From: Mobula hypostoma
Lineage: Eukaryota
Assembly: GCF_963921235.1 (NCBI RefSeq)
Contig: NC_086103.1
Location: 56,172,001-56,236,000, forward strand
DNA length: 64,000 bases
Reading direction: 5' to 3'
The notes beneath the pieces were generated by a model that worked only from the letters and a program-made list of their open reading frames with translations, made no database searches and was not told the origin of the DNA. Shown here in pieces: positions 1 through 64,000 of this stretch. The translations under genes and the position numbers were made by a program. How positions within the stretch are numbered: the first letter of the stretch is position 1; each line of letters begins with the position of its first letter.

Positions 1-440
1 AGTTTTTCTAGGGTAGAGTATCTGCGAGAGGCCCTGCTTTATACCATTTTTCATGCGATTCAAGTTAGGAACGCGATCAAATGCTCTACCAGCCGGGTTA
101 AGTCCAGTCCAATAATTCATGAACAACTATACAGAGTAAGATATTTAAGTTGTCTAGTTTTCTGCGCAGCATTCTAAACATTCAGCATTCTGGTAACAGA
201 TTATATGTTTCATATGAGAATCGATAACATTAAAATGAATTTGCAAAGTCATGGGCCATCCACTTGCACTAAATTCTGTAGTCTACACGCCATTTCCAAT
301 CGTCTAACCTAAAAGTAAACAAAACAATTCTGGAAGTACACAACAATTTGGGGATATTGTGTAAAGAGGGACAGGAAGAACCAGTTCTATCACAGGACAT
401 CAAGGAAAGATGAAACATCACAAGACACTGAACCGCTCAC

Positions 441-588
441 CGATCGGAACGAATGGATTCTCCTTCGTTTTCCTGATGAATTTGTCCGCAAACCCTTCCT
501 CTTTAGGCCTGGGCAAAGAAGTAAAGCCCTCAATGGCTGGGGGCTTCGTTAAATCAAGCGGCGAAGTCACCGCAACCGGCTTCGACAT
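441..588 (-). CDS. HIGD2A: HIG1 domain family member 2A, coding exon 1 (rest of gene lies left of the window)
   Basis: ATG at 588-586 reads MSKPVAVTSPLDLTKPPAIEGFTSLPRPKEEGFADKFIRKTKENPFVPIG. The KF.RKT.ENP.VPIG motif is typical of HIGD2A. Phase-1 donor G|GTGAGC at 441/440. Head-to-head with NOP16 as in human. Confidence 0.92.
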
Positions 589-929
589 CGTTGATGATTT
601 CCCGGAGAAACGAAGCAAAGTCAGGCGAGTTAGCCGCCAATTGGACACCCTAAAGTGCTGATCAATCTTCAAGGCGGGGCTAGCTTTATTATGTAACTAC
701 AAGGGATTAAAAAAAGGGTAAAAATAACAGGAGAATTGTCGAAAATGTATTGCAATATGGGAGGAATAAGTCTTATTTGTGCTGGGATTGTTTCTACATT
801 TGTGGGAGGACGGCGCTCGTCGGTCGGAGGTCAAAGTTGAAAGGTGGGCCGGCCGCGTTGTTGAGTGAGTGAGTGAGTGAGTGAGTGAGGGTTTTTGGCT
901 GTTTGTCAGGGTGTGGAATTTGCAGCAAG
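589..929. promoter_or_regulatory. Bidirectional promoter and 5'UTRs of HIGD2A/NOP16
   Basis: 341 bp between divergent ATGs, CpG-rich. Palindromic double CCAAT (CCAATTGG 637-644), GC-box-like GGCGGGGC near 673-680, (TGAG)7 at 862-889. Confidence 0.7.
862..889. repeat. (TGAG)7 microsatellite
   Basis: Seven perfect tetranucleotide copies. Confidence 0.95.
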
Positions 930-1036
930 ATGCCGAAAGCCAAAGGTAAAACCAGGAGGAAAAAGTTCGACTACAAGGCAAATCGGAAAAAGCTAAAGCG
1001 GAGGATGGCGAAGAAAGCGGCTCCTCGGATTGAGTG
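930..1036 (+). CDS. NOP16: Nucleolar protein 16, exon 1
   Basis: ATG at 930 reads MPKAKGKTRRKKFDYKANRKKLKRRMAKKAAPRIEC, matching the NOP16 N-terminus. Donor TG|GTGAGC, 107 nt. Confidence 0.96.
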
Positions 1037-2007
1037 GTGAGCGAGAGTGGTGGGCAACACGCGGTCCTTCAACATTGCAGAGATCTTCTCATAAAGCTAA
1101 TTTCAAACAGAAACGTTTCGATAGCCAAACAGAAAATAAAACGCGGTTGCTTTTGATTCCCTTAGTGTTCCGGGGTAGGGGGAGCATGAAATTACGCCTT
1201 AGCACCTTCGCATCTGGTCTTTACATAATTGTACCATCTTCTGTGGTTCTGCCCTACCTTTGGACTGGAACAAGCGCGGGCATTATATTAGATGAATCTA
1301 ATAAGTTATTAGTGATTCTGAGTCGGTTGTATGGCCGGTCTGTGAGGTAGTTCTCCGATCCGAAAATCAGTTCCCACATGTTTGTGAGGGAGACTTTGTA
1401 AGATCAGTTAGGCTGGGAAGAGCTCTGTGGTCTTTGATTACAATTCCTGGGTCAACGCTGGCTGACCCCCCCACCCAAATATTTTTTGTTCCAACGTGGT
1501 GTTCAGAATCTAACTAAGTGGTTTTCTGAGCGATTTCATTGGAAAAAGAATGGTTAGCTACGTGGATGCTCTCTCAAGTAACATATGAGCTCAATACCAT
1601 AACACGCAACAGCACAATGCAGGACCAGGCCCTTTGGCCTACGATGTCTATGCCAAACATGATGCCACTGTATCTGCCTGCATATGGTCTAAATATGTAA
1701 ATTCCCTGTCAGTTCATCTTCCTGTCTAAATGCTTTTAAACTTTACTTTCATATCTGCTTCCAGTGCTTGGCAGTGTGTTCAAGGCACCTACCACTCCCT
1801 GTGTAAAAGAAAAATTTGCCATGGAAATTACCTATAAACTTTCCCCCCCCTCACTATAAGCTGTACCCTCTAGTATTGACATTTCCAACCTGGGTAAAAG
1901 ACTGATTATCAGCTCTGTATATGATTCTCATAATTTTATATAATTCGATTATGTTGCCCCTCAGTTCCTGACACTGCAGTGAAAATGTCCACGTTTTTCC
2001 AACTTGG

Positions 2008-2910
2008 TAGTTTTGAGGAAGCAGAGAGGCTACAGAAAGACTTAAGAGAGATTAGGAGAATGGGCAAAGAAGTAGCAGGTGGCATACAGTGTCGGGAAGT
2101 GTATGATCTTGCAATTTGGTAGAAGAAATAAAAGTATACACTATTTTATAAATGGTGAGAAAATTCAAAAATCTGAGGTGCAAAGGGTCTTGGGAGTCCT
2201 TGAGCTGGATTCCCCAAAGGTTAATTTGCAGGTTGAGTCAGTGGTGAGGAAGGCAAATGCAATGTTAGCATTTATTTGGAGAGGACAAGAATATAAAAAT
2301 AAGGATGTAACATTGAGGTTTTAGAAGGCACTGGTGAGGCCTCACTTGGAGTATCGTGAGCAGTTTTGGACCCCTTATGTAAGAAAAGATTTGCTGACAT
2401 TGGAGAGGGTTCTAAGAAGGTTTTCAAAAATGATTCTGAGATTGAAAGACTTGTATGAGGAGCATATGACAGTTCTGAGCCTGTACTCACTAGAATTCAG
2501 AAGAATGAGGGGGGGGATCTCATTGAAGGCTATTGAATTTTGTAAGAATCTGATAGTATATGTGGAGAGGATGTTTCCTGTGGTGGGGGTGGCTTAAGAC
2601 CAGAGGGGACAGCCACAGAGTAGAGAGACGTCCATTTAGAATAGTGATGGGGCATTTCTTTAGCCAGAGAGTGGTGAATCTGTGGAATTCATTGCCACCG
2701 GGCCTCTGTGGAATTTGTTGTCATAGGGTGGCTGTGGAGGCCAAGTCTTTATGTATATCTAAAGCAGATGTTGATAGATTTTTGATTAGTCAGGGCATGA
2801 AGGGATATGGGGAGAATGCAGGAGATTGGGATTGAGAGGGAAATAGTGAAATGGTAAAGCAGACATGATGGGACAAATGGCCTAATTCTGCTCCTATATC
2901 TTATGGTCTT
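2008..2910 (+). mobile_element. CR1 LINE 3' fragment, nested in an older minus-strand CR1
   Basis: CR1 ORF2 C-terminal motifs (VRPHLEY..QFW.P, FFSQRVVNLWNSLP) and a TCTTATGGTCTT tail. Confidence 0.85.
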
Positions 2911-3992
2911 CTCTTTGTAACTAATAGCCTCTGAGTGCATCTGGCAGCATCTGAATGAGCCTCTTCTGCACTTCTTCAGAGCCACGTTCTTCCTGTACTG
3001 TGGTGACTAGAAATGCACACAGTACTCCTGATCAAAGTTTTGTACAGCTGCAGCATGATTTTCTGCTTGTTATACTGAACTCCTTGATAGGGGAAGGCAA
3101 GCATGATGTACACGTTTATACCATCCTATCTTTTTTATTACTGCTTTCAGAGAATATGGACTTGCATCCTGAGATTGGTCCTAAGGGTCCTTTCATTAAC
3201 TATGTACACGTTGAATATTTAACCCATTTCTTTGAATTGTTACCCAGGCCTTTAGATTATATGTCTGATAATTAAATCACTGTTACCACATTAAAATTTA
3301 CAGATTAATTTGAGTTATTTATAGTGGTTTGATGTGGGAATAATCCTGTTGTGTGTATTTTGGTGTGCTTTTGTGTGACAAAACAAACTACAAAACTGGA
3401 TACTTGAAGTGTTGTAAATTCCATTTTTCCAGCTGAGTTTACTGTGGGTTCACAAGATGATTAGTGAGGCAATGAAGTATTTTTAAAATCATTTAGTTAT
3501 CTGAGATAAAGGAAAATGTGTAATTTGTGAGCTGTATGAGTGGTTAGATACTAGTACCTGAAACTAGTCACTATTTTGGCAGTTGATACCTGCAGCTTGT
3601 TTAAATCAAAGCAACCTGAGTAATTGCACTCCTTTAAATAAGAACTAAAGAAAAGCAGAGAGCTGCAGCAATCACCACACAGTATCTTTTTCATCCAAGA
3701 CGAAGTCCTGGAGTGAGTGGAGCACCCTCATGTTTAGCTGAATGCAGAAATTTGTCTTCATAGTTATATTTGCTTCATGATCACATTTAAGCCACAATAC
3801 AACCAGTATCCAGGTAGACTGCTATTAAGCAAGGCTGCATAATTGAGAAAATTGTTGGGACAATTTTTAATGCCATATGCTGCACATTTCCTCCTACGAG
3901 CTTCCTACTAAATGGAACTAATTTACAGCACTAATGGGAAACTGTTCAAACTGTATTGTGTCCACTGGAGCTCTAAGGTCACACCTATCTTA

Positions 3993-5010
3993 GGCTCCGT
4001 CCACACTACACCGGATAATTTTGAAAACGAAGCTTTTTCTCTTCGTTTTGACCTTCTGCCCACACTGAAACGGCGTTTTCATCCCTTGAAAACGGAGATT
4101 TTCAGAAACAATCTCCAGAGTGAATAAATCTGAAAATGCCTAATATCTGTTGTAGTGTGTAACCGGAGAGATTTAAAAACGCTGTCATGACAACACCACA
4201 ACAACAATGCTTTTTCTGCTTCTGCTTGGTACTGCGCAAGCTGTTATAACATGCAGTCGGTGTGAACGGCGTGAGAGTTAAATTGTAAAGTGAGCTTTTT
4301 TGACTATTTAGAAACGCTGTCATGACGTGCTGGAACAGGTGGCCGCAGCGCGGCATTTCGTTGTTTTCTTGAACGCAACCACCTAACAATTTCAGAACAG
4401 GCGGCAACGAGACTGAAACCAAAAGGGTTAGAAATGTACTCACCAAATACTTTGACCCATAGCTTATTGAATAAATAAGTATACTTACTTTGCCCTGTTT
4501 TCTGTCCTCGCTTGTATGAAGGTGTTTCACCTATTTATGCAAGTACTTCTCTGACAATAGATGTGTAACAGCCTAATGTAACATTGTATGGAAATACAAG
4601 ATAACACTGATGCAGACGTTTTATACATTTAACAAGGTGCTTTATTAATGCAACAGAGTTAGTCAGTTTTTCAATGTTCGTCGTCAGCCGGGTCATACTG
4701 TCCATGAACTCCCTGTCGGTTGCCTCCATATGCTCCAGTATTTGTTTTTTTTAGTTTTAAGTCCTCCTGCACGAGAGCCAAGAGCAATTCCTCCTAAGCT
4801 TTTCTACTCTGTAACTGGACAAACACGCATCAAGTATACCATTTCCTCTTCGCTTGTTTTCTGTGTGTCCTGTGCATGCCCAGTAGGAGGAGATTTGCCC
4901 ATCTGTCTAATGTGGACGGAGATATTTTGAAAAACGCTTAGTGTGGACGCCTGTCGTTTTTGCTTGAAACCGGCGTTTTCAAAATTATCCGGCGTAGTGT
5001 GGACGTACTG
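3993..5010. mobile_element. PIF/Harbinger-like non-autonomous DNA transposon
   Basis: About 37-bp TIRs (GGCTCCGTCCACACTACACCGGATAATTTTGAAAACG; outermost bases of the right TIR diverged). TTA on both flanks (3990-3992, 5011-5013). Internal coiled-coil remnant MEATDREFMDSMTRLTTNIEKL resembles Harbinger ORF2 C-termini. Confidence 0.75.
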
Positions 5011-5019
5011 TTAGTAGTC

Positions 5020-5760
5020 AGGTTACAGTACCCAGATGATGCCTGTGTACATACCTATTCAGAGGCTAAGCACCAAGTTCCAGAGGTAAGCAGGAAGGTC
5101 TGCCTAGTGCTTAGCATCCACAAACAAGTCCTCAACCAATCTAACGCTGTTGTATACCACCATTTCTCCATCAAAGTCCACATATTGAGACCTGTGGGGA
5201 CAAATGGAACATCAGCCTGACTCTGACTACCATCGCTGGTGGTGAGAAAATATAGCATTTGATCAATTGACTTTAAACCTGGCAAAATGCTTGTGGTTTC
5301 TTGGGCAGCTATGATCAGGGATTCCATCTATCTATAGTAGGCACCTTGGCACTTGAGAGGTATGACCCATGTTTGTTTTTGCAAAATCCTCTAATCCCAA
5401 TGGAAGGAAAACCAAGCTGACATCCCCAGCATTGATGATCTAATTGTGCTTGTTTGGCTCTATTGGGCAGGCTACGTCCTTCATGAGCTCTTAAAACATT
5501 CATTTCAGAATTCAGTGAAGAGTACATTAGATGGACAGCAAATATGTATTCTCAAAGCCTCCTTGGATAGGGGTATGGGGGGTAGTAGGGCATGCAGTTT
5601 CACAACAGACTACCAAAAATTAAGGAGAAGCATTCAGCATGGCACTTACAGTCCGTGCATTGAGAGCACACGTAAACCCTGTGTAGACAGCAGAGTGCAT
5701 TGCTCACAAACTACCTTTCCGTGTGGTGGCACCTGCCCCACTTGTTTGTAGTAAAGGCTA
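5020..5760 (+). mobile_element. Old RTE/BovB-like LINE remnant
   Basis: Degenerate LQY.DD RT motif and decayed C-terminal cysteine-rich segment. Confidence 0.4.
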
Positions 5761-6314
5761 CAGAATATAAATTGGCCTCTAGTCTTTTTCAGGTCCATGA
5801 AACAAGTCACCCTTAACAGCCTAAGATGTAAGAAATGGGGAACTGGTGCAATGGGACTGGGAAGCAAACTTGCATTTATGTATCTCTTTATGCAATCTTT
5901 GATTACCTCAAGTTCTTTGTAGCTAATGAAGCACTTTTGGAATGCCGCACCTGGTATCACTAAACACAAATTTAAAACAAACCCTAAAATATAAAACTAT
6001 ACATCTCAAGAACAGGTCCATGATGTTGCACCAGACTAATTAAGATAATGAAGCCTGATTATACTCATTCCTTCCACCTATATGTGGTCCATATATCTCC
6101 TTTCTCTGCATTTCCATATGCCTGTAACACCGACTGTGCTTTTTTTCGATAGATGCTGCCTGGCCTGCTAAGTTCCTCCAGTATTTTGTGTGTGTTGCTT
6201 GAAATTCCAGTATCTGCAGATTTTCTCTTGTGATTAGTTTGTCTAACCTCTCTTTATAACATGTGTTGGCATCCTGGTAAACTTCTATACCCTGTCCAAA
6301 GTCTCCACCACCTA

Positions 6315-7874
6315 GATAGATAGATACTGTATTGATCTGTAGGAAATTACAGTGTCACAGTAGCATTACAAGTACACAGATATAAATATTAGAACAGAAG
6401 TAGAAAGAATAAAAAAAATAAGTTACAACAAACAATCTAATGGGAGGAGTCATCACTTCCCTGTCTATAGGTTGACACATTATAAAACTTAATGGCTGAG
6501 GGTAAGAATTACCTTGTATAGCGCTCTTTGGAGCAGCGTATTTGTCTTAGTCTATTACTAAAAGTGCTTCTCTGTTCAGTCAAGGTGGCATGCAGAGGGT
6601 GAGAAACATTGTTCAGAATTGCCATGACTTGCCATGGGGTCCTTTGTTCTACCACAGCCTCCAGTGTGTCCAGTTTATTTCCTATAACAGAGCCAGCCAG
6701 TCTAATCCATTTACTGAGCCTGTTGTCATCACCCACGTTGATGCCATTGCCCCAGCACATCACCGCTTAGAATATTGTACTGGCGACAGCAGACTGGTAG
6801 AACATGTAAGGGAGAGGCCTCTATGCTCCAAAGGACCTCAGTCTCCTCAGGAAGTAAAGGCGACTCTGGCCCTTCTTGTCCACGACCTCTTCCTTGGTGC
6901 TCCACTCAAGTCTGTCATCCAGGTGCACCCCCCAGGTACTTGTAGGTCCTCACCACATCCTCACTATCAATAGTAACAGGAAGCAATACAGGCTTAGAAC
7001 TGTATTCCTAAAGTCTATTACCATCTCCTTTGTCTTACTCATGTTGAGCAACAGATGATTCAACTTGCACCATTTGACAAAATCCTCCACCAGGGCCTTG
7101 TATTCATCCTCCCATCCTCCCTTTATACACCCAGCTATTGCTGAGTCATCAGAGAATTTCTGCAGATGATATAACTCAGTGTTGTATCTAAAATCCAAGG
7201 TATACAGCTGTAAGCAGGAAGGGAACCAATACAGTCCCTTGTGGGGCCCCAGTGCTGCTTATAGCCATGTCTGATACACAGCTCTGAAGCTGCACAAGCT
7301 GTGGTTTGCCGGTCAGGTAGTCCATTATCCAGGATAATTAGATTAGATTCAACTTTATTCTCATTGTGCCGAGTACAGATACAAAGCCAATGAAATGCAT
7401 TTAGCAACTGACCAGAAATGCAAAGAATAGTGTTATTTACAAAATATCTGCGAATAAAAAAGTGCTACAGCACACAAATATAAAAGTACTGAGACAGTAC
7501 AATACATATGCAATACTGCTTAGCGCTGTGATGAGAGGTTCAGCAGTGTCACAACCTCGGGGAAGAAGCTCTTCCTGTGCCTGCTGGTGCGGGAGCAGAG
7601 GCTCCTGTAGCGCCTACTGGATAGGAGGAGAGTAAAAAGTCCATGGTTAGGGTGAGATGCATCACTGATGATGCTTTTCACCCTGCCCAGGCAGCGTTTA
7701 TGGTAGATGTTCTCAATGGTGGGCAATTGGGTGCTGATAATCCGCTGGGCAGTTTTCACCACACGCTGGAGTGCTTTGCGGTCCGATACAGGACAATTGC
7801 CATACCACACTGAGATGCAGTTGGTGAGTATGCTCTCAGTGGTACAGCGGTAAAAGTCCGTCAGTATCCTGGGA
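6315..7874 (-). mobile_element. Two adjacent Rex1/Babar LINE fragments (6315-7335 and 7336-7874)
   Basis: LQKFSDDSAI, LNMSKTKEMVIDFR and FYRCTTESILTNCISVWYGNC..RKALQRVVKTAQRI motifs, with short tandem-repeat tails. Confidence 0.85.
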
Positions 7875-8645
7875 TAATGGGGCAACTCATACCAAACTAA
7901 ATTGCTCCACCTTTGTTTTGGTCCCTTGCAGTTGCTTGTCTTCCAGTGAATGAAGGTGGTGTTGGTGTGGGTCATCTAAGTGATTTTTTTTTCCAGAGAA
8001 GTTGTTGCAACTGAAAGCTCCAGTGCTGGACTCCACAAGGAAACCAACATTGGAGTGCTTGTCAGAAAAGATGGGTGAAGAGTGTGTAGCAGGTTCTGCT
8101 CTTTTGTGTTTGTATGTGCATTGTAAAAAACCATTTCTCTGAAAACTGTGAACTGTTGAATATAACAATTTCAGATTGTGGTTCTGTTCCTCAGCACCCC
8201 TTCTAGTACACCCGCCTATCCGTTTCATTTGCATCTTTTACTTTTGTGATAATCTTCAGGCTGTAGTTACCCTCCCTCTTTTATTCCCTTTTTGTTTTTC
8301 ATATTGAGTTCATTTTTAAGCTCTGATTTCAAGTACCAATGAACATTCCTTTGTCTGTGACAAAGATTAATTGATCCTACTGAGCATGCTCAGCATCTTG
8401 TTTCCTTTATTCCTGCTTCTTCATAATTTTGACTTTTTTTGTAATTAACTTTTAAATGGATAAGTTGGAGCAGGGTTCTTAAGTTTGAAAATGTTTTAAA
8501 TACAATATGTTTTGTAGCAAGATTTTGCGAAGGAGTATCACTTATTCCTCTCATAATCTAGAATTATAGGTAATATTCTAGAATAGGTTTGAAAGGAAGT
8601 TTAACTGAGTGATAATATTTAAATAATCCTAATTGTGTTTTAAAG

Positions 8646-8754
8646 TGCACAAATAAGAAATGCGTGGAACAACAGGAAATCAGTTGCTCAAAATCTGGCT
8701 GAAATGGGTTTGGCATGTGATCCAAATCGCACAGTTCCTATTAAGAAAACTGAG
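8646..8754 (+). CDS. NOP16: NOP16 exon 2
   Basis: AG|T..GAG|GTATGT, 109 nt. Reads AQIRNAWNNRKSVAQNLAEMGLACDPNRTVPIKKTE. Confidence 0.95.
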
Positions 8755-8811
8755 GTATGTGTTTCTGTTCTTCCCAAAATCTTATTTATTATGTTGTAAT
8801 ATTTAATGAAA

Positions 8812-9092
8812 TAAATAAATAGGCATCCGTTAGTCTCATGAGACCATGGATTTGTGCCTTGTAAGGCCTGGGCAAGGTTGTATGGAAGACCATCAGTTGC
8901 CCATGCTGCAAGTCTCCCCTCTCCATGCCACCGATGTTGTCCAAGGGAAGGGCATTAGGACCCATACAGCTTGGCACCAGTGTCGTCGCAGAGCAATGTG
9001 TGGTTAAGGACCTTGCTCAAGGACATGCTGCCTCAGCAAGGCTCGAACTAGCGACCTTCAAATCACTAGACCACTTGGTCACGCGCCAACAC
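8812..9092 (-). mobile_element. tRNA-derived CORE-type SINE (second copy at about 32680-32970)
   Basis: Pol III A/B-box-like head (CCAAGTGG..GTTCGAGCC), CORE-like GTCCTTGAGCAAGG..TTAACC and a (TATT)n tail. Two homologous copies in the window. Confidence 0.7.
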
Positions 9093-9538
9093 ATTTAATA
9101 GAACAGTATGGAATAGCAACAACTGTCTCTTTTGATTAACTGGAAAGTAGAGAGGATATTGAAATTTTAAAAAAACTGACAGCTTCTTCCATATCACAGA
9201 ATTATATCAAAGATGTGTTTATTAAGCATTGCCAGTTGGCTAACTCAATACTTAAATCCTGATGGCAATGGTACTCTCAAAATCAGGAACTTATGGCCAT
9301 GTATTGATAATATGCAACTGCATTTTGTGTATAATTTGGATATCGTTTTCCTATGGTGGTGTTACTTTTGTTCTCTCCTGGAGTTGTAAAGTTCTGTAAT
9401 GGTGAAGTAAGAGTGCTAAGTTACTGCTTGAAGATGGTGGACTAGCAGGACAGATCTGATGGGGTGTATCTGAATTCAAATTGCAATGATGCCAATCGAC
9501 CCGACAGTCTTGACTTGAATGATAAACTTAAGTGTTGT

Positions 9539-9792
9539 GGGTTCTTAAGTTTGAAAATGTTTTAAATACAAAACGTTTTGTAGCAAGATTTTGCACAGGA
9601 GTATCACTTATTCCTCTCGTAATCTAGAATTATAGGTAATATTCTAGAATAAGTTTGAAAGGAAGTTTAACTGAGTGATAATGTTTAAATAATCCTAATT
9701 GTGTTTTAAAGTGCACAAATAAGAAATGTGTGGAACAACAGGAAATCAGTTGCTCAAAATGTGGCTGAAATCGGTTTGGCGTGTGGTCGAAA
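9539..9792 (+). pseudogene. Partial duplicate of NOP16 intron-1 3' end plus most of exon 2
   Basis: Near-identical to 8473-8726 (offset 1066). The acceptor AG is retained at 9710-9711; the exon-2 donor was not copied. Confidence 0.9.
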
Positions 9793-10654
9793 CAGATGGG
9801 TTAAATTTTGGCTTTGAAATTTCAATGCTGCTACTTCTGATAGTACTTAACCTCTTTACCTGTAGTTGTGATTGATTATGCATGATTCAAATAATAGTTT
9901 GTTTAAATTGCCCTTTAAGTACTTTTAAGAAATTTGGCACTGGTAATGCCATTGAAAATTAGGGGGAAGTGTTTTCCTCCATTTAGGTTATTCTGGCACA
10001 ACAATATATAGCGACCATTCTCAAATTGAGTTCAGTGTAGTTTGAATGAAAGATTAATTTTATCAGGTCTTTAAGTAATTTATAAGTTTATTGGTATGAA
10101 AACTAATTCTTCTGGTGGGAATTCCTGAATAGAAAAACATAATCTGGAAATTACAATCATACACAACTTCCAATTTTAAAAATGCAGTATTATGTAAAAA
10201 ATAACAGATCTCTTGAATGAATCTAGCAATGGAATATCCTTGGTATTAAATTTCAAATGATAGAATTAAGTGTAGCTTTATAAAGCTGTGAGTCATATGG
10301 GTCCTAGAAATTTTTTATGAATGACTGGCATGGAGTCTCAGAGCAACCTAGCCTGGTCATAGTATCAACTCCCTTGTACCAAACACTGCAGAGGATTGCT
10401 ACAGGTTCATTCACTTGAGTAAGATAAAGTTCAAAGCAGTTAGCCCTTTCTCTTCTTTGAGCACAAGTGCACTTGAACCTTCAAAATTCAAGATTCAAAA
10501 AACTTTATTGTCATTCTAATCGTACATCAGCTCTGTAGGGCAGAATGAGACAGCATTTCCCAGGAGCAGTGCAATCATAACATAACAAACGCAACTCTAA
10601 ATAAATGATCTCTTGGTAAAATACCATATACTAAGATCATCAACAACTCTATTT

Positions 10655-11222
10655 GGAATTGTTGTTGAGGCCCTACATTAGTCAGGGTCGGCATGGATGT
10701 TGCATCCCAGCCGTCTATGTGATGTGCAAGCCAGGGTAGTATGATATGGAGAGCAAGCTGTTTCACACGTAGGAGGCTCTCCCTCTGGATGCAGTTGATA
10801 AATCCAAAGCAATGGCAGGGACTCATACAGTTTGACACCAACAACATCACAGGAGTTGCCAGCCAGCACTTAACTCAATGTAGGACTGCTTTAAGGACTC
10901 CAGCTCCAGATTATTCCTTGGGTTTACTCCCAAAGCCTTCCCAATGAGTGGGTGTAGCCACAGGATAGTGGAGATTTGAGAACTTTCCTTCTCCCAGATG
11001 AGCTGCCAACCATGGCCGATGAGCCCAATTTGCCCAAAGCAACTGCCTTTGCCCCTTCTCCTGACAATAGGAATGGTTCCACCGGGCTTAATAGCTGAGC
11101 TGCATGTGAAGGCCAGGAGCTAGACTTGGTTGTCAGAGGCTATTTGAGATGCATGCCATTGGGAGTATTTAGTAGGTAGTGGGAGCTTATCCCCACTACT
11201 ACCCGCAGCTATGACAACCTTA
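10655..11222 (-). mobile_element. RTE-related non-autonomous element with a structured 5' end
   Basis: RTE/Expander-type 5'UTR motif (GGTTGGCAGC..GGAGAAGGAAA), (CAA)n tail and several hairpins at the 5' end. Confidence 0.5.
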
Positions 11223-11934
11223 AGGAACCTTTTGGTTTTTTGGAATTGTATCTACAAAAATGTGTATCCTTGGGCTGGAAGGTATGAAATATATCTGGCA
11301 GTTTTTGGCATTTAAGTTAAAGCATGCGCAAGGAGTCAAGTGCTCTTCCTGCAGCTTTGGAGAAAGAGACGGTAAAGAAGCATATATTCTGAAATTCATA
11401 TATATCTCACTGAATGCTTCAACCAAAACCGAAGTATTCAATGTGTGAGTGCTGAAGATGGAATAAAAGAAGAACGGGCTTCCATAAAGAACTTTGAGTG
11501 GGGAATCACTCTTGCTTCTCAGCACTTCGTGCCAAATTGGCAGAGTCGCCATGTGATGTGTTTGTAAAAAAACTTTGAACAGCAGCTAAGTTTACCGGAG
11601 GCCTGTGTACTTCCCTACACGTCTGTATAACTAAACAGTCATAGTTACTTCTTTCTTTTAAAATATTCAAAATTGCACAAAATAGCATGTTCTGCTTCCA
11701 ATACTGAGGTGGATCATCCAAGTAATTCCCTTCCTCCCAGACTTCATGATCTGTTTGCAGTGTTTATGATTTGTGGAGTTATCCCAGTTATGCTAAAGCA
11801 TAATGAAATATTCAATGAATGGCGGTAACATGGAGTGCTTGATTTTTTTTGTATAGTGGGATTATTTTCCTTCAGTTGGTTAGTTCAGATATTTGGTTTG
11901 AAAAAGGATCTAATGCTTTCCCAGTGTAAATGAC

Positions 11935-12112
11935 AAATAAACTCTTCTCAGGTTTCCAGCCGAGTACAGGTATCAACTACAACCAACGTTTCAATGACAA
12001 ACTTGGCCATCTTAATCAGGGATGATGCCAGATGCAGATGGCAGAGTTTGTCATCAAAACATTGGAAAAATGGAGATTTGTACCCGGCTGGAAGCCCGAG
12101 AAGAGTTTATTT
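11935..12112. mobile_element. Short fold-back of Penelope-like terminal sequence
   Basis: Inverted arms (AAATAAACTCTTCTC..GAGAAGAGTTTATTT) with a decayed hammerhead-like core. Confidence 0.55.
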
Positions 12113-12358
12113 GATATTTGGTCTGTTACACTGCATCTTGCAATGCTCATTAGCTTACTGTCTGTGGTAGGCAATAAGTGGATTGACATTGAAAATACAC
12201 TGGCAAAATAGGTTTTGACAAAACAGTTTGCACTATTCCTTTACCTCAATTTGGAGGGGATAGAATTCCAGCAGAAGGTAGTGAAAAATATTTGTCTTGA
12301 GTTAGTATTTTGCAAAAGTGATTTGATAACAAAATTTAAACGATAATTTCTTTTACAG

Positions 12359-12419
12359 AAAATGGAAGTGTCCTCAACAGATGGAAAGCAAGTTGTAATT
12401 AAGCCATATGTCATTAATG
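12359..12419 (+). CDS. NOP16: NOP16 exon 3
   Basis: ttttacAG|..G|GTTTGT, 61 nt. Reads KMEVSSTDGKQVVIKPYVIN. Phases fit the neighbouring exons. Confidence 0.9.
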
Positions 12420-12718
12420 GTTTGTATTATGAGAATTTTTATTCTTGGATATCCTCATTTTTGAATTGTTATTGACAATATAATCTTTCGCTTTGTCTTG
12501 TGTAAGTTGTTGAAGATGAATTGGTGTGGAATTTGGTGTATGGATTAGCAGAGGGCAAGACTAAAATCAAACAATGTTATTTTGGCATTGGAATTCATGC
12601 TAAATTCAGTAAATGTTGCTTTGTTAGTCACTTGTAATCATGCAAGATTATTTGCCCATATGTATGAATATGAAATAATTGTAAAGTACAACATGTAACA
12701 CACTTTTCCCCACTGCAG

Positions 12719-12825
12719 AGCTAGAGGCAGAGGCAAGCCTCCCAGAAGTGACCAAGTCCACTCTTTCCAAAGAATTCATTGACTATGTACGGCATATGAT
12801 TGAGAACTACAAGGATAATTACAAG
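12719..12825 (+). CDS. NOP16: NOP16 exon 4
   Basis: cAG|..AAG|GTATAG, 107 nt. Reads ELEAEASLPEVTKSTLSKEFIDYVRHMIENYKDNYK. Confidence 0.95.
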
Positions 12826-13690
12826 GTATAGTACTTAAGAAAAAGTATTCCGATAGGCAGAGCTTGGGTGGGTGGAATCAGCAGTAGTTATTTCAGCTCC
12901 TCTTCACTCTGGTGTTGAGCAGGTCTTTTAACGTTGGTAGCTGACAGCCAGTGATCTTCTCTGCTGAGTGGACCACTCACTACAACCTGGACTTGGAGAG
13001 GGAGAAGGCGCCAGGAAACCAAACGGTGATAGAGATATGGAAATATTGAGATATTTCCACTAGTGGGAGAATTTTAAATGGGATCCCACTTTTTAATTAA
13101 AATAAATTTCTACCGAGTAGCTGGTTAAATCAAGCCAAACTTTTTTTTTTGCAAGTAATAGGAGGATGCAACTTCAAATCAGCTTGCAGTGAGCATTGGT
13201 TAAATTTGAAATTGCACTCCCATATCCATGCTTGGAGAAAATGTTGCTGTAGCAACCAGAAATTTTGATTTGTTTTGAATAGCATGAGATAGGAAAGTAA
13301 TACATGCCAAATGTTAATGTGTTTAACAGGGAAGAACCCTGCCGGGGAGAAGAGATTTAAAAAAAACATTTGCTAGGCTAGGAGAACGAAAGCCAAATTT
13401 TCTCAACCTAAAGTATAAGATTGAACAGGTAATTCTTAGGGAAAGTAATTATTCTAAGTCTAATCTTATCCTTGGACATGGATAGGAATCAATTGCACAA
13501 TCCCTGACAAGCATTCTATACTTTGCAGCTGTTAGATATTATTAAATCTGTAACTTGGATCATTTCAATCCTTAACATAGGGTCCACAACTGATGCTTTA
13601 ACTGGAACATACTAATGATCTGAATTATGATCTGGAGTCTGTTTCAAGTGTAGAACCATTGAGCATATGCTTTACATTTTTCCCTCTTAG

Positions 13691-13831
13691 GCAATGGCAA
13701 GAGATGAGATGAACTATTACCAGGACACGCCACATCAGATCAGGAAAAAAATTGACTCTTACAAACGCTTTTATCCAAGTGAATATGCTGACTTGCTTGC
13801 TGCTGTACAGGAGAAGATGGATGTCTCTTGA
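13691..13831 (+). CDS. NOP16: NOP16 exon 5 (terminal); joined CDS 525 nt, 174 aa
   Basis: Reads AMARDEMNYYQDTPHQIRKKIDSYKRFYPSEYADLLAAVQEKMDVS*, with TGA at 13829-13831. Confidence 0.95.
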   Translation, partial: AMARDEMNYYQDTPHQIRKKIDSYKRFYPSEYADLLAAVQEKMDVS

Positions 13832-14065
13832 GACTGTATCAGTTGTGCTTTTACCCAGTCAAAATATTTTTCTGTTGTCCTTGGTTACCATTGAGTTTTG
13901 CTAAGGCACATATTAAAGTAAAATAACAATTCTTGTAAGTATTGAAACCATCTTTAAATATCAGTTCTAGAAATGAGTGACCTGACCTGTTAAACTTTTT
14001 TGATTAAATTGTATTGCCATAAAGTAACTATAACTGCTTTGATAATTCATGCTGTAAGCAAACTG

Positions 14066-14071
14066 AATAAA
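14066..14071 (+). terminator. Candidate NOP16 polyadenylation signal AATAAA (alternative ATTAAA at 13912-13917)
   Basis: Canonical hexamer about 235 nt after the stop codon. Confidence 0.5.
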
Positions 14072-14096
14072 ATATATTTTAATAGTGAGTAGGTAG

Positions 14097-17000
14097 TGTT
14101 ACGTGTCCACAGTTTTGTTTTCCTGGGAGTCCACAGTTTTGTTTACTGTGGGCATCACGTGTCCCCAGTTTCGTTTTACTGGGAGTCCACAGTTCTGTTT
14201 CTGTGAGCGTTACCTTATGACATATGCCGACGGTATAAAAGAAATGTGAACAGTGCTGAGAGGGAGTTGAAGGAAAGAGAGAGAGAGTGAAGACTACAGA
14301 CTTCAAGCTATCCGGGAACAGCTCACAATCGAGAAGGGTAAAGTCTAATGCTTACCCATACCCAAAGGATTGGGTTAATCAGCGGCACACTGTGCATTGT
14401 GGAGACATGTCTGTCCTTCGTATAATCCATGGGTGTGGATTTTGTGACAGTCACTTTGTGAAATCGCTAATGGTGGACTTCGGAATAGTATTCTTCGGCT
14501 GGGATCTTTGGTAACCGTTTCTTCATTCGCTAGCCATGAAATCTTTGGAATTCGTCGTGATCACCTCATTGCTGCACTGTGAATCCACAAGTCTCTCCTC
14601 ACCTATTTCGTGAATTACTGGGACTCTCTGAACTGCCACTTTAAGACTGTGCTTGAGTAAGATTTGTTAAGAATGGGTTCTAAGTTTGACTGCAAGGGAG
14701 CTATAGACGCATAACACTGTTAACTTCTGTTTAAGAAAGTAGTTTATTTAATTTTCTATATTTTTGAGTAGATATAAATGAACATAGTGGTCTTAATATT
14801 AAAACCTGACTCAATTTTTCATCTCTTGCTGCTGGTACATTACGAAATCGTAACAAAATTGGGGGCTCATCCGCGAAATGAACAAAATTGGAGCTTATTG
14901 ATTTATCGAACTCATTGGCTACTACACTTTTGATTGACTGGTGTGGGGAAACCAGCAGCAATGGATATTGGGGCCTTTATGGCATCGCCAGACCCTAAAG
15001 TATTAGGGGATGCCAGAAGGGGCTACTTGTTGGCCATTGCTAAAAATCTAAAACTTACTGAGGTGAAATGGTCTATGAAAAAGGTGTAGATTCAGAGGGT
15101 AATAGCTGAGCACTATATATCTACAAAGCAGTTTGATGAGATGTTAAAAAGGTTTCATGTAAGTAAAGAGGAGATCCAGTTACAACTGGAACAAATGAAG
15201 TTAGGACTTAAATTAGAGGCTGATGGTAAAGAAAGACAAAGGCAATTTGATGCTAGAGAAGCAGACAAACAAAGGGATTCGAAGCAGAAAGAGGCGGTTT
15301 GAAATGAATAAGTTAAGGCTCAAGAGAGAAGTTGCTGGCTCTAAGGAGCTGGTTGTACTGTTTGTGACCAGTCAGGAGATTAAACTGGTTCCTCCATTTG
15401 ATGAGGCTGAGGTTGATAAATACTTCCAGCATTTTGAGAAGGTTGCTCAGAGCCTAAAGTGGCTGAAAGAAAGTTGGCCTCTCTTGTTACAGAGTGTGTT
15501 TAAGGGTAAGGCTTATTCTGCTCTATCAGTTGAAGATACAGCCAAGTATGAGATTGTGAAATGGGCTGTACTTAAAGTCTATGAATTGGTTCCAGAAGCC
15601 TATAGGCAAAGGTTTAGGAATTTGAAGAAATCTGTGAACCAGACTCATGTGGAATTTGCTTATGAGAAATCTGTGTGTTTTGGAAGTTGGTGCACATCTA
15701 AAAATGTGGATGGTAATTTTGAGAAACAAAGAGTTAATTTTAATTGAAGATTTAATAGGTGCGTCCATAATGATATAAAGGCATACTTAGATGAAAAGGA
15801 TGCTACCACTTTGCAAGAGTCTGCTAAATTAGCAGATGAGTTTGCCTTAACCCACAAGTTTAAGTTTACCCCGAGTAAGACCTTCCAAAGGAGTAGCATG
15901 GATAGTCAGGGTAAACCAGAAATCAAATCTGGGTCTAGTGACAAAGGTAAGGGTGAAGGGAAACAATTAAAGGAGAAGCCCTCTGGTCCTACTTGTCACT
16001 ATCGTGGGAAACCTGGTCATATTGTGGCTAACTGTTTCCTTCTGAAAAAGAAGAAGGAAGAGGAGGCAGTTCCAGATGCCTGTGTTCAAAACATTGAAAC
16101 ACCTGTGAACCCACGGGGTTCTGAACGTTCTGATGAAGCTCTGTCAAAGGCTAAAATGTTTGGTCAGGTTAGGAAAGAATTCCTTCATTTTATGTCAGAT
16201 GGGTTTGTTTCAGTAAAGGAAGGGTCAACCCTGGTACCAGTGAAAATTCCTCAAGATACTGGGGCTTCTCAGTTACTTATGTTCGACAGTGTTCTAAAGT
16301 TTGGTGATGAGACTGCCATTGGTGAGGTAAATTTTATTCAAGGTATTGGGTGCGATGTTGTTTCTGTACCTCTGCACAAGGTAACTTTGAAGTCAGAGTT
16401 AGTTTCAGGACTTGTTAAAATAGGGCTACGACCCAGTTTACCAGTGGAAAATGTTTCTTTGTTAGGGAATGACCTAGCAGGTGGTGAAGTTGTTCCTGCA
16501 GTGCAACTAAGCCAATCAATGATGATTCAAAGATAGACCCTAACATTTATCCCTCGTGTGCAGTAACTCGAGCCGGAGCCAAGAAACTTGCCAATGCAGA
16601 TGGTCCTGTGCAACATGATTGGGCTACTCATGATAGCCCAAATAGGGAATCAGATTTTGATGTCAGGGACTTTTCTGCCTTCATAGTTTCACCAGGATCC
16701 AGGTATTAAATCTGATAAATAAAGATTTATCTCTGTCTAGGAAGGAGTTTATAGCAGAACAGAGCAGAGACCCTGAGATTGAAGCTTTAAGAGAAAAAGC
16801 TCTCTCAGGTGAGGAGATTGATAAAGTGCCAGTAGGGTATTATTTCAAAGATGGAGTGTTAATGAGAAAATGGAGACCACCTGATATTCCTGCAAGTGAG
16901 GAATGGGGAATTGTTCACCAGGTTGTAGTTCCTAAAGCCTATAGGAATGAGATTTTAACTTTGGCCCATAGTGAACCCTTGGGTGGCCATCTAGGTGTGA

Positions 17001-20000
17001 AGAAAACAGTGAACAAAGTTTTAAAACAATTCTGGGCTAGTTTGAGGAAAGATTTTGCCATATTTTGCAGGACTTGTCAGGTTGTGGGTAAACCTAATCA
17101 GAGCAACCCAGTGGCCCCACTGCAGCCTATTCCTGCATTTGGTGAACCCTTTTCTAAAGTTCTTGTGGATGTGTTGGCCCATTGCCAAAGACTAAAGCTG
17201 GTCATCAGTATTTGCTAACTATCATGTGTACAGCATCTAGATTTCCAGAGGCAACAACTCTCAGAAATATAAAAGCCAAAACTCTGTCGCAGGCTCTCAG
17301 AAAGGTTTTTACTTTATTTGGTTTGCCTAAAGAAATTCAGTCTGCTCAAGGGAGTAATTTTATGTCAGGATTATTCCAGCAGGTAGTTTACAAACTGGGA
17401 GCCAAACAGATTACGTTGTCTATGTATCATCCAGAATCCTAAGGGGCCTTGGAGAGTTCCATTCTACCCTCAAAACCAGGATTAGGACATGGTGTATTGA
17501 AAATGAGAAGGATTGGGATGAGGGAGTTCATTTGCTTTTATTTGCAGTAAGGGAGTCAGTACAAGAGTCCCTAGGCTTTAGTCCCTTTGAACTTGTGTTT
17601 GGTCACCAGGTATGAGGACCTTTGGCATTGTTAAAGGAACAGTGGGTTAACAATGACCTGCATGTTAATTTGCTAGATTATGTTTTGAAGTTCAAGGTCA
17701 AATTGCAAAGAGTTTGCAACCTAGCAAAGGAAAATTTAAAATCAGCCCAGGAAAGAAAGAAAAGTTGGTATGATAATCAAGCCAGATTGAGGTCATTCAA
17801 GCCGGGAGATAAAGTGCTTGTTTTGTTTCCTGTACGAACAAACCCTCCACAAGCTAAGTTTCATAGTCCCTATGAAATTGTGGCTAAAGTTAATGATGTG
17901 GACTATGTAGTCAAAACACCAGGTAGACGAAGGCCAACACAGCTTTGTCATGTAAATATCTTGAGCTGTATCATGAAAAACAAACTGTAGCTGTGGCGGT
18001 TGCTGTAAACAAAGATGGATGTGAGCTCTCTGGAAATTTATTAGCTGATCCATATGAGGCCTATTTTAAACTGAACATTATTTCAGCCAGATTGACATAT
18101 TTGACTATTTTGGAAAATATTGATGAGAAACTGGCTTATTTACAGCCACAGCAGTGGCAGCAGATGAAGCAGTTAATTATGAAATTAAAGGATTTATTTC
18201 CTGATATCCCAAAAAGAACTACAGTGGCTTTACATGATGTAGGTGTGGGTAATAACAAACCTATAAAACAACATCCATATCGTATGAATATTGAAAAATG
18301 TAAACTTGCTGAACAAGGAATTGAGTATATGTTAGAAAGTGATATATTAGACCTACTACTTTGGATTGGAGTTTGTCTTGTGTCATGGTATCTAAACCAG
18401 ATGGCAGTATCAGATTCTGCACTGATTACCAAAAGGTGAATGTTGTAACAAAAACAGATGCTTATCCAATCCCTAGAGTGGATGATTGTGTAGACAAGGT
18501 AGGAAAAACTAAATTTCTTACCAAGATTGATCTGTTAAAAGGATATTGGTGTGGTCCATTAACGGATAGAGGTAGAGAAATTTCTGCCTTTGTGACGCCT
18601 TCTGGGTTGTATGAATACAATGTTCTGCTATTTGGAATGAAAAATGCTCCGGAAACATTCTAGAGAATGATTCTCTAATTCAAGGGTTAAAACACACAGA
18701 TGCCTATATTGATGATTTAGTCACTGGGAATGACACCTGGGAAGCCCATATCTCTGCAGTGGAAAAGCTGTTTGACAGGCTTTCAAAAGCCAACCTTACA
18801 ATTAACCTAGCTAAGAGTGAATTTGGCCATGCCACTGTGACCTATCTTGGTTATGTTGTAGGTCAAGATAAGTTGGCTCCTGTTCAGGCAAAAGCTCAGG
18901 CAATTTCTGAGGTTCCCATTCCAACTGGGAAAAGGGCTCTTAGAAGATTTCTGGGAATGGCCGGATTTATCACAAGTTCTGTAAACTTTGCTGAAATTGT
19001 TCTTCCATTGACTAACCTCCTGAAGAAGGGTGAAAAGTTTGTTTGGACAGAACCTTGTCGGGAGGCATTTGATGAATTGAAAGCTATCTTATGTCACCAA
19101 CCTGTGCTCAGGTCACCTGATTTTGCCAAGCCGTTCTCCATAGCTGTGGATGCCAGTGATGATGCTGCAGGAGCAGTGTTACTACAAAGGGATGATTATG
19201 ATTATGTTGACCATTCTATGGCTTACTTTTCAAAGAAATTCAATGAGCATCAAAGAAATTATTCCACCATAGAAAAGGAATTATCACTTATTTTGGCTTT
19301 GCAGCATTTTGATGTGTATGTTTCCACAGCTCAGAAACCACTTGTGGTTTATACAGATCATAATCCATTGGTGTTCTTGAGTAAGCTGAAAAACAAAAAT
19401 AGGTTGCTGAATTGGAGTTTGAGTTTGATGATCTCATGATAACTCACATTAAAGGCAAAGTTAATGTAATTGCCAATTGTTTTTCCAGATGTTAAACTTG
19501 CAATGTAATTTTAATAATGGAGTAGAATTTAATATTTGTATATGCTCCTGAAATATGTTGTATTAGTTTGTAGTGTGCTGTATGATAACCATGTATGTAT
19601 TGTTCCACATATTGTAGATTGTAGTTAAAATTTTGCTCTCACAGATCATAATTTTTTTCTTCTTGGGGGAAGGTGTTACACGTCCACAGTTTTGTTTTCC
19701 TGTGAGTCCACAGTTTTGTTTCTGTGAGTGTTACCTTATGACGTATGCCGACGGAATAAAAGAAATGTGGACAGTGCTGAGAAGGAGTCGAAGGAAAGGG
19801 AGAGCAAGTGAAGACTACAGACTTTGAGCTATCTGGGAATAGCTCACGATCGAGGAGGGTAAAGTCTAATGCTTACCCATACCCAAAGGATTGGGTTAAT
19901 CAGCAGTACACTGTGCATTGTGGAGACGTGTCTGTCCTACATATGATCCATGGGTGTGGATTTTCTGACAGTCACTTTGTGAAATCACTAGCCGTGGAAT

Positions 20001-20310
20001 CTTTGGAGTTTGTCGTGATCACCTCATCGCTGCACTCTGAATCCACAAGTCTCTCCTCACCTATTTCGTGAATTACTGGGACACTCTGAACTGCCACTTT
20101 AAGACTGTGCTTGAGTAAGATTTGCTAAGAATAGGTTCTAAGTTTGACTGTAAGGGAGCTATAGACGCATAACACTGTTAACTTCTGTTTAATAAAGTAG
20201 TTTATTTAATTTTCTATATTTTTGAGTAGATAGAAATAAATATAGTAGTTTTAATATTAAAACCCGACTCAATTTGTCATCTCTTGCTGGTACGTTATGA
20301 AATCGTAACA
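14097..20310 (+). mobile_element. Full-length decayed Gmr1-like Ty3/Gypsy LTR retrotransposon
   Basis: LTRs at 14097-14855 and 19674-20310 (TGTTAC..GTAACA). 4-bp TSD GTAG (14093-14096, 20311-20314). tRNA-Pro-type PBS TGGGGGCTCATCCGCGA at 14860-14876. PPT GGGGGAAGG at 19665-19673. Confidence 0.95.
14961..19495 (+). pseudogene. gag-pol polyprotein with frameshifts and stops, order Gag-ZnK-PR-INT-RT-RNaseH
   Basis: Gag (PPFDE..YFQHFEKVA, YELVPEAYRQRFR), degenerate CCHC knuckle, protease DTGA, integrase HHCC/rve/GPY-like segments (16826-17990), RT (RFCTDYQKVN, YIDD near 18705) and RNaseH (DAS, YTDHNPL). Confidence 0.92.
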
Positions 20311-20818
20311 GTAGTTTCTGCATTTGCTTATCAAGGAGTTTTTCCTCTTATGTTTTCTTTTCATTGTTGGATCCAACTGTTTAATTTTAAGTGTCATTTT
20401 CTTTGCAGATTAACAATCAATTATCTGTTTGTATTTCAAGTAGCCTGTATATACCTAACAGTTTAATATGCCCTTAGTGGCTATACAAAGTGTAATTTCG
20501 AAGTAAATTTAATATCACAGTACATATATAATCACTGTATACAACCCTGAGATTCGTCTTCTTGTGGGCATGCTCAATAACTTCATAATGGAATAATAAC
20601 CATAATAGTATCAAGTAAAAGACTGCATCAACCTGGTCATTCAGCAAGTGTGCAAAAGGCAACAAACTGCAAATACAAAAAGAAAGAAAGAATAAGAAAT
20701 AAATTAAAATTGAGATGCAGTGTCCTTGAAAGTGAGTCCCTGGCTTGTGAGAACATTTCAGTGATGGGGCGAGTGAAGTTGTCACCTTTAGTTCCAGAGC
20801 CTGATGATTGAGGGGTAA

Positions 20819-21674
20819 CACACACAAAATGTTGGAGGAACTCAGCAGGCCAGGCAGCATCTATGGTGGGGGGGGGGCGGGAAGCACAGTTGGTCTTTCA
20901 GGCCAAAACCCTTCGGCAGGACTGGAGGAAAAAAAAGCTGAGGAGTAGATTTGAAAGGTGGGGTGAGGGGAAAGAGAAGCAGCAAGCCATAGGTGAAACC
21001 TGGAGGGGGAGAGATGAAGCAAAGAGCTAGGAAGCTGTTTAGTGAAAGAGACAGAAGGCCATGAAAGAAAGAAATAAAAAAGGAGGGGGGAGCACCAGAG
21101 GGAGGCAATGGGCGGGCAAAGAGGTAACATGAGGGAAAAGGGGATGGAAAATGGTGAAGGTCAGGAGGGGGGAAGCATTACTGGAAGTTTGAGAAATCGA
21201 TGTTCACGCCATCAGGTTGGAGGCTACCCAAATGGAATACAAGGTTCCTCCAACCCAAGTGTGGCCATATCACAACAGTGGAGGAGGCCATGATCCCCTT
21301 CACCATTTTCTCCATCCCCTTTTCCCTCTCTCATGTTATCTCCTTACCCGCCCATCGCCTTCCTCTGATGTTCCTCCACCCCCGCCCACATTTTTTCTTT
21401 CTCCCATGGCCTTCTGCCTCTCTCGCCAATCAACTTTCTAGCTCTTTGCTTCATCTCTCCCCCTCCAAGTTTCACCTATTGCCTGGTGTTTCTCTCCACT
21501 CGCCCCACCTATCAAATCTACTCCTCAGCATTTTTTCTCCAGTCCTGCTGAAGGGTTTCAGGCTGAAATGTCGACTGTGCTTTATTCCATAGACGCTAAC
21601 AGACCTGCTGAGTTCCTCCAGCATTTTGTGTGTGTTGCTCAGATTTCCAGCATCTGCAGACTTTCTCTTGTTTG
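20819..21674. mobile_element. Penelope-like element: head-to-head inverted pseudo-LTR pair
   Basis: 14-bp TSD TGATTGAGGGGTAA (20805-20818, 21675-21688). Inverted arms homologous to the element at 38.3-39.7 kb. Confidence 0.8.
21540..21577 (+). ncRNA. Minimal hammerhead-like motif, A6C core variant (CUGCUGA)
   Basis: CAGTC-CTGCTGA-AGGGTTTCAGGCT-GAAAT-GTC-GACTG. Stem I is intact; core and stem II deviate. Confidence 0.45.
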
Positions 21675-24074
21675 TGATTGAGGGGTAATAACTGTTCCTG
21701 AACCCGATGGTGTGAGTCCTGAGGCTCCTGTACCTTCCTCCTGATGCCTGCAGCAAGAACCAAATATGTCCTAGTTGGTGGAAGTCCCTGATGATAGATG
21801 CTGTTTCGTGTAGATGCACTCAATGGTGGGGAGGGCTTTACCCGTGATGGACTAGGCCGTATCCACTACTTTTTGTAGGATTTTCTGTTCAAAGGCATTA
21901 ATGCTTTCATATCAGGCTGTGATACAACCAGTCAATATACTCTCCACTACACATCTATACAAATTTGTCTAAGTTTGGATGTTATGCCAAATCTACGCAA
22001 GCTCCTAAGTAGAGGCACTGCTGTGCTTCCTTCCTAATTGCACTTGCGTGTCGGGTGCAGGACAGGTCCTCCGAAATGATAACATAAAGAAATTTAAAAT
22101 TGCTGACCCTCTCCACCTCTGATCCCTCAATGAGGATTGGCTTATGGACCCATGATTTCCTCCTCCTGAAGTTAACAATCTGCTCCTTGGTCTTGCTGAC
22201 ATTGAGTAAGAGGTGGTTGTTGTGGCACTACTCAGCCAGATGTTCAACCTCCCTCCTATTTACTGATTTGTCACCACCTTTGATTTGACTTAACGACAGT
22301 GGTATCATCAGCAAACTTGAATATGGCATTGGAGCTGTGCTTGGCCACACAGACATGTGAAACAAGTAGAGCAGAGGGCTAAGCACACAGGTGTACCTGT
22401 CCTGATGGAGATAGTGGAGGAGATGCTGCTGCCAATCAGAACTGACTGGTCTGCAAGAGAGAAATTGAGGATCCAATTGCACAGAAAGGTATTGAGGCCA
22501 AGGTCTTGAAGCTTATTGATTAGTTTTGAGAGGACGACGTGAATGCCGAGCTGTAGTTAACTTAAACGAAGAAAACCTTGATGTACCTTTACTGTTCAAA
22601 TGTTCCAGGCTGAGTGAACAGCCAGGAGATGGCATCTGCTGTGGACCTTTTGCACCAGCAGATTGGAGTGGATCCAAGTTGCTGCTCAGGCAAGTGACCT
22701 CTCAAAACACTTCATCCCTGTGGATGTAAGTGCTACTGGACAATAGTCATTGAGGCAGATTACCACGTTCTTCTCAGGCACCCATATAAGAGTAGCCTGA
22801 TTTAAATATGCGGGCACCTCACACTGCCAAAGCAAGAGGTTAAAGGGCTCCAGCCAGTTGATTAGCAAAGGTCTTTCATACATGGTGATATAACCTGTCT
22901 GGGCTGGATACTTTTCGTGGGTCCACCCTCCTGGAGGCTGCTCGCATGTAAGCCTCAGGGACTGAAATCACAGGATCATCAGGAGCTGTGGGAGTTCGTG
23001 TTGGTTCCCCCATGTTTTAACGGTCGAAGTGAGCATAAAAGGCATCGAGTTCATCTGGAAGCGAAGCCCTGTTGTGGCTTACGTTGCTTAATTTTACTTT
23101 ATAAGAGGTGATAGCATTCAAACCCCGCCACAACTGTGGAGCATCATTATTTAATTCAAGTTTAGTCCGGAATTGCCTGTAAGATGGCTTTCCGGAGATC
23201 ATATTTGGATTTCTTGTGACCAAGAATGTTACAACACCTGAATACTTCTGATCTAGCCCTTTGGAGAATGCAGATCTCATGGTTCTTCCAGTGCTTCTGT
23301 TTGGGGAAAACCTGGAAGTATAATTCTGAAAGCTCTGTTCTTTCATTAAGTGGCTAGTATTTTCTAATTGGATTATTTTTATCTATGGAATTTTCTTATC
23401 TTTTGGATTAAAATTACCTGTTTTATGCTAGGCACCATCTTTAGATCCTCTCTTCTTCGAGTAGTAAGGGCCTCTGTCACTGTCCTGTCCTTTTTCTCTT
23501 TGTTCAATCAAAGCCTTGTTTCTGAATTCTAAAAGAACCTTGGATTTCAACACCAGAATCCAACAACATATCTGTCTGATACTTCCTAATGGTATAAAAT
23601 AGCAGAAAATAATGGGAGCAGAGGTAGGGTTAAAAAATGTCCTTATTTGCCCATAGTTAAAATCATAAGCTGATACAGCAAACAACTCATCTATTAACCT
23701 ACACCTTGAATCACATCAAGAAACCTTATGAGAGTAATCAAACTTCTCTCATTGTGCTTATGATAGGACTATCAGAGCTTTTGATAAAAGGAAAATTGGA
23801 AGAATCTTGTTTACCAATATGCTTAATCTAAAACCTGTTACCACAAAGTGCAGAGATTTATTCAAAGGAACGTCAGATCACCATGAGGAAGGCAGTATAT
23901 GTTGAGAACTTTTCTTTAAAAAAAAAGTTTGTGTCGGGTATAAACACTGACAGGGATCCACAGTGTGTTTCTAGTCTATTGCATTTATTTGCAATATGGC
24001 CTCTTCTACATTGGAGAAACCAAAGGCAGATTGTGTGATCACTTTGCAGAGCACCTGCACTGAGTCCGCAGGGC

Positions 24075-26560
24075 TGTGTACTAAGCCCACTCCTTTACTC
24101 TCTGTATACTCATGACTGTGCTGCCACCCACAGCTCCAATCTGCTAATTAAATTTGCTGATGATACTACACTAATTGCCCAAATCTCAAATAATAATGAG
24201 GCAGCCTACAGAGAGGAAGTCATCACCCTGATACAGTGGTGTCAAGAAAACAACCTCTCCCTCAATGTCACAAAAACAAAGGAGCTGGTTGTGGACTACA
24301 GGAGGAATGGAAACAGGCTAACCCCTATACAGGTTTCCCCCGCCATCCGAAGGTAGAGCGTTCCTATGAAACGGTTCATAAGCCGGAATGTTGTAAAGTG
24401 AAGAAGCAATTACCATTTATTTATATGGGAAAATTTTGTGAGCGTTCACAGACCCAAAAATAACCTACCAAATCATGCCAAATAACACATAAAACCTAAA
24501 ATAACAGTAACATATAGTAAAAGCAGGAATGATATGATAAATACACAGCCTATATAAAGTAGAAAGACTTTTCCACAATCATTGCTGGCACTGTTCTCCG
24601 TAGCGAAAATCTCACGTAAGTGCTCTCAGCAGAAAATCTCACGCAAGCGCTGTTGGCAGAAACACTCTCTCCAGTAACCTTTAAGCTATGAAGCTGCCAA
24701 ATCATACCAAAATCATACACGTAAAAATACACAGCCTATATAAAGTAGAAATAATGCATGTACAGTGTAGTATCACTTATGGGAATCGGGAAGACAGCTT
24801 GCTGAGCACACTGATAGTGGTGTGTTAGACTGAGTTGTCAGAGGTTGGGGTGGTGCAGTGGCCCCCACACTCCGGGCTGCCGACCAATACCAATCCGTAA
24901 AGCATGCAGGGGTATAGCGGTAGCCAAGAGGCACACAGCACATCTTTAAGAAAAAAGCTGAAATAAACATGCTAATTAATTAGATGCCGCCCGGCACGTA
25001 ATTGTCGGCCCAGATCAGAGGCGACGCAATCAGCAATCACCTCTGATCTGAGCTGACATTTACGTGCCGAGCGGCACCTAATTAATTAGCATGTTTATTT
25101 TGGCTTTTTTCTTAAAGATGTGCTGTGTGCCTCCCGGCTACCGCTGCATTCTCCGCGAATCGGTATCTGTCTGCGGCCTGTGGGTTGGGGTGGTGGGACA
25201 CTGGGGTGTCATTTCATCGTCGTCTGTTTCCATGAGGGTAGGCAGGTCATCTTCTATGACTGTCCGCCTCGATGTCGAAGGTCGAGGTTCGTCGTCTGCT
25301 GTGGCTGATGTGGAAGGCTTGCTTGACTGCTGAGCCTCGCGCATTTTTCTATCATACAGTTCTTTGTAAGCACTCAAACCATCCTGCAAATATGCCCTAA
25401 ACCGACGTACCCTTTCAAAATTGAAGTTGTACTTGATCATTGCAGCGAAAATCTCACGTAGTTGCTTCACGTTCAGTTCCTGTACGACTTAACTTTCGCT
25501 ACTGAATTTGGTTTCGATTGTTATCCTTTCCTCTTCCAATTGCATCAGCTCTTCATCTATCAGTTCTTGGTCATGGGATGCCAAAACCTCTTCAACATCA
25601 TCTTCGTCAACTTCCACAAGCCAAACTCATCTTGTCCTTACTTCATTCACCATGATGGAAACGTTTAATTATGTCGAGTTTTACGCTAAGTGTAACACCC
25701 TTACGAGCTATTTTAGGCTTTTCCGATACTTTAGAACTCACCTTGCAAACGGCTGCTCACAGACACGTGTTTAAGCAATGCCGGTGAGAATGCCGTTCTG
25801 AATCCGGGGGAGAGTGGGTGCTCGGGGCACGCGCTGTTTTTTTTTTCACACGCTGCCTTTCTTCGTAACAGTGAAAACACCTGTTAGCGAAAACAGGTAA
25901 CTAATGTAGGTCTTTCGTAACAGTGAGGTTTCATAAAGTGAACGTTCGAAAAGTGGGGGAGACCTGTAGACATAAATGGATCTGGGGTTGACAGAGTGAA
26001 CAGCTTTAAGTTCCTCAGCATAAACATCACCAAGGATCTCACGTGGTCTGTATGTACTGGTGGTGTGAAATTCTAAGAACTTTCTATAGGGCCATGATTG
26101 GGTGCATCCTGACTGGCTGCAACACTGCCTAGTATGGGAACTGTACTTCCCTCAATTGCAGGACTCTGCAGAGAGTGGTGCCGACAGCCCAGCACATCCG
26201 TAAATGTGAACTTCCCATTGTTCAGGACATTTACAAAGACAGGTGTGTAAAAAGAGCCCAAAGAATCATTGGAGTCCCGAGTCACCCCAACCACAAACTG
26301 TTACATCTGCTATCATCTGGGAAACGGTACCGCAGCATAAAAACCAGGACCAATAGGCTCCGGGACAGCTTTCTCCACCAGGCTAGCAGACTGCTTAATT
26401 CATGCTGATACAACTTTATTTCTATGATATATTGACTGTCCTGTTGTACATGATATTTATTATAAAGTACTATAATTGCACATCACACATTTGAACGGAG
26501 ATGTAACAAAGATTTTTACTCCTCCTGTATTTGAAGGATGTAAGTAATAAAGTTAATTCA
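24075..26560 (+). mobile_element. Rex1/Babar LINE 3' part split by a Tigger insertion
   Basis: KFADDT..LNVTKTKELVVDYR reads on across the TA site (ACCCCTATA|GACATAAATGG). C-terminal GKRYRSIKTRTNRLRDSF. Confidence 0.85.
24330..25966 (-). mobile_element. Tc1/mariner-pogo (Tigger-like) DNA transposon, internally deleted
   Basis: TIRs CAGGTTTCCCCCGC../..GTGGGGGAGACCTG and TA TSD (24328-24329, 25967-25968). Transposase C-terminal remnant (..DVEEVLASHDQEL.DEELMQL..; ORF 25138-25470). Confidence 0.85.
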
Positions 26561-27642
26561 ATTCAATTGTGGGAAGCACTTTTGTTTCTCAAACCCAAGC
26601 AGAAAAGTGTACAACTTAGTATGTCTGAGCATTATTAGCTTGGATTCAAGTAACTGATTTGAAGGTGCATACAGTAATTTAGAAACCAGCAGATTTACAA
26701 AACCACTAGAACAGCCTAATTAATCTAGGTTCAAATTATCAAAAAAAAAAATTAGAATCGGAAAACTTGTATTTAATAAAGTGTAGTTTTATTTAATCAT
26801 TTAAAAATATAAGAATTAAAGTAACAATTGTCTTTGAATAGCTAAAATAATTTTAGAAAGTACTGTAAATGAATAGAAAGACAAAGAATTAATCGAGTTT
26901 CTAAAACTAGTTTTATAATAAAAATCACAAACGTGTTTATTGGGATTAGCTTCAAAATGAAAATAAGTAAGGTTTTCAGCATTGGCATTAAATTGTAAAC
27001 AAGTTACAAATTTTGGTTCTATTTTTGATGAAGATTTGAATTTTCTCACCTCTGCAACAGCAGTTTTTGAGAATAAGAATTATTTCATACCTGACTGGAG
27101 CAATTAACAATTCGATCCAACCACCCCTCCACTTCATCTGCCTGGAAATTCATAAAGAGCTCCTTTGCACAGTCTTCAGCGTGTTTACCTTTGATTTGAA
27201 TGAATGTACCTCCATGTTTTTCCTGATTTCTGGAAAAGTGTATTTAGTTTACACCATCTCCTAGCACCAGAACCTGCCACTGTTTATTGAATAAGGATGA
27301 GTGGGCAGTTGAGAATTGTCAGCTATTGTTTCAGCTAAAATACATGTTATAACAATTACATTAAAGAAAAATAAAGTTATTACCTTTTGCCACCACATTT
27401 GACAATTATGATGTATTGGATGCTGAACTAGTTTTGAGATGCTTAATCTATGTTAACTTAATCTCCTATATTAACTATTTTAAATACAGACATTATTATG
27501 TAATTTTTTGCAAAGACAAATTATCTATTTGGACATTGTGTGGGAGAAGGAAATTATGAAAGGTGCTGTCGGCAGGATTACAGTAGTTAATCAAAAATCC
27601 TACAGAACTATGAATTGATCTCTGGTTAGACCTTCCGCAAAA

Positions 27643-27804
27643 TCAATTGAGCAAAAGGTCCTTAACATCACAGATACTTTCAGAGATCTTGCTTCCATTG
27701 TCACTGACATTAATAGCCATAAGGAAAAGTTTTCTTTCATGTTTCATGTCCTGGACTTGAGGCTTTTTCTGAAGATCATAAATACTGAGTGCTCCAGCAA
27801 GGTC
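27643..27804 (-). pseudogene. ARL10: ARL10/ARL9-family small GTPase, last coding exon
   Basis: cAG|GAC, reads DLAGALSIYDLQKKPQVQDMKHERKLFLMAINVSDNGSKISESICDVKDLLLN*. Matches the ARL9/ARL10 C-terminal exon. Lies at the syntenic ARL10 position between NOP16 and KIAA1191. Confidence 0.75.
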
Positions 27805-28305
27805 CTGTGGGTAACATTGATAATAATTGAATAAAAGCTTTTATTTATGAAGAATGGTCAATGAATACAGAAGTGGCAAACTGTTGTATTTTTGTTTAAG
27901 CAAGTGGTTCAGGATAAAATTGACATCAATTTGGTAAGGCACAGCATATACAAGGCAACAAGAAAATAAAGTTTTCATTACAGCATTAGTTCACAAAAGG
28001 GTTTAAGGAAAAATCTATGCTTAGATTGACAACAATGATTACAGAGCAATAGTTTTTTTTTGACTTTCAGGTTTGATGTTATTTGTTGCAATCTGAAATG
28101 GGCTCATGAGCCAGTTTAAATGATTAGGGATGGACAATTCATGCTGACCTTAACATCAATATCCACATTGCACAACTGAAAAAAAATATAACTGATACAT
28201 TCTGAATATTATGAGAGGAAAACAGTTGCAACTTGACAATCTATTTTGCTTTCAAGCACCCAAAGGAGTACCTTTTTTAAACATCATATTAGAGGATTTA
28301 CTAAC

Positions 28306-28482
28306 CTGTTTATTTGTCAATAGCACTAGAAGCAGTGATAGATCTTTTCTGAGCAGTTGCCCCAGCTCCTACCCTGCAAGGGGCAAACATTCCTGATCTG
28401 TGGAATCCACCAGGTAGATTAAAGAGTTGTATTTACAGTAGGTATAGATTCCAGTAAGACTGCAAGATGTAGTTGCCATCAA
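28306..28482 (-). pseudogene. ARL10: ARL10/ARL9-family penultimate exon with frameshift and premature stop
   Basis: tAG|..CAG|GTTAGT, 177 nt. Reads xDGNYILQSYWNLYL, then a +1 shift, then KYNSLIYLVDSTDQECLPLAG*ELGQLLRKDLSLLLVLLTNKQ. TAG at 28371-28369. The NKQ|D G4 motif spans the junction to the next exon. Confidence 0.8.
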
Positions 28483-31400
28483 CTACACGAAAATGATAAC
28501 GCATGTCACACTTCCTGTGATTTTCTGCATTTTCAAGTGATTTGCAGTAATCCAACTAGGAGAATAATATCTACAGAATGCTTTTTTATATGTAGCAAGA
28601 TGTCTCAGAAATATTCTGTGTAAGTATCAAGATAGATGGAAAGGAAGAAATGGACAAAGATCAAACGATTAAAGTTATAAAGAAAAGATTTGACTTTTAT
28701 TTAAAAGTAGGAAGATGGTAAGGTAGAAAAGCAAAACAACTATTTTCAGAGACAGAGCAGAATAATAAAGGCTACATTTTGGAGTAGAGGACAAAAAGTG
28801 GCAAGATTTAAGAGCAAACTATGTTCACAGTAATATGAACCTGGAGAAGTCGGCATCGCCATGAAGGAGTTTGAAAGTAAGACCAAGAATGTTCTTTGCT
28901 ACTGTGGATCCAAACTGGAAGTATGGAATGGGGCTAAATGACGAGAATGACAGACTGAACCTATAAAGTGCCACATCCTCAAATAACTGTAACACAGAAT
29001 GAAGCAGTAGTCATTAGAAAAAGTTTTCTTAATTGAATGAAGGCATGGATTAAGATAATATTGATCTGGAGAAGGGAACGGTAAACACGGTGGGGAAAAA
29101 TTAATTAAAGTCAGAAAATAAAATTCTGATTCTGATAAGATAGTTCGTAAATAAGAATTTTAGCTTCCAGGATCTGAGCGCCAATCATGGTTAAAGTTAT
29201 TTTGTTATTAACAATCTGAAGAAATTTGGCATACTTTAATATTCATTCCTTAAGAAATCCCCAATGAACAGGTTGCAGTTGTACTAAAAAAGTGAGCATT
29301 ACTGTTATATTAAACCGTTTTAACGGGACACCACTCCATCTCTGACCTTCCCTTCTTTTCCATAGACACTGCATTGTGGTCTTAAAAATTTATGCTCATT
29401 TTCTCCCAGAATTTTGTGCTTCAATTTCCCCAGTCAGGCTTCTTACCCTGTCATAGTTCCAAAATGGCTCTTCTTAAAGTCATTAATGGAATTAGATGAT
29501 TTATCCTTCTTTGTGCTTCTCAACATGTTCCTTAAGACCTTTACTAGTGGCTGTTGTCCAGCTTGGATCTATTCTTATCTAGACAGTCGCAGACAGAAAG
29601 CTATCTGCAATGGCTTGTCTTTCCACAATTTCCTCTGGTGTTTCCTTCACCAATCAAGACCTTCCAAACCAACCCAAATTCAAGTACTTAAGCAACACAC
29701 ACAAAATGCTGGAGGATCTCAGCAGGCCAGGCAACTTTTATAGAAAAAAGTACTATCGACACTTCAGGCCGGGACCCTGCGGCGGGACTCAGCCCGAAAC
29801 GTCAACTGTACTTTTTTCCACAGGTGCTGCCTGGCCTGCTTAGCTCCTCCAGCATTTTGTGTGTTTTGCTTGGAGTTCCAGCATTTGCAGATTTTCTCTT
29901 GTTTGTGATTCAATTACTTAAAACTGAATGGTAAGGTTATGTTAATTGAAACAAAACAACTATCTTTCCCCTTTCTCAACTATTCTTACATCCTTAGAAA
30001 TATGAAAATTGACTTGTAAAGTTCCTTTGATCTTTACAGCAACAATTTATCCTAAAAGTTAAGATGACCTTCAATTCTTAATTTGCTGCCAATTATAAAC
30101 CAGAGACACGAGAATTTGTAAATCTGGAGAAATGCACACAAAATGCTGGAGATGAAAGGTCTTGGACCAAAACATAGTTCATTTCCCTCCATAGTTCAGT
30201 CAGCTTTTTGTGTGTGTTGCTGCCAATGATAAGTTGTTACACCAACATCACCCATATTGTCATGTGAATGATGAAAGAAAAAATCTTGAAGGCAAACCTC
30301 TAAAGCTACATCTGTGCCACCAGAAAGACTGAAAGCCACTATCATCAGATACCTGTGCCTTTATAGTTTGTAAATCTGCTGATTATCTAGCAATCTTGGC
30401 CTCTCTCTTTATGATAGATTTAACAGGGACTTGTTAATCAATCATGCTAGTTAACCCAATGTTCAAAGTAAAACTTAATTTCAGAGTACTTGCATGTCAT
30501 CACATGCAACCCTGCGATTCTTTTTCCTTGGACATTCTTCACAAATCTATAGAACAGTAATTGTAAACAGGATAATGAACAACAAACTGTGCAAATGCAA
30601 ATATAAATAATAGCAATAAATAATGAGAGCATGAAATAACAAGATAAGGAGTCCTTACAGTGAGACCATTGGTCATGGGAACACCAGAAATAGAATGAGT
30701 GTAGTTATCCCCACTAGGCAATAGTCATTGAGTCAGGTTACCATGCTCTTCTTGGGCACCAGTATGACTGAAGCCTGCTTGAAGCAGGTGGTTACCACAC
30801 AGTGGCAGAGCAAGAGGTTGAAGATTTCTGTTGGCTCTGGGTCTCCCTATTTGTTTACCAGCAGGTTTATTACAGTGCCAATCTTTTATCACCACAGCAC
30901 ATTCCATCATCCTGCTGAACTGTCTTGATGCCAGCCCAAGGGTTTTATATGCGATGTACTCCATCAGGGTCTCTTGGAGCTGTCCTAACATCTGTTCAGA
31001 GGCTCCTCAATATTGTCCAAATGTTGGCTCTGAAGTGTCAGTTACTGCAAAATGCCATTGAGTGAAGCATTGAATAACCGGCCTTCTACTGCTGAAAATT
31101 TGGAAGGAGCGAAAAGGAGGTCACTTATTTCTTGAAAGTTCTGTCTAGCTTGACTTGATTAACTTGATTTCAGAGAATAAATACTCCCCTAACTGAATCA
31201 GAATCAGGTTTAATATCACTGACAATTGTCATGAAATTTGTTGTTTTGCAATAATTTTGCAACAAATTAAGTAAGTAGTGCATAAAGAGAACAAAAAAAA
31301 AGATGTAATGTTCATGGGTTCATTGTCCAAAAAGAGAACAAAAAAAATGACGTAATGTTCATGGGTTCATTGTTCATTCAGAAATCTGATGGTAAAGGGG

Positions 31401-31802
31401 AAGAATCTGTTCCTGAAACGTTGAATGAGTGTCTTTAGGCTCCTGTATCTCCTCTGTGATGGTGGCAATGAGAAGAGGGCATGTGCTGGGTGATGGGGGT
31501 CCTTAATGATGGATGCAGCCTTCTTGAGACATCACCTTTTGAAGGTGTACTCAATGCTGGCATGCTGGTGCCCATGATGGAGCTGGCAGAGTTTACATCT
31601 TCTTGCAGCTTTTTCCGATCCTGTGCAATAGCCCCTCCATACTAGGTGGTGGTGCAGCCAGTAGAATGCTCTCTACGGTATATCTGTAGAAATTTGTGAA
31701 AGTCTTTGGTGACATCTCAAGTTTCCTCAAACTCCTATGAAATATAGTTATTTATGTGCCTTCTTTGTAATCCATCAATACGTCGGATCAATTTGTGCCT
31801 CA

Positions 31803-32092
31803 ATATGCGGGGGAGTAGATTTAGGATGGAGATGAGGAGGAACTGCTTTTCCCAGAGAGTGGTGAATCTGTGGAATTCTCTGCCCAATGAAGCAGTGGAG
31901 GCTACATCAGTAAATATATTTAAGACAAGGTTGGAAGGATTTTTGTAACGTAGGGGAAATTAAGGGTCATGGAGAAAAGGCAGGTAGGTGGAGGTGAGTC
32001 CATGGCCAGATCAGTGAAGATCTTATTGAATGGCAGAGCAAGCTCATGGGCCAGATAGTCTAGTCCTGTTCCTATTTCTTATGTTCTTACGT
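31803..32092 (+). mobile_element. CR1 3' end fragment
   Basis: FSQRVVNLWNSLP motif and TCTTATGTTCTTA tail. Confidence 0.75.
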
Positions 32093-33239
32093 TTCTTGTT
32101 CAGAAAAGTCATTTAAAAAACAAATATACAGTAGAGTTTAGTTCTGAAAGCTTACAATTGAAAGAGGGAAATTATGTTGTTACAAGAATTACTCTTGTAA
32201 TAGTGATCAGTGAGGCACGGAGGGAGAATCTGTACTTACATACAAGTACCTTTATTGTCTAAATGAACAAGTATGTGCATTCATACACTAAATACCTTGT
32301 GTGCACACACACTAAATTTCCCTGACTCTCCTGAATAGTCAAAGAATAACAAAGGTATTACCCAGACAACGGAGTCTATACTGGCCAATCATTCCTTATA
32401 GTCCCGATTCACCCGCCATGTGTTCTACACAGGGTCACTCACACTTGTATTTGCGATAGTTATTCTTTGAAGTTACTGCTGCCAGCACACAAGAAGCATC
32501 CACTCTTATATCTATTCCTTATCAATTCAAATATTGCATTCCCAGACATCCCACCCTGCAAAACCTCATTTCAGGGAGGTAGCACCATCAATTTGCGGGA
32601 GACTGACGGAACTTCCGGGAGAGGTGGGATATCTGCATTCCAGAGTCATTGGCCACAGATCATGTGTCTAACTATTGGAGGCATCCATTAGTCTTGCGAG
32701 ACCATGGATCTGCACCTGGAAAGTCTTCACTCTTTGGTTGTATGGAAGACCAGCAGTTGCCCATGCTGCAAGCCTCCCCTCTCCACGACACCAATGTTGT
32801 CCAAGAGAAGGGCATTAGGACCCATACAGCTTGGCACCAGTGTCGTCGCAGAGCAATGTGTGATTAAGTGCCTTGTTCAAGGACACAACACGTTCCCTCG
32901 ACTGGGGCTCGAACTCACGACCTTCAGGTAGCTAGTCCAATGCCTTAACCACTTGGCCACATGCCCACATTAACCATTAACACCTTGTTATTGGTTCTTC
33001 TCCAAGCCAGCTTCCATCTTCTCAGCAAGTGACAGTTGATAATTTATGCCTCTTTGTTCTCAATCAGCAATCAGCTTGATTCATGCAAAACAGATACTGA
33101 CTCCAACAGTCAAAAACCAACATCTCACAAATTACTTCTTATTTGGAAGTGTTCTCTAGTTCAGCAGATTACTTGGAGCATCATTGTGTCTTCTTTAAAA
33201 CACCAATCAAGCCAAGCAATTCAAGCTTACAAAATGGAG

Positions 33240-34350
33240 AACAGACAATGTATCTCTGAAGCAGTTCAATGATGACCTGGATTACATCTTGGAAGCTACA
33301 TTGGCAGGATCTGTCTACAGGAAAATGGGCTCCCTCACAGCCATTGTGTTCAACTTTGCTAAAGAGCGATTCGGCCCAATGGAGATCTTAAACCATCACA
33401 GGAACCGAACAGGAGGGAAGGGGAGATCTGCCACCTGAAAAGCGAGATAAAGACCCTGAACAAACAATTCAAAAACAGTTCACCTGACGAAAAAGTGTCA
33501 AAGATCTCCTAAGCCTCCTCGCATCCTACTTCCTATGGTACTGTGAGCTCCTCCAGGATGATTTTCTTGTCTTCGGTGGACTCCAGAACTTTGTCTGGCC
33601 GAAGTGTGGTTCGTATCACTTCCGTGAACTGTAGCTTCCTCTCCACATTCCCCACATTGACCCTCATCTCCCATGACTTGGCAGTTTGCAGATTTTTTTA
33701 GGCTCTTTGATATGGCTGTTTCCTTGATGAAAATGACTGCCCTGTTTGTCTTTCTGCCAGCTGGTCTCTTTTTACACCTCTCCTGCTCTAGTGTGTCAGC
33801 AAAGGATGCTGGCTTGGAGCAGAGCCAATAACAAGGTGTTAATGGTTAGACACATGATCTGTGGCCAATTACATAATGAGGTTTTCAATTTAATTACTCC
33901 TTTTACTCTGTACAGATACTGACTCCAACAGTCAAAAACCTGCATGTTATAGCCAACCAAAGAACATCTCACAAATTACTTCTTATTTGGAATAAGTGAT
34001 CCCTGAAGTACCAGTCCTTAGTCCAGGAGTGCAGGGACAAAGACTTGGCTATTCCCCGTGGAGGTAAGCTGTAGAGGATTCCCAGAAAGGTTGGCATGGA
34101 GGTTGCTGTCTGTGCTGGGCCTTGATGAAAAGAGCAAGAACCAAGCAGCTCGCTGGTTGGGGAAGGAAGCAGAAAGAGCCTCCTGCTGGATGTGGAGCAG
34201 GTGAGAGGAGATGAGCTGGAAGTCAGGAGCAGATGGGCAGTGACCTGGCCACCACTGCTGACCTGCCAACTGGAGAGTGTAGTGGTTAAGGGTTGAGACA
34301 CTTCGTGAAGGTTGGGCACCACCTGAGAACATCTGCTCCTGGCCAAAGGC
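33240..34350. mobile_element. Rearranged fragments of an R2-superfamily (Hero-like) non-LTR element
   Basis: Restriction-like endonuclease motifs: RPD.VL.S.EDKKIIL.ELTVP (minus strand, about 33535-33605) and KYQSLVQECRDK..FPVEV.CRGF, KASCWMWSR (plus strand, about 34005-34205). Confidence 0.6.
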
Positions 34351-35057
34351 TACAGTTACCTCATTAGGTAACTGTAGAGAGCGTCCCGGTGTATGATGCA
34401 ACAGACAAAAAATTGAAAGTGATACTTGGAAGACTTCAATGAAGGAAATAAAATATTGATTTAAACATAGACATCTGTAAATGACGCCAGATGGCAAACA
34501 AAATATCATTTAAAAAATCTGATTCTCCCTGAGGAAATTTAAATAAAACATCTAAGCACTTATATTTAATTCTGGAAGAATTAAATTGCAAAGTGGATAA
34601 ATTAATCTACACAAAACCTTCAGTAAAACAGAAAATGCCAGAAACACCCATCATATGACAGCATCTGTGAAAATAGACACAGAATTAATGTTTCAGGTGG
34701 GAGTCTCTAACACAACTGGGAAAATGAGAAAGCAAGGTGAAGTCATCTGGTTGATAGATTAATGAAAGTAATTGATAACAGAAAATACTAACAAAGGAGT
34801 TAAAATAGAAAACACAAAACTATAGGTAAATGCCCAGCAAGTCAGGACAGACTAATGAAAGAGGGAGAAACTGAGCCAGCGTTGTAGATTGATGATTATG
34901 GCTAAATGGCCAGTTTTGATGAAAACAGATGAACAATGTTAACTGGACCATAAATATTAAAATGACTTGGTTCTATCATACAACCTGTTTTTATGTCATA
35001 TAGCATTTTAGCTTTAACAGTTTTTAAATTTAATTACTCCTTTCACTCTGTACAGTT

Positions 35058-35770
35058 ATACAGCATGGTAACAGGCTCTTCAGCCCAGCTGATCCATGCC
35101 AACCAAGATTCCCACCTAAGCTAGTCCCAATTGTCCATGTTTGGCCCATGTCACTCCAAGCCTTTCCTACTGCCTTTTAAATGTTGTTAATGTACCAGCC
35201 TCAACCGCAGCTCATTCCATATACTGACCACCATCTGGGTGAAAATGTTGTGTCTCCCGTTCCTATTAAATCGCTCACCATTTATCTTAAAACTATGTCC
35301 TCTAGTTCTTGATTCTCCAGTCTTGGAGTAAAAGACTGTGTGCATTGACCCTATGCCCCTCATGCTTTTATACACCTCTGCAAGATGACCCTTCATTCTC
35401 CTACGCTCCAGAGAGAAGAGCTCAAGCTTACTCAACCTCTTTCCATGAATTAGAATCAGAATCAGAATCAGAATCAGGTTTATTATCACCAGCATGTGGA
35501 ATGAAATTTGTTAATTTAGCAAGCTGTAAATCCTGGCAACATTGTTGTTAATCTCCTCTGAATTCTTTCCAACTTAATGACATCTTTCCCATAGGATAAC
35601 CAAAACTGAACAGAATATTCCAGACGCAGCCTCACCAACATCTCGTATAAATACAACATAACATCCCAACTTGTATAATCAATGCCCTGACTGATGAAGG
35701 CCAGCATGCCAGATGTCTTCTTCACCACTCTGTCTACCTGCGACACTACTTTTAGGGAACTATATACATG
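35058..35770 (-). mobile_element. CR1 3' fragment
   Basis: LVRLRLEYSVQFW and LFSLERRRMKG motifs. Confidence 0.8.
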
Positions 35771-36189
35771 CCTGCCTCATTAATCCAAACTAATCCCATC
35801 CCATTTATAAACAGGCAAGGAATAATGCAGAGATTAAGAGACGTTTAGATCATTCTGCATGTACATTGTGAGAATCTGCTTAAGAATTTTCTGGTTGTGA
35901 ACAGATCAACTACTGTAACATCCTCAGATTAATGGGAGGATGAAAGGTATCTGAAATTGTTACATTGACAAACAATTTAGCGCACTGTTTAGTTTTTATG
36001 TGAATTCCCAGCTGTACTATCTAAATGCAACTCACTGTCAGTGACCAGAAAACACTATCTAACAACAATGCAAAGATAACAAAGGGACAATGATGCTGGA
36101 AATCTGAAGTCCGTGTAAAAATAGGAATATACAATAGCATTAGTTGTAAGTTAAGTTACAAGATAAATTCACCAGCATATATTGAGAGT

Positions 36190-36670
36190 ACAGGGGAGGT
36201 TTACTAAAATGTTGCCTGGGTTTCATCTCCTAAATTACAGAGAAAGGTTGAACAAGTTAGGTCTTTATTCTTTGGAGCGTAGAAGGTTGAAGGGGGACTT
36301 GATAGAGGTGTTTAAAATTATGAGGGGGATTGATAAGAGTTGACATGGATAGGCTTTTTCCATTGAGAGTGGGGAAGATTCAAACAAGAGGACACGTTGA
36401 GAGTTAAAGGACAAAAGTTTAGGGGTATCATGAGGGGGAACTTCTTTACTCAGAGAGTGGTAGCTGTGTGGAATGAGCTACCAGCAGAAGTGGTTGAGGT
36501 AGGTTCGATGTCATCGTTTAAAGTTAAATTGGATAGGTATATGGACAGGAAAGGAATGGAGGGTTATGGGCTGAGTGCAGGTTGGTGGGGCTAAGTGAGA
36601 GTAAGAGTTCGGCAGGACTAGAAGGGCCGAGATGGCCTATTTCCGTGCTGTAATTGTTATATGGTTATAT
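36190..36670 (+). mobile_element. CR1 3' fragment
   Basis: LYSLERRRLKGDLIEVFK and FFTQRVVAVWNELP motifs; TTATATGG tail. Confidence 0.8.
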
Positions 36671-38404
36671 GAGATGGATTTGTAAATGGTACTTTGATGA
36701 ACCAACTAGGGAGCAGGTTCATTTATAAATATTGAGATTAGTGATACCAGGTGCTGCATTCCAAAAGTGCTTCATTAGCGATATTGCGATTTAGCTATTT
36801 TAATTGAAGAATTTCAAATGGGGAATAAAGAAAAAGTAGCGGAATCAAATAAACGCAGATTAGAAGGTAGCAAATGTGACCATATCATTTAAAAAAATCA
36901 GGGAACTTTGAATCTCTTATCAAGACATCCATAGTTGGGAAGGTGCTGAAACCTGTAATAAAAATATCTTTAAGCCACAACTGACTGATTAGCCACAACA
37001 TGCTAATCTCTAATTGGGCTACAAGATTGCTGGCTATGGCGGAATTAAAATATAGAAAAAACATCAAAACCAAGTGGGTCATGGACAATGGAAGCAGACA
37101 AACCAGTTGGCTTTGTACTTGCCATGAGTTTGAAGGAATGGAGGCTGCCATTTTATGAAGCAGCTCTGCTCTGCACCTTCCATTTTAAGAGATAAAGTTG
37201 CTTGGGTTGATTAATCTGTTGAAGTAGACGCAACGATGCTCCAGGTAATCTGCTGGACTAGAGATAATTTCCAAATAAGAAGTTATTTGTGAGGTTCTTT
37301 GGTTAGATACAACATGCAGGCTTGTGACTGTCGGGGTCTGTGTCTGCCCTGATTGATTCAAACTGATTATTGGTTTTGTAACTGATTTTAAACAAAGAGC
37401 CACAAATAATGTGTTGTCAGTTGTCACTTGCAGAAGAAGGCAATAAATGGATGCTGGCTTAGAGGATAGCCAATAAAAAGATAAATAGTTATTAAAGGTC
37501 ATTTAAATGACACACCGCCAATAACACTAAAGGTAACATCTGAACTGGTAAGGAATGAGTATAAAAGCAAAGGTTTTTAGATACAAGATAGCAATAACTC
37601 TCTCAAGAGACCCATCATTGAGAAAAACCTCCATGCCAGGGGTTAGGAGAAGAAAGGATCAATCATCTGGCCAAGGAGATCCCCTATTTTGGTGTTATAA
37701 ATTGGAAAAATGGCCTGAGTGAGCATTGGTACAAAGGGATCAGTAGAATCCATGTTTCAAGTTGTTCAGATGGGTTCAATATAGTTTCATTGTTGTTTGT
37801 GCAGAGGCAATGAAGTGTGAGCTTTGATTAATTACAAGTTGCGTAGTGAATTTCCTAACCAAGTTCCATTGATGGTCAACAAGATGTTTATCTTATTCTG
37901 TATACTGCATGCATTTGAATATAACACCTTCAGTCTTGTATTTATTACTCACTTTGATTTTCTTCCCATGTTACACTTCAGCTCATCCCACTGATTGCCC
38001 TATTATCTGTCTCTGCTTCCTCATTGTCTCACTATATATAGCGTACCTGATTGTATACCAGCTGCCCCATTCTCAGCCCTAACCCTCTGGTCCCATCCCC
38101 CTACCAAATTAGTTTGAACCTTCCCCAAATCCAAATAAATTGCAACCACCGGTTCCCTCTCAAATACTTTAGAGATGAATCAAACACGATTTATCATAAA
38201 TACATGCCTACTTAACACAATCCCATAATGGGATATAAGCTCAAGATTTCTGGGTTACTATTCTAGTAACAGTCTGCAACTACTGAACATCATGCAATTT
38301 TAAACGCAAACAACAGGAATTCTGCAGATGCTGGAAATTCAAGCAACACACATCAAAGTTGCTGGTGAACGCAGCAGGCCAGGCAGCATCTGTAGGAAGA
38401 GGTG

Positions 38405-38442
38405 CAGTCGACGTTTCAGGCCAAGACCCTTCGTCAGGACTA
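38405..38442 (-). ncRNA. Minimal type-I hammerhead ribozyme
   Basis: TAGTC-CTGACGA-A-GGGT-CTTG-GCCT-GAAAC-GTC-GACTG on the minus strand; all core nucleotides present. Confidence 0.7.
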
Positions 38443-38849
38443 ACTGAAGGAAGAGTGAGTAAGGGATTTGAAAGTTGGAGGGGGAGGGGGAGATCCAAAA
38501 TGATAGGAGAAGACAGGAGGGGGAGGGATAGAGCCAAGAGCTGGACAGGTGATAGGCAAAAGGGGATACGAGAGGATCATGGGATTGGAGGTCCGGGAAG
38601 AAAGACAAGGAGGTGGGGGGGGACCCAGAGGATGGGCAAGAGGTATATTCAGAGGGACAGAGGGAGAAAAAGGAGAGTGAGAGAAAGAATGTGTGCATAA
38701 AAATAAGTAACAGATGGGGTACAAGGGGGAGGTGGGGCCCAGCGGAAGCTAGAGAAGTCGATGTTCACGCCATCAGGTTGGAGGCTACCCAGACGGAATA
38801 TAAGGTGTTGTTCCTCCAACCTGAGTGTGGCTTCATCTCCACAGTAGAG

Positions 38850-39428
38850 TATCCCACCACTAAGCACATCTTTCCCTCCCCCCCTCTCACTGCATTCCGC
38901 AGGGATCGCTCCCTACACAACTCCCTTGTCCATTCGTCCCCCCCATCCCTCCCTACTGATCTCCCCCCTGGCACTTATCCGTGTAAGCGGAACAAGTGCT
39001 ACACATGCCCTTACACTTCCTCCCTTACTACCATTCAGGGCCCCAAACAGTCCTTCCAGGTGAGGCAACACTTCACCTGTGAGTCGACTGGGGTGATATA
39101 CTGCGTCCGGTGCTCCCGATGTGGCCTTTTATATATTGGCGAGACCCGATGCAGACTGGGGGACCGCTTTGCTGGGCATCTGCGCTCTGTCCGCCAGAGA
39201 GGGCAGGATCTCCCAGTGGCCACGCATTTTGATTCCGCGTCCTGTTCCCATTCTGACATGTCTATCCACGGCCTCCTCTACTGTGGAGATGAAGCCACAC
39301 TCAGGTTGGAGGAACAACACCTTATATTCCGTCTGGGTAGCCTCCAACCTGATGGCGTGAACATCGACTTCTCTAGCTTCCGCTGGGCCCCACCTCCCCC
39401 TTGTACCCCATCTGTTACTTATTTTTAA
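38850..39428 (+). CDS. Penelope GIY-YIG endonuclease domain (open, but N-terminally truncated)
   Basis: Uninterrupted reading frame, part of ORF 38613-39428, with VIY/YIG motifs and CCHH zinc ligands. Confidence 0.75.
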   Translation, partial: YPTTKHIFPSPPLTAFRRDRSLHNSLVHSSPPSLPTDLPPGTYPCKRNKCYTCPYTSSLTTIQGPKQSFQVRQHFTCESTGVIYCVRCSRCGLLYIGETRCRLGDRFAGHLRSVRQRGQDLPVATHFDSASCSHSDMSIHGLLYCGDEATLRLEEQHLIFRLGSLQPDGVNIDFSSFRWAPPPPCTPSVTYF

Positions 39429-39650
39429 GCACACATTCTTTCTCTCACTCTTTTTCTCCCTCTGTCCCTCTGACTATACCTCTTGCCCATCCTCTGAGTC
39501 CCCTCCCTCCTTGTCTTTCTTCCCGTATCCCCTTTTGCCTATCACCTGTCCAGCTCTTGGCTCTATCCCTCCCCCTCCTGTCTTCTCCTATCATTTTGGT
39601 TTCCCCCTCCCCCTCCAACTTTCAAATCCCTTACTCACTCTTCCTTCAGT

Positions 39651-39688
39651 TAGTCCTGACGAAGGGTCTCGGCCTGAAACGTCGACTG
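39651..39688 (+). ncRNA. Minimal type-I hammerhead ribozyme
   Basis: TAGTC-CTGACGA-A-GGGT-CTCG-GCCT-GAAAC-GTC-GACTG in the Penelope 3' pseudo-LTR. Confidence 0.72.
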
Positions 39689-41380
39689 CACCTCTTCCTA
39701 CAGATGCTGCCTGGCCTGCTGCGTTCACCAGCAACTTTGATGTGTGTATCATGCAACTTTAGATGTATTTACCCTAAAGGCAGCGCAAAATAGTCCTCCA
39801 GATTGATTTTAGGGCAAGATGATTGGGCATCTTGAAGATGGTAAATATCTGAAATAACTAGATGAAAATATTGGAAATGTGAATGTTTTAGGTTGATGAC
39901 CTTCTCGTCAAAACTCTTCTTGGCAAGAGGAGTATTTGTGTTGTGTTTTATTTAGCCATTGGCTTATTTTCAGTAAAATTGTAAAATTCTGAGTGGGTGT
40001 AGATATTGAGAGGTTGGTAACTCTGGCTGGAGACTAAAATTAGGGAACATGGTTTTTGGATGAGGGGCCAGAGACATATTACTGAGCTGAAGAAAAATAC
40101 TTCTACTTACTGTAGATGATTTTGTATTTTCAGAGTTCTCTAATTCAAAGGGTTGTGGCCATTGAGTAGATTTTAGAATGAGAGCAATAGTCTTGGACAC
40201 TAAGGAGATGAATCAATTTGGGGATTAGGCAGGAAAGTGGACTTGAATTGGAGAACAAGCAATAATCTTAAGGACTAATGGAGCAAACATAAGGGGCTAT
40301 TATGCTTCTTCCATTAGTCAGTTATATTATTGTTGGTATTCTTGCTGCATTTCATAAAATATTAAGTTCATCAGTAATACTATGGTAAAAGATTGATCAA
40401 GGAAGAGTGATTGTGACAGAATCACAACGTAAATAAAGATGTGGATAATATAGAAGGCTACCAAAGAATATAGCGGGGTAGAGATCAGTTCAGAAACAGA
40501 ATCAGAATCAGGTTTAATATCACTGGCATACGTTGTGAAATTCATTGTTTTGCAGCAGTAGTACATTCAATACATAATAATGATAAAACTATAAATTACA
40601 ATAAGAAGTAAATATAAAAATTAAATTAAATAAGTAGTGCAAAAAGAGCAAAAAAATTAGTAAGGTAGTGTTCATTATCCATTCAGAAACCTGATGGCAC
40701 AGGGGAAGAAATTGTTCCTGAAATGTTGAGCATATGTCTTCAGGCTCCTGTACCTCCTTCTTGGTGGTAGCAGTGAGATGTGGATCTTAAAGTGCGGGTC
40801 CTTAAAGTTGAAAGTAAAATTTATTATCAGAGTGCATACATGTCACCACAGACAACCCTGAGATGGAAGCTGCTTTTTGAAGGTGTCCTTGATGCTGGGG
40901 AGGCTAGTGCCTATTATGAAGCTGGCTGAGTTTATAACTTACTGCAGCTTTTTCTGATCCTGTGCAGTGGCCCCACTGTACTAGAACCTGATGCAACCAG
41001 TTAGAATGCTCTCCATGACTGTAAGACCATAAAACTATCAGACATAGAAGCAGAATTAGGCCACTTGATCGAGTCTGCTCCACCATTCCATCATGGCTGA
41101 TTTATTATCCCTATCAAACCCATTTTCCTGCCTTCACCCCATAACCTCTGATGCCCTGACTAACCAAGAACCTCCACTTTAAATATACTCAATGACTTGG
41201 ACTCCACAGCCATTCGGGACAACGTATTTCACAGATTCCCCACCCTCTGGTGAAAGAAATTCCTTCTCATCTCTGTTGTAAATGGACATCCCTCTACTGA
41301 GGCTGTGCTCTCTGGTCCTAGATTCACCACTTATAGAAAACAGTCTATCCACATCCACTCTGTCTCAGCCTTTCAATATT

Positions 41381-41888
41381 GGAAGTTTGATTGATCACTG
41401 AGCTTGGCAAAATGTTTGCAGAAGTTTCAGCTCTAATTGAGAAGCCATCAACAGTGCATTGTTGAGGGCACTGTTTCTTCAGAATGCTGGCTTCTGTACT
41501 CCTCCGGGATCCGAATGAATATTGATGAGATATCGTGATTTAGTCGTGATGTCAACAATCAATGAATTGCCAGTAATCTCAGGATCTGGAGAGCGAAGCA
41601 AATACTTCCAACAGACCTACATCGAATCTAGCCAGTCAGAATCTGCTACTGCTAAACTGTTCACAGTGTTTTAAACCAGCCAATCAGATCATGACATCTT
41701 ATCACTATCCATTTGGACCCCAGAGGAGTATATGAGCCAGCATTCTGAGGAAACAACACCCTCAACTGCACACTGATGACGTTTTCTTGATTGGAGCCAA
41801 ATTGTCTGTAAACATTTTGCCAAGCTTGGTGATCAACAAAACCTCCAAACAACCAACCTGACCTATCAATATTCCGCAATATTTCAAA
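41381..41888. mobile_element. Old fold-back insertion, probably Penelope-like
   Basis: About 170-bp diverged inverted arms (41385-41560 vs 41680-41850), flanking direct repeat CCTTTCAATATT, and a decayed CTGATGA..GTC motif near 41773-41808. Confidence 0.5.
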
Positions 41889-43682
41889 CCTTTCAATATT
41901 AGATAGGATTCAATGAGATCCCCTCACATTCTTCTAAACTCAGTGAGAACAGGCCCAAAGACATCAAAAGCTCCTCATACATTTACGCTTTCATTCCTGG
42001 AATCATTCTTGTGAACTTCTCCTGACCCTCTATAATGCCAGCACATCTTTTCTTGGATGAAGCGCCCAAAACTGCTCACAATACTCCACAGTTTGACCAA
42101 TGCCTTATAAAGCCTCAGCAGCACATCCTTGCTCCTATACTCTAGTCCTCTTGAAATGAACGAACACATTGCATTTGCCTTCCTTACCACTGACTCAATC
42201 TGCAAGTTAACCTTCAGGGAATCCTACACAAGGACTCCCTCAACCCTTTGCATCTCTGATCTTTTAGATGTCTCCTTATTTAAAAAATAGTCTATACCTT
42301 TATTCCTTCTACCAAAGTAGATGACTACATACTTCCCTACTCTGTATTCCACCTGCCACTTCTTTGCCCATTATCTAAAACTGTCCTTCTGCAGATTGTC
42401 TGCTTCCTCAATACTTCCTGCCCTTCCACCCATGTTTGTATCATCTGCAAACTTGGCCACAATGCCTTCAATTCTGTCATCTAAATCATTGACAAATATT
42501 GACTCCACTCAATTTGTCAATACTGACCCCACTGATGGAACACTACTTGTCATCAGCAGCCAACCAGAATAGGCCCTCTTTGTTCTGACTTGTTGCCTGC
42601 TGCTAACCAGCCAATCTTATAACCATATAACAATTACAGCACGGAAACAGGCCATCTCAGCCCTTCTAGTCAGTTATCTGTCCTGTAATACCACGGCCTC
42701 TTATCTTGTTAAGCAGCTTCATGTGTAGCACCTCATCAAAGGCCTTCTGAATATCCAAATAAACAATATCCACAAACAAGAGAAAATCTGTAGATGCTGG
42801 AAATCAAAGCAACACACTCAGCAGGCCAGGCAGCATCTATGGAAAAGAGTAAACAGTCGACATATTGGACCAAGACCCTTCATCAATACAATAACTACTG
42901 ACTCTTCTTTGTTTATACTGCCTGTTAATTGCTCAAAGAATTCCAACAGACCTGTCATGCAAGATTTCCCATCAAGGAAAACATGCTAACTTTGGTCTAT
43001 TTTAACATGTGCCTCCAAGTACCCCAAAAACTCATCCTTAATAAAGGACTCCAACATCATCCCAGCCACTGAAGTTGGGGTAACTGGCCTATTTCTTTTC
43101 TTTGGCCTCCCATCCTTCCTAAAAAGTGGAATGACATTTGTAATTTTCCAGTCTTCCTGAACCATTCCAGAATATAGTGCTTCTTGTGTTAATGCCTTCA
43201 AAATCTCTTTACCTACCTCTTTCAAAACCCTGGGGTATAGTCCATCTGGTCCAGGTGACTTATCTACCTTTAGACCTTTCAGCTTCCCACGCTGTCACAG
43301 AGGCGGGGGCATAGGGAGCAAGGGTGGACCCAAATGCAAGACACATCTTGTGAGGTTACTTAGATTTAGTTTATTGTTCGATACCAGGAGAGCAAGGCAG
43401 GAGCAGGAGTAGCGAACTGGACAAGGACTCAGGACTACGACTAGGCTGGGACCAAGGGTCTGGGCTAGGACTCGGAATCGGCTCCCAGTACTAGAGGAGA
43501 CATGAAGAGGCTACGGTATAGACTCCGAGCCCGAGACTGGGCAAGGACTCAGTACCTGGGTCTTGCCTCGGGCTCGGACCCCAGAACCAGGCATGGACAT
43601 GACATGGGCTAGGGAGAGGAGGAACATGGGAACACAGAGCCTCAGTCTCGGGAGAGCAGGTACATGGAACTATGGACACATA

Positions 43683-44350
43683 CACAGAACACAGAGTCGG
43701 GACCCCTCCTTGGGTACAGGACATAGGGCCGGGACTCACACACAGAACAGAGAGCCGGGACCCCTCCTTGGGTACAGGACATAGGGCCGGGACTCACACA
43801 CAGAACAGAGAGCCGGGACCCCTCTTTGGGTACAGGACACAGGGCCGGGACTCATGACCCTCCATGGGGCAACGGCAAGATGGCCTAACATACCCCACGT
43901 AGGCGAGGACAAGACAAGACAGAACATGACCCCCCGCGGGGCAACGGCAAGACGGCCTGACTTACCCCCACGGAGGCGAGGACCAGACAAGACAAAACAT
44001 GACCCCCCCCCCCACGGAGCAACGGCAAGACGGCCTGACTTATCCCACGGAGGCGAGGACCAGACAAGACAAGACCAACACGAATAAACAGCAGACAGTA
44101 CCTATCTAGCTCCGGCGATGGAACTAGACCGAAGTGCAGGCGGGGGCTGCAGACGAGGGCTAGAGGCAAGAGGGACAGAGAAGGGATTCAGACAAGGGGG
44201 CAGGACAGGAATCACAGACCGCCAGAGCCAGGACTTGACTCAGAACTGGGAAGCCGCCAGGGCCAGGATTTGACTTGGTGCTAGAATGCCGCCAGGGCCA
44301 GGACTTGACTTGGTGCTAAAATGCCGCCCGAGCCGGGACTTGACTTGGAG
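43683..44350. repeat. Three minisatellite arrays inside the LTR (3x58 bp, about 3x73 bp, about 4x33 bp)
   Basis: 58-bp units start at 43683, 43741 and 43799; the other arrays are at 43854-44080 and 44218-44350. Confidence 0.85.
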
Positions 44351-44802
44351 CCTCCAGGTAGTGGCGAGCTCTCAACTCGGCCCGGGAACAGTAGACAGTG
44401 GTTCTTGATTCCCTCCGGCGGGTTAACTGACGGACCCACCTCGGTGAGGAAACTTTGCAGGCTCGCTTTGGCGAGGTAACTGGACAGGATTGCTCCGGTG
44501 AGGAGAGGCGAATTACCGGCACTCGCTTCGGCAGAGACTAGGCTTGCTCCGGCCAGATGACATCAGCACACCGTACCTTAGATGACTTTGCAGACGCTTC
44601 CGCGCCGAACGGCTGAAAGCTGGAGACTATAAACTACCAGTTCAGCCGAGCGTTAATTGCCTCTAATCACCAAAGTCGAGGGACACGGGAAAACAGGGAA
44701 TCAATGGTCCGGATCGTAACATAAACAAGGTAAATTTAAAGGGACACACATCAAAGTTGCTGGTGAATGCAGCAGGCCAGGCAGCATCTTTAGGAAGAGG
44801 TA

Positions 44803-44838
44803 CAGTCGACGTTTCAGGCCAAGACCCTTCGTCAGGAC
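44803..44838 (-). ncRNA. Hammerhead core in a short Penelope fragment (stem I cut to 3 bp)
   Basis: GTC-CTGACGA-AGGGTCTTGGCCT-GAAAC-GTC-GAC; the fragment spans about 44744-44838. Confidence 0.5.
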
Positions 44839-45004
44839 CCCGATCTGGACCATGACACATGCACCTTCTCCTCAGTAATAGCAACTGCACCCACTTCAAT
44901 GTCCTGACACTCTCAAATTTCTGACATATTGCTAGTGTCTACCACAGTGAAGACTGACACAAAATACTTATTAAGTTTGCCTTTGTTCCCATTACTACAT
45001 CTGC

Positions 45005-45720
45005 AGAAAATTTGAGTCTTTGGTGACATACCAAGTCTACTCAAACGCATTATGAAATATAGCTGCTGTCATGCCTTCTTTGTTGGGCATCAATATGTTG
45101 GGCCTTGGATAGATTTTCAAAGATGTTGACACCAAGGAACTTGAAACTGCTCACTTTCCACTGCAGATCCCTCAATGAGGACTGGTGTGTGTGCTCCCGC
45201 AACTCCCCCACAATCCATTCCTTGGTCTTACTGACAATGAGTGCAAGGCAGTCGTTTGTGTCACCACTCAACCAGTTGACCTATGTTGCTTCTGTATGCT
45301 TCCTCATCACCATCTGAAATTCTGCCAACTATCGATGTATCATGGGCAAATTTATAGATGGTGTTTGAGCTGTGCCTAGCCACACAGTCATGAGTGTAGA
45401 CAGTGTAAAGCAGTGGGCTATGCACACCTTTGAGGTGCGCCTGTGTTGACTGTCAGCGAGGAGATGTTATTTCCAAACTACACTGATGTTGGTCTCCTGT
45501 GGAGGAAGTGAAGGATCTAGTTGCAGAGGGACTTACAGAGGCCCAGGTTTTGGAGCTTGTTGATTACATCTGAGGATATGATTATGTTGAACACGTGGCT
45601 GTAATCAATAAACAGCAGCCTGACATAGGAATTACTATTGACCAGGTGATCCAAGGTTGAGTGAGAATGCATCCGCTGTAGACCTATCATCATGATAGGC
45701 AAATTGCGGCAGGTCCACGT
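45005..45720 (-). mobile_element. Rex1/Babar LINE fragment
   Basis: YVRLLFIDYS..FN.I and SKTKE.IV motifs. Confidence 0.7.
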
Positions 45721-46311
45721 CTCACCTCACATTTATCTGTATGAAATCCGATGCCACTCCTTGGTTCACTTTCCCAACTGACCAAGATCCCTCTGTAATC
45801 TATAATATTCTATACTGTCAATAACACCTCATTATTTCTTTTCATCTGCAAACTTGATCAAGCCTTTTGCATTCTTAACCAAATCATTTACATAAATAAT
45901 AAATAACAAGGCTTCTGACACCAACCTCCACATCACACCACTGGTCTCTGCTTCCTACCTCTGAGCCAATGTTGAATCTACCTAACTAGTTCTATCTGGA
46001 TTTCATGGGACCTAACCTACCAGACCAAATTGCCATGTAGGCCCTATTTAAAGGCTTTGCTAAAGTTGTCCCTACCAACGAGCACATCTACATGGAGTGC
46101 TTATGCATCAAGGACCCCCACAATCTAGGCCAAGCTCTCTTCTCACTGTTGCTATCAGAAAGAAGCTACCAGAGCCTCAGGAACGGTTATTACCCCTCAA
46201 CCACCAGGCTCTTGAATCAGTGGGGATAACTTCACTCAACTTTGCTCACCCCAACACAATCTATGGACTCACTTTCAAGGTCTCTTCACCTCATGTTCTC
46301 AATATTTATTG

Positions 46312-46317
<6 letters not shown>

Positions 46318-46368
<51 letters not shown>
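46318..46368. repeat. (TG)n microsatellite
   Basis: About 25 dinucleotide repeats. Confidence 0.95.
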
Positions 46369-46370
<2 letters not shown>

Positions 46371-46849
46371 ACAAACAGTAGATTGTGTTGGGGTGAGCCA
46401 AGTTTGTCCATCCTGTTACGTGCAGTCTTTCATTGATTCTCTTGTGCTTTTTTGTATTGTGAATCCCCACAAGAAAACGAATCTCAGGGTTGATATAGTG
46501 ACAGATATGTACTTTGATAATAAATTTTCTTGGAACTTTTAACTTTGAATATGTATGACCCACAGTCCTACACCTATTCACCCTCCATGGATAACTAGTT
46601 ATTTGAAATAATTCATGCAAAGTGGATGAAAACATAGACGATGGGTGCCAAAATGCAAACTCTTTCTCTGACTTTTCCAACGTAGAGCTTTAAATGCTGC
46701 TGCCTATGTTGACGACTGTTAAGTGGGTTCCGACGGTCACTTATTTCGTCACTGTAAATTAAGTACTTGGAGTAGATTAATAGAAAAAAACGAATCAAAG
46801 GCCAGCTGGTGGGTTTGTGCCAGGGACGCAGGTGACTTGAAGGTGGGAA

Positions 46850-47700
46850 TGCACTGAAACCAAATACGGTATGTCCAGACCGCGCCTCCCGTCTGGGGCT
46901 GATAACGCACGATGTAGTAAACAGGGTTAGTGCGCATGCGGAACTATTCTTCTCTAGCCCTCCCCCCCACCCACTTTAGGTTACGTTACTGGTTGGAGAA
47001 TTTGGCGAAAGTCTCAGGCCCTTTCTTTTCCATACCTACCCTTACATTTTTAATCAACATTGTGTTCAAGTCTTGAAAGAAAAGCCATCCAATCTGAACC
47101 GTGCCCCCATCCGATTTGACGTCACTGGAGCCAAACGCGTAAGCGCCAAGTCCGCTGTTGCCATGGTAGCCGGGGGTGCGAGCCTAAGGCCCCTGTTGAT
47201 TGGATCATCGGGGAGCGGCGTGTGCAGGACGTCAGGGCTGGAGAGGGCAGCCGTTAGTTCCCGAGCTGCCGATTGTGTCAGCGGTCACGGACGGACGGAC
47301 GGGGCTGCCGTCACGTACTGCAGCACCGCTACTGGCTTCGCATTACGTCCCGGTGACAACGTGCGGCGCTTCACCCAGTGTGATGGCGGAATCCCGTGGG
47401 CTCTGAAGCCCGGTTTGTTTGTCGCATCTGGCGGCGATGCCTCAGTGCAGTCGGCTCCTTTTCGGGGCCGTCCCGCAACTCGCTGCCCGGCTCCCTTAGG
47501 ATAGCTCTTCGGCTGCTCAGCCAGACCTTAGCGTGCGGAAGCCCATCTCCGTTATTCCTGGCCTGCTGTCCGCTCGCTGCGTTCCCCGGTAAGTGCAGAG
47601 CCGAGGGGTTCAGTGCAGTCATCCGCCCGCCCTGTTCCTGACGGCTCGCATTTACCGGCTCTGCTCTGAGAACGGGGATTGGTGCTAAACGTACTGTTTG
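46850..47700. promoter_or_regulatory. CpG-island promoter and non-coding first exon of KIAA1191
   Basis: High CpG density. NRF1-like TGCGCATGCG at 46931-46940, CRE TGACGTCA at 47117-47124, RFX X-box-like GTTGCCATGGTAGC at 47157-47170, inverted CCAAT near 47199. Donor CCG|GTAAGT at 47588/47589. Confidence 0.75.
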
Positions 47701-47808
47701 TTTCCACTGTAAGAAAGAATCCTTCCCTTTTCTCTGTCTCAGCAGGTGGAGCAATCTGAAGTCTTTCGTGCAGTTACTTTGGGCGATTCTAACTTTAACA
47801 CAGCTATC

Positions 47809-47836
47809 ATGGCTTCAGATGACCACAGCGTGCCTG
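47809..47836 (+). CDS. KIAA1191: KIAA1191 (p33MONOX) first coding exon
   Basis: ATG at 47809 reads MASDDHSVP, 28 nt, donor G|GTAATT. Upstream acceptor CAGCAG at 47740-47745. Confidence 0.8.
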
Positions 47837-48071
47837 GTAATTTAGAATCACTTCTGTTCTCACTTTCGTGCTTCTAAAGACAAACTCCTGGTTTTGCTTG
47901 CAGTGCCATTGTGGATTATTTGCGTTTTGAAGCTTGTTTTCTTTTGCTTTTCTAAAGCAACTTTGTGTAGTAAAACAGCCTTATTAGTCAATCATGCGTG
48001 TGTTCTAGAAAACGTCGCCGTTGCAACTGGCAGATAAATAGAATTAAATATAGCTTCTATGTACGTTGCAG

Positions 48072-48259
48072 CAATCGAACATTCGTCCGGCATACTAGAA
48101 AAGATGTCCTTGCCGATTGGGATACACCGCAGGGCATTCAGTTATGATGATGCCTTAGAAGATTTGTCGCCAATGACTCCTCCACCTTCTGATATGGGAA
48201 GCAATATTTTGTGGAAACAGCCAGTTATACCTGCGAGGAAATACCAACAATTATCGATG
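48072..48259 (+). CDS. KIAA1191: KIAA1191 coding exon 2
   Basis: Reads KMSLPIGIHRRAFSYDDALEDLSPMTPPPSDMGS..WKQPVIPARKYQQL; 188 nt, AG/GT boundaries. Confidence 0.95.
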
Positions 48260-49011
48260 GTATATTTACTTATGCTTTGTTCATATCTACAATTTATATG
48301 TGATTCTACAAATTAGTAACTTTGCAATTAATTATTTGCAAGTATGAATAGTTGGGGAATTATGAACATTATCCATTTACAAATGTCTTCATTTAAAAAA
48401 AAGTGTTTTTGTTTAATACCAGGAATGAATTAGTTTATCTGTGTCTTGAAGTGTCTCAGCATGAAAGGTTGACTCTTCATTCCTTTCCATTGATGTTGCT
48501 TGACTTACTGAGTTCCTCCGGCATTTTGTGTGTGTTACTATGAATGTATTTATGATTTAGATTTAGATTCAACTTTATCGTCATTGTGCCGAGTACAGAT
48601 ACAAAGCCAATGATTTAGCATCTGACCAGAAATGCAAAGAATAGTGTTATTTACAAAATAACTGCGAATTTAAAAAAGTGCTACAGCACACAAATATAAC
48701 AGTACTGAGACAGTAGAAGACGGATGCAATACTGCTTAGCGCTGTGATGAGAGGTTCAGCAGTGTCTGTTTCTGCTGACGTTTTCTCGGTGTCAGATGAT
48801 GCTAGCATGTTCCAGTGACTTAGCGTCAGGATGGGATTTCAGTCTGGATTGGTAGTACATAGCACAGCCTATTTAAAACCAACGTTATAACATTTTAATA
48901 ATACGTTGCAATGGGTAACTGTTATTAATGAAACTGAATTGACTTCTCTAAGACATTGTCCATTTGTATGGTGCTTTCATTGCACTTGCAGTAATACATG
49001 ATGTGGCTGAA

Positions 49012-49280
49012 GGGGTGATGTGGTGGTGAGTGGTTAGCACAGGCAACCTGAGTTCACTTCCTACCATGGCCTGTAAGGAGTTTGTACATTTTCGCCACGA
49101 CCGCATGGGCTTCCTCTGAGTGCTCTGGTTTCCTCCTACAGTCCAAAGACGTACCAGTTGGTAGGTTAATTGGTCATTGCAATTTGTCCTGTGATTAGGC
49201 TCAGATTAAATCAGGGGATTGCTAGGTGGCACGGCTCGAAGGGCAGGAAGGGCCTATTCTGTTTTGCATTTTAATAAATA
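49012..49280 (+). mobile_element. V-SINE (HE1-like)
   Basis: tRNA-like head (TGGTTAGCAC..GAGTTC) plus V-domain GGAGTTTGTACATT..GGTTTCCTCC.ACAGTCCAAAGA and an AATAAATAA tail. Confidence 0.75.
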
Positions 49281-50939
49281 ATTAAGAATTTTCAGCCCCA
49301 TTTTTTCTGGCTTTATTTGTGTTATTGCTAATTGTAGCCAATTACTGGCATGTAATATGTAATTCTGCATGGTTAGTAGCATTGGTATTAAATATTTTAA
49401 TTTCCTAAACTCTGTTATGGGGGCGAGAAGACTTTGTGTCTCTTAAAGTTGATAGTAGAACGGTAGTCTTTCAACCTAGGGTGCATGACCCTCTTGTGGA
49501 CCAATGTGACAAGGTAAGCCCATGAGGTTTAAATAATATTGAGGTAATGTTGTTATAAAGCTCTCAAAAATGTGAAAATAAATTCTAAAAGATGTATACT
49601 AGGTGCACTGGATGTCCTGACCCCAGTAGTGCTGGTGTTCCCCAGGACTTTCCCAGCTTCTTAAAAGTTATGGCCCATTATGTCATTGGGTGTTTATATA
49701 GTGGGTATGTTTTTTACCAAGTGTGAATGAAACGGACTTCCACAGAAAAAGTATAGAAACTATTTCTGTGGACACCAGCTACTGTGATATTGTTTTATTA
49801 GCTGTGTTGTATTTTGAGTTTTCTAAGATTGACAAGTTATAGGTTTAATCTTTTAACTTAAAATTATTTTCACAGGGTTGATATTTATATGATCTTCAAA
49901 AGTGATCTCCAAACTTTTACAGTCCTTCAGAACTGTACAGGATATAGAACAAAGTCATGCAGCCCATCATGGTTATGCTGGCTCATATTAAGCAATACTA
50001 TCATTCCCATTTTCCTTCTGTTCCCCACAACCCTGTAAATTTTAGCTCAGGGCATTACAGATTTCAATACTAGACCTTCAATTATCTCATATGCTAGGAG
50101 AAAATCCATGTAATTTTGTTTATTTGTACAACTATCTGTTAACAGATTAAATACAACTCAGTTAACTCACATTAACAATAATTTCCTATCAGATTAGGGA
50201 AACAATTGAGAAAATTGATCTGTAGCTGGTACAACAATATACTAATTTGTACAATGAATATCACAGAAGTTATACAAAAGTATATCAGTCAGATACTGTG
50301 CAGTTTTGAAAATGTTCTGTATCCACAATTATGATAATGTAAATGCTGATTTGTGTTGCAAAAAAAAAATCAAGAAATGCCTGTGGGTGAAGACTTCCTG
50401 ATCTGCAAAACAACATGCACTGGTCAAGATTCTGTGGTTTGCTTAAAAAAAATCAATGATCTCTGTACCTTTCTTAATAAGTTAATGCCATTTACTTTTG
50501 TACCTTTTGTCAGAGGGTAGTGAATCTCTGGATTTCTCTGCCTCTAACAATGGTGGTGGCCACATCATTAGATATAATTAAGAGGAGAAAGCTAAGTATT
50601 TGAAGGATTAATGAATTGAGGGATATGGTAAACTAGTGCAATAATGGCCATAATAAATCAGCTATGATTATATTGAATGGCAGGTCATGTCATCTTACCA
50701 ACTGTTACAACTTCTTGCCAATTACACAAGAAAGACCTGGAAAAGCATGCTTTGCTAATGAGCTGACAATATTTTCTGGATTTCTGTATTTAACTGGGTT
50801 TATGTATTTTAACTCTATTCTCATTAGCACTAAGTACCAATTGGTTTTATTGCTATTGTCATCATTACTGGGCCTATATTACATCTGTATTAGTAGTTTA
50901 TATTAACAGAAATAGTTCATTTTGTACGTTTTTTTGTAG

Positions 50940-51063
50940 ATGGAAGATGGAGAAAACAACGTTCAATCTTCGGTAGTTGCTTCATCATCAGGTGTAAACC
51001 CAAGCAAAGTCCATGTGGTGAAAGCCAAAGCAACGTCTGTTATTATGAAGTCACTTATGACAC
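50940..51063 (+). CDS. KIAA1191: KIAA1191 coding exon 3
   Basis: Reads MEDGE...KVHVVKAKATSVIMKSLMT; 124 nt, donor C|GTAAGG. Confidence 0.93.
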
Positions 51064-52613
51064 GTAAGGAATTTAAAATTGCTATGTTGGTTGTCAACCT
51101 TAACTTCATAGGGAAGATCATAAGGAAACTACTTCTACCAATTTCATAATTTTAAGTATTTACTTCACTATTGATCCCAAATTCTTTCCTTTCAACCATC
51201 CTGTCATCAAACAGTTATGCAGTCCTGAAGTATGATTCTTACTGAATTGATTGTTTCAGTTTTGAGTTGAACTGCTGATTTCAACCTTTTGCCTTTTGCT
51301 GTCATTCTTTTGCCACTGATTTATTTACTTGCTCCATTTACATTGTTGATCTGTCCATTTCCCAGATCCTTGTACAAGGACCTTGATATTTCAAGATTTT
51401 AAACCTTGGTTTCATAACACTGATTAAATGTATATGGTATTTGCCATAAGCCCGTTGATTCATTGTCAGATCTGATTTGATTTGTATTTGCTATCTTTCA
51501 CTGACTAAATCTTACTTCAATCACATTTTGGATTTATTATGTGATTACTTCTAAATATGCTTGTCAAGTACAACATGAAAAAACAGTAAATTGCCAGATA
51601 CTAGAAATCTGAATCATAATAGGCAGCACCTGTAGAGAGAGTGAGTTTCTAAACTTTTATCACATCTTTCATTTGAGTTCTAAACAAAAAAGCAAGGTGA
51701 TCAAAAATTTAGTTCACAACCAAGGAATTCGGATATAATTTAAAGAAAGAGAGGGGTGGGGTGGGATTCCAGGTTCAATTCCAGAGCATGGAAACAAGAA
51801 TGAAAATATTAAAATCAAGGTTAAGCAGTCGATATTGGTGTGATAGACAAACTGGACCATACAAATTAGAGTAAAGAATGCTGGAAGCACTCAGCAGAAC
51901 AGGCAGTTCTGTGGAACAAAATTAATAACTATAATTGAAGACCCTTTTCCAAACACCAAAACAGTTTTTGACCAGAAACATTAGCTTTCCACAGATGCTG
52001 CAGATTAATTGTGATAAGTGGAAACTGTTAAGCTGGTAAAGTGTTCCAGGACTAAGATGATTATCCTTCAGCAACCAAAATAATCTTCCATTGAGCACGA
52101 TATGATTTCAGTCAGTGAAAACCTTTTTACTTTGACTTCAGAGATCAGGCACTGCCTTGATGATGCGGGACATCCGCTCTCTTCTTGGCTCTTGCTGCAT
52201 GTCCATTTTTGGATACAAAGATTTACCGAGGTCTGTAGTTTAGTATAATTATTACAATTTAAGTTGAATATCAGTATTATCAGTAGATCCGACTTCGTAG
52301 CACTTTCAACCTGTTTCCCTGCTGATTCATTACAATGTGATGGTAGCTGGATTTGATTGATTCTACACAGAATGCTGGAGGATCTCAGCAAGTCAGATAG
52401 CATTCATAGAAGTGAACAAACAGTTGACATTTCGTGCCGAGACCCTGCTTCAGGACTGGGAAAGAAGGGGGAAGGCCGAAGACACCAGAATAAAAATGTT
52501 GGGGGGAGGGGAAGAGAGATAGCAAGAAGGTGATAGGTGAAGCCAGGTGGGTGGGCTTCTCACTATACCTCTTCCCCCACCCCACCTCTGCCTTCCCCTT
52601 CCTTTCAAAGTTC

Positions 52614-54105
52614 ATAGAACATAGAACAGTACAGCACAGTACAGGCCCTTCGGCCCACAATATTGTGCCGACCCTCAAACCCTGCCTCCCATATAAGACC
52701 CCACCTTAAATTTCTCCATATACCTGTCTAGTAATCTCTTAAACTTCACTAGTGTATCTGCCTCCACCACTGACTCAGGCAGTGCATTCCTCGCACCAAC
52801 CACTCTCTGATCAAAAACCTTCCTCTAATATCCCCCCTGAACTTCCCACCCCTTACCTTAAAGCCATGTCCTCTTGTATTGAGCAGTGGTGCCCTGGGGA
52901 AGAGGCGCTGGCTATCCACTCTATCTATTCCTCTTATTATCTTGTACACCTCTAGCATGTCTCCTCTCATCCTCCTTCTCTTCAAAAAGAGTAAAGCCCT
53001 AGCTCCCTTAATCTCTGATCATAATGCATACTCTCTAAACCAGGCAGCATCCTGGTAAATCCCCTCTGTGCCCTTTCCAATGCTTCCACATCCTTCCTGT
53101 AGTGAGGTGACCAGAACTGGACACAGTACTCCAAGTGTGGCCTAACCAGAGTTTTATAGAGCTGCATCATTACATCGCGACTCTTAAACTCTATCCCTTG
53201 ACTTATGAAAGCTAACACCCCATAAGCTTTCTTAACTACCCTATCTACCTGTGAGGCAACTTTCAGGGATCTGTGGACATGTACCCCGAGATCCCTCTGC
53301 TCCTCCACACTACCAAGTATCCTGCCATTTACTTTGTACTCTGTCTTGGAGTTTGTCCTTCCAAAGTGTACCACCTCACACTTCTCCGGGTTGAACTCCA
53401 TCTGCCACTTCTCAGCCCACTTCTGCATCCTATCGATGTCTCTCTGCAATCTTTGTCAATCTTCTACACTATCTACAACACCACCAACCTTTGTGTCGTC
53501 TGCAAACTTGCCAACCCACCCTTCTACCCCCACATCCAGGTCGTTAATAAAAATCATGAAAAGTAGAGGTCTCAGAACAGATCCTTGTGGGACACCACTA
53601 GTCACAATCCTCCAATCTGAATGTACTCCCTCCACCACCACCCTCTGCCTTCTGCAGGCAAGCCAATTCTGAATCCACCTGGCCAAACTTCCCTGGATCC
53701 CATGCCTTCTGACTTTCTGAATAAGCCTACCGTGTCAAATGCCTTACCAAAATCCATATAGATCACATCCACTGCACTACCCTCATCTGTATGCCTGGTC
53801 ACCTCCTCAAAGAACTCTATCAGGCTTGTTAGACACAATCTGCCCTTCACAAAGCCATGCTGACTGTCCCTGATCAGACCATGATTCTCTAAATGTCTAT
53901 AGATCCTATCTCTAAGAATCTTTTCCAACAGCTTTCTCATCACAGACGTAAGGCTCACTGGTCTGTAATTACCCGGACTATCCCTACTACCTTTTTTGAA
54001 CAAGGGGACAACATTCGCCTCCCTCCAATCCTCCGGTACCATTCTCGTGAACAACGAGGACATAAAGATCCTAGCCAGAGGCTCAGCAATCTCTTCTCTC
54101 GCCTC
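52614..54105 (-). mobile_element. Relatively young CR1 LINE (RT and 3' end)
   Basis: Long ORF2 blocks: [56 protein letters not shown]. (GTTCTAT)n tail. Confidence 0.92.
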
Positions 54106-55976
54106 GTGGTGATTTTGTTATCAGAGTACATGTATATCACCATGTACAACCCTGAGATTCCTTTTCTTGCGGGCATACTCAATAAGTAGATAATAGAATA
54201 ATAACCATAACAGAATCAGTGAAAGACCACACCAATTTAGGTGTTTAACTAGTCCGCAATATGGCATTGGAGCTGTGCTTAGCCACTTAGTTATAAGTGT
54301 AAAGTGAATAGAGCAGGGGGCTAAGGACACAGCCTTGTGGTGCACCTGTGCTGATGGAGATTATGGAGGAGATGTTGTTGCCAATCCAAATTGACTGGGG
54401 TCTGCAGATGAGCGAATCAAGGATACAATGGCACAAGGATGTATTGAGGCCAAGGTCTTAGAGCTTACTGATTAGTTTGGAGGGGATGATGGTATTGAAT
54501 GTAGGTGATGAGGAGTATCCTGATGAAGCTCTTGAAGAAAGGTCTGGCACAGAAACATTAACTGTTTGTTTATTTCCATGGATGTTGTCTGACCTGCTGA
54601 GTTCTGATAGCATTTTGTCTGTGTTGTTCTGGATTTCCTGTATCTGCAGAATTTCTTGTGTTTTTGTCTTATCCTAGCCTCTATGGACACAGTTCTACTT
54701 TGAATTGATAATAATGTTAAAACTGTGCTGAAATTTCAGGAATGTATATTGTATACATTTCTCTGACATTAAATGTACCTATTGAAACCTATTGAATAAC
54801 TGGACAAGGTGTGGACAGTTCTGAGGCACTGCTTAGTGCTGCGGTAGGGATGCTATTGGGCCTCTGGCTTGCCAGCCGTTCCTTGATGTTCCATGGAGTG
54901 GTCAGGTTGATAAAGATTTGTTCCATCATCTTGAGCACTTCTGAGAAGCTGCATGGTTCATCCACCTAATCTGCTTGAAAATTGCTTGAGTTCAGTCTTT
55001 AGTATTCACGCACAAGGACCTTGTCATTAGTCATGGAGCAACTTCCTTTTATCTATTTAATCATCCATCATGTCTCTCAAATAGTTGTCACAGGATTGCA
55101 GACGTTTGATCTGATTTGTTAGTTTAGCAGTTGCTTAGCTCTTGTCTACACCGTGTCCTCTTCTATTTAGCAGGCTTGTCATCCAGTGGCAAAGACCTGG
55201 TGAAGCTTCTGAATAGTGTCAACTTCTGGTGGATTATAATTAAAGTTTCTGCATTATCCCATCTATGGAAATCCCTGAGATGGAAACCATCTGGTCCTGG
55301 GAATTGGTCATTTTCTGGTGGCATCCAGTCTTCTTTGCTTTTGTTTTGCTTGTGTTACCTACACCTGGTTCAGTATTAATTTTCTAAAGATATGTAGTTG
55401 ATTTTGTAATATTGATACAAAGCAATCATGCAATTTTGTTTCCAATTTCCTGATTTTCATTTAGTTATCAGTTAATGATTTGAAAAATCTACAATACATT
55501 GCACTTTTATCCTAATTAGTTTTTGTGGATTTGTCCTTTGTAAGTTTCTTTCTTGTATTACTAAGCAATCGACATAAAGATCTGATACTAAACACACAGT
55601 TGCTGTTGGAAACACAGAAACGGTTTAATTTGTATGTTATTCATACTGTTTATTTCGTTCTCTTTTGTGCCATTTGTATCTCAGTTCTGTTTACAAAGGT
55701 GTTTTAGAGCTCTCACTCAAGTGTCTAACTACTATATTTTTAAAAAATTCTTGCAATGTCCCCTGGAGAGTTCATTTGAAGTTGAATTTTTTTTTGTGAA
55801 AATTGTTGGAGGTATTCAATTTAAATACAGTTTAGGTATATTTGAAGGGAAATGTGTGTTAAGTATGAGCTCTTTTATGTTAATTGTTCAGCAATATACA
55901 CTGATTATTCTTGATTCCTCTAGTTGGTAAAGTATTAATATTTCTGATTTGTATAATTTTATATTTTGATTACCAG

Positions 55977-56101
55977 AGCAGACACAGGAAAGTATACAAC
56001 GGTTTGAGAAGCAGGCAGGTCTAATGGATGCTGGTTACCAACCACACAAAGGTCTAGTTGCAGAAGAGGCCAGCTATCACCGCGTAGGAGAGGCATTACA
56101 G
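55977..56101 (+). CDS. KIAA1191: KIAA1191 coding exon 4
   Basis: Reads QTQESIQRFEKQAGLMDAGYQPHKGLVAEEASYHRVGEALQ; 125 nt. Confidence 0.95.
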
Positions 56102-57052
56102 GTAACAATAGGGCTCTTTTACATTTATAAATTAGATGAACTGCATTCCAGTTCAGGTATGGCAATGCACAATGCAGATTAAACCTTCCTGTTATGAGCA
56201 AAACCATCCACACTAAAGGATGATTTGGTGATTAATCTTCTAGTACTTTTGCTTCAGAGCTATGTTGAAACCATTTATGTCAGTGATGGTAGGACAGTCT
56301 TAGCAAAAAGACTTTTTATCTCTATTGATACTGAAGCTATTTTTTAAAAAAGTCAAATCGGCCTTATGTAGAATATGAAATCACTGCAGAAGTGTATCTT
56401 GGTCAGTATTGTACTCGAGTTTTCAACAGCTATTTTCTTTTAATTGCTATTCTACAGTTTTAAACCTAAATATTGACTATTGGGTGTTTACATTTGGAGT
56501 ATGGAAGGATTAAACCTTAAGTAGTGTGCAGCTTTGATCTTACTACTTTCAAAAAAGATATGCTTGGCATTGAAGGAATGCAACAAAGGTTCAACAGATT
56601 CCTGGGTTGTATTAGGAGAATTTGTGTTGATTTGGTCTTTATTTACTCCGAAGAATAAGGAGAGACATGATAATCTAATTTTGTTTAAGAAGGAAATAAA
56701 TCTTTAGATAGAAAAGGCTTCAAGGGATATAGAGAGGGGATGGAAAATAGAATCGAGGAGCTAGATCAGTCGTAAACATTCTGAATCGCAGATGGTCTTG
56801 AATGGACAACTTCTGTGTTCTTTTCAGTATTCTGCACTTTTTGAAGCAAGGTCTCACTATCATTTTGCCTTAAGCTTGTAATCCATTCCTTTTGCTAATT
56901 TAACTGGGGAAAGCATTAAAGTTTTCTGGACTTTGAGTCATTTATTGATTAGCTTTACTAACTGAGTCTTGTGAACTGGATGGATGGTTTGTGAGATGAC
57001 ACCCTTTCATTGTCTCCTTAAGTATTTATATTTGTGACTTGTGATTCTTCAG

Positions 57053-57159
57053 AAATTCAAAGCACAGAGTGTGGACCTAAGTAAAGAAGATAAGTCGATA
57101 TCCTCCACTCAGTCAACTCCTTGTGGATCTCCACAGTCTTCGCCAATGCCAAATCGCAG
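57053..57159 (+). CDS. KIAA1191: KIAA1191 coding exon 5
   Basis: Reads KFKAQSVDLSKEDKSISSTQSTPCGSPQSSPMPNRR; 107 nt. Confidence 0.92.
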
Positions 57160-57294
57160 GTATAGATAGTAGTCATAGAAATGAGTAGATCATCTGTTCA
57201 CACGAGGAATCCTGCAGATGTTGGAATATCAAGCAACACACATAAAAATTGCTGGTAAACGCAGCAGGCCTGGCAGCATCTATAGGAAGAGGTA

Positions 57295-57332
57295 CAGTCG
57301 ACGTTTCGGGCCGAGACCCTTCGTCAAGACTA
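57295..57332 (-). ncRNA. Hammerhead motif with C3U core substitution (probably impaired)
   Basis: TAGTC-TTGACGA-AGGGTCTCGGCCC-GAAAC-GTC-GACTG on the minus strand. Confidence 0.45.
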
Positions 57333-58103
57333 ACTGAAAGAAGAGAAATATTGCTTTCCATTGGAAATAAATTGTAAACATTAACATTACTCAAATGTGT
57401 TCTGCCTGCATAACTGACTTCTCTGACATGACAAAATACTGTGTAAAATACATACCTCCCATCCATATCCTTTCTAGTATCTCCTGCAATAAATACCCTG
57501 TGTGTTGGTAACAAGAAAATAAAAAGTCATAGTATCAACTGCAAAGTGAGATGGAGAAAATTTCTGGCCCGGCCTTGCTGTGAAGTTCCATGCCCCTCCT
57601 TGCCCAACCTCACTCACCTCTGGAGTGACAGCACCAGGACTCCAAGTTCTTTTACTTTAAAGATCATTTTCTTCCTGTTGAGATGACACGTCTGGCATAA
57701 CCAGGAGAAAGATAGCCACTGCTTTGTAAGCTTCTGTCGATGAAACAGTCCCAACAGTACCAGCAGAAAACAACAGTGAAACACAGCAGGATGTAACGCA
57801 GGACATTACTACTCACCAGAAGAGCTTTTGTTCTTAAAACAAAAGAGTCTAAATGAAGCTTGTACGCTTCAGCATGACAGCAAGCTGAAAGCAAGAAATG
57901 TAGAAAAAAATGTTTAAAGGAGGAAGTCCCCCCTCCCCCTTTCTTTCTCCCTAGGCCTCCCGTCCCATGATCCTCTCATATCCCTTTTGCCTATCAACTT
58001 GCCAGCTCTTAGCTCCATCCCTCCCCCTCCTGTCTTTTGCTATCATTTTGGATCTCCCCCTCCCCCTCTCACTTTCAAATCTCTTACTAACTCTTCTTTC
58101 AGT

Positions 58104-58141
58104 TAGTCCTGACGAAGGGTCTCGGCCCGAAACGTCGACTG
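58104..58141 (+). ncRNA. Minimal type-I hammerhead ribozyme, sense strand of a KIAA1191 intron
   Basis: Stem I TAGTC/GACTG, core CTGACGA(A), stem II GGGT-CTCG-GCCC, GAAA, palindromic ACGT stem III. Predicted cleavage after GUC at 58136. Confidence 0.78.
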
Positions 58142-59272
58142 TACCTCTTCCTATAGATGCTGCCTGGCCTGCTGCGTTCACCAGCAATTTTTATGTGTGT
58201 TGCTAGATCATCTGTTCATTTAGTTTACATAAAATTGCTACAGCTATTGTCAAATATTATTTTAAAGAACCTACATAAAATGAAATTGTTCTACTGTTTG
58301 GACGTTTAATTACCCTACAGTGATAATTAATGGTAAGACATCCATATTGCCATCCATAATAGAGGTGAAATTGGTAAAAGTTGTTAGCAGTGATGAAAGA
58401 TTTTTGTTGGGATATACTCTGTCATTTAACTTACTGTGCAACAATTATAAAGATAAAGGCACATAAAGATTCTTTGTTAAGGTGGAGCTCAATCGTACTT
58501 TACAGGTTTAGGTTATTGGCAATTTAGTGATCGAGGGTGGGAAAAAAACGTTGTAAACATATGAGCTCATTTACTAATTTATTCAACATAATGCACAGTA
58601 ATAATTTAGCTTGAAGTTGCCCTTTCATACAATCCATTTTTAGGATTGAAAAGTATGCATTTTTATATATTAGGTGCAATGTCCTTGGGGAGGATTACTT
58701 AACTAGGTTTCATGGCCTAAAAATTCTACTGTATAGTGCAACTATTTTAAAATGCATATCTGGGCATTTTATGTCAAATCGTCACATCCACTTCTTCTGT
58801 ACAATTCTACCATGCATAGTGCAGGCCTTGCACATTGAAATAGGTCTTAAAATGAGGGTAGATCACTGCATTACAGGTATGTTAACTGGATTGAACCCTG
58901 GCGTTATCTGGGCTACTTACAGGATTCTGAGACAGATAATGTCAAATGTCTTACATTACTTGTGTTCCTTCTTTAAACATTCTTTGTTAATGATTGTCAA
59001 CCCATATCTCTGTCCCATCTCCTAGAAAATATAAGAGCAAGACTGAGAGAGAGAGTGTGTGTGTACATGTGCACGCACAGGCGTGGAACTGCAAGGCTTT
59101 AAACTTCATGCTTAATAGAATATTGGAGCTAGGGGTCTGTAACAAACGTGCAGAGAACTGTCTTAATTTGTGATTTTACACACATTGCATTTTTTGGTTC
59201 ATTATTTTAATTAATACTATATTGTGTTAGAGGAGAAGGAATATTTTATTGTCTTTCTGGTGATGGCTTCAG

Positions 59273-59415
59273 GTCTTTGTTTGGTCATGGAGCATCTTCT
59301 GATTTGAGCAGTAAAAGTCTAGAAGGAGATTCCACCGCATCAGTTAGTGAAGTAACCACCACTGAAAAATGGAGGCCTTTTATGCGTTCACAAAATTACA
59401 GAGGAATTGAACAAG
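59273..59415 (+). CDS. KIAA1191: KIAA1191 coding exon 6 (remaining exons not seen, presumably right of the window)
   Basis: Reads SLFGHGASSDLSSKSLEGDSTASVSEVTTTEKWRPFMRSQNYRGIEQ; 143 nt, phase 2/1 fits. Confidence 0.8.
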
Positions 59416-59789
59416 GTAGGAAAAGCATTAATATTTATTTGTTAAGCATAGTTTCAATCTACATACCTAGTGCCGTTCAGTTGTTTCCATTGGACTAAGT
59501 GCTCATGAATGGGATTAGTTTAGATGGTGCTTGATGATCAATGTGGATATGGTGCACCAAAGGTCATATTTCTGTGTTTTATGACTCTGATTTTTAACAT
59601 CTAAATTCATTACTTGAAGAAAGAATAGACATAGAAATCAAATTTCCTGAACAAAATTGAAATGCACTTCCTTTATCAATGCAATTTGTTAATTATTCAA
59701 GTCTGTAATTTCTTTTTTCTTTTCAGCCTCATAACCTTTCAGATGAGAATTCCAAAGATTCACTATCTGAATGAAAATATTTTAGACCA

Positions 59790-62720
59790 CTTGACCACAA
59801 TACATAGGAGCAGAATTAGGCTATTACACCCATCACAACTACTCTGCCATTCCACCATGCCTGATTTATTATCCCTCTCAACCCCATTGTCATGCCTTCT
59901 CCCCATAACCTATGACACCATGGCTAACCAAGAATCTTATCAATCTCCTTTTTAAATATACTTAATGACTTGGCCTCCACAGCCATCTGTGACAATGAAT
60001 TCCACAGATTCACCACTCTCTGGCTAAAGAAATTTCTACTGATATCTGTTCTAAATGGACATCCCTCTATTCTGGCTGTGTCCTCTGGTCTTAGGCTCCC
60101 ATGAGTTATACGGCTCTTGTTACATGCATGTGCAGGTCTACTCTTTGAGTGAAAATGCAGAAAGTTTGAAGTTAATAACTCATCTCCTACCTTGGGCTGC
60201 GAACCTATCAATCACCCCTGCTGTGGACCACTTCTGGAGGTCCAAGACACCGACCTCTACAAAGAAGGGATCCATATGCTCCACGACTGCTGAACTAAGT
60301 GTGTAAACGTAGGAAAAATAAATGTGCTAGGTTTTCTAAAATTGACTCCTTCTACCTTAGGCCATGAACTTATCAATCACCCCTTGTATAATGTAAAAAG
60401 AAGCAGTCCCAACATAGACCCCTGTGAAACACCACTAGTCACTGGCAGCCAACCAGAAAAGGCTCCCTTTATTCCTACTCTTTGCCTCCTGCCAATCAGC
60501 TACTGCTCTATCCATGCTAGTAGCTTTCCTGTATTACCTTGGACTCTTAACTTGTTAAACAGCCTGACGTGTGGCACCTTGTTAAAGGCCTACTGAAAAT
60601 CCAAGTACACAACTTCCACCAATTCTCCTTTTGTCTGTCCTTCTTGTTATTTCTTCAAAAATTCCATCAGATCTGTTAGGCAAGATTTTCCCTTAAGGAA
60701 GCCATGCTGAGTTCAGCCTATTTTATCTCGTGGCTCCAAATATCCCGAAATCACATCCTTAACAATCCACTGCCAATATCTTCCAACCACTGAGAGCTGA
60801 ATAATTGGCCTGTGATATCCTTTTTTTTTGCCTCTCTTCTTTCTTGAAGAGTGGAGTGACATTTGAAATTTTCCTGTCCTCGGAACCATGCCAGAATTCG
60901 TTGATTGATGAAAGATCATTAATAATGCCTCCCCAATCTCTTCAACCACCTCTTTCAGAACCCTGGGTTGTAGACCATCTGGTCCAGGTGACTTACCTAC
61001 CTTTAGATCTTTCAGTTTCTCAAACACCTTCTACTGAGTAATGGCAACTTCACTCCCTTCTGACCTTGACACTCTTGAACTTCTGGCATATTGCTAGTAT
61101 CTTCCACGGTGAAGGCTAATGCAAAATATTTATTCAGTTCATCTGCCATTTCCTTGTCCTCCATTACTATCTCTCCAGCATCATTTTCCAGTGGTCCAAT
61201 ATCTGCTCTTGCCTCTCTTTTACACTTTATACATCTGAAGAAACTTTTGGTATCCACTTTAATATTATTGACTAGCTTACCTTTGTATTTCATTTTTTTT
61301 TCCCTTATTTATGCCTTTTTAGTTGCCTTTAAAAGCTTGCTAATCCTCTAACTCCCCACTAATTTTTGGTCTGTTATATGCCCTCTCTTTGGCTTTGACT
61401 TTTCTTGTCAGCCATAGTTGTGTCACCCTGCCTTTAGAATACTTATTTTTCTTTGGGATGTGCAGTATCTATTCTGTGCCTTCCAAATTACTCTCAGAAA
61501 CTCCAGCCATAGTTGTTCTGCTGTAATCCCTGCTGGTGTTCCCTTTCAATCAATTCCCTTTACTCCATTGTTATACTGATACATCTGACTTCAACTTCTT
61601 CTCAAATTGCAGGTGAATTCTATCATATGATCACTGGCCCCTAAGAGTTCCTTTACCTTAAACTCTAAACAATTCTGGTTTGTTGCACAACACCCAATCC
61701 AGAATAGCTAATACCCCTAGTGGGCTCAACCATGAGCTGCTCTAAAAAGCTATCTTGTAGACATTCTGGAAATTCCCCCTCTTGGGATCCAGCACCAACC
61801 TAATTTTCCCAATCTACCTGCATATTAAAATCCCCCATGACTATCATAACATTGTCCTTTTATCATGTAATTTGTAGACCACATCTCGCTACATTATACA
61901 ACTCCCGTCAGGGTCTCATTATCCTTGCAGTTTCTTATCTCTACCCACAACTATTCTCCACCTTCCGATCCTATGTCACCTCTTCAAGAGACTTGATTTC
62001 ATTTTTTACCAACAGAGCTAATCCACCCCCTCTGCCTACTTGCCTGTCCTTTCGATACAATGTGTATCCATGGATGTTAAGCTCCCAGGTATAATCTTCT
62101 TTCAGCCATGATTCAATGATGCCACAATGTCATACATGCCCATCTGTAACTGCTACAAGTTCATTTACCTTATTCTATATACTGTGTGCATTCAAACATA
62201 ACACCTTCAGTCCTGCATTCATCACCCTTTTCAATTTTGCCCCCCTTTTGATTGCAACTCATCCCTTTTACTGCAATTTTGTCCTATCATCAGCCTGTCC
62301 TTGCTAGCAGTCTCACTATATACTCCTTCTGTTTGTAAACCAACTACCGCATCCTCAGCCCAATTACTCCAGCTGCCATCCTCCTGCCAACTTAGCTTAA
62401 ACCCTCCAAAACCAATCTAGAAAACCTGCTGCTCTCCCTCCTTGAGAATCTGCTGCAGCCACTCTGAGATGTGCTAGACCCGAGCACTTGGGAAACAGCA
62501 CACCATCCTGGCTTCTCTTTCATGGCCACAGAATCAACTGGTCATCCCCTTAGCTATTGAGTCCCCTAGCACTAACATCCTGACTTTACCTTTGTTTGCT
62601 ACTGGCTACTGGCTAATGCAGCTGGCCTTGCTGTGCCCTGATGGGTCAAACACCCCCTGCCCCAAAGCAGTGTCCAAAGGGATATGCTTGTTGCTGAGTG
62701 GAATGGCCATATTCTGTTCC
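59790..62720 (-). mobile_element. Long decayed CR1 LINE
   Basis: KSPGPDGL.PRVLKE, EMADELNKYF..FTVED and FFSQRVVNLWNSL motifs. Confidence 0.85.
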
Positions 62721-63619
62721 ATCTCAAATCTAAATGTCTGATCAGCTTATTTTGAGGCTGTGACCTCTAGTTCTAAAAATCTCATTTAGAGGCAACATTA
62801 TCTACCCCATTAAGAGCTATGAGAATACCATTTGAGCTTCTAATTTCAAGGGAATATTGGGTCAGTCTGCTTAAGTTTTCTTCATCAGAAAATCCAATCA
62901 TATGAATCTATAGGTAGTAGTCCTTTATACAATTCCAGTATGCCATCTTTGCATTTGAATCCCCTTGCAGTTTTTAATATCCTGTTGCGCCTGCACATTA
63001 CCTTTCAATGATCTGTATATAAGGACATTTAGGTTCCTTCAAACATTTAGGTGTTTCAATTTCACATCATTTAAAAAATACTCTGCTTTTTTTTTGTTGT
63101 CAATATGTGACATCACATTACTTAGCCTGTGTAAATCCTTGGCATCTTACAATATATACTTCAACCTTGTCTAATTTGTTCATTATATCCTGAAAGATTT
63201 CATAGGGATTGGCTGACTAGCAAGAGGCAAAGAGAGGAATAAAGGGGGGCTTTGCTGATTAGGTGCTGGTGACTAGTGGTGGTCTGTAAGAGTTGGTGTT
63301 GGGACCTCCTCTTTTCACATTGTATGGTACTGTGCACAAGTCTCAGGCACCATGTATAAAAAAATCTGTAAAGTGAAGATGCTTTCAAAAATAATGAAAT
63401 ATAAAGTTTCTAAATGTAAAAAATTACTATAAAGAGCAGGAAACAGTAAAAACAAAACCTAAATCAAATCAATATTTGGTGTGACCACCCTTTGCCTTCA
63501 AAACTGAATACATTCTCTTAGGTACCCTATCATGCAGTTTATAAGAAAATCAGTTGGTAGGTTGTTTCAAGCATCTTGGAAATCTTGCCACAGCTCTTAT
63601 ACAAATTTTGCAGAACTTT

Positions 63620-64000
63620 GAGTAGGAGTTTGTTTACCAAAGTTTGTGAGACGATAGTCTTGAATGCTGAACTGAAATTCAGAAGCAGCATCCTGACATA
63701 AATGTTCTTGTTTTCTAGGGGTGTCAGGGCCAGGTGCATGGCAGATATGCTGTTGCATCTGTTGTAGAGCAGTTTTGTCAGTAATTTAATTGGTGAGTGT
63801 CCAGTGTGGCAGAAATTGTCTTTGATATGTGCCATGATCAGCTGTTCAAAGCACCTCATAATGATTGGCATCATTGCCACTGGGAGGTGTTCATTTAGTT
63901 CTGAAGGTGTAGAGTTATTTAATACAGGGATGATGGTGGCTGATTTGAAGCATTTAGGGACAGCAGCCTGGATGATTGAAGTGTTGAAGATGTCAGTATG
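63620..64000 (-). mobile_element. Rex1/Babar LINE fragment
   Basis: IIMRCFEQLIMAHIK and YVRMLLLNFSSAFKTI motifs. Confidence 0.7.

Follow-up and report, generated by a model that had tools for sequence, protein, structure and literature searches.

A probable unitary ARL10 pseudogene between KIAA1191 and NOP16 in the devil ray Mobula hypostoma

Gene order around the former ARL10

The window, that is, the whole 64,000-nucleotide stretch of Mobula hypostoma DNA analyzed here, contains no N and carries KIAA1191, a relic of ARL10, NOP16, and HIGD2A. This series matches Callorhinchus (elephant fish), Pristis (sawfish), and human in both order and orientations, which bears out the syntenic ARL10 position between KIAA1191 and NOP16-HIGD2A that had been proposed in a preliminary description of this DNA. 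The first exon of HIGD2A (436..588, minus strand) is 100% identical over 50 residues to the M. hypostoma protein, with two differences from M. birostris and more from Hypanus, Hemitrygon, Pristis, and Rhinoraja. NOP16, charted by tblastx against its Callorhinchus counterpart, spans 927..13807 on the plus strand (exons 927-1040, 8644-8757, 12350-12427, 12712-12828, and 13691-13807) and lies tail to tail with the ARL10 relic. The first coding exon of KIAA1191, or P33MONOX (48089..48256, plus strand; Pfam PF15302, E 4e-22), stands head to head with the former gene.

In the elephant fish, the protein P0016 is encoded within the series P33MONOX (KIAA1191), ARL, NOP16, HIGD2A, and CLTB; sawfish P0018 is encoded between P33MONOX and NOP16, and sevengill shark P0009 adjoins NOP16. 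A second elephant-fish protein named "ARL9" (P0105) adjoins SRP72, as does human ARL9. Rhinoraja sequence reached through HIGD2A ends inside NOP16, and no ARL10 sequence was found in that stretch. When aligned to the sawfish locus, the window is collinear in reverse orientation, with 72-81% identity through introns and intergenic DNA.

The locus holds several further features. A 254-nt piece of NOP16 (8473-8726), which takes in the end of the upstream intron and the greater part of the second coding exon, recurs about 1 kb further downstream, at 9539-9792, with 94.9% identity; the duplicate is devoid of the exon end and donor site. An LTR retrotransposon absent from the sawfish locus occupies 14161-20275, between NOP16 and the ARL10 relic; its LTRs (14161-14817 and 19682-20275) are 91-93% identical and enclose gag, protease, reverse transcriptase, and integrase frames at 15.2-19.4 kb. 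Within a 2.5-kb stretch without sawfish counterpart (24073-26570) there is a 110-codon open frame (MKQLREIFAAMIKYNFNFERV...) at 25138-25470 on the minus strand, for which Pfam returned no convincing match and the protein atlas was uninformative. Finally, a (CA)n/(TG)n microsatellite at 46290-46370, in the GC-richer region upstream of KIAA1191, appears as CV/TH runs among the reading frames.

Two surviving exons and a missing 5' half

In sawfish, sevengill shark (Heptranchias), and elephant fish, ARL10 is made up of four coding exons; the gene is intact in sawfish, eight sharks, and elephant fish. Read from its canonical first exon, Pristis ARL10 has an intact 219-residue frame that includes a hydrophobic anchor, and each of its exon junctions shows AG/GT. 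The RefSeq sawfish model (P0018, 190 residues) starts instead in an exon overlapping KIAA1191 (10001-10045 of the sawfish locus, L001) and skips the anchor exon (L001 19609-19740).

In the window, two exons with an Arf-like core and intact splice sites remain, as originally described, both on the minus strand. Lesions were scored in nucleotide alignments of these exons with their orthologues in Pristis, Heptranchias, and Callorhinchus. The relic of coding exon 3 (segment A, 28306..28482) is flanked by tag| upstream and |gttagt downstream, so that neither the AG acceptor nor the GT donor has been lost, and it encodes the switch II or G3-to-G4 region (..DGNYILQSYWNLYL.. LIYLVDSTDQ.. LLTNKQ). It measures 177 nt rather than the 176 nt found in the three aligned orthologues because of a 1-nt insertion, its boundaries being otherwise identical to theirs. 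The insertion lies within 28433..28438, with the extra base at about 28438 (CCTA-C-TGT versus CCTA-AGT in Pristis), and shifts the reading frame; the incoming frame, which reads DGNYILQSYWNLYLL, is then closed by TAA at 28435-28433. The next frame reads KYNSLIYLVDSTDQECLPLAG up to a TAG at 28371-28369, followed by ELGQLLRKDLSLLLVLLTNKQ. This nonsense codon (28369..28371), located in the frame that carries LIYLVDS...NKQ, replaces the CAA or CAG that specifies the Gln of LAGQEL in the orthologues; it differs from Pristis CAA by a C-to-T change at the first codon position, and its third-position G matches the CAG of sharks. In addition, a GAT codon at 28478..28480 replaces GGT of Pristis, Heptranchias, and Callorhinchus, turning the first Gly of IGG in the G3 motif into Asp. 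The frameshift, the stop, and this replacement had all been noticed before orthologues were aligned, and all of them are real lesions by that comparison.

Intron 3 (27805..28305) is retained and collinear with the Pristis intron, which holds an extra 1.28-kb LINE; the relic is therefore not a processed copy. The relic of the last coding exon (segment B, 27626..27804), which covers the G5 region and the C-terminal helix, is 179 nt long, compared with 180 nt in Pristis and Heptranchias and 177 nt in the third orthologue. It starts at 27804 after cacag| and reads DLAGALSIYDLQKKPQVQDMKHERKLFLMAINVSDNGSKISESICDVKDLLLN (DLAGAL...KDLLLN) up to a TGA at 27645-27643, whereas its +1 frame continues with QLILRKV and ends at TAA (27628-27626), the ancestral stop. 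The cause is a 1-nt deletion within 27643..27655, between 27655 and 27654 (CTT-TTGCT versus CTTATTACT in Pristis), which brings the TGA into frame nine codons early. All three orthologues carry the extra base at this point, and the deletion that the preliminary description had suspected is thus confirmed. Across the junction of the two relic exons, the G4 motif NKxD is kept as NKQ|D, and the four splice dinucleotides are all retained. The longest open frame left is nevertheless not above 53 codons.

The loss of exons 1 and 2 is the largest lesion, and it is new with respect to the first reading of the locus. Sawfish positions L001 19122-19512 pair with window positions 36183-35786, and L001 24416-24636 with 35770-35531; the intervening 4.9 kb of sawfish sequence is represented by about 15 nt in the window. 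This deletion junction (35770..35786, minus strand; about 4.9 kb relative to Pristis L001 19513-24415) is collinear with Pristis on both sides and was confirmed by alignments across both breakpoints. The sawfish interval missing from the window holds exon 1 (L001 19609-19740), which encodes the membrane anchor and a basic stretch and includes the start codon, and exon 2 (L001 23992-24163), which provides the P-loop and switch I. Since both exons are present in sharks and elephant fish, the difference is a deletion in the lineage of the window.

Searches for a displaced 5' half gave concordant results. Scans of the whole window for P-loop and WDxGG motifs in six frames yielded none in an Arf-like context; neither the G1 P-loop GxxxxGK[ST] of exon 2 nor exon 2 itself occurs anywhere in the window, and the N-terminal transmembrane anchor and basic stretch present in Pristis are likewise absent from it. 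Eleven ARL9/ARL10 proteins had no tblastn match to their residues 1-98 in the window, and a sensitive blastn search of the whole window with Pristis exons 1 and 2 plus 100-nt flanks returned only chance matches of 15-18 nt. A tblastn match at 58332-58448 on the plus strand (GKTSIL..., E 2.6) was considered as a displaced exon 2 and dismissed as chance, as it falls within KIAA1191 in the wrong orientation and lacks any match at the DNA level.

Paralogue identity and selection on the relic

Sawfish P0018 is by far the best tblastn match to the relic, with 47 of 52 residues identical in segment B (E 1e-25) and 74% identity in segment A (E 2.5e-14). A phmmer search with segment B recovered one true homologue, the 219-residue great white shark protein P0006, among low-complexity matches; a search of solved structures with the same segment gave chance matches only, and Pfam found no Arf match in the stop-free relic pieces, which are too short. 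The search with P0006 retrieved one tight set, made up of 218-219-residue proteins of eight sharks and elephant fish plus the 190-residue sawfish model, and another of proteins from tetrapods and ray-finned fishes under the names ARL9 or ARL10.

Within vertebrates, the metazoan Arl10 gave rise to the in-paralogues ARL9 and ARL10 (Vargová et al., PMC8358228). A maximum-likelihood tree of 39 sequences, in which the conceptual peptide of the window was included with an X at each break, separated them with 100/100 support. The relic is sister to the Pristis protein (100/100) within a cartilaginous-fish ARL10 clade (99/96). This group, encoded at the KIAA1191 locus, belongs with the tetrapod and gar proteins named ARL10, whereas human ARL9, Callorhinchus P0105, and their kin form the ARL9 clade, which does not hold the relic. 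NCBI names all cartilaginous-fish genes at the ARL10 position "ARL9" (e.g., Pristis P0018, Heptranchias P0009, and Callorhinchus P0016). Clade and gene order together identify the relic as ARL10 and the label on its orthologues as an annotation error. The earlier hesitation between the two paralogues is thereby settled for ARL10, on tree and synteny, and against ARL9, which is linked to SRP72 in Callorhinchus and Mobula; the likeness to ARL9 peptides that had fed this doubt fits the NCBI naming.

We next consider the substitution pattern. Two outgroups were used to polarise the window-sawfish differences across 117 codons, which comprise 273 nonsynonymous and 78 synonymous sites. The window branch accumulated 22 nonsynonymous and 5 synonymous changes (omega of about 1.25), against 2 and 5 on the sawfish branch (omega of about 0.11; Fisher's exact test, p = 0.014). 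The nonsynonymous share on the window branch, 81%, is close to the neutral expectation of 78% and agrees with an omega of 1. The value usual in the family, 0.2, would give 41% and is rejected on this branch (p = 2e-5). Together with the disabling lesions, this neutral pattern sustains the pseudogene status originally assigned to the locus.

The flanking noncoding DNA differs from sawfish at 475 of 2253 aligned sites (21%), or about 10.5% per branch, and the relic exons show 7.6% change on the window branch versus 2.0% on the sawfish branch. These small counts give the rough estimate that constraint may have been absent from the relic during about two thirds of the period since the split from sawfish. 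Because the relic holds about two thirds of a full neutral branch, ARL10 was probably lost early on the branch leading from that split. From this load, stingrays at least would all be predicted to have the 4.9-kb deletion in common. Relaxed constraint already in the ray stem was also considered and is unsupported, as omega is similar (0.2-0.27) in the sawfish and sevengill lineages. Over full coding sequences, ARL10 has evolved faster on the sawfish than on the sevengill shark lineage (31 versus 12 unique replacements; Tajima test, p = 0.004). Given the similar omega values, this speed looks like a generally faster clock rather than relaxed selection.

Probable loss of ARL10, and comparable genes

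From these sequence comparisons, we consider it about 90% probable that the locus carries a unitary, that is, unprocessed and in-place, ARL10 pseudogene of a myliobatiform ray, from which no GTPase would be made. The ancestral gene would have specified the start codon, anchor, and basic stretch in exon 1, the P-loop and switch I in exon 2, the G3-to-G4 region in a 176-nt exon 3, and the G5 region and C-terminal helix in exon 4. A deletion of about 4.9 kb would have taken away exons 1 and 2, leaving the gene with no start codon, membrane anchor, or nucleotide-binding loop. The surviving exons 3 and 4 would then have drifted without selection while keeping their splice sites, to reach a load of one +1 frameshift, one nonsense codon, one -1 frameshift, and 21 other amino acid replacements. 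The loss may have been tolerated because the paralogue ARL9 remains.

Some other readings of the locus have to be weighed. The single-base lesions and the 4.9-kb gap were read from one assembly, and ARL10 might be intact in the animal if they were errors of sequencing or assembly, the indels arising in homopolymers, the base change from miscalling, and the gap from a collapse of 4.9 kb. Exact look-ups of the products of two window reading frames, made to reach independent contigs from this species, returned no record. Both indels are indeed single-base, and in a window without N a silent collapse would not show by inspection. Nonetheless, errors would be required at all four independent disabling events, neither the insertion nor the deletion lies in a homopolymer run of more than 3 bases, the TAG shares its third-position G with the shark codon, and the junction runs cleanly into collinear sequence on both sides. 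Such errors would also leave the 21 further replacements and the neutral nonsynonymous-to-synonymous ratio unexplained, and we regard them as a most improbable source of all these lesions. Scarcely more credible is the idea that an intact copy elsewhere in the genome maintains ARL10 function and that the relic is what decay has left of the parental gene after relocation or duplication. The DNA read here amounts to 64 kb of the genome, and absence elsewhere is deduced from protein annotation, which leaves some room for such a copy. Matches to shark ARL10, however, include no ARL10-clade protein of either Mobula species, although Mobula HIGD2A and ARL9 are in the collection, and an ARL10-clade gene occupies one and the same position in every cartilaginous fish examined.

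Another possibility is that the two exons persist in a different role, such as forming exons of a noncoding RNA or supplying a neighboring transcript with an alternative 3' end. Both preserve their AG and GT, and their identity to Pristis is about 90%, compared with about 79% for the flanking noncoding DNA. Higher exon identity is, however, expected when only one of the two lineages is unconstrained, and the window branch accounts for 27 of the 34 polarised changes. Moreover, at about 10% neutral change per site the chance of keeping eight splice-site bases is about 0.4, and the open frames left are short, as described above. We therefore give a retained function of this kind very little credence, and the unitary pseudogene stands as the preferred reading.

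The loss so predicted is lineage-specific, as originally claimed, with respect to sawfish, sharks, and chimaera, whose ARL10 is intact. No report of an ARL10 loss in rays was found in the literature searched. An intact ARL9 elsewhere in the genome, also anticipated by the preliminary description, is annotated in M. hypostoma beside SRP72 (P0139, 241 residues, full length), with a hydrophobic N terminus and all G motifs (GLDGAGKTS, FLEIGGG, VVDSAD, and ANKQD). It is 92-94% identical to ARL9 of other stingrays and of the second Mobula species, and ARL9 in rays begins with a hydrophobic segment. By annotation, ARL9 proteins are recorded for Narcine, Hemitrygon, Hypanus, both Mobula species, and Rhinoraja. 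In these same rays, no ARL10-clade protein was found among the annotated proteins matching shark ARL10, where an orthologue would be expected near the top, at the rank of the Pristis one; the collection includes ARL9 of all of them and HIGD2A of all except Narcine. The matches listed included neither an ARL9-clade protein from Pristis nor an ARL10-clade protein from Scyliorhinus, though other proteins of both genera are in the collection. These two absences may reflect further losses or annotation gaps.

At the level of annotation, six ray proteomes with ARL9 and without an ARL10-clade protein, and Pristis with the reverse, hint at complementary retention of the paralogues. ARL10 might then have been lost repeatedly or very early in rays, so that stingrays and devil rays, and perhaps skates and electric rays, kept only ARL9, while sawfish kept ARL10 and may lack ARL9. 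We consider this broader scenario unlikely on present indications, but, if true, it would mean that two membrane-anchored, mitochondrion-associated GTPases could replace each other.

ARL10 is among the least understood GTPases of the ARF family. The relic would represent a natural, long-standing ARL10 knockout in a lineage in which the gene is dispensable, with ARL9 as the likely backup, a possibility that is useful for interpreting knockouts in model animals. The mislabeling of cartilaginous-fish ARL10 as "ARL9" would, in turn, mislead surveys of both paralogues.

Human ARL10 belongs to the same clade as the relic and has the same flanking genes, KIAA1191 and NOP16-HIGD2A. In human cells, it is anchored to the mitochondrial outer membrane, with some of the protein on peroxisomes, is targeted through an N-terminal transmembrane segment and a basic stretch, lacks the catalytic Gln, and has been linked to mitophagy and mTORC2 (PMC11166204). 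Intact shark and sawfish ARL10 have the layout of the human protein; the relic, being without anchor or nucleotide-binding loop, cannot encode a protein of this type.

ARL10 of cartilaginous fishes shares with the relic its position between KIAA1191 and NOP16 and its exon boundaries (a phase-1 176-nt exon and the NKQ|D junction). The Pristis gene, with collinear introns, is 82% identical to the relic in amino acids over the 114 surviving aligned positions. Unlike the relic, these genes encode intact proteins of 218-219 residues with membrane anchor and P-loop and are under purifying selection (omega 0.2-0.27), whereas the relic is without exons 1 and 2, carries three frame-breaking lesions, and has an omega of about 1. 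ARL9 has the four-exon structure in common and about 45-55% identity to the relic over the surviving exons, but it adjoins SRP72, falls in the opposite clade (100/100), and is annotated as intact in Mobula.

To conclude, the relic resembles unitary pseudogenes in general, as cataloged for primates (PMC2864566), in which a single-copy gene is disabled at its ancestral locus with introns kept while relatives have a working orthologue. A comparable unitary case in the wider family is the human ARF2 pseudogene mentioned in PMC8358228. Gene and lineage are the only respects in which the relic differs from such known cases; it is otherwise an ordinary gene loss, a new instance of a common event.
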